Below, piece after piece: positions 1 through 64,000 of a stretch of 64,000 nucleotides of DNA (positions are counted from its first letter, which is position 1; every line of letters starts with the position of its first letter). Position numbers and translations under genes: made by a program. The notes beneath the pieces were generated by a model. That model saw only the letters and a program-made list of their open reading frames with translations, made no database searches and was not told the origin of the DNA. This stretch comes from Eledone cirrhosa (taxonomy: Eukaryota), in contig OZ024742.1 of assembly GCA_964016885.1 (NCBI GenBank), positions 54,994,001 to 55,058,000 of the forward strand, in the 5' to 3' direction.

Positions 1-3000
1 CTTGTCTAATGCCATGTGCGTTTTTCACCGCTAGTTGACTCCTCTGCCGCCAGGAAAAAACTCGTTGATAACGTAAATTCCGTTCCACTTACTCTAGTAG
101 GCTTTTATATTTATATGTGAGCTGATAGAGTACAGTCTAAGGATTTACAGAAACCCATGAAGCTAGATTTAACACCTTTCTAGTGGGTCCGGGTATGATT
201 TTACATTCATTTAAATTATTGACGTATTGTTTTATTGATATTTTTTATCTGTTTGGCCCGAATCTTCCTTTATCGATTTTAAATCGTATGGTTGATTGTA
301 GACTTGTTCTATATGTGACGGTATTTTAACGATAGTTATAGCTCTGATTCATCTGAATTATTGAGCCCTCTGCCGCTCATATCGAATTTCGTTTATCGTG
401 AACTCGTGCGCCGATTTTTCGATACTCGATCTTTCTAATATATTTAGCTCTGGACATAGCTATCCACCAGTTAATTTTATTGCTCATTTTTTGTCGATTC
501 TATTGAGTGATGAATAGCTTTTGTTTTATTTTAACATGTCTATTGAGCACTCTAATTCGATATGTGTATTTCCACATTCACTCGAATTGTTTTCGCGGAT
601 ATAGGGGTCATCTCCCTTGTCTAATGCCATGTGCGTTTTTCACCGCTAGTTGACTCCTCTGCCGCCAGGAAAAAACTCGTTGATAACGTAAATTCCGTTC
701 CACTTACTCTAGTAGGCTTTTATATTTATATGTGAGCTGATAGAGTACAGTCTAAGGATTTACAGAAACCCATGAAGCTAGATTTAACACCTTTCTAGTG
801 GGTCCGGGTATGATTTTACATTCATTTAAATTATTGACGTATTGTTTTATTGATATTTTTTATCTGTTTGGCCCGAATCTTCCTTTATCGATTTTGAATC
901 GTATGGTTGATTGTAGACTTGTTCTATATGTGACGGTATTTTAACGATAGTTATAGCTCTGATTCATCTGAATTATTGAGCCCTCTGCCGCTCATATCGA
1001 ATTTCGTTTATCGTGAACTCGTGCGCCGATTTTTCGATACTCGATCTTTCTAATATATTTAGCTCTGGACATAGCTATCCACCAGTTAATTTTATTGCTC
1101 ATTTTTTGTCGATTCTATTGAGTGATGAATAGCTTTTGTTTTATTTTAACATGTCTATTGAGCACTCTAATTCGATATGTGTATTTCCACATTCACTCGA
1201 ATTGTTTTCGCGGATATAGGGGTCATCTCCCTTGTCTAATGCCATGTGCGTTTTTCACCGCTAGTTGACTCCTCTGCCGCCAGGAAAAAACTCGTTGATA
1301 ACGTAAATTCCGTTCCACTTACTCTAGTAGGCTTTTATATTTATATGTGAGCTGATAGAGTACAGTCTAAGGATTTACAGAAACCCATGAAGCTAGATTT
1401 AACACCTTTCTAGTGGGTCCGGGTATGATTTTACATTCATTTAAATTATTGACGTATTGTTTTATTGATATTTTTTATCTGTTTGGCCCGAATCTTCCTT
1501 TATCGATTTTAAATCGTATGGTTGATTGTAGACTTGTTCTATATGTGACGGTATTTTAACGATAGTTATAGCTCTGATTCATCTGAATTATTGAGCCCTC
1601 TGCCGCTCATATCGAATTTCGTTTATCGTGAACTCGTGCGCCGATTTTTCGATACTCGATCTTTCTAATATATTTAGCTCTGGACATAGCTATCCACCAG
1701 TTAATTTTATTGCTCATTTTTTGTCGATTCTATTGAGTGATGAATAGCTTTTGTTTTATTTTAACATGTCTATTGAGCACTCTAATTCGATATGTGTATT
1801 TCCACATTCACTCGAATTGTTTTCGCGGATATAGGGGTCATCTCCCTTGTCTAATGCCATGTGCGTTTTTCACCGCTAGTTGACTCCTCTGCCGCCAGGA
1901 AAAAACTCGTTGATAACGTAAATTCCGTTCCACTTACTCTAGTAGGCTTTTATATTTATATGTGAGCTGATAGAGTACAGTCTAAGGATTTACAGAAACC
2001 CATGAAGCTAGATTTAACACCTTTCTAGTGGGTCCGGGTATGATTTTACATTCATTTAAATTATTGACGTATTGTTTTATTGATATTTTTTATCTGTTTG
2101 GCCCGAATCTTCCTTTATCGATTTTAAATCGTATGGTTGATTGTAGACTTGTTCTATATGTGACGGTATTTTAACGATAGTTATAGCTCTGATTCATCTG
2201 AATTATTGAGCCCTCTGCCGCTCATATCGAATTTCGTTTATCGTGAACTCGTGCGCCGATTTTTCGATACTCGATCTTTCTAATATATTTAGCTCTGGAC
2301 ATAGCTATCCACCAGTTAATTTTATTGCTCATTTTTTGTCGATTCTATTGAGTGATGAATAGCTTTTGTTTTATTTTAACATGTCTATTGAGCACTCTAA
2401 TTCGATATGTGTATTTCCACATTCACTCGAATTGTTTTCGCGGATATAGGGGTCATCTCCCTTGTCTAATGCCATGTGCGTTTTTCACCGCTAGTTGACT
2501 CCTCTGCCGCCAGGAAAAAACTCGTTGATAACGTAAATTCCGTTCCACTTACTCTAGTAGGCTTTTATATTTATATGTGAGCTGATAGAGTACAGTCTAA
2601 GGATTTACAGAAACCCATGAAGCTAGATTTAACACCTTTCTAGTGGGTCCGGGTATGATTTTACATTCATTTAAATTATTGACGTATTGTTTTATTGATA
2701 TTTTTTATCTGTTTGGCCCGAATCTTCCTTTATCGATTTTAAATCGTATGGTTGATTGTAGACTTGTTCTATATGTGACGGTATTTTAACGATAGTTATA
2801 GCTCTGATTCATCTGAATTATTGAGCCCTCTGCCGCTCATATCGAATTTCGTTTATCGTGAACTCGTGCGCCGATTTTTCGATACTCGATCTTTCTAATA
2901 TATTTAGCTCTGGACATAGCTATCCACCAGTTAATTTTATTGCTCATTTTTTGTCGATTCTATTGAGTGATGAATAGCTTTTGTTTTATTTTAACATGTC

Positions 3001-6000
3001 TATTGAGCACTCTAATTCGATATGTGTATTTCCACATTCACTCGAATTGTTTTCGCGGATATAGGGGTCATCTCCCTTGTCTAATGCCATGTGCGTTTTT
3101 CACCGCTAGTTGACTCCTCTGCCGCCAGGAAAAAACTCGTTGATAACGTAAATTCCGTTCCACTTACTCTAGTAGGCTTTTATATTTATATGTGAGCTGA
3201 TAGAGTACAGTCTAAGGATTTACAGAAACCCATGAAGCTAGATTTAACACCTTTCTAGTGGGTCCGGGTATGATTTTACATTCATTTAAATTATTGACGT
3301 ATTGTTTTATTGATAATTTTTATCTGTTTGGCCCGAATCTTCCTTTATCGATTTTAAATCGTATGGTTGATTGTAGACTTGTTCTATATGTGACGGTATT
3401 TTAACGATAGTTATAGCTCTGATTCATCTGAATTATTGAGCCCTCTGCCGCTCATATCGAATTTCGTTTATCGTGAACTCGTGCGCCGATTTTTCGATAC
3501 TCGATCTTTCTAATATATTTAGCTCTGGACATAGCTATCCACCAGTTAATTTTATTGCTCATTTTTTGTCGATTCTATTGAGTGATGAATAGCTTTTGTT
3601 TTATTTTAACATGTCTATTGAGCACTCTAATTCGATATGTGTATTTCCACATTCACTCGAATTGTTTTCGCGGATATAGGGGTCATCTCCCTTGTCTAAT
3701 GCCATGTGCGTTTTTCACCGCTAGTTGACTCCTCTGCCGCCAGGAAAAAACTCGTTGATAACGTAAATTCCGTTCCACTTACTCTAGTAGGCTTTTATAT
3801 TTATATGTGAGCTGATAGAGTACAGTCTAAGGATTTACAGAAACCCATGAAGCTAGATTTAACACCTTTCTAGTGGGTCCGGGTATGATTTTACATTCAT
3901 TTAAATTATTGACGTATTGTTTTATTGATATTTTTTATCTGTTTGGCCCGAATCTTCCTTTATCGATTTTAAATCGTATGGTTGATTGTAGACTTGTTCT
4001 ATATGTGACGGTATTTTAACGATAGTTATAGCTCTGATTCATCTGAATTATTGAGCCCTCTGCCGCTCATATCGAATTTCGTTTATCGTGAACTCGTGCG
4101 CCGATTTTTCGATACTCGATCTTTCTAATATATTTAGCTCTGGACATAGCTATCCACCAGTTAATTTTATTGCTCATTTTTTGTCGATTCTATTGAGTGA
4201 TGAATAGCTTTTGTTTTATTTTAACATGTCTATTGAGCACTCTAATTCGATATGTGTATTTCCACATTCACTCGAATTGTTTTCGCGGATATAGGGGTCA
4301 TCTCCCTTGTCTAATGCCATGTGCGTTTTTCACCGCTAGTTGACTCCTCTGCCGCCAGGAAAAAACTCGTTGATAACGTAAATTCCGTTCCACTTACTCT
4401 AGTAGGCTTTTATATTTATATGTGAGCTGATAGAGTACAGTCTAAGGATTTACAGAAACCCATGAAGCTAGATTTAACACCTTTCTAGTGGGTCCGGGTA
4501 TGATTTTACATTCATTTAAATTATTGACGTATTGTTTTATTGATATTTTTTATCTGTTTGGCCCGAATCTTCCTTTATCGATTTTAAATCGTATGGTTGA
4601 TTGTAGACTTGTTCTATATGTGACGGTATTTTAACGATAGTTATAGCTCTGATTCATCTGAATTATTGAGCCCTCTGCCGCTCATATCGAATTTCGTTTA
4701 TCGTGAACTCGTGCGCCGATTTTTCGATACTCGATCTTTCTAATATATTTAGCTCTGGACATAGCTATCCACCAGTTAATTTTATTGCTCATTTTTTGTC
4801 GATTCTATTGAGTGATGAATAGCTTTTGTTTTATTTTAACATGTCTATTGAGCACTCTAATTCGATATGTGTATTTCCACATTCACTCGAATTGTTTTCG
4901 CGGATATAGGGGTCATCTCCCTTGTCTAATGCCATGTGCGTTTTTCACCGCTAGTTGACTCCTCTGCCGCCAGGAAAAAACTCGTTGATAACGTAAATTC
5001 CGTTCCACTTACTCTAGTAGGCTTTTATATTTATATGTGAGCTGATAGAGTACAGTCTAAGGATTTACAGAAACCCATGAAGCTAGATTTAACACCTTTC
5101 TAGTGGGTCCGGGTATGATTTTACATTCATTTAAATTATTGACGTATTGTTTTATTGATATTTTTTATCTGTTTGGCCCGAATCTTCCTTTATCGATTTT
5201 AAATCGTATGGTTGATTGTAGACTTGTTCTATATGTGACGGTATTTTAACGATAGTTATAGCTCTGATTCATCTGAATTATTGAGCCCTCTGCCGCTCAT
5301 ATCGAATTTCGTTTATCGTGAACTCGTGCGCCGATTTTTCGATACTCGATCTTTCTAATATATTTAGCTCTGGACATAGCTATCCACCAGTTAATTTTAT
5401 TGCTCATTTTTTGTCGATTCTATTGAGTGATGAATAGCTTTTGTTTTATTTTAACATGTCTATTGAGCACTCTAATTCGATATGTGTATTTCCACATTCA
5501 CTCGAATTGTTTTCGCGGATATAGGGGTCATCTCCCTTGTCTAATGCCATGTGCGTTTTTCACCGCTAGTTGACTCCTCTGCCGCCAGGAAAAAACTCGT
5601 TGATAACGTAAATTCCGTTCCACTTACTCTAGTAGGCTTTTATATTTATATGTGAGCTGATAGAGTACAGTCTAAGGATTTACAGAAACCCATGAAGCTA
5701 GATTTAACACCTTTCTAGTGGGTCCGGGTATGATTTTACATTCATTTAAATTATTGACGTATTGTTTTATTGATATTTTTTATCTGTTTGGCCCGAATCT
5801 TCCTTTATCGATTTTAAATCGTATGGTTGATTGTAGACTTGTTCTATATGTGACGGTATTTTAACGATAGTTATAGCTCTGATTCATCTGAATTATTGAG
5901 CCCTCTGCCGCTCATATCGAATTTCGTTTATCGTGAACTCGTGCGCCGATTTTTCGATACTCGATCTTTCTAATATATTTAGCTCTGGACATAGCTATCC

Positions 6001-9000
6001 ACCAGTTAATTTTATTGCTCATTTTTTGTCGATTCTATTGAGTGATGAATAGCTTTTGTTTTATTTTAACATGTCTATTGAGCACTCTAATTCGATATGT
6101 GTATTTCCACATTCACTCGAATTGTTTTCGCGGATATAGGGGTCATCTCCCTTGTCTAATGCCATGTGCGTTTTTCACCGCTAGTTGACTCCTCTGCCGC
6201 CAGGAAAAAACTCGTTGATAACGTAAATTCCGTTCCACTTACTCTAGTAGGCTTTTATATTTATATGTGAGCTGATAGAGTACAGTCTAAGGATTTACAG
6301 AAACCCATGAAGCTAGATTTAACACCTTTCTAGTGGGTCCGGGTATGATTTTACATTCATTTAAATTATTGACGTATTGTTTTATTGATATTTTTTATCT
6401 GTTTGGCCCGAATCTTCCTTTATCGATTTTAAATCGTATGGTTGATTGTAGACTTGTTCTATATGTGACGGTATTTTAACGATAGTTATAGCTCTGATTC
6501 ATCTGAATTATTGAGCCCTCTGCCGCTCATATCGAATTTCGTTTATCGTGAACTCGTGCGCCGATTTTTCGATACTCGATCTTTCTAATATATTTAGCTC
6601 TGGACATAGCTATCCACCAGTTAATTTTATTGCTCATTTTTTGTCGATTCTATTGAGTGATGAATAGCTTTTGTTTTATTTTAACATGTCTATTGAGCAC
6701 TCTAATTCGATATGTGTATTTCCACATTCACTCGAATTGTTTTCGCGGATATAGGGGTCATCTCCCTTGTCTAATGCCATGTGCGTTTTTCACCGCTAGT
6801 TGACTCCTCTGCCGCCAGGAAAAAACTCGTTGATAACGTAAATTCCGTTCCACTTACTCTAGTAGGCTTTTATATTTATATGTGAGCTGATAGAGTACAG
6901 TCTAAGGATTTACAGAAACCCATGAAGCTAGATTTAACACCTTTCTAGTGGGTCCGGGTATGATTTTACATTCATTTAAATTATTGACGTATTGTTTTAT
7001 TGATATTTTTTATCTGTTTGGCCCGAATCTTCCTTTATCGATTTTAAATCGTATGGTTGATTGTAGACTTGTTCTATATGTGACGGTATTTTAACGATAG
7101 TTATAGCTCTGATTCATCTGAATTATTGAGCCCTCTGCCGCTCATATCGAATTTCGTTTATCGTGAACTCGTGCGCCGATTTTTCGATACTCGATCTTTC
7201 TAATATATTTAGCTCTGGACATAGCTATCCACCAGTTAATTTTATTGCTCATTTTTTGTCGATTCTATTGAGTGATGAATAGCTTTTGTTTTATTTTAAC
7301 ATGTCTATTGAGCACTCTAATTCGATATGTGTATTTCCACATTCACTCGAATTGTTTTCGCGGATATAGGGGTCATCTCCCTTGTCTAATGCCATGTGCG
7401 TTTTTCACCGCTAGTTGACTCCTCTGCCGCCAGGAAAAAACTCGTTGATAACGTAAATTCCGTTCCACTTACTCTAGTAGGCTTTTATATTTATATGTGA
7501 GCTGATAGAGTACAGTCTAAGGATTTACAGAAACCCATGAAGCTAGATTTAACACCTTTCTAGTGGGTCCGGGTATGATTTTACATTCATTTAAATTATT
7601 GACGTATTGTTTTATTGATATTTTTTATCTGTTTGGCCCGAATCTTCCTTTATCGATTTTAAATCGTATGGTTGATTGTAGACTTGTTCTATATGTGACG
7701 GTATTTTAACGATAGTTATAGCTCTGATTCATCTGAATTATTGAGCCCTCTGCCGCTCATATCGAATTTCGTTTATCGTGAACTCGTGCGCCGATTTTTC
7801 GATACTCGATCTTTCTAATATATTTAGCTCTGGACATAGCTATCCACCAGTTAATTTTATTGCTCATTTTTTGTCGATTCTATTGAGTGATGAATAGCTT
7901 TTGTTTTATTTTAACATGTCTATTGAGCACTCTAATTCGATATGTGTATTTCCACATTCACTCGAATTGTTTTCGCGGATATAGGGGTCATCTCCCTTGT
8001 CTAATGCCATGTGCGTTTTTCACCGCTAGTTGACTCCTCTGCCGCCAGGAAAAAACTCGTTGATAACGTAAATTCCGTTCCACTTACTCTAGTAGGCTTT
8101 TATATTTATATGTGAGCTGATAGAGTACAGTCTAAGGATTTACAGAAACCCATGAAGCTAGATTTAACACCTTTCTAGTGGGTCCGGGTATGATTTTACA
8201 TTCATTTAAATTATTGACGTATTGTTTTATTGATATTTTTTATCTGTTTGGCCCGAATCTTCCTTTATCGATTTTAAATCGTATGGTTGATTGTAGACTT
8301 GTTCTATATGTGACGGTATTTTAACGATAGTTATAGCTCTGATTCATCTGAATTATTGAGCCCTCTGCCGCTCATATCGAATTTCGTTTATCGTGAACTC
8401 GTGCGCCGATTTTTCGATACTCGATCTTTCTAATATATTTAGCTCTGGACATAGCTATCCACCAGTTAATTTTATTGCTCATTTTTTGTCGATTCTATTG
8501 AGTGATGAATAGCTTTTGTTTTATTTTAACATGTCTATTGAGCACTCTAATTCGATATGTGTATTTCCACATTCACTCGAATTGTTTTCGCGGATATAGG
8601 GGTCATCTCCCTTGTCTAATGCCATGTGCGTTTTTCACCGCTAGTTGACTCCTCTGCCGCCAGGAAAAAACTCGTTGATAACGTAAATTCCGTTCCACTT
8701 ACTCTAGTAGGCTTTTATATTTATATGTGAGCTGATAGAGTACAGTCTAAGGATTTACAGAAACCCATGAAGCTAGATTTAACACCTTTCTAGTGGGTCC
8801 GGGTATGATTTTACATTCATTTAAATTATTGACGTATTGTTTTATTGATATTTTTTATCTGTTTGGCCCGAATCTTCCTTTATCGATTTTAAATCGTATG
8901 GTTGATTGTAGACTTGTTCTATATGTGACGGTATTTTAACGATAGTTATAGCTCTGATTCATCTGAATTATTGAGCCCTCTGCCGCTCATATCGAATTTC

Positions 9001-9656
9001 GTTTATCGTGAACTCGTGCGCCGATTTTTCGATACTCGATCTTTCTAATATATTTAGCTCTGGACATAGCTATCCACCAGTTAATTTTATTGCTCATTTT
9101 TTGTCGATTCTATTGAGTGATGAATAGCTTTTGTTTTATTTTAACATGTCTATTGAGCACTCTAATTCGATATGTGTATTTCCACATTCACTCGAATTGT
9201 TTTCGCGGATATAGGGGTCATCTCCCTTGTCTAATGCCATGTGCGTTTTTCACCGCTAGTTGACTCCTCTGCCGCCAGGAAAAAACTCGTTGATAACGTA
9301 AATTCCGTTCCACTTACTCTAGTAGGCTTTTATATTTATATGTGAGCTGATAGAGTACAGTCTAAGGATTTACAGAAACCCATGAAGCTAGATTTAACAC
9401 CTTTCTAGTGGGTCCGGGTATGATTTTACATTCATTTAAATTATTGACGTATTGTTTTATTGATATTTTTTATCTGTTTGGCCCGAATCTTCCTTTATCG
9501 ATTTTAAATCGTATGGTTGATTGTAGACTTGTTCTATATGTGACGGTATTTTAACGATAGTTATAGCTCTGATTCATCTGAATTATTGAGCCCTCTGCCG
9601 CTCATATCGAATTTCGTTTATCGTGAACTCGTGCGCCGATTTTTCGATACTCGATC

Positions 9657-9668
<12 letters not shown>
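1..9668 (+). repeat. Tandem array of a 615-bp hammerhead-containing unit (retrozyme-like), about 15.7 copies, open at the left window edge
   Basis: cttgtctaat recurs at 1, 616, 1231 ... 9226. Only two single-base variants noticed by eye (896, 3316). No ORF of 60 aa or more inside the unit. The array stops at unit position 443 (taatatat) and runs into (TA)n. Confidence 0.97.
60..194 (+). ncRNA. Type I hammerhead ribozyme, U3-A8 core variant with long stem II (repeated every 615 bp, 16 copies)
   Basis: Stem I ACUCG(60-64)/CGGGU(190-194). Core UUGAUAA 65-71. Stem II GUAAAUUC(73-80)/GGAUUUAC(141-148), inner UACUCUA/UAGAGUA. GAAA 150-153. Stem III ACCCA/UGGGU, inner CUAGA/UCUAG. Cleavage triplet GUC 187-189. 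Confidence 0.8.
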
Positions 9669-11570
<1,902 letters not shown>

Positions 11571-11581
11571 AATAATCTACG

Positions 11582-14500
11582 CGAATATTCTATGTCTATA
11601 TTCACATATATATCGCTATTTCAGAGCATTTATTCCAATTTCTAATTTCTGCCGGACCGGCAACCGCTCTTTCAAACCAGTTCCTGTACACAGCTAAGTA
11701 TTCTATAAGTCTCTAGCTGTGTCATTCTCGATAAAAGCACTGGATATGTAGTCCTGATGATTTCTAACAAGAATGAAACGCGTAGATTACTTCCCTTGCT
11801 TTTATCGAGAATCTAATTGTAATACGTGACGTATTCTATTCTATAGCGATTAGGTCTTCAAAATGTTTATTATAAACATACAGAATATTCTCGAATATTC
11901 TATGTCTATATTCACATATATATCGCTATTTCAGAGCATTTATTCCAATTTCTAATTTCTGCCGGACCGGCAACCGCTCTTTCAAACCAGTTCCTGTACA
12001 CAGCTAAGTATTCTATAAGTCTCTAGCTGTGTCATTCTCGATAAAAGCACTGGATATGTAGTCCTGATGATTTCTAACAAGAATGAAACGCGTAGATTAC
12101 TTCCCTTGCTTTTATCGAGAATCTAATTGTAATACGTGACGTATTCTATTCTATAGCGATTAGGTCTTCAAAATGTTTATTATAAACATACAGAATATTC
12201 TCGAATATTCTATGTCTATATTCACATATATATCGCTATTTCAGAGCATTTATTCCAATTTCTAATTTCTGCCGGACCGGCAACCGCTCTTTCAAACCAG
12301 TTCCTGTACACAGCTAAGTATTCTATAAGTCTCTAGCTGTGTCATTCTCGATAAAAGCACTGGATATGTAGTCCTGATGATTTCTAACAAGAATGAAACG
12401 CGTAGATTACTTCCCTTGCTTTTATCGAGAATCTAATTGTAATACGTGACGTATTCTATTCTATAGCGATTAGGTCTTCAAAATGTTTATTATAAACATA
12501 CAGAATATTCTCGAATATTCTATGTCTATATTCACATATATATCGCTATTTCAGAGCATTTATTCCAATTTCTAATTTCTGCCGGACCGGCAACCGCTCT
12601 TTCAAACCAGTTCCTGTACACAGCTAAGTATTCTATAAGTCTCTAGCTGTGTCATTCTCGATAAAAGCACTGGATATGTAGTCCTGATGATTTCTAACAA
12701 GAATGAAACGCGTAGATTACTTCCCTTGCTTTTATCGAGAATCTAATTGTAATACGTGACGTATTCTATTCTATAGCGATTAGGTCTTCAAAATGTTTAT
12801 TATAAACATACAGAATATTCTCGAATATTCTATGTCTATATTCACATATATATCGCTATTTCAGAGCATTTATTCCAATTTCTAATTTCTGCCGGACCGG
12901 CAACCGCTCTTTCAAACCAGTTCCTGTACACAGCTAAGTATTCTATAAGTCTCTAGCTGTGTCATTCTCGATAAAAGCACTGGATATGTAGTCCTGATGA
13001 TTTCTAACAAGAATGAAACGCGTAGATTACTTCCCTTGCTTTTATCGAGAATCTAATTGTAATACGTGACGTATTCTATTCTATAGCGATTAGGTCTTCA
13101 AAATGTTTATTATAAACATACAGAATATTCTCGAATATTCTATGTCTATATTCACATATATATCGCTATTTCAGAGCATTTATTCCAATTTCTAATTTCT
13201 GCCGGACCGGCAACCGCTCTTTCAAACCAGTTCCTGTACACAGCTAAGTATTCTATAAGTCTCTAGCTGTGTCATTCTCGATAAAAGCACTGGATATGTA
13301 GTCCTGATGATTTCTAACAAGAATGAAACGCGTAGATTACTTCCCTTGCTTTTATCGAGAATCTAATTGTAATACGTGACGTATTCTATTCTATAGCGAT
13401 TAGGTCTTCAAAATGTTTATTATAAACATACAGAATATTCTCGAATATTCTATGTCTATATTCACATATATATCGCTATTTCAGAGCATTTATTCCAATT
13501 TCTAATTTCTGCCGGACCGGCAACCGCTCTTTCAAACCAGTTCCTGTACACAGCTAAGTATTCTATAAGTCTCTAGCTGTGTCATTCTCGATAAAAGCAC
13601 TGGATATGTAGTCCTGATGATTTCTAACAAGAATGAAACGCGTAGATTACTTCCCTTGCTTTTATCGAGAATCTAATTGTAATACGTGACGTATTCTATT
13701 CTATAGCGATTAGGTCTTCAAAATGTTTATTATAAACATACAGAATATTCTCGAATATTCTATGTCTATATTCACATATATATCGCTATTTCAGAGCATT
13801 TATTCCAATTTCTAATTTCTGCCGGACCGGCAACCGCTCTTTCAAACCAGTTCCTGTACACAGCTAAGTATTCTATAAGTCTCTAGCTGTGTCATTCTCG
13901 ATAAAAGCACTGGATATGTAGTCCTGATGATTTCTAACAAGAATGAAACGCGTAGATTACTTCCCTTGCTTTTATCGAGAATCTAATTGTAATACGTGAC
14001 GTATTCTATTCTATAGCGATTAGGTCTTCAAAATGTTTATTATAAACATACAGAATATTCTCGAATATTCTATGTCTATATTCACATATATATCGCTATT
14101 TCAGAGCATTTATTCCAATTTCTAATTTCTGCCGGACCGGCAACCGCTCTTTCAAACCAGTTCCTGTACACAGCTAAGTATTCTATAAGTCTCTAGCTGT
14201 GTCATTCTCGATAAAAGCACTGGATATGTAGTCCTGATGATTTCTAACAAGAATGAAACGCGTAGATTACTTCCCTTGCTTTTATCGAGAATCTAATTGT
14301 AATACGTGACGTATTCTATTCTATAGCGATTAGGTCTTCAAAATGTTTATTATAAACATACAGAATATTCTCGAATATTCTATGTCTATATTCACATATA
14401 TATCGCTATTTCAGAGCATTTATTCCAATTTCTAATTTCTGCCGGACCGGCAACCGCTCTTTCAAACCAGTTCCTGTACACAGCTAAGTATTCTATAAGT

Positions 14501-15322
14501 CTCTAGCTGTGTCATTCTCGATAAAAGCACTGGATATGTAGTCCTGATGATTTCTAACAAGAATGAAACGCGTAGATTACTTCCCTTGCTTTTATCGAGA
14601 ATCTAATTGTAATACGTGACGTATTCTATTCTATAGCGATTAGGTCTTCAAAATGTTTATTATAAACATACAGAATATTCTCGAATATTCTATGTCTATA
14701 TTCACATATATATCGCTATTTCAGAGCATTTATTCCAATTTCTAATTTCTGCCGGACCGGCAACCGCTCTTTCAAACCAGTTCCTGTACACAGCTAAGTA
14801 TTCTATAAGTCTCTAGCTGTGTCATTCTCGATAAAAGCACTGGATATGTAGTCCTGATGATTTCTAACAAGAATGAAACGCGTAGATTACTTCCCTTGCT
14901 TTTATCGAGAATCTAATTGTAATACGTGACGTATTCTATTCTATAGCGATTAGGTCTTCAAAATGTTTATTATAAACATACAGAATATTCTCGAATATTC
15001 TATGTCTATATTCACATATATATCGCTATTTCAGAGCATTTATTCCAATTTCTAATTTCTGCCGGACCGGCAACCGCTCTTTCAAACCAGTTCCTGTACA
15101 CAGCTAAGTATTCTATAAGTCTCTAGCTGTGTCATTCTCGATAAAAGCACTGGATATGTAGTCCTGATGATTTCTAACAAGAATGAAACGCGTAGATTAC
15201 TTCCCTTGCTTTTATCGAGAATCTAATTGTAATACGTGACGTATTCTATTCTATAGCGATTAGGTCTTCAAAATGTTTATTATAAACATACAGAATATTC
15301 TCGAATATTCTATGTCTATATT

Positions 15323-15333
<11 letters not shown>
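11582..15333 (+). repeat. 310-bp hammerhead-containing tandem array, inverted right arm (12.1 copies, ribozyme on the plus strand)
   Basis: Reverse complement of the left-arm unit. cgaatattctatg at 11582, 11892 ... 15302. Ends at ttcacatatatat and merges into (TA)n. Confidence 0.97.
11724..11812 (+). ncRNA. Type I hammerhead ribozyme with palindromic minimal stem III (17 complete copies across both arms)
   Basis: Stem I GUAGUC(11748-53)/GAUUAC(11785-90), extended by a perfect 16-bp AUUCUCGAUAAAAGCA/UGCUUUUAUCGAGAAU helix. Core CUGAUGA 11754-60. Stem II UUCU-aaca-AGAA. GAAA 11775-78. Stem III ACGCGU palindrome. Cleavage GUA after 11784. Confidence 0.9.
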
Positions 15334-15378
<45 letters not shown>

Positions 15379-15379
<1 letters not shown>

Positions 15380-17147
15380 CAAGGTCACAGAAAAAGTAAT
15401 AGCGCAACTAATCAGAGAGAGAATTGACCTGGATGAAATGCAGTTCGGGTTTGTGTCAGGCAAAAGTACCACAGACGCTCTTTTCATTGTACGACAACTA
15501 CAGGAGAAGTACCTAGCTAAAGGTAAACCCCTCTACTTAGCTTTTGTCGACTTGGAGAAAGCCTTCGACAGAGTCCCCCGTTCCATTATCTGGTGGGCTC
15601 TTAGAAAACAAGGGGTTGACGAATGGCTTGTGAGAGCTATACAAGCCATGTATAAAGAAACAGTCAGCAAGGTTAGAATTAACAACGAATATAGTGAAGA
15701 GTTTAGCGTAAAAGTAGGCGTCCATCAGGTCTCTGTTCTCAGCCCCCTACTATTTATTATTGCCCTTCAGGCTATAACAGAGGAGTTCAAGACCGGCTGC
15801 CCATGGGAACTCCTATATGCAGACGACCTGACACTCATAGCTGAATCAATGGCCGAGCTAGAGAAGAAATTCCAAACATGGAAGCACGGCCTAGAATTAA
15901 CCTGGCTAAGACTAAAGTTCTAGTTTGTAGGAAAGAAAATAAGGCGCCGGTCCCTTCCGGGAAATGGCCATGCTCAGTGTGTAGGAAAGGCGTAGGTAGA
16001 AACTCCATTTTATGTACCAAATGCAAAGTATGGGTGCATAAAAGATGTAGTGGGATCACAGGTAAGCTAACTAAGAACATAGATTTTACATGTGGCCGGT
16101 GCTCTGGTGCAATAAGTAGCAGCAAGTGCTCACAAAATACTAGCTCTTTCAATTGCGCAGAGGGTTCTATAGAAATAGTGGACAGCTTCCGTTACCTGGG
16201 CGACAAAATCAGCAGTGGGGGAGTGTGCTCTGAAAGTACAGTAGCTAGAGTCAGAACTGGTTGGAAAAAGTTCAGAGAGCTTATACCACTATTAGCTGCT
16301 AAAGGGTTCTCCCTAAAAATGAAAGGCAGGTTGTATGATGCCTGCATACGAACAGCAATGTTGCATGGCAGTGAGACTTGGACATTGTGTGCAGAGAATA
16401 TACGCAGACTAGAGAGGAACGAAGCTTGCATGCTCCGCTGGATGTGTAACAGTAATATACGTGAACGGCAAAGCATAGACGAACTAAGGAAAAAATTAGA
16501 AATAAGAGGGATCAGATGTTGTTTACTCGAGAGAAGGCTACGTTGGTATGGACACGTGATGCGCATGAAAGTCGATAGCTGTATAACAAAATGCAGGGCA
16601 ATAAAGATAGACGGTAGCCACGGAATAGGCAGACCTAGAAAAACCTGGGACGAGCTGATAAACTCCGACCTCACACACTTACACCTCTCCAAGACAATGT
16701 CACTGGACGGAGACCTTTGGCGGTACTCAGTAACAGAGAAGACCCGCCTTACCTAAATACATAGTAAAACCTACTACAGCCAGTAGGCATCTCTAACAAA
16801 ATACACCCCGTCCCACCACCCCCACCCCACCCACACCACCCCGTTCTATGTAAAGTTGTGTTGGTGCCGCGCCATCCAGGCCGAAACAAATGAGATCGTG
16901 TAGGTGTCACGACAAAAAAACACACAGTCCACGCTGTAATGTGGCCGTTTAGGCAACATGGTAAAAACATTCCAGACCCACACTGTAAATGTGGTTGGTG
17001 TTAGGAAGGGCATCCAACTGTAGAAAACCTGCCAGACAGTCCTATGCGAGCAAGACAATCACTCTTGCCTCAAGTGGGAATACCCCCGTCCAAACCCATG
17101 CAAGCGTGGAACACGGACGTCAAACGTTGATGATGATGATGATGATG
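15379..17147 (+). mobile_element. 5'-truncated RTE-clade LINE (RT with PHD-like Cys insert), frameshifted, (GAT)n tail
   Basis: ORFs 15273-15923 (QFGF..GKST, FVDLEKAFDRV, LLYADDL) and 15878-16756 (CSVC..CTKC..VHKRC..CGRC, RRLRWYGHVMRM, GRPRKTW). Tail (gat)n at 17129-17148. Confidence 0.9.
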
Positions 17148-17230
17148 ATATATATATATATATATAGTGTATACATATATATATATATATATAGTGTGTG
17201 TGTATACATATATATATATATATATATATA

Positions 17231-17345
<115 letters not shown>

Positions 17346-17380
17346 AAAGAATAGAGGTGTAACACACAAGTTATTATATA

Positions 17381-17511
17381 TTGGTAAACGGAATAGAGAA
17401 TGCTGACAAATTGTTCACAGTTGAAAATTGGCTTAATTAGGAATAAAAGAGTATTAGTGATTGTATGGGTTCGTATTCAGTTGTGTCAGCATTTTCTATT
17501 CCGTTTACCAA
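17381..17511. mobile_element. Tiny MITE-like / fold-back element with 28-bp terminal inverted repeats
   Basis: ttggtaaacggaatagagaatgctgaca (17381-17408) vs tgtcagcattttctattccgtttaccaa (17484-17511), one mismatch. TA flanks on both sides. Confidence 0.6.
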
Positions 17512-19155
<1,644 letters not shown>

Positions 19156-19207
19156 ATTAATAAAATAATGAATAAACAAATAAACAGTTCCTTATATTAA
19201 AAAAAAT

Positions 19208-19351
19208 TCATCATTTTACGATCGTTTTTAGGATATATATGTGTGTTAGAGTTGGTATGCATATTCTATAGATCTATGTACAATATTTATAGAAACTATC
19301 AGAGGGAATATACATACCTACACATATATATGCTGTCTTCAGAAATAATGA
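19208..19351 (-). ncRNA. Degenerate type I hammerhead with ~110-nt stem II
   Basis: Minus strand: stem I UCAUUAUUU/AAAUGAUGA, core CUGAAGA, stem II AUAUAUAUGUGU/ACACAUAUAUAU and GGUAUGUAUAUUC/GAAUAUGCAUACC, AAAA in place of GAAA, palindromic ACGAUCGU, GUA site. Confidence 0.65.
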
Positions 19352-19703
19352 TATTTGTTTATTGATAAAAACATAGATTCAATACAATAGGTGTGTTTGG
19401 GAACAGGTTTTGAATTGACCAATCAGGAGATAGTGAGGGTCAAGATAGTAATATAGTAGTAGGAGAACCTTTAATTATGGGTAGAGGAAGGTAGATTTCA
19501 GTTTTGGATGGAAAAGAATATTATGAATGAAGGATTATTTTAGGGAAGAAATAGGTCTCATGCTGACCTCAGAGATAATTTTATTTATAATATTATTAAA
19601 AGAATATAAAAATAATATATATATATATACTTATATATATATATATATATACATATATATACACATACACACATATATACATATATACATACATATATAC
19701 ACA

Positions 19704-19753
<50 letters not shown>

Positions 19754-20219
19754 TATATATACACACACACACACACACATACATATATATATATACACAC
19801 ATATACACATATATATATATATATATACATACATATATATACACACATACATACACACATACATACATACACATATATATACACACACATACACACTTAT
19901 ATATACATATAATTATTGGGGGGGGGGGTTAAATTTATTAGTCAGAAATAGTAAATATATATAGTTTTCAAGGAGCATAGAGTCAGAACCTGAAGTTAAA
20001 GCATTATATATGTTTACTTAATGGTATCAGTTTTAGGAAATGATATTTGTAAGAAGGAAAGCAAAATTATGTAGTTCATCAGTAGTAGAATATTAATTAT
20101 AGGTTAACTGAATTAAAAATAGTTTATATATTAATTTCTAAAGTGTATATTAATTAGGTTTATAATATTTAAAGGTTTTTCTCAGTTTATGATTACACGA
20201 TATTATTAATTCCTGTCGC

Positions 20220-20400
20220 GGTGGATTGGCAGTATCGGTAGAGGGTCGGACGCCATGCTTTCCAGCATAGTTACGTCCCTTTACGATCTGAGTTCAAATC
20301 CCGCCGAGGTTGACTTTGCCTTTCATCCTTACGGGGTCGATAAAATAAAGTACCAGTAATGCACTGGGTATTTGCTGGCCTTGTGCCTAAAGTAGAAACA
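20220..20400 (+). mobile_element. SINE with 18-bp target-site duplication
   Basis: B-box-like gagttcaaatcc and core tttgcctttcatccttacggggtcgataaa. TSD attattaattcctgtcgc at 20202-20219 and 20401-20418. Confidence 0.85.
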
Positions 20401-20509
20401 ATTATTAATTCCTGTCGCTTATTTAATAGGATATCCTTAGATTTCATTATTTCGAAAAGTTCTTGGGAACATAATCTACATTCATTTCTACTATTTTGAT
20501 AAGGGGTGG

Positions 20510-21169
20510 ATCTTGAGGACTTTCCGGACAAGAGATCGAGACACCATGTTGACACTGTGGAGGACTTTTGTCCTAAGCCGCCTGTACTACTGCTCCCAGT
20601 TGTGGTCACCCCATAGTGTCAAACTAACCACGGAGCTTGAGGCAATCCAGCGAAGCTACACCAAGAGGATTGCCAAGATGAGGGAGACAAGCTACTGGCA
20701 GAGGCTAAAGGAACTGAACCTCTACTCCTTGGAGCGAAGACGGGAGAGATACGCAGTGATCTACATGTGGAAAATCCTGGAGGGACTAGCACCAAACTTT
20801 GGCATTGGGAGCTGGACCAACCGTCGAACAGGACGTCACTGTGTGGTCTTCCACATCTAGAATAAGGAGCAGGTATTACAATAGCCTGGGATTCAAGGGC
20901 CCTCAACTCTTCAACAGGCTGCCGAGGGATCTGAGAGATTTGCATGACGTGGAGGTGGATGTCTTTAAGAAACATCTCGACACCTTGTTATCCAGGATCC
21001 CGGATGAGCCCACAGCAAGGCACGAGGGAAACCTAAGGGCAGCAGCAACAAACTCCCTGTTACACCAGTGGCCAACCTATACAGGCTGGAGATAAAATGT
21101 GTAGCAACAAGGGCGGTGCCCCAGCATGGCCTCAGCCGGATGGCTGAAACAGGTAAAAGAGTAAAAGAG
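20510..21169 (+). mobile_element. CR1-group LINE 3' fragment
   Basis: ORF 20513-20860 (SRLYYCSQLWSP, LEAIQR, YWQRLKELNLYSLERRR) continued by 20799-21095. 3' hairpin tcagcc/ggctga and gtaaaaga tail repeats. Confidence 0.85.
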
Positions 21170-21252
21170 ATATATATAGTGTATATATATATATGTATAG
21201 TGTATATATATATATATATATAGAGTATATATATATATATATATATATAATG

Positions 21253-21296
<44 letters not shown>

Positions 21297-22349
21297 GTAT
21301 ATATATACATATATATATATATAGTGTATATATATATATATAGTGTGTATATATACATATATATATAGTGTATATAAATATATATATATATAGTGTATAT
21401 ATATATATATATATATAGTGTATATATATATATATTGTATATATATATATATAGTGTATATATATATATGTATATATATTTATATGTATATATATAGTGT
21501 ATATATATATATATTGTATATATATATATAGTGTATATATATATATGTATATATATTTATATGTATATATATAGTGTATATATATATATATATGTATATA
21601 TATAGTGTATATATATATATATCTAGTGTATATATATATATATATATACTTTATATATACATATATTTATATATATATATAATGTATATATATATATATA
21701 CTGTATATATATATATACTGTATATATATATATATAGTGTATATATATATATATATATGTAGTGTATATATATATATATAGTGTATACATATATACATAG
21801 TGTATATATATATACATAGTGTATATATACATATACATATATAGTATATATAGTATATATATATATATAGTATATATGCATATATATATATAGTATATAT
21901 ATATATATATAGTATATATATATATATATATAGTATATATGCATATATATATAGTATATATATATATATAGTATATATATATATATATATAGTATATATA
22001 TATATATATTTATATATATAGTATATATATATATATATAGTATATATATATACTATATACTATATATATATATATACTATATATATATATAGTATATATA
22101 TACTATATATATATATATACTATATATATATATATATACTATATATATATATATATATATAGTATATATATATAGTATATATATATATATTATATGTATA
22201 TATATATATAGTATATATATATATATAGTATATATATATATATAGTATATATATATATATATAGTATATGTATATATATATATGTATATATATAGTATAT
22301 ATATATATATAGTATATGTATATATATAGTATATGTATATATATATATA

Positions 22350-22385
<36 letters not shown>

Positions 22386-22437
22386 TGTATTTATATATAG
22401 TATATATATATATATAGTATATATATATATATAGTAT
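21170..22437. repeat. Long interrupted (TA)n microsatellite
   Basis: Direct reading. Confidence 0.97.
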
Positions 22438-22591
22438 AGCAAATGTATGGTAGGTCGTACGTGAATCGCGATGATCACGCCTGACCTACCAAATATGCGA
22501 CGGGAGCTAGTTAAGCTCTATGCGTATAAGCAGAGCAGAAATATTAATGAAAAAGAACAAAGGAACTATTATGACATTATAAGAAGTTTAT

Positions 22592-22638
22592 TGCCGACAG
22601 CCGTTTCGTCCGACCATATGGTGGGACTTTTCAAGGCA
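22592..22638 (-). ncRNA. Minimal type I hammerhead (U3-A8) in a pLTR-like segment between TA tracts
   Basis: Minus strand: UGCC UUGAAAA GUCC-c-ACCAUAUGGU-c-GGAC GAAA CGGCUG UC/ GGCA. Confidence 0.85.
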
Positions 22639-22793
22639 TATAACAGGTGATTGTAAGTTCACTATTTACATCAACGTTTCACTCAAGATTAGCAGTTTGA
22701 AATTCTGGTATAGATCAACAGCTCCGCTTGTATATTTGGGTTCTATATTCTAAGGGGGCTCTTTTATATTAGTTGTAGGAGTTGTAAAATGGG

Positions 22794-22874
22794 TTCAAAA
22801 GGTGAGTTGAGATGGAGGGTCTGTGGTTTTTCTCACAAAAACCACAGACCCTCCATCTCAACTCACCTTTTGAA
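22794..22874. repeat. Perfect 38-bp inverted repeat with 5-nt loop
   Basis: ttcaaaaggtgagttgagatggagggtctgtggttttt-ctcac-aaaaaccacagaccctccatctcaactcaccttttgaa. Confidence 0.95.
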
Positions 22875-22974
22875 AAGCAGAAGAACTGCGAAACCGGTAA
22901 AGGAACCAAATAAATATATATATATTTTTTAAAAAAATAAGACTTCAGTTGCATTTTCGATTTCATCCCTTTTT

Positions 22975-23049
<75 letters not shown>

Positions 23050-24152
23050 GAGAGACAGAATCAGTGAGGGACATACATATGCGGAAACATCTAGAATGTT
23101 ATTAGTTAGTTAGATAGTTAGAGAGTGGTGGAGATGGATTGAGTGGGAAAAAATATATAGATTTCATAAACAAACATACAGTAACTAGGGGTTTCAAAAA
23201 GCAGTAAATTCTTCCCATCTTTTTCCCGTTTCCTATTTCGGAAAAGTAATCGACAGGGATATTAGTTGAACACACACGAAAAAACTTAATTATAATACAT
23301 TTATTTAGTATTATAAGGATATAAGTTGAATGTTTCAGCCGGTTATTTCAAATTTATGAATTGCAGTCATGAAATGTAGATAATTATTTTTCATAAAACT
23401 ATTTCCAGTTTTTTGGTGGCAACCTTCTTCTTAGTTGCTTTATACACTAGGATTTGTTCTGTTTTGCCGGTACAACTACAATATGTTAGCATGTGAAACA
23501 TTTAATGGCCTATCACGAATTGAAAAAAAAAAAGACTTCGGAAGTAAAATATTTTTTAAAAGTTACACTTTACTTCATCGGGTAGTCCATTTAATCTTTG
23601 TAAAGGAAAATTAGAATTTGGAGACTAGGGTTGCCATTTAATAAAATTTATATGAATGTAAATCTAAGTGATTACAGTTCATACACACTTTATTAACATA
23701 TGTCGAATATTTTTCTTATCTTTCTTTTTTTCGTATGAGATAATAATCACATGGCATCCGCCAAGCACTGCTACTAGCTCACAGTAGTGGGACTTAGCGC
23801 TGTGTGATCCACCCTCTCAGGCGGATGGAGATCCGGCTAGTCACTCTGTATGTATTGTTCACTCTTCTCTGGTGGGCCATACGAGCAAACTGTTGATGGC
23901 CCCAGATCCTTGTAGCGCATACCTGCATTGAATCGGCTGGCACCTGTGCGTATCCGATTCAGGGACACCAAATTTATCTGAGGGTGTTTAGCGCATTGTG
24001 GGATTTGGAAGTAGAGTAAGGTGTTATTGGTTTTCTTTTTAGTTTAACGCGAGTAGAAGCCTGAATTATAATCAGATGCGAAGGGACAAATATTACAATG
24101 TAAATCATTTCGTAATCTCGTCATATGTCATTTTTCTAGTTTTTGTAGAACA

Positions 24153-24350
24153 TTGGATGACTGGCAGTATCTACATAGCGTTGGAGAACATGCTTTTTAC
24201 GTTCTGAGTTCAAATCCTACCGAGATTAGCTTGGCTTTCATCCTTATGATGTCGCTAGAATAAAGCAACTATAATGCACTGGGGTCAATGTAATCGACAT
24301 TCTCCTTCCCTCAAAAGTGTAGGCCTCATGCCTAAATCATAAACCATTAT
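24153..24350 (+). mobile_element. Diverged SINE copy (same family as 20220)
   Basis: ctgagttcaaatcc...gctttcatccttatgatgtcg...taatgcactgggg. Confidence 0.75.
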
Positions 24351-25152
24351 GTTTAGTAGAACAGTGTATGAAAATAGATGATATTAAGCATCGTATATGT
24401 TTTCTATTACTTTTTTGAGAGTAATATCACAAATTTTAACCTACCGAAGAAATAGGACGGTATATTTTCATGTTACAGGGGTAAACGGAGGCAGAGCGTC
24501 TAATTAACTAATATAAATTCTGTCGAGTGGCAAATAGTAATTAATTTACTTACAGTATTTTGTCATATGACAAAAAGTGAAAGAACGATAGATATATGAG
24601 ATGACAGTAGGAAGGTGGCGATTGAAAACGATTCTCCGTTTAACATTTTCTATTTGCAAATGACATGAATATTTTGCGGATTTTCTCAGCTTATTCTCAT
24701 ATCAGTTATTATAGTAAAGCAACTCCTCGTTTTGCTTTTCCCTATTGTTAGTTGAAACATTTTCACAAACAATTAGGCAATACTACATAGCCGAACGGAA
24801 CCAGATCAAAGGGGGAAAATCTCAACATTTACGTTGAAATCGATATCGTAATAGTTGCAACACACATACATCTTAACCAAATACTTAGGATGTAAAAGCC
24901 TTCATGATTGCAAAAATTAAGTTTATCCCAGATGGATATTACAAATGTAGTCAAATGATAATCCGAAGCCTCCCCCCACACACGCACATTAATAGCGTAA
25001 ATAATTATCCGTAGCGGAAAGATATTTAAAATATATGATGTAAATCATTTAAACTGAATGGAAAAATACAAATAAAGAAACTCTATGTCAACATAATACA
25101 GCACCACAAACACGGAGCACCAAAATGCAGAAAGTAAACTCAACATAAAGCA

Positions 25153-25234
25153 CTCTGAAACTAGCTGGAGTAATAGTAAATAGGAGACCTCTGAAACTAG
25201 ATGGAGTAATAGTAAATAGGAAACCTCAAAACTA
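25153..25234. repeat. 36-bp minisatellite, about 2.3 copies
   Basis: ctctgaaactag(c/a)tggagtaatagtaaatagga(g/a)ac repeated. Confidence 0.85.
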
Positions 25235-27596
25235 ATACTGCAATCCTTGCAAAGATGTATTAGCGCTAACAAAATGTATTGATGCAGAGATGTAAAACGT
25301 GCGATAATCAGTAGCATATAAACGTGTGAGAAACTAATTCTACAAATAGATGAATTCAAACCATAGCTATTCGTACAACATAAAAATAGCGTGGTAATGC
25401 AAAGAGCTACCCACGCATTCGAAATAGTTACTGGGTAAATAAATGAAATTATTATAATGCCTTAAACCAAATAGCATAAGCTGGCTCATATGCTCAGGAA
25501 CGAAATATACATTAGTAGATATACGATAATAATAAAAAAAATCACCTGATACTAAAATTGTAAATGTTAATTCAGCAAGTGAAACCTAAATCGTTTTATA
25601 CTAGTTTATGACATCTATGAAACAACTAATATGAAAGTATCTTTGCATATTTGATTTTCGTGCATGCATAATTCCCCAAATGCTATTCGTTTATCCATGT
25701 AAGCAGTTTCCACTCTTCTTCCAGTATCTTTGTTTTTTTTTCTGTCTTGATATTTTACGTTTCCTAATGTTTAGGTCCTACAATAAGATGCTTGCCAACG
25801 TAAATATTCATGTGATGAACAGTATTGTTACCTTTATATAAGGTAGTAATATAGGCGAAGACTGGTTCGTATAAACCTACCGCAGAGGATTCAGCGTGAC
25901 AGAGGATGTGGGTATGCTGTCCATTTGAATCACGGGTATAAGCGATTTGACAGTCTTCCAAATAAATTACATCTACCCATAAGGCTGTGGCAGACCCGAA
26001 GCTATGACACTTACACAAGGTGGAATGCAATGGGTTCGAACCTACTGAGAAGTTAGTAGGTAGAGACAGACAGAAAGACGAGAAAACAGATAAGCCGATA
26101 TTAGATTGATATTCAGTTACGTAGATATAGAAAAACAAATATGAGTAGTTAAACACTGACCTTCTTGACAACACTATGCGAATGATAAACCTCAGTACGT
26201 CGGAAGATATCAAATTACCAGTTCCCTGACATGGTGAGAATAAAATATATCTTCTCATATTTATAAGGTTGCGCTTTGGATTCCTGAATCGGGCAGCGTT
26301 TTGTGTTAATGGGGAAAATATTTTACGTTACTACTTCTGATTGTTGTAACTGGCAGATATTACCAGCAATGGAAAATAAAACTAATCGAAAAGTTATTTC
26401 CCTTTTTTTTTTTTTTTTTTTTTTTTATTAATATACAGTATATCAGTTATACAGTATAGCAGTTTTAATCCTAAGATCAAAGCGGAGAAATTCATATTTG
26501 CTGTTAATATCTAGATGTTTCATTTTTATAACATTAAATGTAAAATGTTGAAGTTTGAACATTACCGCCAGACATCAACTATATGAAGAGAATTATAAGC
26601 ACTAGGGCTGAATTTAGTTAAGAGAATCATTGGAACAATGATTGGATTTATTTTCTACTCTCCCTCTCAATGTCTACACGCCTTATTATATTCTCCATGA
26701 AGTAAGTAAGGTCGATGTGTCCACATTCAATAATCAGTACAAAATCAACACAATACACACGTCATCTTTAACTTTAGTATGCTCTTAAAAGCACGGCCGT
26801 GACAAATTGCTGTTTCAAATCCATTCAAATATCTCCTGACAGTTTTTACTCATTTGGTAGGATGTTAATTTACGCATGAATAATCCAATGATGAAGAACA
26901 TATTTTGAATCGGTATATATTGCTGATAAGCAGATTTATTTGTCTATAGTCACATGTATACTAACCAGTCGAGTGTTGAGTCTGATTTCAATAGAAAATG
27001 ATTACATGTTCCAGTAACGACTCCATACATAGTCATTACATTTTGCATCCATTTATCAGCTCCAAAACGATTCCAGTGACTAATCATATTGATTATGTTC
27101 CTGCATTCTTTGCCAGTAATTCAAGATATCCTCATTGTTTTATTGCATATTCTCCTTTCTCTGCATTCTAAAGCATTGTGTATCTTTAATATACTTTTTC
27201 ATTTTATATACATATTTAGAAATAGGCGACTTCAGGGTGTTTAATAGTTAAGGTGTTCGCCTCACGCTTATGTCTCTTTGAGGAAAATATATTTCTAGTT
27301 GGTCCAATCGACTGTTGTGAAAGGATCAGTTGCATCTGTAATTCAAACGACAAGCTTTGTCAGGAATTGTGTAACTGTATTAATAATATACGTGTTTCTG
27401 GATTACATGCGCTTTAATTACACACTTGTTCGAACAAATAGAATTCTAACCGTCGGAAAAAAGAGGGCCAACATACATTAATGGAAATAAGAATGTTTCT
27501 TTAGTTGATGAAAATATGTATCTATCTATCTATCTATCTATCTCTCTATCTATCTATTTCTTTCTCTCCCTATTCATCTTTTTCTCACTCCCTCCC

Positions 27597-27692
<96 letters not shown>

Positions 27693-29299
27693 CAATGTGC
27701 TCATAAACCAGAATCAAATATACATACATCTATTACATACATAATACTACACACACATAAAGATATGCGCATAAATATGTATACATACAGACATACACAT
27801 TTGCACATACATATGTACACATATACACATTCCATTCAAACATCCACATACAAACCACATATACATAAATATAAATGTCCCTGTTTTATGCTGTTTTGTT
27901 TTAATTCATAACGAAGCGAATATGTTCTGCATTTGGTTTAGTTATATAACTAGGATTGCGACTTGGTCACGTTGTTTCTTTCAATGATCACCTGCTGCAA
28001 TAGATGTTTCAATTGTTTGTAATTTGATTTGTTTTGACATGTGTTTTGAGGTTTTTCTGCTTGGTTGGCTCGTGTGAATTGTTACTGATTTCTCAGAGTA
28101 GAATGAATCTCGCATTTGTAGTTCTGTGAAGACTGTTTGAAGGTTTAATGTAGTTTGATTATTGAATTGATATACTTTTGGATTATTGCAAAAATCACTG
28201 TTTAGACGTGTTCGGTAATGTTTATCTTACTGATGTCTATGTTTCCTTATCTATGGTCGTACATTCTTTTGCTGGTTTTGCCGCATCTTAATCTATATTT
28301 CTGTATTCTAATATATATTTTTATATTGTTTATGTCATGCGTCATGTTGAGAGACTATTTCTTCCTATGCAGTTATATGCATTGCTGTTTATGTTTTTGG
28401 AATCATCCGTTAATATTTGCAAGTTTCTACTTTTGTTTCGTTTTGCCTGTTTGTTGGGGAAATATAATATCCACTTGAGGGCTTTTAATTAATATTATTT
28501 GTTTTTATTCGCAACATATGTTTTAACGGCTATTTTATCTGCGTTTTTTTCTTCTTGTTCTTGTATGACATATGCACAATATTTAGAGAGAGAGAGATCA
28601 AGATTTGTCAGATAGACTAATGTAAAATGTGTAGTCTTATGGATCGCTTAAGGCCGCTAAGGAAAGGTCTGAGGTAGATATTACGAACAACACGCAGAAC
28701 TGTCTGTTTAGTGTCGCCACAGGCATATGCTGGGCAGTCTTTCATTTTTTCATCGATTGAGATGATGGTTGGCTTGGCATGTGTTGTACGGATCGGAGAA
28801 AGGGACGTCGATTGATTTGTATAAAGGTCAAAGCCGGCTGGTTTAGATGAGGTGTCCCGAACGTGATTTTGGTTGGCAAATTTGGACAATCTCCTGATCT
28901 ACGCCACTTTTCCTTCATACCAAAATTATTATCTTGAAGGATTTTCATTGTTTTCCCTTAACAGTATATCTCTGGAATAAATATCTTATATTTCTCTTCT
29001 TCGGATGTTCTCTGTTTCGTTGAATTATATTTTATTGTTTTGGATATATACAAGTAGAACGGAGTAACTTCCATATTTAGAAAAAGTGTGAGGAAAGAAA
29101 ATACCTCAAGTCAGTAGATATTAGGAATTTAGAAAATCAATGTAGTTAATCGTATACAAGTTGTCGTACTTTAAACTCAATTTCTTGAAATTAAGAATTT
29201 CGTTATCATATTGCAAATAAAGTTTACTGCCTATGATTTAAAATCCATTTCGGAAATACGAATTTGCAGGGATTTGGTTATGTTACTAAATGATATTGC

Positions 29300-32200
29300 A
29301 ACTGGTTTTGTTCTTTGCATTGTTTTTGTTCTTCGACATTGTTTTGAATAAAATAATGATTGAAAATGCATATCATATCACATAGACTAAAATAGAAAGC
29401 TTAGTACCAATGAACCGAAGGCAGTTTGATGTGGATTTTGTCAGAAGAGTTTTTAAATCGTGTGATAATTTACTAATCGGCATCTTATTTCGTACAAATA
29501 ACAATGTTATGCATATATTTAGGCATGACTGTGTGCTCAATTAATACGTTTCCCACTTATGTGGCTAAGTATCGTCTATGAATGTAGTTATTTCATGTAA
29601 ACTGTTCTCAGAGTTTTTCTTCACTCGATATCTGAACTGGGATTTGTGAAAATATTGACTCATCTAAGTAAGGTAATCTATTGCCTATATCTTTTTGTAG
29701 CATGTTAGAAATATTGTTTAGTGAAGCTATAGGACGGTATGATCTGGTAGAGTGGTAGTTATCCGTATGTGGTTTTGGTATTACTAACGTATATATAAAT
29801 ATTCATAAATCTGGATGGTGTTTTAATTTAATTATACTATTAAAAACGTTTAGCACTATTTCATGTATTACTCTCCAAGTTTCATTGATGATTACATGGA
29901 TATACAATCGGCACCTGTGGCCGTTTCCATTTTCAACCCATCCTTAGCTGCAAGTAGTTCTTGTTCAATAATAGGAGGGAAATCTAAGTTTGTAGTTAGA
30001 ACGATCAGAATCTTTGTGATGGGTAATGGATTCTGTAAATGAAGCCTTGCCAAAAATGATTCTGCAAATAGCGATGAGAGTGGGGAAGTGTCTGAGATTA
30101 CTACACCATTGTGGTCATGTATCAATAGCTCTTGATTCAGTTTGTGGGGTTTGGGTTTGATCATTAATTTGTATATGTTCCAAAAAACATTTTTGGCATG
30201 ATTTATTAGCCTTGTAAACTTTTTCTTTAGTCCGTTATATTTTCATAATTGGAAACTTTAGAATGGCATTTCCATCTTTTTAATGACTGAGTCATTTTAC
30301 TTCTTAGTTGTTTTATTTCTTCACTCCACCATGCCTTATTGTAGTTGTTATCCTTATTGCTGTTATTTTTATTTGGATCGGAATACGTAAAAGGTACTGT
30401 CCCAGTGATTGTATCCTATATTTTGTCGATAAATAATTGTAAACTTGTTTTTAGCTCTTCAGCTGATTGGACATTGTAACATTTGTTGCGGGGTGATAGC
30501 TCTGCTCCTAAGTAATTAGTAAACTTAATCCAGTCAGTTTTATAGATTAATATTTTCTTACTTTAGGCTTTATTTGGTGTGTTTGACAATAGCTGAGATT
30601 TGTGTTAGTTATAGGAATTGCAATATTAAAAGTATTATTGGTATGGTCCAAGCCTAGATGCATATTGTGGCTTAATTTACAGTTTTCTACGGAGAGGCTG
30701 TGAGAGAAGGCAACAACTGATCTATTGTTGAGGTTCTCTTATTAAAATGTCTGTAGGTAGGGGAGTCTGGTACTGTATGCAGAATAAAGTGTTTATTCAT
30801 AATCACTAAGAATTATTCTCCTTCTCTTATACTGTTTTTCCTAATGTTTGTATTCCAGAATGGATGGTGTCCATTGAAGACCCCTGAAATTACCGTTTTG
30901 CTTTTTGGATTATATGTATCTTGGAGGCCTTCAACGTTTGTTATTGTCTTTGTGCTTTTTCGGTGGGGTTATAGATATTTATTACATAAAAGTTCTGATG
31001 TACATAAACAAAATAACTATGGAATTACACTCCATTTGTATTTAGAGATTAGTTGTGATCTAATCACCGTGAGGCACCTTGAAGCTCTATGATAGCATCT
31101 ATTGAATATAAAAAAAGAGAATTCTGTGAATTCCCTTTTGTACAGGTTCAAGTCATGTAGTAGTGGTTCTTGAAAGAGGATATGTCAAATGTTCAGCCAT
31201 AAAGGTTTAAATACAATTGCATTAATTTAGGCTGTTCGTTTAGATTGATGTGGCATATTTGAATTTGGTTCATTTTTATTATTATTGTTGACTTTTCCAG
31301 TATTTGCTTTTGAGCCAATTTTTTAGCCTTTTTTTGTTAGCTCTTTTGGTTATTAATGGGTGCATTGCTGTTCGGACATTGGTTTTGTGGAAATGTGGTG
31401 ATTGCTGTGTTGTTAGTTAAATTGTATTTGTTGTAGGGGTGAGCTCCATTGCACTTGTGGCATTTTGCCTCAGGACGGTTTCAGTAGTAGTTTTGTGTGG
31501 ATGAGCAGTGGTTGCACTTGCTATTAAAATGAAAGCTTCCATTCTACTCCCTTTAAAATCTCCATTTAGATCAGCATATCCTTGATTGAGTAAAGAATAT
31601 TTGGATTGCTTGTCCACCAGTTCAATGTTGGTGCTGCCATATTGGCTGTTAATTTTGTTTATATCTATGAGGAATCTCAGTGACTGGGATTTGTATCCTT
31701 TACTTTTTGAGGATAGGAAGTGTTCATCTATGTCGTTGCAGACATTGGGTGTGAGGATTGGAAAAGAGTTAATCCACATCCTACAACTATTTCCACAATT
31801 GTGTGCTTAAAACGTTTCTCTTCCTTTTTAGATATCGTTGCTGTTATTCTTTCTAATTTGTTTTCTACTATCATTTGCTGTATATCGTTTATTTGTACTC
31901 TGGTTATGTGTTTCTCTGTCAGACACATCTGAATAGTGGAGAACTATTTGTCTTTGATTTTGAGAGCAAGTTGTTTTGGTGGACGAGGGTTAAATTTGAA
32001 ATATATGTAGCTGTCCAGTTTATGTTCATCCTTGGATGAGATCTTCTGATTGTGTGTATTTTTCTTTACAACAGTGCTCCACATGCTTGCTGTTTGTTTG
32101 TTGTTGATGTCTATGGCTTGTTTCATTTCCGTCAGATCTTGTTTATGAGTATTTAACTGGTTGTTGCGTTTAATTAGTTCCTACAATGCTGTTCAATGTG

Positions 32201-32740
32201 ATGACCAAATTCAATGCGTTGAATTTTCTCATCACAGTCATTTGGTCGGGTTGTGTTGTTACTGTTGTTGGTTGGTGTTTATTCAGTACTTCTGCAAACA
32301 TTATTAATCCCACCCATAAGCCAGTGTGGCTTTCTTGGTCTATGTTCTGATTTGGCTTATTTCTAGTATGCATCAGGATATCCGCCATACGATGGATGGT
32401 CATATTTGGTGTATGCATTGATAATCTGTTCTCCGGGGATTTGATTTTATCTGCAGAGTTATTTGTTTTGTTTTTTTGCGGTGTGCTTTCTTCATATGTT
32501 ATGTTATGTTTATCGCATATTGAAGATTTTTATATCTTGGTTGATATTTGTTAACCTTCATAGTAAATTTGTTTGTCAATTCATAAATTGCTCTCCACAT
32601 AACACTATTTGCCAATTGCTAGTATGTGTATTCAGAGACACATTTCATAGGTTATTTTGCTATAATCACTATATAATTATTGAAAACTGTAAATGTAATA
32701 TGACCTGATTGGACTCAAGTTGTATTTTCTGATCACTTTC
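29300..32740 (-). pseudogene. Highly decayed APE-type LINE (I/Jockey-like): zinc-knuckle ORF1, endonuclease and RT start
   Basis: Minus-strand remnants KCNHC..KCHKCNGAH (~31440-31520), ISGVFNGHHPFWN (~30855-30890), PDSPTY, STID, LGLDH and ATGADCI (~29900). Many stops; boundaries approximate. Confidence 0.6.
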
Positions 32741-32924
32741 GACTATAAAGAGTTAAACTAATCACTACAACTGAATTGACCCCCCCCCCCCCCCTTCCCA
32801 TTCAAAAATGCTTCCACCGCTCCTCGTAGAAATAGAGAGGTGATGAGTTTAGTATAGTCTCAGGTCGCCCAAAATGGGGGTATAAGCGCGTGTGTGTGTG
32901 TGGCATTTACTTACATTTTATACG

Positions 32925-33160
32925 CAGGGGTGGGGGTGGTGTGAGAATCGGTAATTGTATAGTGTACGTCGTAAATATGGGATTTCTTGTAATATTCTTT
33001 TTTGTCACATGTTATGCTCTTTTAATGTAAAATAAAATTATTAGATTCTTCAGCTGCTGTATCGATTTGAATCGCTTACAATAAAATTTCGCCGCAGAGA
33101 GATTAGCAAAATTTAATAAGTGGGGGTTGGAGGTGGAATAAAAAGGGGCGGGGTGTTATT
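32925..33160. repeat. Diverged ~230-bp direct repeat, second copy at ~39145-39375 on the other side of the Tx1 element
   Basis: taattgtatagtgtacgt...taaatatgggatttcttgtaat...aatgtaaaataaaattatta...ttagcaaaatttaataagt is shared by both copies. Confidence 0.85.
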
Positions 33161-33767
33161 CAAAACCAGAGAGTAATTGATAGAGAGAGGGGGATAGGGA
33201 GAGATTGTTGTATGGTAGATATATAGAAAGGGAGAGTTTATTGGTGATTGGTATTGAGAGGGGCATTGAGAGAGCGTTTTTTTTTTTGCAATAAACATAG
33301 AAAGGGAGAGAGTTTACTGGTGATTGATTTAGAGAGAGGGGATTGATAGAGAAGATTATGTAGTAGATATAGAAGGGGGATAAGTTTGGTGTTAATTGAT
33401 ATAGAGTAGGGGATATATTAGGTAAATACAGAGAGGGAGATCGGTAGAGATAAATATAGATAGATATAGAGAAGGGGATGTCGTGGAGAATATAGAGAGG
33501 AAGAGAGTTTGGTAGTAATTGATATATATTTCTATTTATTTGCCACCAGGGCATGAAAGATTGGGACAAATACAAAGGGGGGAGTTTACATACATTTAAA
33601 AAGACGTGTAAAAAATATATAACAAATTAAATTTAACAATCGATGTCCTCAATAGGGAGAGGCGTTGACATGGGTCGCACCCACCCCCGAAAAAATGTGC
33701 AACCCTCCACTTCAGGAGCACAAAGGGCGGGTGCTTCCTTCCTCTTCTCATTCTTCTCCTCTTTCAC

Positions 33768-36700
33768 CTACAGGCTAATATAGAGAGTAGGCTCATTCAC
33801 TCGGGCTATCACACAGACGAAAACCGCCTCTCCTTCGTTTTTGAAAGGGGGAGGCGGTTTGATCGTGACAATGTTCTCGGTGGTCAACCGGATTGGTCCC
33901 ACCCGCGACAGTAGTCGTTCTACATAGCCCCACAGGTCAGCAACGCCCGAGCAGTGTACGAATGCGTGTGCGACGGTTTCCTCGTCACGCACGCATCTTG
34001 GACAGATCTTCTTCGAGAGGTCCCTACCCGGGCGCCCATGTCTGTAGAGCTTGTCCCGAACGGGTAGAGCTCCTCGGTAACATTGCCAAGCCAGGGACTT
34101 TTGGAAGTTGTCCATCGGGCCCGGGCCAAACGTCCTACCGAACAGACTGGCCAGCTCGTCTTCCTCCATGCCCAGAGCCTCTCCGAGAGCGTCGTCGCAC
34201 TTACTGCGCACCAACCCTCTATAGAATGTTGAGGTTGAGTCTCCACTGATTGCCGGATCCGCTTGCCAGAGGGCCGTGAGCGCCTGGGCACATTCAATGT
34301 GCCAGTCGCCCACTTTTCTCGATCTTTGCTTGACCCAGGATTGCAGCTCGGTGAGTGAGACGAGTCTCGGAAAGGCTCGCCTTACAAACAGGGCCCACAC
34401 CGGCTGACCGGTGAGGAATACCAGGAGGTGCCGTAGCCTTAATGCGTGTATACGCATCGTCAGCCATGGCATCACCAGCCCTCCGTTCGAAGGGTGTTGA
34501 CAGCAGATGGATCTTCTCACGAAAGGAGCCCGCTTCTTCCAAAGAAATCGGAAGAGCGCGCGCTCCATTTTGGCGAGTGTTTTCTCTGGGCAAGGCACGA
34601 CGGTCAAGCGGTAGTAGATGACGGACGCTATATAAGCGTTCGTAACTTCCGCTCGACCTTTCAGGGATAGTTTGCACTCGGCCCACTTCTGGGCGATTGC
34701 AAAGACCTTGCCCGTTACCTCGTCCCAGTTTTTCTCCACCTGAAGGTCCGGTCCGAACCAGACCCCGAGCAGCTTCACCGGTCCCTCCGTCCAGCGTCCT
34801 ACGATACCGTCGAAGGGCATCGTTTTGCCCCTCCACGTCCTGAGTTGCAAACCGACGGACTTGTCCCGGTTCAGCTTGGCTCCTGTGAACCTTTCCTATT
34901 CCTCCAGTAAGGTGCCGATCTGCCCGATTTCCGAGGCGCACGACACCATTACTGTCACGTCATCGGCGTAGGCCGACACCGCTTTCCGCAATCCCGGTTC
35001 CAAGGGGATGCCCTGCAACAGCTCCAGCTTCCGCAGTAGTGGCTCGAGAGCCAGCACATAAGGAGGGAGGAGAGAGGGCATCCCTGTCGAATGGATCACG
35101 TGATTTGGAACGGATCCGAGAGGTAGCCGTTCACCTTGACCCTCGAGCAGGTGTTGCTGCTGTGCATTGCAGCAATCCAGCCCCTGAAAACGGGTCCAAA
35201 GCCTGCCGCCGCGAGCACCGCATCCAGGTACCGATGGTCAACCCTATCGAACGCCTTAGATTGATCCAAGTTGATCAGGGCCCCGCCAAAGCCGGGTTCG
35301 TTCCCTACCCTTTCTACGATGTATCGCATGAGGTGGAGGTTGTCGTGTATGGACCTGGACGGGATTGCGCATGTCTGCGCTTCTCCCACCAGGTTCCCGA
35401 CGACAAGCGCCAACCTCTTCGCTAACACCTTGGCCAAAATCTTTAACTTTGTGTTTAGCAGAGTTATGGGCCTGAAGTTATCTATGTCATCCCCCTTGTT
35501 CTCGTCCTTCCTCACCAGCGTGACTACGCCCTTTGTCATAGAACTGGGAATTCTCCCGTTCTGTTGCCAGTTGCAGTAGACCGCCTCGAGGAGACCGGAG
35601 AGCAAGCCCGGCATCGCTACATAAAGTTCGTAAGGTAGACCATCGAGACCCGGAGATTTGCGTTTGCCGCATTGGCGCAGCGCTTCCCCTATTTCAGCGG
35701 CTGAAATCGGCCTCTCGCAGGACTTCCCCTCCCCGTGCGAGAGCCGCGCCAGACCGTTGAGGTATGGACCGAAACAGTCCTGCAAAGCGCCGTTGAAAGG
35801 CCGTGCTCATCCGCTGAGGTTCAAGGATCACGCGTCCATCCTGGTCTTTCAAAGACCGAATCGTGGACTTGTTTCCACTTTTTGCCTCTGTCACTCGGGC
35901 CCAGCTAACAGTTTTGGCTCCCTCGTTACCCAGAGCACGTATTTTACTCCTGACAACGCAGCCCTCGTGTTTCGCAACAAAGAACTGGTCTAGGGCCGTT
36001 CTTGACGCCAGCACGCCGGCCACGTTGCCACTCCTAATCGGCTCGTCTACTCTATTTGTTAATTCCCTTTCAGTTCTATTCCTATCTGATGCTAATTCCC
36101 GACTAAAACCTATCGATTCTATTCTAATTTCTCTCTTGAGAGAGCCCCACCACCTGTTGTTGACAATTGCCCCCGTCAAATGCTGCTTAACTAGTGTGCT
36201 AATCCGCTTACTGTAAGCTTTGTTTGTCGGTAAATACAAGTTTAGCTTCCAGTAACCGGGTCCCCGTCTATGAGTTCTATCAAGGTTGACCACTCCGGTC
36301 ACCAACTTGTGATCCGAATAGTCAACCATGAACATTCGTGGACAGCTTAATATGTCCCTATCCTTATTTCTAACTAGGAACCTATCTAGGTACGACCTAG
36401 ATGTTCCGCTGCGATTACTCCACGTCCACCGTGACACAGTCGGAAAATCTAGTCGATATCTATCGGCCAGATCAGATCGGCCGATTAATCGTTTGAGGCT
36501 GTTACAACCCCCTCTATCGGGACATGCCCCTACATAGTCCCAACGTGCATCCAGGATACCATTCCAGTCCCCCACTAAAAGCAAGGAGCGAGACGTTCCC
36601 AGAACATTCTCCAGGCGTCGGAAGAAGTCCGGTCGCGGTGTCCCAGATGGGGCATACGCTGCCACCAGCCTGGAAGCTCCACCTTCACGACTGCCGACGT

Positions 36701-36988
36701 CTAAAACCACCAGTCGACCCTCCGGGTCCAGGTGCACCTTCTGTGTGGCAAGACCCAGGTATTTTCGCAGCAGAAGGACAACCCCACCCCCACCCTCGGC
36801 TGACAGAGAGATGCGTAGATCTCAAAGTCGTCGAAGATGGGGGCCAGTTGGCGCTCGCTGCTGATCCTGAACACACAAATAACCATTACATCCCATCTGT
36901 TCGACCTGAGGTCATTTAAGAGTTTGCCCTGTTTCCAGGACATCCCCAAGCCGCGTGCATTCACACATCCAACTCTTATATTGGCCAT
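33768..36988 (-). pseudogene. Tx1 ORF2 (APE endonuclease, reverse transcriptase, C-terminal Cys/His), broken
   Basis: NARGL, GDWNGILD, SYLDRFL, SDHK, KSPGLDGL, FRPITLLN, LDQSKAFDRV, YADDV and CPRC..ETVAHAFVHC across ORFs 36701-36988, 35694-36737, 35096-35785, 34896-35099 and 33768-34850. Confidence 0.9.
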
Positions 36989-37030
36989 CTTGGTGCTGAA
37001 GAGTTAAAAAGGAAGAGGAAAGGAAATTAC

Positions 37031-38814
37031 TTACCTCTTCGTCTCCTGGGGACCAGGCTGCACAACTTCCATGGGGGTGTTGTAAGGGTTGTTTGGTGGG
37101 GTGAGGACATCAGTGTGTGGTGGGATTAAGGTGTTTGGTGGGGTATGGTTGTCTGGTGTGGGGGTGGGGAAACATCTCAATAGGACGCTGTTATGTGGTT
37201 TGGTGCAGTTGGTCCCCACATGCATTGGATGGTTCTTTTTCAAAGTTACATAGGTTTCCGTTGGGACCCTAATCATCATTAGGTGCGGTTTGTTCGCTGC
37301 GTAGGTGAAAGTGATCCCTTCGGTTTCCACCGAAGGGTTATTTTCTATCGCTTTCATCAACGTTTTATTGTTCTTGTTAATGTATGTATAGAATTTTTGT
37401 TGTGTTGTGTTTGTTTTTGTTTGTTGTTCTTGTGCGTGTTTGCGTTTTGTAGTACGTGTTATGTTTTGGGGAGGGTTTTTTTTTTTTATTTGTGATGTTT
37501 GTTCTGTTTGTGCTGGTGGTTGTGTGTTTGTGGCATTTTTGTTAATGTGGTGCCTTTTTTTTTCCTTTTCACCTGTTGAAAGGGTTCTCCCTCGGCGTTA
37601 CTGGGTGACGTTGATACGGAGTCCTCTTCCGTGTTGTTGGGGAGGGGTATATTTTGGGGTTTTGTTGTGGTTGCTTTTGTATTTGTTTTAGGTGGGGAGG
37701 GGTTGGATAGAACAGTGTTTTGTGTTGTTATTTTTCCGTGTTGTTGTGGTTGTTATTCTTGTTGTTGTTGTGGTGGTGGTGGTGGTGGTGGTTGTGTTGT
37801 TGTGTTCGGGGTTGGCAGAAGAGCCTTTTTTTTTACTCGTTAATTGAGGACAGGCAGCCCTCAGGTGACCTCTGCTTAAGCAGCGGTAACATGACGGCCA
37901 CCTTCCCTCCACTGAAATGTTTATATAAGTTAGCCCGTCCAGAGGCACGCATTGTGGGATATTCGCTATTCTTTCTGGGCTCATTTACACCAGAACTTCT
38001 ACGGTGGTGCTACCAAATACACCTCCGGAGGACTTTCCTATTGAAATTATCTTGTCTTCGTCAAAGTTAATGATTCCACATAGTATCCACCAAATATTTA
38101 CATTTGGTGTGATACTCATTATTTTTATTCTTTGTGTCCTTTTTCCTCTGTATGTGGGGAAAAAGGAGAAGCGGGGGAACACAATGGATGATACCGAGTA
38201 CTTTTGAGCTGTTGACTGGTTGTTCATTAGCACCGAAATGCTACCAAACAGTTTACCTTTTTGTATGAAGTCCTTCATTGCATCTTTTAGAACCAGCTCA
38301 ATTTCATTTTGTGATAATTGAGCTGGTTTTCTTGTTTCGTTCGATATTGTACTGAAAACCACAGTTTTCAGGACAGCCTCTCTACGTAATTCCTGTGGAG
38401 AATTGATGCTAAAAGCACTGTTTTCGCCAAAAGTCACGAATTGTTTTGCGTCTTGTAATAGTTGTTTAGCATTTGTTATAACTATTGGCGTGTATAGTTC
38501 GTTTTTTTTACAGTCTGTGCAAATGTTGTTTTGGTGTTGTTGTCTTTTTTGTTGCTGTCACTGTTGGTAATATTGTTCATGTTTTCCTTGGTGTTGCTAT
38601 TGTTGCAGTTGTTGGTTGTGGTGTTATTGTCATTGTTCTTGTTGTTGGTGCTGGTATTATTTACCGGGTTTGGTTTCGTGGTTTCGATATTTTTAACGTT
38701 TTTCGATGATGCGAGGGGGGAAGGCTGAAAGCTTTGTACTCCTACCTTCACTCCACCACTTTTCTTAGTGGGCGTGGCACTCACGACAGTGTGCGAGGTG
38801 GACATGGCATCCAT
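37031..38814 (-). pseudogene. Tx1 ORF1 (gag-like, CCHC knuckle), broken
   Basis: ORF pieces 38482-38952, 37985-38437, 37688-37984 (CYRCLSRGHLRAAC) and 37031-37360, directly upstream of ORF2. Confidence 0.8.
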
Positions 38815-40023
38815 TTCCCCCAAGTCTACAGTTTTGAGATGAATATTGAAAATTTCGCCCCAGAAAGGGGCGAAAATTAATTGACTCAACGTCTGACGGC
38901 CCAGGCAAGGGGTTAAACTAAACAATGTTATTAAATTGAGCAATAAACTCACAGTTTTTTTGACAATAATCCGTAAAAATCCGGAGCGAAGTAAATCACG
39001 TCTATATCAAGTGTTAATTGATATAGAGAGAGGGAAAGTTTGGTGGCTGTAGATATAGAGAAGTGGATTAAAAGTGTGCTGTGTATGATAGCCAAAGAGA
39101 GGAGGAGAGGCTGGTCGTACTCTCGCGTCCCAAATAATATGAGGGGTGGGATAAAGTGGAGGTGTGGGAAATCGCTAATTGTATAGTGTACGTTCATAAA
39201 TATGGGATTTCTTGTAATGTTCTTCTTTGTCATATATAATGTTTTTTTTTAATGTAAAATAAAATTATTACACTCTCAGGTATCTGTATCACTTACAATA
39301 AAATTTCGCTGAAGATAAATTAGCAAAATTTAATAAGTAGGGAGTGGAGTGTGATAAGAACGGGGGGGGGGGGTGTCTAAAAAGATAATAAGCGGGAGGG
39401 ATGATTATTATTCACGACTTGAGTGTACGGGAATTATTGACGGACGTAAGAATGACAACTCAATATCAAAGTAGAGTTTAAATATTCATTTATTATGGCT
39501 AATTGATGAGTTGCTCTGGCGTTTCACCTGCGTACACACATGATCATCAAACAAGACTAGTGATAGTGAGAGTGCGCGGATGAAACTCTAGAGTAACAAA
39601 GCTCACCAAAGCCCATGATATGGGTTAGAGTTATTGTATATTAATCCCTTAGGAAAGGATAAAGAACATAATTTTTTCAAAATTATATATATATATACAG
39701 AGGTGGTGGAAGGTATCCACGCGTAGTAATTATATTTTTCTCCCCAAACTAGCAAAGCACACATCTACTTGAATATATGACACAATTTATATGTATGTTC
39801 TGTTTATTGCATATCGATGTTTTCTGACCATTTTAGAGTGAAAAGATCTAAACCAGAGGGTATCAAACGTTTTGGGTTACCACCCACTTCGCGCCCACGT
39901 AATATCCTCATTGGAAATATGGGTGGGGGCATAACAGCGCACCCACCCCTATTTCCATCGAGACATGCAAACACGGAATTTGTAAATAATATATTATAAA
40001 TAAAATCGTTAATTTATATATAA

Positions 40024-40537
40024 CTAGCAGAATGACCCCGCGTTGCTCGGGATTTGCTCTAGCGTTCTTATATATTTGATATATATTTATCCTTATCGAG
40101 CCTCGTGAAATAAACACGTTTGTTTATATTTTGTTATTGTTTATGCAAAAATATCTGTACACGAATATATAATTATATATATATATATTAAAATAACAGA
40201 TTAAAGTTTAAGCAAAGAATCGCTGCTTTCACCCTTAACGGAGTCTTATGAAACTAAAAAAATCAATCTGTGAACGCAGAAGTAAATAAGGACACGACGT
40301 CGTAGCTATGTATCTATCTAAAAAGACAGACTAAGAATTATAGAGAGATCGCTAAATCGCCTAATACGGTCCCTAGGGCATGGAAAATTTGAAATTTTTT
40401 TGCTCAAAACACTCACACGATCAAAAGTATTACATGTGTAAAGTTTGAAAACAATCGGTCAGGTGGTTCTCGAGTTTTAGGGAGTCAGACAGACAGACAG
40501 ATAGACAGACATACATTCTCTGTTTTAGATATATAGA
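40024..40537 (-). mobile_element. Non-autonomous Helitron-like element
   Basis: The minus strand starts A|TCtatat, contains (GTCT)n, and ends cccgagcaacgcggg hairpin ...CTAG|T. Confidence 0.65.
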
Positions 40538-40632
40538 TAAATAATATAATATATACTATGTATAAATAAATATTATATATTTCTAAATTCAGAAATGCTT
40601 CCACCACCTTTATCTATCTATCTATCTATCTA

Positions 40633-40675
<43 letters not shown>

Positions 40676-40774
40676 TAATAATAATTAATTTGAAGACTAA
40701 AATCCAAAGAGGGCTCGATAAGGATAAATATATATCAAATATATAAGAACCGTAGAGCAAATATTTATTAAAAT

Positions 40775-40889
40775 ACAGATTAAAGTTTAAGCCAAGAATC
40801 GCTGCTTTCACCTTTAACGGGATATTCTGAGTTTCAGAAGATCCCGTTAAGGGTGAAAGCAGCGATTCTTTGCTTAAACATTAATCTGT
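40775..40889. repeat. Imperfect palindrome made of two opposed copies of a dispersed repeat with a hammerhead-like motif
   Basis: Arms 40775-40830 and 40834-40889. The same family occurs at ~40195-40250, ~40995-41065 and ~47480-47670. Confidence 0.85.
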
Positions 40890-41060
40890 GATTTTAATAT
40901 ATATATATATATATAGTAATAAATGTGAAGACTAAAATACAAAGAGGGCTCGATAAGGATTAATATATAACAAATATATAAGAACCGTAGAGCAATTTCA
41001 GAAGATCCCGTTAAGGGTGAAAGCAGCGATTTTTTGCTTAAACTTTAATCTGTTATTTTA

Positions 41061-42102
<1,042 letters not shown>

Positions 42103-42221
42103 CCAGCGTTATTCGAATTTCGGCTGTGGTCGAAAACCAAGCCAAACGCAATATCCTAGTTATGCTGGCAAGCGCTCCATGGACCAAATATATACCAGAT
42201 CAATAAACATAGGTTATAAAG

Positions 42222-42268
<47 letters not shown>

Positions 42269-42271
42269 CTT

Positions 42272-42591
<320 letters not shown>

Positions 42592-42655
42592 CATATATGT
42601 ATTGACTATATATATTTATATCTGTCTATCTATCTATCTATATATCCATCTCTCT

Positions 42656-42907
42656 ATCAGCCTGTAGGTTGAGGAAAAGGAGGAGGAGAGGAAAGGAGTA
42701 CAAACTCTTCGTACTCCTGGAGATGAGGGTTGCACATTTTTTTTCGGGGGTATGTGTTACCCATATAAACTGTCTCCCTCTATTGGGGAAAATCGACTAA
42801 CTTTTAAATTCCATCTGTGATAACATTTTACACGTTTTTATTGTATGTAAAGTTCCCCCTTTGTATTTGTCCCCTTCTTTTGTGCCCCTGTGGCTAATAA
42901 AGAAATA
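42656..42907 (+). mobile_element. 5'-truncated Tx1-family 3' end with ~21-bp TSD
   Basis: Homologous to the reverse complement of 33530-33785 (agcctgtaggt, gagggttgcacattttt, cccctttgtatttgtccc, aataaa). tatctatatatccatctctct occurs at 42635-42655 and 42908-42928. Confidence 0.85.
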
Positions 42908-42917
42908 TATCTATATA

Positions 42918-42986
<69 letters not shown>

Positions 42987-43025
42987 ATATATATATATAT
43001 GTATATATGTATATATATACATGTA

Positions 43026-43107
<82 letters not shown>

Positions 43108-43637
43108 GATGTATATATATATACGTCTGGAAATACGCAAAGCTATAGATCAGTGTTACCACACCAGAGTCAAATATGATAAACAGCGCCTTATACGGAA
43201 ATACGAATGGACTGTAAACAAATACTACAATGACAACATCCGCTCCCACAGACGGACCGACTACAACCACACCAGGGGCAACAGCTATAAAACACCCTCC
43301 GCTACACCCCCCCCAACATCGAACTACCTACCAAAGATGCTTCACACCTCGTTACCGACCTAACCGGTACCCTCACCAACGACGAACTCGAACTCCTGCG
43401 CCTCGGACCCAAGTTCATCATTACACAGCGTCTCGATGATAGACTGAAACTCGACATCGAAACCAACTTCTGTCGGACAGCATATCAACTGAAATGGCTA
43501 ACCGCCATCCATAACAATACCGAGATCGATTACAACCCCACAACCCACCACACACTCCCCACGTATCACCTCGACAACCCACTCCACCCCCCCCCCCCCC
43601 ACCCACCAACCAGGAACTTGACACTAAACTACTCAGG

Positions 43638-45428
43638 TTGAAACATTCTATCTCTAACATCCTTTCCCAACACACACACACACACAATAAACGCAACCTC
43701 AACAATGCACAATTTAATACTCTCACCAACCTAAGATCCAGGAACCTTGTGTACCTTCCCTCTGACAAAGGGAAAGAATTCTGTGTCATCTCGAGAGAGA
43801 CCTACAACAACTTAGCTCTCCAACATCTTAATGACCACAGCCTCTACTCGAAAGTCACAGGGACCTCCTCGACTCTAATCGAGGAAGGCATTAACACCCT
43901 ATGGACTAACATCTGTGTCCAACGAAAACTGCCAAAGAAGGTAAAAAACAACATAATGACTCGAAACAGCAAACTACCCACCTTCTACCACCTGGTTAAA
44001 ACACATAAACAAGGACCCGATTTGAAAATCAGGCCCATTGTCTCTAGCGTGGAGGGCCCACTCTACAAAATATCGTGGCTGCTCTCCACACTACTGAAAC
44101 CCATTCTACACACACTACCAGCCCACGTCTGCAGCTCAAAGGAGGTCTTGGAGCGACTACACCATCTGGCGCCCAACACCAGAAAGGACAACGGTTATGC
44201 CTTCAGTCTTGATGTGGTCGCCCTTTATACCTCCGTACCAGCATCCCCAGCTGTCGACCTGTTGACCGAACGAGTCCGAGCATCTAACTTACACTGCTTC
44301 GGACTCACACACACGGACATCCACCAACTCCTCTCCTTCGTTGTGGATAATGCACTCTTCAATTTCCTCGGCCACACGTACAAACAAATCTCTGGGCTAC
44401 CTATGGGCTCTAGTCTGTCCGGCATACTTGCGATCTCGTACATGGACCACCTGGAGCGCAAGGCACTCAATACCTGCCAACCCAACGCCGTCGCCTTCTA
44501 CTCCAGATACGTTGATGACATCCTGATACTTACTTCTTCCCGGGAGATGGCGAATGAAATTCACCAAATCTTCAACGATACTGACCATCACGTCGATTTC
44601 ACCATCGAACACCCAGGAGAAGACGGGTCACTCGCCCTCCTCGACTTCCGTATCAACATCTCGGAAGAAGGAGACATAAACACCACCTTCTACCGCAAAG
44701 CAGCGTGCAAGGACTTATTTGTGCATTACAACTCAGCCCTCCCCAACAACGCTAAGAGATGCTATGTCCTAAATGAACTGACACGGATCACTAACAGATG
44801 CAGCGACCCGATGGGTGTTCTCACCCATACCACGCAATTCCGTAATCTACTCAGATCTAATGGTTATCCCAAGCGACTGATTAACGGTATTAGAGACCCC
44901 AGACCCAATAGACAGACACCCACTAGAAACTTAAATAAAAGCAGGTGCTTCTTTAAAATCCCCCACCTGAGTGAATATACCACGAACGCCATCCGCAGGG
45001 CCATACGGACGGAGGGACTTGACATACATTTGGCCCACACAGGACCTTCGCTGCGAAGATGCCTCTCCAACAAACCCGACGAGTCAGATGGGACGTGTTC
45101 CCTCAGCAACTGCCCGATACGGGGGGCAGATTGCCTACGCACCTATGTCGCATATAAGATTCAATGCGATAAATGTAACAAGTTTTACATAGGTAGCACC
45201 ATCCGACCCCTACATGTTCGTATCAAGGAACATATCAACACCAACGCATCTTCCTTCCGTAAACACATCCTTAAATGCGGAAACCCACAGGGTAGACCCT
45301 TGGTCACAGTCCTAGCGACTGAACGCAGCATCGGATCCTTAAGGATAAAGGAAGCACTTGTTATTAAGAACCTCAGACCCCCACTTAACAACCGGGCTGA
45401 GAGAAATGAGCTGACATGGCTAACTTAA
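43638..45428 (+). CDS. PLE reverse transcriptase - GIY-YIG endonuclease polyprotein (596-aa open segment)
   Basis: PSDKG, FYHLVKTHK, IRPIVS, SLDVVALYTSV, QISGLPMGS, RYVDD, LALLD, YRK, CSLSNCPIRGADC linker, AYKIQC..C..FYIGST...RIKEH, E...I...PPLN. Confidence 0.93.
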   Translation: MKHSISNILSQHTHTHNKRNLNNAQFNTLTNLRSRNLVYLPSDKGKEFCVISRETYNNLALQHLNDHSLYSKVTGTSSTLIEEGINTLWTNICVQRKLPKKVKNNIMTRNSKLPTFYHLVKTHKQGPDLKIRPIVSSVEGPLYKISWLLSTLLKPILHTLPAHVCSSKEVLERLHHLAPNTRKDNGYAFSLDVVALYTSVPASPAVDLLTERVRASNLHCFGLTHTDIHQLLSFVVDNALFNFLGHTYKQISGLPMGSSLSGILAISYMDHLERKALNTCQPNAVAFYSRYVDDILILTSSREMANEIHQIFNDTDHHVDFTIEHPGEDGSLALLDFRINISEEGDINTTFYRKAACKDLFVHYNSALPNNAKRCYVLNELTRITNRCSDPMGVLTHTTQFRNLLRSNGYPKRLINGIRDPRPNRQTPTRNLNKSRCFFKIPHLSEYTTNAIRRAIRTEGLDIHLAHTGPSLRRCLSNKPDESDGTCSLSNCPIRGADCLRTYVAYKIQCDKCNKFYIGSTIRPLHVRIKEHINTNASSFRKHILKCGNPQGRPLVTVLATERSIGSLRIKEALVIKNLRPPLNNRAERNELTWLT

Positions 45429-46030
45429 CCATAGTGACCATTCACAGCCTACGGCCTGCTATCTTCACACACACGCACGTATATGCATACCCATACGCAT
45501 ACACACACACATCTATATTTATACACGCACACATGTTTTTACAACCTACCACCTTTCACACCCTTTGATTTCCAGCTTCTACAGCCCACTATCTTTCACA
45601 TACACACGCACTCACACATATACACACACAGTTACACACACATGTTTACCCATACGCTTACACACACACATCTATATTTATACACGCACACATGTTTTAC
45701 AACCTACCACCTTTCACACCCTTTGATTTCCAGCTTCTACAGCCCACTATCTTTCACACACACACACACTCACACATATACACACTTACACTTATACACA
45801 CACAGTTACACACATATATATTTACACACACATATTTTACGGCTTTCACACGCTAGCGCATCCTCTTGATTTAACCCATTTGGTCAGTAGCTTTTGCCAC
45901 AGCCTATCACGCGCACGCGCATTCTTTCCCTCGTTTAAATTTTAAATAATTTTCTCCCCATAACGGCATTCCTGTCTTAACGACATCACAACTTTCTCCG
46001 CTTGGCCTGTTCTCCCCCTTTTGGAACTTT

Positions 46031-46066
46031 TCCCCCGTTGATGGGCGTGAGCCCGAAATATTGGGA
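46031..46066 (+). ncRNA. Degenerate minimal hammerhead in the PLE pLTR
   Basis: UCCC CCGUUGA u GGGC-guga-GCCC GAAA UAUU GGGA. Two substitutions relative to CUGAUGA. Confidence 0.55.
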
Positions 46067-46257
46067 TTAAATCTCCACTACGGTAACCCTTCTACCTTTG
46101 TTTTGTTTTCATCTTTGTCTCTCTCAATTTTCACTTTCACCTGTTTCTCCTATCTATCATTCTCTTCCTACCTCGAGATTCCCCTCTGCATTGTTGTGGC
46201 TTTCTTAACTACGTATTTTACACATTTCACAATGCTTCAAGCAAACTTTAACACCCT

Positions 46258-46295
<38 letters not shown>

Positions 46296-46302
46296 TATAT
46301 AC

Positions 46303-46375
<73 letters not shown>

Positions 46376-46410
46376 TTATAAGAATCAAAGAACTGTTCAA
46401 AACATTTTTA

Positions 46411-46457
46411 TGCTTACAACTGTTTCCTCCAAACCGAGGTTTGGATTCTTCGGAGCA
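46411..46457 (-). ncRNA. Minimal hammerhead (U4C) next to (TA)n
   Basis: Minus strand: UGCU CCGAAGA a-UCCAAACC-uc-GGUUUGGA-g GAAA CAGUUG UA/ AGCA. Confidence 0.7.
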
Positions 46458-47727
46458 ATTTATTAATGAATGAACACTTATATGACCTCCTTTTCACCCA
46501 AGAGACATACAGATACATATGCAAATATTGTGGGACAACATTCATTGCAGCATTTAGAGTGGCAGTACACACTTAGAGATTACATTCATATTAAAAGATA
46601 CAATAAAAAATACAAGTTAAAATACAACATGAAAATAAGCGGTTATATAGTGCAAAGGTTATATGTGTGGCAAGCACGTGCGTCTTGTTTATATAGGTGT
46701 GGCAGACAGTTACGTGTAGTAGAAGCACTTAAGTAGGTAAACAAGAGTGTTAGGTTGGTTGATCTAGTGACAAATTCTTTATATGATTGTTATAGTCTGT
46801 GTGTGGAGAAATAATATAAGCATTAAAAATAGTGCAAGCATTAAAAATATTAAAAATATTGGAAATGCGCAGCGAAGGGATGATATGGACTTCATGTACT
46901 TCGACATTTTCATAGTCTGGGGAGTGTATTTTTCAGATTATATGCCCCTCACATAATCCACGACGATTCGATATTGAGCGTTTGACAATCCAGTTAGAGA
47001 ATCGTAGTCTGATGTTCTTTAGTTCAATACAGGAGGATGTTACGTTTCGAGAATCGACACCGAAATACTACCCGGAAGTGTGTGTGTAGATAAGGGGAGT
47101 TAATGCATGAGGGGAGGTAACTCCGAGGTTTCTATTACTAACTACTAAAATGTGTCTCAAAATAGACCCTAACTTCTACGGTTATGCGAAATTTCTAAAA
47201 AAATTTCTAAAATTTAAAGTGTTTCAACTATAGAGTAGTCTATTAAGTTGTGCTGAAGGTGTTCGTATTATTATGGTGATTAGCCCCAATCGTAGAGTGC
47301 CACAAATGAATATTATAGGCGACGAGCGAGGATTCTAAATTAATGATCTCTGTGGTTGCAGTCTACTCAAATGACCAGGCGCGGTGATTGCAGTATCACT
47401 TCAACACACAATGATCTCTGATAAGTTCTGGGTCATCGCTTGCTACATTGGATGTCGAAAGATAATCATCATACAGGAATAATAATAAATTTGAAGACGA
47501 AAATCGAAAGAGGGCTCGATAAGGATAAATATATATCAAATATATAATATATAAGAACCGTAGAGCAAATATTTAGTAAAATAACAGATTAAAGTTTAAG
47601 CAAAGAATTGCTGCTTTCACCCTTAACGGGATCTTCTGAAACAAAAAGGTCAATCTGTGAACGCAGAAGTAAATATTTCTAAAAACGTTGCAACCGAAGG
47701 AAGACAGGAATACGATACTTTGGTTCG

Positions 47728-47990
47728 TGGAAACGTTCCCTGGCAAAAAAGCGAAGACAATACGCCATTATTTGGTGTGGTGAAAACAATTACATCAAAG
47801 ACAAAACCACGTTTATGGTATAAATGAAGTCGTAGACTAATATTCTATTAGGTGGTTGATGGAGACGTTCTCTCACAATGAACGGTGAAAACGAAGATAA
47901 TACGTCACTATGTGGTGCGATGTGAACAAATACACGCAAAGACAAAACCATGTAAATGGTATGACTGAAGTCGTAGACTAAAATTCTATT
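47728..47990. repeat. Diverged ~140-bp tandem duplication
   Basis: cgaaga(c/t)aatacg...caaagacaaaacca...tgaagtcgtagactaa.attctatt occurs twice. Confidence 0.8.
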
Positions 47991-50900
47991 CAGGAAACCG
48001 AATGATTCGCGACTTCAGAGTTAAGAATAAAGTAAATAAAATACAGAGGTAATTGAAATTAAATATATACATACACAAGCATACCCGAAAACACTCGCCA
48101 TGGGTGTGAAAAAACAAGCACGTACACAAAAACACACACCCGCACATACAGAACACACACAACGCCACTACCCGCACACATACGAACGTATACACCAAAT
48201 ACACATTATATATATATAAAAATATATATATATGTATGTGTGTGTTTGTGTGTATACATATAATTAAATGAACGTATATAAATATACATGCATAAATACG
48301 CGTATAACGCGAGCACACATATACCTACACGTAAATACACAAAAGTTCGCAGACGCACGTGAACCAAAACATGAAGTACACATATACACACACCGTACAT
48401 TCGTACGAACCCGCATACTCACACAGACGCAAAATTCACGTATACACATAACCAAATTCACATGTATCCGTATATATAATATATACGCCATAACAAATAC
48501 AAGCAAACATACGTACGAGAAAGTATACGTACCTTCACAAAACATACAGGTAATAAATATTTATCTATACAAATAAGTTATGGTATAAACATAACATATA
48601 CTTAGCTACCACATCAATACGTAAAATATCCGCGTATAGTTCGTACTATCCGTTAGTGTATAATGTGGGGCTGTAATACAAGAAAGTTTTGTGCAATTTA
48701 TGTTTACAAGCCGAAATTGCCTCAGATTTTTTGTTTAAGATGTGGTCTTTGGCTTAAAGTATTTCTAGGGCTTCAGTGGCGCAGAGGTCACAAGGTCTTT
48801 TATTTGCGTTATACGATCTAGCCCTAACTAGGATCTCTCAGTGTAACTTATATTGGGTGTGGTTGTTTTTTAGACTCCAGATATAAGCTGAAAGTGACGT
48901 CATATTCCTTCTTAAAGGGTTAAGAAAAGAATGGGTATGCATGTAAAGACAATGCTTGAATCTATTGGCGGTTAATCCTAAATCTGAGGCAATTTCGGCT
49001 TGTAGTACAAGTTGTAAGAGGAGAACAATTTGTAGATTCAAATATTTTGTTCCAACAATGAAAATGTTTTCAGAATATTGATAATTTAGCGAAGTTATAT
49101 AGTTTATCATACATATTATAATGTTTATGTTTGCTCGATTGAAAAGGAAAAGATAACTCCAATCTTGTTTGATAACCGTTAAATTTGGTGAATGATTTAC
49201 TCAGAAAATATGTAAAGAAAATTATATATTATTTTGTGTGAGATTAATTTTTTCAAGGATGAGAGTTTCAATTATATATTATTTTAGTCGAAAGATGTGT
49301 GAAAAGTTTGAAGATCAAAGAAGAGGGAAAACGTATTGTGCATTTCGAAGAACTATCGTAAAGAGGATAATTTTCAGAATGTCAATTAAAGATTATCAAT
49401 CTACATCTAAAAAATAGATTTAGAGGAGTATCATTAGGAAAATAGAGTAGAATCGAGACGTATCCGAGGACAGCGCGATTTCAGAGTCAGGTTTGATCAC
49501 CACATCGATCGTGCCTCGAGCTGGTCGTCCGAGAAACAATTGTAATATGTCCAATAAATTTCTCTCGTGGCAACACTAATTCTCTTTTCTCTGTTATATC
49601 ATACTGTGCTCTACGAGGACATCGAGTGCTCATACGGCCTACCGCATACGGACGCTTTAAGCAACCAACACCAATTATATATATATATATATATAGCAGT
49701 AAGTTTTCATACACCAGTTAAATGCATTATAATTGGCAGTGGGCGAAGTGGATTACGCAATAAAAAAAGTATCTTTTGAAGGGAAATATGTTTATGTATA
49801 TCTCACCAATATTTTTATCTTTTCAGAAGTTGTTTTTTCAGATTACAGTATACAGGTCTGTGTTAACACCTATACAGATTTGAATCCCAATGTCTATTAG
49901 AATTTTCAAAACATCTGCTGGAGCTGCCGGTATTCCCGTATCAATGGAACACATTTAACTTTTATCTGCTGGACAGTTCTTAGTTATGTGAACAATCTCA
50001 GATCAATATTCTTACTTTCTTTTGATGTAACTCTGCTACCTGTGGTAGATCAACATTTACGACGAACTTTTATCACTAGAAATCAGTTTCTGTATCGATT
50101 TCCTATTTACCTTCAAGCCGTTTACTAGGCCTTTATCGATATCTTCAGTTTTGAATTTCTCCAATATTTCATACATATGATTAAGACTTACGTCTCCTTT
50201 CTGGCAAGGATGACATCTGTTTTACTGTCTTCTGTAACTTATATATCGTTTCAAGAAATTGTGTAATGACTAACACCAGACATATTAATTTTGTGTCTGT
50301 TATCTTTTGTAGTTTAACATATACTTAGGGCTTTTCGGTACCAACTACTATCTTTCCTAACCTCAACTCAATTATAAAGATTGTTTTTTTCGTATTTACG
50401 TTGCTGTTGTTTCATTGCACATATTAGCTCCTCCATTCCCACATTCAAACACTATTGTTCAGCCTATGTATACTATCCATGCACACACATCATTTACTGG
50501 GACAAAACTCTGTCAGCACTGCAATAGCTCTTACACAAAGATGATGTCTGTCGATAGGCAGCAAATTAGGATATTTGATAGAATATTTGACATTTATGCT
50601 GGTACTCTGAATTCTGAGTTCCAATCCCAACGGCGTCAACTTCGCACTTTAAAATAGCATTACCCGTCCAAAGCGGTGAATTGCTGAGGTTGTTAGAAAT
50701 CGGATGAGATACCTTTCTGATGTTGTTTAGGAACTGTCCCCTTCGGGTATCAAAGGCCACCGGTGGCCTGGTGTAGCCACAGGAACTCCGAAGAATATAA
50801 TATTATAATACATGCATAGTTTGAAGATTCTATCGAACTTATCAATATTCAACTTGAAAGTTCTTTAATTTTCTATCCGATATTTCATTTCTACTATTCA

Positions 50901-51022
50901 AAAAAGTTTTATTCCATTTTATCCTGTTTCATCTCATCATATTTTGCTCCTTTCAACTGCATAAATATTTCACTCTTTCAACAACCTTGTTTCCAGTTTA
51001 TTGGGTTTCTACTTGTTTTCGT

Positions 51023-51435
51023 ATATTTACGACAGCCTCAGTACACCATTTATACCTATCATACCTCAATCATAAAAATATGTTTTCAAAGACTTCATTT
51101 TTTTAAAGAGCATTGGTGTAATATTTCAAAAGATTCCATTATATTACAAGAATAGTACGTCAGATGGATTCAACTCACATTCATACATTCATATGAGGTT
51201 TTGCAATATAAAAGCGAGTGCATCATATGATCGCCAAGTAGAAAATTAAATGATGGATATACAAAGAAGATAATATATCAAATTTGTTTTTCATCTTCAT
51301 CTCAGTACACAACTATATCATATACATCATTTTAGACGATTATATTATATTATTCATTCGACAAAATTGCATAGGGCCAAACATAGCTCTGGTTAAGTAG
51401 TTTGCTTCGCAAGCACGTGGATTCCGATTGTGTCT
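51023..51435. repeat. Left arm of a 413-bp inverted repeat (right arm 53544-53956)
   Basis: Near-identical reverse complements; only about 4 differences seen. Confidence 0.95.
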
Positions 51436-51720
51436 GACATCAAGTGTTGACATCAACTTGGTGTCAACTTTGTAAGAAAAATACAAGAGAAGGAGGACAT
51501 CTACGGACCATTGATGAGGAGTTTGCAGATCCAGTATCCAAGATACACCTTCAGCTTCATACCCATCATTATTGGAGCGACAGGTTATATACCCTTCCGC
51601 TTGGACCAAAGTATAACTGAAGTTGTATTTGTGGACAAAGAGCGGAGCTTCCTAATTTAAAGAGGACAAATGGCTCTGATATCTGGCACCTTCAACATTT
51701 GCAAAATTTTTCTGGTGATT
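51436..51720 (+). mobile_element. RLE-type non-LTR (R2/R4-group) C-terminal fragment
   Basis: Translates IQEKEDIYGPLMRSLQIQYPRYTFSFIPIIIGATGYIP, resembling the K..Y..L...PIVIGALG endonuclease tail. Confidence 0.6.
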
Positions 51721-51826
51721 CAAGGGAGTATAATTTCTTTTCTTTTACAACATTGCCACCAGGAAGGTGGTCGGCCAAATATGTACTCGAAATTAAGAGA
51801 AAGAGAAATATACATACATATATACA

Positions 51827-53430
51827 TACATGGTGGCTGCCAACTCGTTTTCGAGTACGGCCACTAATTTATATCCATGTAGGAGAACCCCTACCGATGC
51901 GCTGAACGAGTGTGACTTTTCAGTCCAGCCAGCGACTTGAAAACTCTGGTACAAACACTACACTTGTGACAATTACTGACACATAGTGCTGGGCCCATGG
52001 TACCATGTGATGACAAGTGCAGAGAGATCTCCAGATATAAAGCAATGCCTGTGCTGTGAAGCTTTTATAGTGAGCAAAGGAATTGCACAAAGCCAGTCCC
52101 ACTCCCTTAACGAAGATGATATTTACCAAAAAGAAGAACAAGTCGACATCACTGGATACATACATACGTACATGGTGGGGGCTGCCAACTCGTTTTCGAG
52201 TACGGCCACTACTTTATATCCATGTAGGAGAACTCCTACCAATGCGCTGAACGAATGTGACTTTAGTCCAGCCAGCGACTTGAAAACTCTGGTGCAAACA
52301 CTACACCTGTGACAATTATTGACACAGTGCTAGGACAATGGTACCATGTGACGACAAGTGCAGAGAGATCTCCAGATATAAAGCAATGCCTGTGCCGTGA
52401 AGCTTTTATAGTGAGCAAAGACACTGCACAAAGCCAGTCCCACTCTCTTAACCAAAATGATATTTACTAAAAAGAAGAACATGTCAACATCATTGGATAC
52501 CATCAGAGTTGCAGGTGTTATATCAGAGTTTTCCTTCTCCTAGAATTCTGCCTTGACAAAGGCTAAGGGGTCATCTCTCCCAGTGATTTTGGATGGCCAT
52601 TGACTCTTAAGAGCTCCTTTGCCCTTTGACAGGTTTTGTTTTTAGTCCGGCAGGATTTCCAAAGTCTCCCTCCTCACCAAAAAACCTTGGTGGGATTGCC
52701 AGTTTAGTCGCCAACGACCCGACCATGAGACATACATACATACATACATACATACATACATACATACATACATACATACATACATACATACATACATGGT
52801 GGCTGCCAACTCGTTTTCGACTACGGCCACTACTTTATATCCATGTAGGAGAACCCCTACCGATGCGCTGAACGAGTGTGACTTTTTAGTCCAGCCAGCG
52901 ACTTGAAAACTCTGGTACAAACACTACACCTGTGACAATTATTGACACATAGTGCTGGGCCCATGGTACCATGTGACGACAAGTGCAGAGAGATCTCCAG
53001 ATACAAAGCAATGCCTGTGCTGTGAAGCTTTTATAGTGAGCAAAGGCACTGCACAAAGCCAGTCCCACTCTCTTAACCAAGATGATATTTACCAAAAAGA
53101 AGAACAATTCAACATCATTGGATACCATCAGGGTTGCAGGTGTTGTATCAGAGTTTTCCTTCCCCTAGAATTCTGCCTTGACAAAGGCTAAGGGGTCATC
53201 TCTCCCGGTGATTTTGGATGGCTATTGACTCTTAAGAGCCCCTTTGCCTTTTGACAGGTTTTGTTTTTAGTCCTGCAGGATGTCCAAAGCCACCCTCCTC
53301 ACCAAGGAACCTTGGTGGGGTTGCCAGTTTAGTCGCCAACGATCCGACCTTGAGACAGGTTGTACTGGGATACATGTTACCAGTAGCACCAACTGGTGAC
53401 CTGACATACATACATACATACATACATACA

Positions 53431-53461
<31 letters not shown>
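51827..53461 (-). mobile_element. Three head-to-tail copies of a non-coding, probably RTE-derived retroposon separated by (CATA)n
   Basis: Copies at ~51827-52157, 52170-52729 and 52793-53403 share one end (acatggtggctgccaactcg) and are variably truncated at the other. The minus strand carries an RTE-like ggaaggaaaactctga motif. Confidence 0.75.
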
Positions 53462-53543
53462 GCCTCTAACCGAGTTTCTTCTATAAAATTGTACTGCATT
53501 GGGCGCTCGGAGTAAACAGTGTAAGAGACATGACTAATGTAAA

Positions 53544-53956
53544 AGACACAATCGGAATCCACGTGCTTGCGAAGCAAACTACTTAACCAGAGCTATGTTT
53601 GGCCCTATGCAATTTTGTCGAATGAATAATATAATATAATCGTCTAAAATGATGTATATGATATAGTTGTGTACTGAGATGAAGATGAAAAACAAATTTG
53701 ATATATTATCTTCTTTGTATATCCACCAGTTAATTTTCTACTTGGCAATCATATGATGCACTCGCTTTTATATTGCAAAACCTCATATGAACGTATGAAT
53801 GTGAGTTGAATCCATCTGACGTACTATTCTTGTAATATAATGGAATCTTTTGAAATATTACACCAATGCTCTTTAAAAAAATGAAGTCTTTGAAAACATA
53901 TTTTTATGATTGAGGTATGATAGGTATAAATGGTGTACTGAGGCTGTCGTAAATAT
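53544..53956. repeat. Right arm of the 413-bp inverted repeat
   Basis: Reverse complement of 51023-51435. Confidence 0.95.
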
Positions 53957-53964
53957 TATATGTA

Positions 53965-54427
53965 TATATACATACAAATGTACGTATTGTATATTTAACA
54001 ATATTCGATATGTTTATGAAAAATAGTTTGAAGATCTTTCGGTATGAAGTAATTTTATGACGAACGTTATATACATAGCTTCAGCAAATACGGGGGGAAT
54101 TAATCGACTATGCCACCGCTTCTTACTCACAAGTGGATGTCAAGACGACATAACTACCCTCATTTGTTGAAGCTAAAATAAGCTTGACTCTTATAAAATT
54201 CTGCTTATGCTTATGAGCTGCTAAAACTCATTTGCATTTGGAGCGGTTGCCGGTATAGCTTTAATTTAAATTTTGTATTGGTGCTCCGAAATAGCAGTAT
54301 ACATATGAATGTCCGTGATGTTTAATTATCAATTTACGCTATATTTATGAAAAACATCGACGATGCCACCGTTTCTCTCTCATGAGTGATTGTCAAGTCT
54401 ACATATCACCATGATGTTGCCGAAGCA
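53965..54427 (-). repeat. Diverged ~1.5-copy relative of the 310-bp retrozyme unit with two HHR remnants (54101-54150, 54356-54402)
   Basis: Shares gagcggttgccggt, tgctc.gaaatagc and tatgtttat...tttgaaga with the 310 unit. The minus strand reads UGUAGAC UUGACAA UCACUcaugAGAGA GAAA CGGUGgCAUCG UC/ GAU. Confidence 0.8.
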
Positions 54428-55077
54428 TATATATGTATATATATGGGAAGAGAGTTAGGATGCCGACGGCTGAGCTCCGGCATTTTCAACAGCTAGATGC
54501 GAGTTCTTTTTTCTAAATGCCAGTCCTTTTTCTTTTCTTCTTCTTGCCTTTATCTCTTCCTATCACTCCCTCCCACCCCCTCTCCTCTTCCTTTTCCTTT
54601 TTCCTCTTCCGCCCACTCCAAGGCAGCCCATCGTGATTCTCTAGCCTCAGTATCCCCAGTAAATTATATATAGCATTGGCCGAAAACATAATACCAACTA
54701 AATATAGCAGCTGATTTAGACTCTAGAGATTTTTTTTATTACTTTTTACTATTCAATTTTATTATTTTTATATATTCTTTTATTCATATATTATCTTTCA
54801 TCTCAATTTATTAACCTATTCTATAACGTCCCCTCTCTAACTTTTCCAGAATCCTTTTTCGCCTGCTTCCTAACTAGCCTAATATCATACACACTCCTTA
54901 GAATTTGGTGTATAGAATTCACTTTCAACGCTTGACCGGCTCCACCCACTCCCTCATTATTCTACAGACAAGTTCAGCCACCCCACCTCCCACCCACTGC
55001 CATGAAAGATTTAATTGTGTTCACAAGAAATTTTGACCAATCCTTTTGACAATTACAATCTTCCTATATAAGGAATT

Positions 55078-55173
55078 ACCCCTTGAAAAGTTCGGCTATT
55101 TATTTAGCACGCTAAAAATTCTAATTTAGTCCAGATATAGCCGTCGAAACGGCTTGAGCTCTGCCGTCGGGGT
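55078..55173 (+). ncRNA. Type I hammerhead (U3-A8) with extended stems II and III, at the end of a TA-flanked pLTR-like element (~54445-55185)
   Basis: ACCCC/GGGGU stem I, UUGAAAA 55083-89, CGGCUAU/AUAGCCG stem II, GAAA 55146-49, ACGGC..GAGCUC..GCCGU stem III, GUC 55166-68. A diverged inverted partial copy lies at 54462-54500. Confidence 0.85.
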
Positions 55174-55183
55174 TAAACATTGT

Positions 55184-55227
<44 letters not shown>

Positions 55228-56294
55228 ATGTCCTTTTGAAAAAGAAACAGTGACATGAATGTATACAGCAGCTGAATTAATTAATAGAAGCAAACGTAAG
55301 TCAGTAGTATGATCGTCTAGAAATGATACCACGTAAAATAGCTTTGATGAATCAAGCAACCATTATCACCAGTTGAGTATTATGGCTATAAGTATACAAT
55401 CTCTAATTATACTACAACTAACATTATAACCCAAACGTGTAAACAAACTAAACATACTGACCACGAGACAATCCAAATCCGTAATCCCAAACAATGCCAT
55501 CTCTAATACGGTTTTATTTTCCAATATAGTGCACACAAATAGCGTATTCAGTAGAAATAAAATATATCTGTATTTAGGTGCAGCTTTAAGGAAAGATGGT
55601 ATTATAATGGAGACCTGTTTACATAAAGAGAAGAAACTACACAACTTTATTCGAATTAATTTGGGAATTGAATGAGGAAAAAACGGTGAATATTCAGTAG
55701 AATTGTCAATTATAATATCAATATAATGGAGGTGATAGCATCTGCAATTTATGTACAGCATGAAGTGTGGAGATTATAAAAAACGAACCCGACCTCATAA
55801 ATCTGAAATGTGATATCTTTAGCACATCTAAATACCCATTATCGAAAACATTCTCAAGTCTTTACAAATATAAAATGCATACAAAACAATTAAGATAGTC
55901 GAATAATGAGAGGATTTTCCCACCATTCATTTCACACCATTAGATCTATAAAATGCAAAGATACCACGATAAGAACATTATTAATTATCTGTTAGTAAAT
56001 ACCCAAACCTACACAAAGAAGAATCTAAATTATACGATATATGATTACCTTAATAAACATTAATCCTCTCTATATCAACCATATATTATTTATTAGCAAC
56101 AATTAGTTTATATCTGTCAAGATCGTAGACTTCATGAACTCCACAATCATCAACAGTTCCAAAATTCTATGTACATACATATTCTAACGACTATGTAACA
56201 GAAATACACATGAACAATCTTAAACTTGAAGTTAACTCTGTAAACTAGAAATATGATAGTTACAGTGACTGCATTTATTGACAACTAATAATGG

Positions 56295-56495
56295 TCTATA
56301 GGCCAGCAATTTTAGGTAGGGAAAAGTCGATTAAATCGACCCCACTGCGTATCTGGTACTTTATTTTATCGACCCCGTAAGGATGAAAGGCAAATCTAAT
56401 GTCAGCGGGATTTGAATTCAGAAAGTAAAGGGCCGTAACGCTATGTGGCAAGCATAGTGTCCGACGCTCTGCCGACACTGCCAATCCACCGCCCT
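56295..56495 (-). mobile_element. SINE copy (same family as 20220)
   Basis: ctggtactttattttatcgaccccgtaaggatgaaaggcaaa...gggatttgaattcag is the reverse complement of the SINE core. Confidence 0.85.
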
Positions 56496-57559
56496 ACTAA
56501 CACCTAATAATAAAGGTAAAGTTTACATTACTAACTTATAAGTAATACTCGTGTGTTTATTTGCTCACACATCCATTAATCTCATCTCTATTATATATCT
56601 ATTTAATCTCTACATTATCACTATCCTCTTTCTATTGTATTACTCTAATTTTGATAATATATTTTTGATCATTAATATATCATGCTATACTTCACTATAG
56701 TATGTTTCAACTATATCCTTATATGTATTACATCATTTACACTAATCTTCTCCATTATTTAAAAAAATTATTATCTGTTCGTAACTATACCCATATTTAT
56801 GATTAAATTATTTTATTATTTCTTTTCTATTTTTCTTTTTTTTTATTCATTACACTTTTATTTATTTATTGACGTTTTATCTTAATTATGTAATTTGTCA
56901 TTCATTTCTATATTATTTTATTTCCTTTCGGTTATTTTTACAATTCATACCATTGTTCTTTTTATTCATACCCATTGTCTTATAGTGTGCCTTTTAATTT
57001 GTTTACTTAAACGTATATATGTTGATTTCACCCAGCATCTTCTTCCAGCATAAGCACAATTAACAAGGGAATTCTTCTAATAGATAACGTCAATATCGGT
57101 AAAGTGTTATAGACACGGAATTGTCGTCAGGCCATGCGGAAACAAAGATAAACTAAATCACGCAGCCACAGTTCATGTTAATTACCATCAGTTCATAACC
57201 TCTCGTCTCAATCAAAGTCAAATATCAGAAACATACACGCACAAGAATCCACATGGTGTAGTAGGAGTAAGGCAGACATACAACGAGTATACACTACACC
57301 CACTACATTTTTAAAAACGATGACTACGACATATACAAGCAGTGGTCGACAGAAAGGCATATGTTAAAATGACTGCGTAATGATATAACAACATTACTTA
57401 CGCCTAACAAAGGATTTTCTGTATATTAGAGATTACGTAACTACAACAAATCGTATAGGGAAACAGCAATTATACATCATGTAATAAAATGAAAATCTCC
57501 TATATAAGTCTGTATTGTTAGAATGTGACATAGATCGATCTGCTGTAATTAGTTCCGGT

Positions 57560-57670
57560 GATTAAAGTTCAAATCAAACCCATGGAATTCAATTTTGCCT
57601 TTCATCCAACCGGGGTCGATATAATAATGTATCAAAATTGCTGGCCTTGTGACAAAATTAGAAACAATTA
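57560..57670 (+). mobile_element. SINE fragment
   Basis: gttcaaatc...ttttgcctttcatccaaccggggtcgat...gctggccttgtg. Confidence 0.7.
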
Positions 57671-59934
57671 TTTAATATGCATTCCAGCAGTAGTTTATTC
57701 TACATTTCCTTTTAAATTATTCTTCATACGATTCCCAGTGGTGCATATTAACTTATATAGTGCATCACTTATGTTCTCCTAAATTAAATTTAACTCACAA
57801 CTTTTAAATTTTAGCATGTTATAATTATATTTTGTTATTCAAATAACTAGGGAAATGATATCGATAATTATATTTGTGTTATTTAGTTAAATTTTAATTA
57901 TAAATACGAAGCTCAATAATGTTTTTACTTGTGTCTTTCATTTTATCACATATTTAATCAAATAACGGTTTATTTGTTCCAATGTCTTTACCTCCGCCTG
58001 GCTAACAATATGTGTAAGTTTGTCCTCATGTGTTGGATGTTTATAATTGTTGCTATTCATAATGCAAAATAGTTATCTGTGTTATTTTATCAACATTTCA
58101 CTAATTATTTATTAATGTGATCAGTCGATTATAATATTTTACTTTGGAAATATACGTCCCGCATAGAATGTACACAAATTTGGATTATTACATCCTGATA
58201 CGTCTCAATTGTGATCAAAGATTCACAGATTTTACATATTCTATGTCAGCAATATCATTCTGGCAGTAGTATTTAAACTGAGGGCTCTATAATTACCATT
58301 TCTAGTAGGTCGAGCAAACAAAGAGATACCTGCATCTTTCACCGTCGTTCACCTGGTAATTCATATCAATCAATATGTACTAAACAGTATATAATTTAGA
58401 TTTTGTCTTAACTCTTGGGCTTTTCAAATATGATGTCCGTCATTTCCTACTTAACGTAATAAAAAAAAGCACAAATATATGCATGTATACGGAACTTCAT
58501 TTACCATGGGCTGTTTCTGGATTCGATCACACCTCTAGGCAGCTCGAGCAAGTATCTTCGATTATAGACATCTGTTTAACGTTGATTTGTAATTGGAATT
58601 TAATAGCATACAATTCTACAGAATTATGTTTCCTTAAGCAGGAAAACAATATCCATATCTGTAATTCACAGGACCAAATCTGTTACAAACTGTGTCATAC
58701 TGAATCACTCTGAGATTTACCCGATGAGTTCACATGTCAGAAGAATGCTCAAGCACTTGCACATACATTTCATGAGCAAGCTGTTCCATTGTCCAAACAA
58801 GCAATCACCTGCCTTCAAGATCGAAGTAGATCCAACACACAGACACAGTAAGAGCGTCTTGAGTTTACCTCTTGACTCTGACCTTTGATTAGTTTACTAT
58901 ATTTTTGAGGTGTTACAGTAGAAAGGAAACATCGTCTTTCGGGGGATTCAGTGACTTAATATAAAAAGACTGAATTAATTATTACAAGCCATTTTAACCG
59001 GTTTTTATTTGGGCCATTAATATTCGATTTGATTAATGTTTTCGAACTACAAATTATATTGGCTACAACCAAATTGTGATTGCCACGAATATGTACGTGT
59101 AATTACCTCATCGAATGTAGAAGAATAAATTGAAAAGCAGAATCTGTGCGAATTAAAATTCATAAAATATAGTGATTCTCTCTGTTAACTTAATATTATT
59201 TTGAACATATTTTTAAACTCTTAGTGTACATCTCGATTATATGAAGAGAATGTAACCCAATGTAATGGAGGGAAAGCACATACCTATAATTACATGTTGA
59301 AAAACCATCCTTACCTTTTTCTGATAACAGTTTGTAATTTAGACTCGAGGAAAAGAATCTATAAGAAAGATAAACATGTGTGTTGAATCACCGCTTTTCA
59401 TATTTTGCATAGATACTGTATTTTAATATATTAGAGCTGTATATACAGTAGAATAGACAGCTCAGTCGTCTAAATAAAGTATCAGACAGAACCGCATCAT
59501 GGAATTGCTTTTAGAAAAAAAAAAGATATATCCCTCAGAGTATTTTTATGGTACAAAATGTCTGCGAAATTCACATTAACAGTATTGATTGATTGGAATA
59601 GAAATTATTTCAAGAATTACAAATATATCTTCCAAAGTTTGTGCCAAGATGTTTATATAATGTTGGTTTACAAACTTCAAAAGCGTTATGTGTTGAGCGT
59701 TTTGTTGATAAATATTAGGTTTCCGAATATACAATTCAGCATATTGTTTATATTTTATATAATATCAGTCTCCGGCGATAATCTTTAATTAAATCCAATA
59801 TTTCCTGGCATTAAAGCTGTCTGGTTGATTGTTTAAATCATTACACAGAATAGCGAATAGGTTAGTTGCGTCATATATAAAGATGAATGTGTAGCTTTAA
59901 ATTACATGTTAAAAAACACATGCGTTGTGTATTC

Positions 59935-61017
59935 AATTATTATTATTGTTGTTCTTTGAGTCTCAGTCATTGATGTTATTTAACTGGAAAGTTTGTTGAA
60001 ATGAATATCAAGTCGCTACCTGCAGCCTCAGATATTCAAGACGTATCGGAGGGTTCCTGCTGTTCCCAGCAAAAATGCCTTTTGAAGTGTTCCAAAAAGC
60101 GGGTCTGGACTAATCTTCTTTAACCATCCTTGGAAACTCTTTGAGATAGTACCTAGTGCGCCTATGACAATCGGGACGACCTTGATTTCATGGCAGGTCC
60201 AAATCCTTTTTACCTCCCACTTTAAGTCCTGGTATCTGTTAATTTTCTCCCTTTCCTTCTCTTGCAGTCTCGTGTCGAATGGGCAGGCTACATCTACAAT
60301 CAGGCACGATCTTTTTTCCTTGACCAAAACCACCAGGTCAGGCCTATTGTGTTCTAATTTCTTGTCCGTCTGTATTCTAGAATCCCATAGCACCTTCACC
60401 TGATCGTTTTCTATCACCGACTCTGGCTTATGCTCATACCACTTCTCAGAATGTGGTAAATTGTTTACTTTGCATAGATGCCAGTGGTTCACCCTGCCTA
60501 TCACATCATGTCTCCAGCCTTTATAGTGAGTCTGAGCTAGATGTTTACACTCGGATACAATGTGAGCCACAGTCTCTCTTTCTCTCCACGGATCCTACAC
60601 AGTAGGCTAGCCTCTTTCTTGAAAATACGGTGTTTCACTCACTTCGTTCTGCCATTAGCATACTTCTGTAGCTTTTTTAAGGTCACCTCTTTTTAACCAG
60701 TTCCATGCCTGTGGATCTCTAAATTCAGTTTCCTTAAAGAAGGTACTATGAAGGGATTTTTCATGAAGATTGCTATTCCTCCTTGTTGTTAATACCTCCT
60801 TGGACATCCCCACGTCTATTGTCTTCTCCTTCTGTACAATTTTGAGCATTGGCTCCCTACTGTCAGTCACGTATGTGTGCAGGTTGTTTTTCTCGATCTG
60901 AACACAGTCCTCTATGCTGATAAGACCTCTTCCACTTTCCGATCTCTTTAAGTAGAGTATATCGGCATCACTGCTCATGTAGAACATGTTGTAGATGGTC
61001 AATAGCTTCCTAGTCTT
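59935..61017 (-). mobile_element. Dong/R4-clade non-LTR 3' fragment with (TAA)n tail
   Basis: LYLKRSESGRGL, HIVSEC, RHD, RPDLV, VDVACPFD, KINRYQDL, VPIVIGALG. Confidence 0.9.
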
Positions 61018-61040
61018 TATTACTATTATTATTATTATTA

Positions 61041-63655
61041 CAGTTGCGTTTATCTTGCTTTATGTTCATACGAGTTATCACCAAGTCACAACCAGTGACC
61101 TCAAGAGACAACAAGGTCCGCCATGTTCAAGAAAGAACATACATACTCACACATGCATCTTTAGTGTTTAGACTTGTGATGTACTTATATTGACAGAATC
61201 TTCCTTAGTATATGGGCAGTTCCCATTGGTACTATCTTTTGTATTTCTATACGCGGGTTTCCTGGGATTTGCGATAAGTAATCATTAGACCCCTTAGGTA
61301 TCATTCCCAGAGCGCCTACAACCACTGGTATTATTTTAGTTCTCAATTTCCACATTTTTCCAATTCTATCTCCAGGTCCTTATACTTGCTCAATTTTTCA
61401 AATGTTTTTGTAGATACATTCTTGTCTATTGGAACAGACATATCAATTAGCAAGAATACCCTCTTTTTGAAGTCCTTCAATATTATATGAGGTCTATTTG
61501 CATCTATTTTTCGGTCTGTTTAGATGCTAAAGTTCCACAAGATTGAGATGTGATCTTTTTCAAGTATGGGAGGTGGTTGATGCTCCCACCAATTCTTTTG
61601 ATGGGGCAGGTCAAAATGCTTACACATTATCCAATGTATGTATTGTGCAGCTCTGTCATGCCTGTTTAGGTATTCGGTTGGAGCTATAGGACTGCACATT
61701 GAAATTATATGGTCAATGGTCTCTGGTTGTTTTTTGCATACACGGCATAATGGGCTGCATCCATTTTTTATTATGTTGCCTTGGTAATTTTTTGTTGGCA
61801 GACACTGATCTTTTGCTGATATAATCAGTCCTTCAGTCTCCGATTTCAGTCCAGAGGATGCCAACCACTGATGGGTTAAAGTTTTGTCAACATCAGGATT
61901 GTTAGCTCACTCTGGGTATTTTCCATACAGTGGCTTTTGTTGCCATGTCTTAGCCAGTTTCTTTGCAGTTACTTTTACCTGCTTTGCTTTTTCTGTGTTT
62001 TCCATTTCAGCAGTAAATGGGACTTCTGAAATTTGTAGTCCATTATTGTATCTTTGTGCATATTTTGTAATGGAATATGATCTTTTGATGCTTTCGTGTT
62101 TCAAAACGAGTTTGATCATCCAATCATGTGATTCCCTTAGATATGTAGACAATCCAATTGTTGCAGTTTTCAACGCAATGTCTAACTAGATTAACCCACG
62201 TCCTCCTTATTTCCTAGGGAGATATATTCTATCTATATCTGCCTTAGGGTGATGCATTCTTTGCATGGTTAAGAATTTTCTAATTTTTGTATCGAGCCTA
62301 CGGATCTCTGTGCTTGACCAGTTGATGACATTGTAACTGTAGGTTACTACTGGTATGGCAAGCGTGTTTATGGCATCGATCCTATTCCTTGCATTCAATT
62401 CCGTTCTTAAGATTGCTCTTACTCTGCGGTAACATTCCTTCCTTATCCTTTCCCTCATTGTCGAGTGCTTGATTCCGTCTCCTTCACAAACACCTAGATA
62501 TTTGTAAGTTTGTTCTTGATCAAGTTCTCTTATCACGTTCCCCCGATCAAGATTAATGTCTGAACTCTTCAGCAGCTTTCCTCTGGTGAACGTTGCTTTG
62601 GCGCATTTATCTAGTCCAGACTCCATTTTAATGTCATCACTGAACTGCTCCACAGTGGATAATAGACCTTGCAATTGTTCATCATTTTTTGCAAATAATT
62701 TCAGGTCATCCATGTAGAACAAGTGATTAATGGTTTTGTCATAGACTTTATATCCATGTTTTGTTTCATTGAGCATTTTACTTAATGGTATAAGTGCGAT
62801 GCAGAATAAAAGCGGTGATAAAGAGTCACCCTGAAAAATTCAACAATTAATATTAACTTCTCCAGCTTCCAGTGATTTTGTTTCCCTACTCAAAAGGAGT
62901 GTCGTTTTCCATGTCTTCATACTGAATGACAAAAACCTCCTGACAACGGGGGATATTTTGAAAATCTCTAAACATTTTTCAATCCAACTGTGTGGCAAAC
63001 TATCGAATGCTTTTTTATAATCTATCCAAGCAATCGATAGATTTTTGTGTCTATTATAACAATCTTCCAGTATCATTTTGTTAACCAAAAGCTGATCGTT
63101 ACAGCCATATGAGCCTCGTTTACACCCTTTCTGCTCAATGGGAAATAGGTCATTTGTTATCAGGTGGTCATATGTGTATTCAGTTAGTACTGATGTTAAA
63201 ATGTTATACATTGTGGTTATCGGTCTGTAATTTTTGGGATTGTTTGTCCCATCATTCTTCGGAAGCAGGAATGTAATGCCGTTAACTAGCCATGATGGTA
63301 TCTTTTCTGGCTCCTTAACTATTTCATTGTAAAGTTGGGCTAACAGCTCGAGACTCTGTGAAGGCATTTATCCAAAAGTTTTGTATTTTGTCTTTTCCTG
63401 GGGATTTCCATTTGTTGGTTTTTCTTAGAGCCAAGCGCAACTGTTCAACTGTTATATTTTCCCATATTTGTTCCTCAAAGTGAACTGTATCTTTCATTTG
63501 TCTGTCTATCCATGGGGCATGTATGTTATGAACTTTTTCTTCGGCCCAGATCTTTTCCCAGAATTCTTGCACTTCCTCCTTGGGTGGTATTGATTTAGCA
63601 GTTATTGTTGACTTACCAATTTTTCTGTAGAAGTTTCTTTGGTTGTTTTGAACAT
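61041..63655 (-). mobile_element. Dong/R4-clade non-LTR retrotransposon, 5'-truncated and frameshifted, bounded by (TAA)n
   Basis: WKSPGKD, NYRPIT, EQKGC, WIDYKKAFDSLPH, HLFYMDDLK, YKYLG, CRVC..ETIDHIISMC, RHD. (TAA)n at 61018-61040 and 63667-63688. Confidence 0.92.
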
Positions 63656-64000
63656 ATTATTATCCTTATTATTATTATTATTATTATTGGCGACCTACGT
63701 AGGAAATCGTATTATCGTGAGCTCCGCAAAGGTTTGTTATTTCCGTTTGTTTAAAAATTGCCATTTATGGAAAATTTTATTGTTAACTGTTTATAAGCAC
63801 ACATACATTGTTTTCCGAAAAGGACACCCAAAAAGATTGGGGCCTTGTGCCCAAAATTTTAACTTTTATTATTATCCAAAAATTTCTTTGAAAAACATGG
63901 CTAATTCCCCTCTTCACGAAGCAGCTGAAAGCCTTCCTCACAAAATAACACCTCACACCAACACCACCATTGTAAATGTTACTACGTTTGCCAACACAAA

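Follow-up and report, generated by a model that had tools for sequence, protein, structure and literature searches.

How does a tandem array of identical ribozyme-bearing units come to be inverted within itself, and does the cleavage site of the ribozyme determine where the inversion falls? These questions are raised by a locus of Eledone cirrhosa at which two arms of the same 310-bp unit meet in opposite orientations. We analysed it within a stretch of 64,000 nucleotides (hereafter called the window), whose features are collected in Table 1. The initial annotation of this DNA had placed the inversion breakpoint at the cleavage site of a hammerhead ribozyme and had attributed it to the joining of two cDNAs, one of which had stalled near it.

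Architecture of the array

Each arm shows a period of 310 with 100% matches and zero mismatches, and the unit of the right arm is the reverse complement of that of the left arm, the ratio of the right to the left arm being 2.18. We mapped the ends of the arms on a monomer whose position 1 is the first base 3' of the predicted cut. The left arm has its RNA 5' end at monomer position 305 and its RNA 3' end at 165, and the right arm has them at 108 and 139, respectively. The RNA-sense 5' ends of both arms face each other at the join (hereafter called the seam), in a head-to-head arrangement. Ribozyme-sense transcription is directed outward from the seam in both arms, and a fold-back RNA, through which the palindrome might yield dsRNA as the initial annotation suggested, would therefore need a transcript that enters from a flank, or antisense transcription.

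At the outside of the array, both RNA 3' ends abut (TA)n tracts, with a microhomology of 2 nt (AT) for the left arm and 8 nt for the right arm. These two outer ends are separated by 24-34 nt on the unit; a separation of 24-40 nt is expected in 11% of cases by chance and was noticed post hoc. Neither arm terminates in poly(A). As both flanks consist of (TA)n, a target-site duplication is unreadable within the tract.

Table 1. Features of the inverted array and related elements in the window
Feature	Position	Strand	Description
Left (TA)n tract	9663-9849		GTG interruptions; likely target and primer for the left arm
Left arm	9850-11570	-	5.6 identical 310-bp retrozyme units
Longest palindrome of the unit, copy nearest the seam	11448-11467		9-bp arms, 2-nt spacer
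Spacer	11458-11581		124 bp, between the perfect inverted arms 9850-11457 and 11582-13189
13-bp tandem duplication	11560-11587		Perfect 13-bp periodicity; crosses the inversion join and is bordered by TA
Predicted scissile bond nearest the seam	11564/11565	-	Predicted from sequence and core geometry
CG microhomology	11569-11570, repeated at 11582-11583		Common to both arms
Right arm	11582-15333	+	12.1 identical 310-bp retrozyme units
First complete type I hammerhead motif of the right arm	11748-11790	+	Predicted cut 3' of 11784
Right (TA)n tract	15334-15379		Likely target and primer for the right arm
Penelope-type reading frame	43515-45428	+	637 aa; reverse transcriptase, C-terminal GIY-YIG-like domain
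Old diverged relative of the unit	53966-54357	-	About 1.2 units, decayed core

Identity of the 310-bp unit

Each full unit harbours one type I hammerhead motif, and 17 complete cores were found in total, 12 on the plus strand (right arm) and 5 on the minus strand (left arm). The motif is made up of a 6-bp helix I, CUGAUGA, a helix II with a U-U mismatch at its base, GAAA, a helix III that consists of a single pair capped by a palindromic CGCG loop, and UA. Hammerheads of this form, with a palindromic helix III loop, are described as acting as dimers in the available parts of PMC4209133 and PMC7229834, and the duplex that two such loops would form here has a predicted energy of -9.5 kcal/mol. 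An Rfam search across the window gave zero matches reaching the gathering score, the motif itself being matched weakly by Hammerhead_HH9 (19.2 bits for a gathering score of 52, E 0.31). The monomer circle is predicted to fold at -67.8 kcal/mol, compared with -47.6 +/- 4.2 kcal/mol for 60 shuffled sequences (z -4.8).

The unit is low in G+C and has no apparent coding capacity, and its size falls within the range of about 150-450 bp of the tandem repeats of non-LTR retrozymes. By its structure the element is thus classified as a non-LTR retrozyme with predicted cleavage. Such a motif does not guarantee activity, given that one of nine predicted elements self-cleaved in the part of 10.64898/2026.07.22.740005 that is available. 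Compared with the metazoan non-LTR retrozymes as far as PMC7229834 and 10.64898/2026.07.22.740005 portray them, the element has in common with them the tandem unit, the low G+C content, the type I motif in each unit, the palindromic helix III loop, the strongly self-paired predicted circle and the lack of coding capacity. It differs by its two head-to-head arms, in which the scars of priming and joining can be read.

The window also contains an old relative of the unit, with 248 of 398 alignment columns identical and a score of 146, well above the shuffle maximum of 46.5. The alignment stops at about monomer position 139, in a TA-like tract, a coincidence to which AT richness may contribute. 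Over 53966-54460, this relative of the 310-bp unit contains two decayed hammerhead-like stretches with a common altered core. This decayed relative points to a long history of the family in the E. cirrhosa genome.

Microhomology and duplication at the seam

The unit accounts for every base of the junction, and no foreign or adapter-like base is present. The initial annotation had reported a templated 13-bp duplication and an inverted arm that starts through a 'cg' microhomology; the perfect periodicity of the duplicated stretch confirms the former, and the CG is indeed common to both arms. To assess coincidences we used as a chance model all 70,096 distinct head-to-head joins of the 310-bp unit. 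The CG sits within an imperfect match of 7 out of 10 bases, a level found in 0.55% of all joins and in 3.7% of those with at least 2 nt of microhomology.

Because the duplication holds bases of both the left and the right arm, it must postdate a first join. The predicted energies speak against the routes outlined next: the pairing of the first step, whether fold-back or in trans, is weak at -3.1 kcal/mol, and an overlap of 15 bp with a fairly stable -16.5 kcal/mol has to melt afterwards. The simplest route to the duplication would be mutual extension of the ends by a few bases, melting, and re-annealing via the terminal TA. A one-sided route, in which one end is extended, slips back, is copied again and rejoins, yields identical letters, and later slippage may also have been the source.

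Both routes resemble trans SD-MMEJ, in which, according to the parts of PMC5728401 available, annealing, extension, melting and re-annealing over a break generate a short direct repeat. The likeness extends to cross-break annealing, short synthesis, release, a new microhomology and the resulting repeat. The difference is that the ends joined here would be those of cDNAs and that the polymerase might belong to the host or to the element. The comparison lends support to the end-joining-type templated synthesis suggested at the outset.

A proposed insertion by Penelope-type machinery

We propose that the locus results from one recent Penelope-type insertion primed at (TA)n from both strands, that the seam was formed by microhomology end joining, and that the ribozyme cut was not decisive; we estimate the probability of this reading at roughly one half. 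An endonuclease would first nick (TA)n on both strands. Each 3' end would then prime on the retrozyme RNA, at two sites 24-34 nt apart, and the template, a circle or a long uncut multimer, would be copied over 5.6 and 12.1 units. As the observed microhomology suggests, the two cDNA 3' ends, each finishing in CG, would anneal, one of them on the axis of the strongest palindrome of the unit (see below). The ends would extend on each other, melt and re-anneal through their terminal TA, which would leave the observed 13-bp duplication over the join. Fill-in would finally produce a palindrome whose arms of 1.6 kb flank a spacer of 124 bp.

The twin-priming-like character that had been attributed to the insertion is supported by the position of both RNA 3' ends at (TA)n, with their microhomologies, and by the joining of the 5' ends; the CG at the seam likewise argues for two cDNAs joined via microhomology. 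The mechanism is twin-priming-like in its working, yet the insertion is no L1 event. In L1 twin priming, two cDNAs are joined through short complementarity and the arms have median lengths of 1.51 and 0.54 kb, as reported in the available portions of PMC2912911 and 10.1101/2024.08.27.596794. The present array resembles those insertions in the priming from both target ends, the join by short complementarity and the unequal arms, but it has no poly(A) tail, appears primed internally at both ends and would have had a repeating unit as template. In addition, what these sources call the 'internal duplication' of L1 is a stretch of the RNA covered by both arms, whereas the 13-bp duplication described here crosses the join.

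Penelope elements are likelier agents than L1. Their insertions typically comprise inverted 5'-truncated copies and, at one end, a tail of 30-40 bp, and have microsatellites as targets (PMC8557442). According to PMC11167929, a purified Penelope protein can cleave both strands of the target at AT-rich sites and extend them, and two internal initiation sites bound the Penelope tail. The outer ends of our array, 24-34 nt apart, may be likened to such a tail mapping between two initiation sites. Going by the same partial sources and PMC3846280, head-to-head inversion, a palindrome at the junction and an AT-rich or (TA)n target are shared with Penelope insertions, and the offset of the outer ends may correspond to about one tail length. 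In contrast to such insertions, our array has no reading frame, and each of its sides is built of many perfect copies of a small unit.

The end of the old relative near monomer position 139, at a TA-like tract, may be counted in support of the proposed insertion; against it, we have one event only. Penelope-type elements are present in the genome of E. cirrhosa, as exemplified by the single such frame in the window (RVT_1, E 3.1e-11; GIY-YIG, 21 bits, under the cut-off of 22.6). This frame is a candidate partner at most. It has no detectable sequence similarity to the 310-bp unit, and no hammerhead motif was found near it. A 158-bp tandem pair follows the frame.

The palindrome axis and possible self-priming

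The longest palindrome of the unit has its axis where the right arm begins (monomer 107/108). The arms of this palindrome reach a length of 9 at bond 108, the second best in the unit being 5, and the axis falls in a predicted RNA hairpin with a 4-nt loop at monomer 106-109. The palindrome itself is broken at the seam, and its arm is 8 bp in at least two of the four sequencing runs compared below. With the ambiguity due to microhomology allowed for, one of the two ends lies on the axis in about 2% of joins by chance, a coincidence noticed post hoc.

The same insertion might have acquired its seam by self-priming, which we regard as unlikely: the left cDNA would have folded 113 nt back onto its own hairpin loop, and a self-copy would have been followed by long-homology pairing with the cDNA from the right flank. 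Palindromes at Penelope head-to-head junctions have been interpreted as products of self-priming, in the part of PMC3846280 available, and the start of the right arm in the hairpin loop, on the axis, is what such an event would give. The 7-of-10 match would moreover lie within one strand and at short range. However, the fold-back pairing would be just as weak as noted above, and a pure hairpin fold-back predicts a 2-nt loop, not the spacer of 124 bp observed. Self-priming and a two-end join are inseparable from the sequence, spacers in a tandem array being defined only modulo 310.

Distance from the predicted cleavage site

The left arm stops 6 nt beyond the nearest predicted cut (4 nt if the CG is counted with the right arm), and its last base, 11570, opens the palindromic CGCG loop of helix III. 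That the arm ends in stem III, 6 nt past the predicted scissile bond, had been stated correctly in the initial annotation; to place the breakpoint 'at' the cleavage site overstated the case. In the chance model, 8.4% of joins place one of their two ends no more than 6 nt from the cut, a share that rises to 10% when 2 nt or more of microhomology are required; for a distance of up to 4 nt it is 5.7-7.2%. The coincidence is weakened further by the fact that the seam was chosen for study on account of it. The inner end of the right arm is 107 nt away from the cut, and the arms read across the site 6 (left) and 12 (right) times.

A cDNA that stopped at the 5' end of a self-cleaved RNA was excluded as the origin of the left arm, since this arm includes 4-6 nt that lie upstream of the cut. 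A looser version, in keeping with the initial annotation, would have the reverse transcriptase released a few bases after the cleavage/ligation junction, or after an end-to-end jump between self-cleaved monomers, so that inversion points cluster; we find it rather improbable. It would account for the short distance between the end of the left arm and the cut, which the duplicated bases recross, and for an end located in the palindromic loop through which dimers would pair (PMC4209133, in the part available). Nevertheless, the distance has an 8-10% chance even before the selection of the finding is allowed for, and the 18 full crossings (6 + 12) occurred without a stop. The right-arm end lies far from the cut, as noted. 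Furthermore, in the available part of PMC11167929, uncut RNA is the main or preferred substrate of the Penelope protein, insertion in vitro proceeds without need of cleavage, and RNA reads neither started nor stopped at the cut.

Given the chance distance and the 6 and 12 crossings, the ribozyme cut is unlikely to have set the breakpoint, and the nearness of the seam to it is likely a coincidence; a real link seems improbable. The stall at the cleavage/ligation site that had been postulated is likewise disfavoured by these observations, as well as by the 4-6 nt of upstream sequence in the arm, and the palindrome axis is the rarer of the two coincidences. It is similarly doubtful that such arrays are written at once by a Penelope-type enzyme that rolls round a 310-nt circle from both (TA)n strands and is released after the ligation junction. 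If this were true, inversion points throughout the family would be concentrated a few bases beyond the cut, and the chemistry of RNA circles would be recorded in the genome.

Possible artefact or later rearrangement

A library or assembly artefact, be it a chimeric read or the mis-join of two separate arrays via identical units, appears improbable to us as well. The seam comes from an assembly, and palindromes of identical units are a known assembly hazard, including for Penelope structures according to the accessible part of PMC8557442. A plain fold-back read was rejected: a read of this kind would run out of the array at 13189 and back along the left flank; the right arm instead continues past this point to 15333 and ends in a different phase and a different flank. 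The absence of foreign or adapter-like bases at the seam also speaks against an artefact, and so does the duplication across the join, which would take two rounds of synthesis.

Events at the DNA level after insertion, either inversion of part of an array or fusion of two opposite (TA)n insertions by an end-joined deletion, are hardly probable, despite microhomology and templated duplication being general marks of break repair (PMC5728401, as far as available), the self-complementarity of (TA)n, which could give the second breakpoint, and the preference of the available part of 10.64898/2026.07.22.740005 for local expansion through unequal crossover, for both outer ends lie within one short stretch of the unit and no variant marks an older array. 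A balanced inversion was rejected, as it predicts that the right arm starts at monomer position 166 and that a TA remnant is left; we found position 108, and no remnant at the seam.

Implications for the origin of retrozyme arrays

No description of an inverted multi-copy retrozyme array was found in the main texts searched. The main text of PMC7229834 does not contain the word 'inversion', and no inverted arrays were found in the part of 10.64898/2026.07.22.740005 available. The components of the event are already known, namely the non-LTR retrozyme, the Penelope/L1 type of junction and the end-joining scar.

Two origins have been put forward for such arrays in the accessible parts of these sources: the reverse transcription of circles into tandem cDNA (PMC7229834), and local expansion, by way of unequal crossover, once a Penelope end had been left behind (10.64898/2026.07.22.740005). 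The inverted array favours the writing of arrays in one reverse-transcription event over unequal crossover. A young, variant-free array with inversion and priming marks of the Penelope type, and possibly a tail mark, is the footprint expected of the reverse-transcription route, and it points to the class of enzyme involved. Seams gathered genome-wide would bear both on the route to arrays and on any role of the ribozyme cut. A single seam from one assembly is a good lead rather than a discovery, and its weight is limited.

The unit in sequencing runs

At least half of 16 words sampled from 11480-11680 were present in 20 of the 24 runs listed, the best run harbouring 11 of the 16 and none all 16. 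The 20 runs with the 310-bp unit carry 17 organism labels and come from 16 studies, and no RNA runs were among the matches listed. We compared four of the 20 (X3, X7, X9 and X10) over 11440-11800. Each yielded one closed-loop contig of 340 nt, at a depth of 6.7-34 and with one or two differences from the window. All four contigs follow a plain head-to-tail path that leaves the seam uncovered, and they contain no other inversion points of the unit. As these runs come from other samples and rare forms are lost in contigs, they provide no evidence against the seam.

The contigs establish that the 310-bp unit is genuine and also occurs elsewhere. Its distribution over the runs could be due to cross-contamination, to a passenger organism common to the samples, to close relatives or to horizontal spread, and its occurrence under 17 organism labels may be a more surprising lead than the seam itself. 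Scans of viral contigs and of metagenome contigs for the inversion and the unit returned no match. The variants in the runs fit the predicted structure: in X7, the U-U at the base of helix II becomes A-U, a variant of X3 is located in loop II, and in X7 and X10 a variant affects the first base of the hairpin loop that adjoins the start of the right arm (window positions of the variants: 11761, 11769 and 11459).

Other elements in the window

The window is AT-rich, with many (TA)n tracts and retroelement remains. A second, nearly perfect tandem array occupies 1-9662, with a period of 615, at least 15 copies and two variant bases; it ends in the left (TA)n tract of the 310-bp array, with an ATATAT microhomology. 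Its unit gave no Rfam match, simple scans revealed no hammerhead, HDV-like or twister-like motif, and no internal frame exceeds 62 aa. Compared with shuffled sequences, its predicted fold has z-scores of -3.5 (plus strand) and -2.3 (minus strand). This array is possibly another circle-derived insertion, with an unrecognised ribozyme.

Two inverted arms of 413 bp, 99% complementary, are found at 51023-51435 and 53544-53956. They enclose 2.1 kb of other repeats, and their outer ends lie at short TA-like runs. An 18-bp word common to these arms and the 615-bp unit does not rise above the shuffle level, and the 310-bp unit, the 615-bp unit and the 413-bp arms show no relation above that level. At 42263-42600, a short inverted repeat is centred on a (TA)n tract and might be a miniature inverted element or two tail-to-tail insertions.

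Directly after the right (TA)n tract, at 15380-16756, lies a reverse transcriptase element with a PHD finger, truncated at its 5' end and frameshifted, which we take to be RTE-like. Another element, presumably Tx1-like, encodes an endonuclease and a reverse transcriptase on the minus strand at 33768-36821. The long (TA)n tracts at 9663-9851, 17148-19154 and 21170-22438 carry an identical GTG interruption at 33 places, which suggests joint expansion or repeated retro-insertion of one type of tract.

Follow-up and report, generated by a model that had tools for sequence, protein, structure and literature searches.

The 64-kb window, that is, the whole stretch of DNA analysed here, is probably of octopus origin and holds a copy of a Penelope-like element (PLE) at 43124-46259 together with two tandem arrays and further features next to (TA)n tracts (Table 1). 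The three successive frames of the element line up with successive parts of P0121, its closest full-length relative. The main frame belongs to a stop-free stretch (43515-45428) of 637 aa from stop to stop, or 596 aa from TTG 43638; the first-pass annotation had described a 596-aa reverse transcriptase (RT) and GIY-YIG endonuclease with a Cys linker, and the frame, RT motifs, Pfam matches and linker were all found. The upstream frames are also genuine PLE sequence, with 69 of the 120 homologues matching upstream of 43560. Measured against P0121, about 115 of 859 codons are missing from the N-terminus, there is neither a start codon nor a 5' pLTR, and calling the copy nearly intact, as had been done, goes too far; the sole in-frame ATG upstream (43109) lies inside the microsatellite. 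The 3' UTR carries a CA-rich tandem duplication of 158 bp (45488-45802, 94% matches), and no second copy of the family was found within the 64-kb window (0 tblastn matches elsewhere).

Table 1. Features of the window, in order of position.
Feature	Coordinates	Strand	Remarks
615-bp tandem array	1..9668		15.7 copies or more; the 15 full copies show 2 mismatches
310-bp array, left arm	9850..11570	-	5.6 copies, 0 mismatches; 3' end faces (TA)n 9664-9850
Head-to-head junction	11560..11592		11-13-nt templated duplication at the ACGCGU palindrome of the hammerhead
310-bp array, right arm	11582..15333	+	12.1 copies, 0 mismatches; hammerhead core 11754, then every 310 nt
Pair of diverging hammerhead-like 3' ends with a (TA)n tract on each side	22439..22977		U3-A8 cores 22634 (minus) and 22870 (plus)
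5' (TA)n tract of the PLE	42986..43123		(TC)n/(TATC)n ahead of it, starting at 42922
First coding segment, 5'-truncated	43124..43306	+	P0121 aa 117-158
C8 run, likely frame break 1	43307..43314	+	break within 43291-43347
Second coding segment	43315..43586	+	P0121 aa 173-263; GPKF (GxKF) motif at 43405
C14 run, frame break 2	43587..43600	+	
Main frame, RT to thumb to linker to GIY-YIG	43601..45428	+	P0121 aa 254-852; stop 45426-45428
3' UTR / single pLTR-type end of the PLE copy	45429..46259	+	
Minimal type I hammerhead-like motif in the PLE 3' end	46031..46066	+	UCCC-CCGUUGA-U-GGGC(GUGA)GCCC-GAA-AUAU-U/GGGA
3' (TA)n tract of the PLE	46260..46372		
Hammerhead-like motif	46373..46460	-	CCGAAGA core at 46453; faces (TA)n 46260..46372 from the other side

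The proposal that the PLE bears a hammerhead agrees with a motif in its 3' end, in altered form. Its core, CCGUUGA, departs from the consensus at U4C and A6U, and it was missed by a first descriptor and found only with two core mismatches permitted. This descriptor, relaxed after the motif had been seen, gave 0 matches in 300 shuffles. The motif folds no better than shuffles (z -0.8 in its 76-nt context, z -1.8 in 51 nt), and Rfam reported no hammerhead within 42100-46400 at E up to 10. The orthologous motif in a relative (L001, at 2254) has the identical architecture and keeps an intact core, CUGAUGA. Changes at U4C and at A6 (there a different change) have been reported to lower activity (PMC3088659); CCGUUGA is possibly a natural hammerhead variant.

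The two C runs are the only ones of six or more in the copy and both lie at frame breaks, as had been noted from the letters. For C14 the accompanying suggestion of a sequencing error is open to doubt: by eye the run is about 8 nt longer than the spacing in relatives implies (about six C expected). Among 98 conserved columns the main frame deviates at 2, which is also the median for 101 homologues; judged from its sequence, it looks young. With both breaks at C runs and the catalytic motifs intact in the rest of the ORF, the locus might be taken for an active source copy with assembly errors. We regard this as very improbable: however the C runs are read, the N-terminal codons, start and 5' pLTR are absent; the length of C14 argues against it, as does the altered hammerhead core; and the assembly is otherwise clean or collapsed, given that about 15 kb of array contain 2 mismatches. 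The copy is real but broken, and it is not a source copy because it has no upstream pLTR or promoter, no start codon and an interrupted ORF. By analogy with PLE biology (PMC11167929), the GIY-YIG of an intact parent would have made a nick in the AT-rich tract and thereby released a 3' end to prime reverse transcription of the PLE RNA from near its 3' repeat. With about 115 codons still to copy before the ORF start, synthesis would have halted, so that the copy received no promoter and no start codon; slippage at the C runs would have come afterwards. The copy at 43124-46259 would make no enzyme.

Pfam recognized RVT_1 (E 3e-11) and GIY-YIG (E 0.0015, under the curated cut-off) in the main frame, and the RT motifs LDVVALY (44208), GLPMGS (44394), RYVDDI (44505; YVDD 44508) and SDKG (43761) are present. 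The RT is telomerase-like, with GxKF and DKG motifs; the PDB matches of its profile are headed by the Drt3a RT and include TERT chains (E 4.5e-4). The Cys linker, CSLSNCPIRGADC at 45096, has the form Cx4Cx6C (45096-45134); C498, C503 and C510 are invariant across 18 sequences, and Cx4Cx6-7C occurs in 86 of 101 homologues. The GIY-YIG domain is C-terminal, with CCHH and the catalytic R/H/E/N residues. No database relative exceeds 54% identity. The named relatives come from octopus and corals and the Atlas clusters chiefly from flatworms, arthropods and nematodes; this Nematis-like subgroup with a three-Cys linker is widespread. A search for longer relatives yielded 2 distant proteins, and in a bacterial genome scan 38 pattern matches came down to 1 related locus. 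In a quick RT tree of 72 rows picked from 189, built without named clade references, the element falls together with three further rows and a protein of O. bimaculoides (SH-aLRT 100).

This is an endonuclease-bearing (EN+) PLE, and by motif comparison by eye it is likely of the Nematis group. In the part of PMC8557442 used here, including Figs S2 and S7, Nematis_Cr, _C4 and _Pp share with it the C-terminal GIY-YIG with CCHH, a short Cys linker immediately before VY..C..C..YIG, and the RT motifs SDKGxEF, LxKTHK, RPIxSxxxGP, pre-thumb xYRK/KxA..K and IPxxS. In contrast to the Nematis linker shown there (Cx4-5CxxCx7C), the group studied here has three Cys (Cx4Cx6-7C), and YIGST replaces YIGET. 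We call the element Nematis-like rather than filing it as Nematis because the four-Cys CX2-5CxxC linker is absent and Cx4Cx6C stands in its place. That part of the source states no (TA)n preference for Nematis. Neptune likewise has a Cys linker between RT and C-terminal EN, hypothesized to mediate microsatellite bias, but it is ruled out as an identity by its four Cys with an insert of about 25 aa, ADKGG and KxTD pre-thumb, none of which occurs here. The Hydra clade, Hydra-1_Obim included, resembles our element in (TA)n insertion, a three-Cys linker and a 3' hammerhead; its marks are DKT and CxCx5C with neither CCHH nor GxKF, whereas CCHH, DKG and GPKF in our copy exclude it. Penelope/Poseidon is excluded by the presence of the Cys linker, which the Poseidon of Anolis (PAc) lacks despite an equal domain order (PMC11167929), and Naiad/Chlamys by an EN that is C-terminal, not N-terminal.

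The tracts at 42986-43123 and 46260-46372 bear out the earlier report of (TA)n at both ends of the PLE; its 5' end is set independently by protein homology, its 3' end not. Positions within 10 nt of such a tract make up only 1.06% of the non-tract positions in 15334-64000. The relative L001, a single case, ends against (ATT)n and not (TA)n. Several other features adjoin (TA)n. An RTE-type LINE fragment (15371-17148) has (TA)n on either side and a second LINE-like fragment stops at a tract at about 21170. The two diverging ends at 22439-22977, which include a hairpin of 81 nt (22794-22874) and an Rfam Hammerhead_1 match at E 0.036 (22590-22639, in a search to E 10), are probably remnants of other PLE families, and the motif with its core at 46453 is probably the 3' end of another element. 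The (TA)n niche, which had been read as a sign of helper and parasite, is thus non-specific, since the RTE-type fragment and three other hammerhead-like ends share it. Pfam detected a PLE domain neither behind the motif at 46453 nor in 27900-29000 or 41100-42010, and its only match in 12 frames was an AP endonuclease in 29001-32999. Rfam at gathering thresholds reported nothing in the window, and many microsatellite and hairpin miRNA matches at E up to 10 were discarded.

The 310-bp unit carries a hammerhead of type I with a perfect core, a 6-bp stem I and a palindromic ACGCGU (0 of 1000 shuffles), and 17 such motifs occur in 17.7 copies. The unit has 35% GC, and its fold is better than that of 40 shuffles (z -3.4); Rfam matched HH9 at only E 0.34. 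The first-pass annotation had counted two retrozymes here, a description that suits the 310-bp unit, with its hammerhead in each copy, and not the 615-bp unit. In the latter no hammerhead or other ribozyme was found by our descriptors (one poor two-mismatch match) or by Rfam to E 10; a look-alike, CUGAUAGA, near position 122 of the unit has by eye no stem I and no valid cleavage triplet. On this evidence the 615 array can be called a structured tandem repeat but not a retrozyme; where it meets (TA)n, it stops within the longest alternating TA run of its unit (6 nt). Metazoan non-LTR retrozymes (PMC7229834; 10.64898/2026.07.22.740005) share with the 310 unit a tandem of about 300 bp, a type I hammerhead and a palindromic helix III; the 310 arrays differ in being (TA)n-flanked and head-to-head inverted. 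No study of cephalopod retrozymes was found in the literature searched.

At its border with (TA)n 15327-15370, the right arm of the 310 array breaks off within the longest alternating TA run of the unit, 8 nt long. Head-to-head inversion is a hallmark of PLEs in the parts of PMC3846280 and PMC8557442 drawn on here, and the anatomy of the array, with head-to-head arms and both 3' ends on (TA)n, fits PLE-type integration. Dimer-type hammerhead cleavage and circularization would have been followed by rolling-circle cDNA synthesis, with the two cut ends of a (TA)n tract as primers; microhomology would then have joined the arms head to head. Such an anatomy supports, on structural grounds, PLE-type insertion of rolling-circle cDNA and goes beyond the printed arguments of co-occurrence and pLTR homology.

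It is also conceivable that (TA)n is a general site of landing or breakage, where a LINE RT, break repair or DNA-level amplification made the arrays and the PLE is a co-tenant. Tracts of (TA)n are fragile. The two LINE-type fragments at such tracts, the position of two of three array ends at the unit's longest TA run and the templated duplication at the arm junction, typical of microhomology joining, would all suit such an origin. The arrays nevertheless match PLE insertions in combining 0 mismatches over 17.7 copies in both orientations with head-to-head arms and 3' ends on (TA)n, and the same layout recurs with PLE-type hammerheads at 22439-22977. We consider a general site of this kind unlikely. 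The reading that we find reasonably probable, taken as a whole, is that 43124-46259 is a 5'-truncated, twice-frameshifted EN+ PLE, likely of the Nematis group, in (TA)n, and that a PLE enzyme, more likely of another family, probably inserted the 310 arrays.

PLEs are proposed, so far untested, helpers of animal retrozymes, and a PLE-type helper is plausible here as in print before. As to the PLE at this locus, earlier named as candidate mobilizer, the array anatomy speaks for some PLE and not for this copy or family, which is truncated and frameshifted and has no sequence in common with the arrays (no match above 12 nt to the 310 or 615 unit, best E 0.28). The lack of similarity is compatible with action of the family in trans. 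For the enzyme source, judged from the motif alone, the 310 hammerhead resembles Hydra-clade ones: U after A9 and U before GAA, as in the 310 motif, occur in 14 of 25 Hydra families by our own count in File S2 of PMC8557442. Its stem II is closed by U.U, and that of the PLE by G-C. The U.U closure leans toward a Hydra-type family; it does not identify the helper, because it is present in an axolotl retrozyme too (PMC7229834) and absent from the hammerhead published for Hydra-1_Obim.

That intact members of the Nematis-like family mobilize 310-nt, perhaps also 615-nt, circles into (TA)n appears rather unlikely to us. The target tract is the same, the main frame is barely decayed, the array anatomy is PLE-like, and both hammerheads are of type I, have a palindromic helix III and carry one additional U following A9. 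In a rotifer, mobilization in trans driven by the pLTR has been inferred. For vertebrates, co-occurrence of PLEs and retrozymes and pLTR homology are reported in the part of 10.64898/2026.07.22.740005 used here. Yet that homology reaches 21 of 57 Xenopus retrozyme families and here no common sequence above 12 nt exists; the stem II closures differ, no relative exceeds the identity given above, and in the part of PMC3846280 used here co-resident PLE types showed no cross-mobilization. At least two other (TA)n-preferring octopus PLE clades are moreover in print (Hydra-1_Obim and Naiad_Obim/Ovul; PMC8557442 File S1), and three other hammerhead-like ends lie in the window. Should the Nematis-like family be the helper, the PLE-retrozyme question would become testable with defined reagents.

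The PLE itself is an ordinary dead copy and a largely ordinary case of a known association, (TA)n preference being already in print for several PLE clades, octopus included. It is doubtful that the 310 locus is the direct footprint of a Nematis-like enzyme that cut both strands of (TA)n, with each end pairing with the circle at a TA-rich spot to start rolling-circle cDNA and with head-to-head joining of the arms; if it is, enzyme, template and target are named for putting the PLE-retrozyme hypothesis to its first test in vitro. Among PLEs, PAc alone has been reconstituted in vitro; at AT-rich DNA it cuts both strands and extends them, with initiation reported at a site non-homologous to the cut DNA (PMC11167929). 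Pairing of primer and template is implied at the array ends, because in two of three the break lies within the longest TA run of the unit; this contrasts with the non-homologous initiation site of PAc in vitro.

The stop-free frame at 43515-45428 runs for 637 aa from stop to stop, or 596 aa counted from the TTG at 43638, and contains Pfam matches to RVT_1 (E 3e-11) and GIY-YIG (E 0.0015, below the curated cut-off). The element carries RT motifs A, B and C as well as DKG, its GIY-YIG region has the CCHH residues together with the catalytic R, H, E and N, and the linker reads CSLSNCPIRGADC, in agreement with the first-pass annotation of a 596-aa RT and GIY-YIG with a Cys linker. The protein search returned 308 relatives from 8000 scored candidates (120 listed); among the matches listed, the best are 51-54% identical, including an Octopus bimaculoides protein, and identity is typically about 40% for most. 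Corals are the named cluster members behind other protein matches, ESM Atlas matches (0.96-0.97) are eukaryotic RT clusters, mainly from flatworms, arthropods and nematodes, and TERTs are among the PDB matches to the profile of the element. The protein matches, the RT tree and a putative SINE motif point to a probable octopod host.

For the clade assignment, motifs were compared by eye with alignments from the supplement of PMC8557442. Shared with Nematis are SDKGxEF, LxKTHK, RPIxSxxxGP, xYRK/KxA..K, IPxxS and the short linker. In contrast, within these alignments Neptune has a long linker insert that is absent here, Poseidon has no linker and Hydra lacks CCHH, DKG and GxKF, all three of which the element has; unlike in Naiad, the endonuclease is C-terminal. 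The linker takes the form Cx4Cx6-7C in 86 of 101 homologues, and because it holds three Cys, not four, we call the element Nematis-like rather than Nematis. In a quick tree of 72 RT rows, none a named clade reference, it clusters with three unnamed rows and the protein from O. bimaculoides (SH-aLRT 100); placement relative to Neptune, Poseidon, Nematis and Naiad comes from the motifs. The element is a genuine Nematis-like Penelope-like element (PLE) copy in (TA)n, young but dead.

The earlier description of the copy as nearly intact is not confirmed. From the mapping of P0121 (859 aa), its closest full-length relative among the matches listed, the copy lacks about 115 codons at the N-terminus, along with the start and any 5' PLE terminal repeat (pLTR). 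The frame is broken at C8 (43307-43314) and C14 (43587-43600), the sole C runs of six or more within the element, and 69 of the 120 listed homologues match upstream of 43560, in another frame. The breaks do fall in poly-C runs, as annotated, but a sequencing error is doubtful in the case of C14. By eye, in a comparison of nine sequences, about 7 residues lead in relatives from the start of the Pro run to the next L, and about six C would bring the window in line with this spacing; C14 therefore seems to have expanded by some 8 nt. A possible alternative is that the poly-Pro stretch expanded and a small error was added. In the main frame, 2 of 98 conserved columns deviate, equal to the median of 101 homologues; by this comparison the frame is barely decayed, and the copy is fairly young. 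It cannot be a source, and its activity is highly improbable.

Coordinates of the arrays and of the protein mapping on the element
Feature	Coordinates	Strand	Remarks
615-bp array	1-9668		at least 15.7 copies
310-bp array, left arm	9850-11570	minus	5.6 copies, 0 mismatches
310-bp array, right arm	11582-15333	plus	12.1 copies, 0 mismatches
P0121 aa 117-158	43133-43246		protein mapping
P0121 aa 173-263	43348-43608		protein mapping
P0121 aa 254-852	43587-45401		protein mapping

As annotated earlier, (TA)n tracts adjoin the element at both ends; of the positions in 15334-64000 outside such tracts, only 1.06% are as close as 10 nt to one. The 5' end is set by homology, with the microsatellite starting 10 nt upstream of the first codon aligned to P0121, whereas for the 3' end a second copy that could set it is lacking.

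The 3' UTR motif at 46031-46066, UCCC-CCGUUGA-U-GGGC(GUGA)GCCC-GAA-AUAU-U|GGGA, was obtained in none of 300 shuffles, under a descriptor loosened once the motif had been seen, and has all three features described for PLE minimal hammerheads in PMC4209133: an extra nucleotide after A9, a G10.1-C11.1 pair and a palindromic helix III. The sole related locus found, L001 (38% aa identity to the element), has a hammerhead of the same architecture with an intact core, UCC-CUGAUGA-U-GCCG(UAGAU)CGGC-GAA-AGCU-U|GGA, and the window motif is therefore a true family hammerhead, carrying U4C and A6U. L001 (1-2381) is a coral-type PLE, 91% identical to a Montipora protein; its contig bears a bacterial MAG label, and it is probably coral DNA, a eukaryotic contamination in a bacterial bin. 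PMC3088659 reports that U4C and A6C lower hammerhead activity, and A6U was not among the changes found in it; the altered core is decay or a natural variant, which one copy cannot tell apart. L001 ends about 100 nt past its hammerhead against (ATT)n, not (TA)n, which on n = 1 makes strict targeting of TA less likely in the wider family.

Every copy of the 310-bp unit contains a hammerhead, GUAGUC-CUGAUGA-U-UUCU(AACA)AGAA-U-GAA-ACGCGU-A|GAUUAC (17 motifs), seen in 0 of 1000 shuffles; its Rfam match, to HH9, reaches only E 0.34. By the sequence definition in PMC7229834, the unit can be classed as a non-LTR retrozyme. The same name had been given to the 615-bp unit, where neither our descriptors nor Rfam find a hammerhead; it folds better than shuffles as a circle (z -4.0, 40 shuffles) and could be a retrozyme-like unit with a lost hammerhead or an undescribed motif.

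The 310-bp arms lie head to head, the 3' end of each facing (TA)n, and where they join, at the palindrome of helix III, there is a templated duplication of 11-13 nt. PLE insertions typically show such head-to-head inversion (PMC3846280; PMC8557442), and at AT-rich DNA the only reconstituted PLE cuts both strands and extends them (PMC11167929). The 310-bp locus is additional structural evidence of insertion in the PLE manner, and we consider a non-PLE route to the arrays unlikely. The right arm stops in the longest alternating TA run of its unit (8 nt), as does the 615-bp array in that of its own (6 nt), and the left arm ends at a TA run of 2 nt only. Such ends suggest pairing with the nicked tract, contrary to the non-homologous initiation described for the reconstituted PLE (PMC11167929).

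The focal PLE had been proposed to mobilise the arrays from a shared (TA)n niche. Both do lie at (TA)n, but the niche is crowded: a (TA)n preference is listed for Hydra-1_Obim and Naiad_Obim/Ovul (PMC8557442), three further hammerhead-like motifs aim into (TA)n (22634, minus; 22870, plus; 46453, minus), and an RTE-type LINE fragment at 15371-17148 (PHD finger, (GAT)n tail) is bounded by (TA)n on either side. A common (TA)n location therefore cannot single out the helper, the PLE family that would supply enzyme to the arrays. With no match longer than 12 nt between the element and either unit (best E 0.28), the focal family is a rather unlikely helper. In Xenopus, PLE ends are matched by 21 of 57 retrozyme families, in a sample without molluscs (bioRxiv 10.64898/2026.07.22.740005). 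The 310-bp hammerhead has a U after A9 and a U before GAA, as do 14 of 25 Hydra families (File S2, PMC8557442; our count); because Hydra-1_Obim as published lacks this feature (PMC8557442) and an axolotl retrozyme has it (PMC7229834), the Hydra-type link is only a lean. PMC3846280 reports no cross-mobilisation among co-resident PLE types, and infers pLTR-driven trans mobilisation. On balance, we favour a truncated Nematis-like copy in (TA)n together with 310-bp arrays inserted by a PLE-type enzyme, likelier that of another family. The PLE-retrozyme link has already been proposed in print; among the results listed, our literature searches brought up no study on cephalopod retrozymes or on microsatellite targeting by retrozymes.

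Of the three further hammerhead-like motifs, the two with a perfect core compare with 0 matches in 40 shuffles of 45 kb. At 22439-22977, two diverging hammerhead-like motifs with a rare U3-A8 core (UUGAAAA) each aim into (TA)n, the minus one matching Hammerhead_1 (Rfam, E 0.036); a near-perfect 81-nt hairpin occupies 22794-22874. The motif at 46373-46460 (minus) has a CCGAAGA core, which shares U4C with the focal element, and its helix III is similar to the Hydra-clade ACAG..GU; it lies tail to tail with the element, one (TA)n between them, and Pfam gave no match upstream of it. A 125-bp piece between two (TA)n at 42100-42225 (minus) holds, by eye, stem II, GAAA, a helix III that is palindromic and a partner for stem I; it lacks the CUGANGA core and may be a hammerhead that has lost its core by deletion.

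An L1/Tx1-type element at 33450-39000 (minus; AP endonuclease, RT, zf-RVT; frameshifted) enters a (GA/TC)-rich tract at its 3' end, and an L1/Tx1-type 3' fragment at 42649-42920 (plus, 73% identical) adjoins the (TC)n that immediately precedes the PLE; a (TC)n-targeting family is possible. Around a 150-bp (TA)n at 42227-42637, a sequence of about 80 bp is duplicated inverted (about 90%), both copies stopping at the tract. Further decayed LINE-like sequence lies at 29000-33000 (minus), 60000-63600 (minus) and 20430-21170 (plus), with AP endonuclease and RT fragments and a 3' piece without Pfam match that stops at a TA tract. Units of about 341 bp at 51814-53460, each beginning at an (ACAT)n run, are bracketed by a 413-bp inverted duplication (51023-51435 and 53544-53956, 99% identical). 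Repeats in direct and inverted orientation (85-95%) at 40052-41084 and 47478-47675 make up a small MITE-like family, in part beside short (TA)n.
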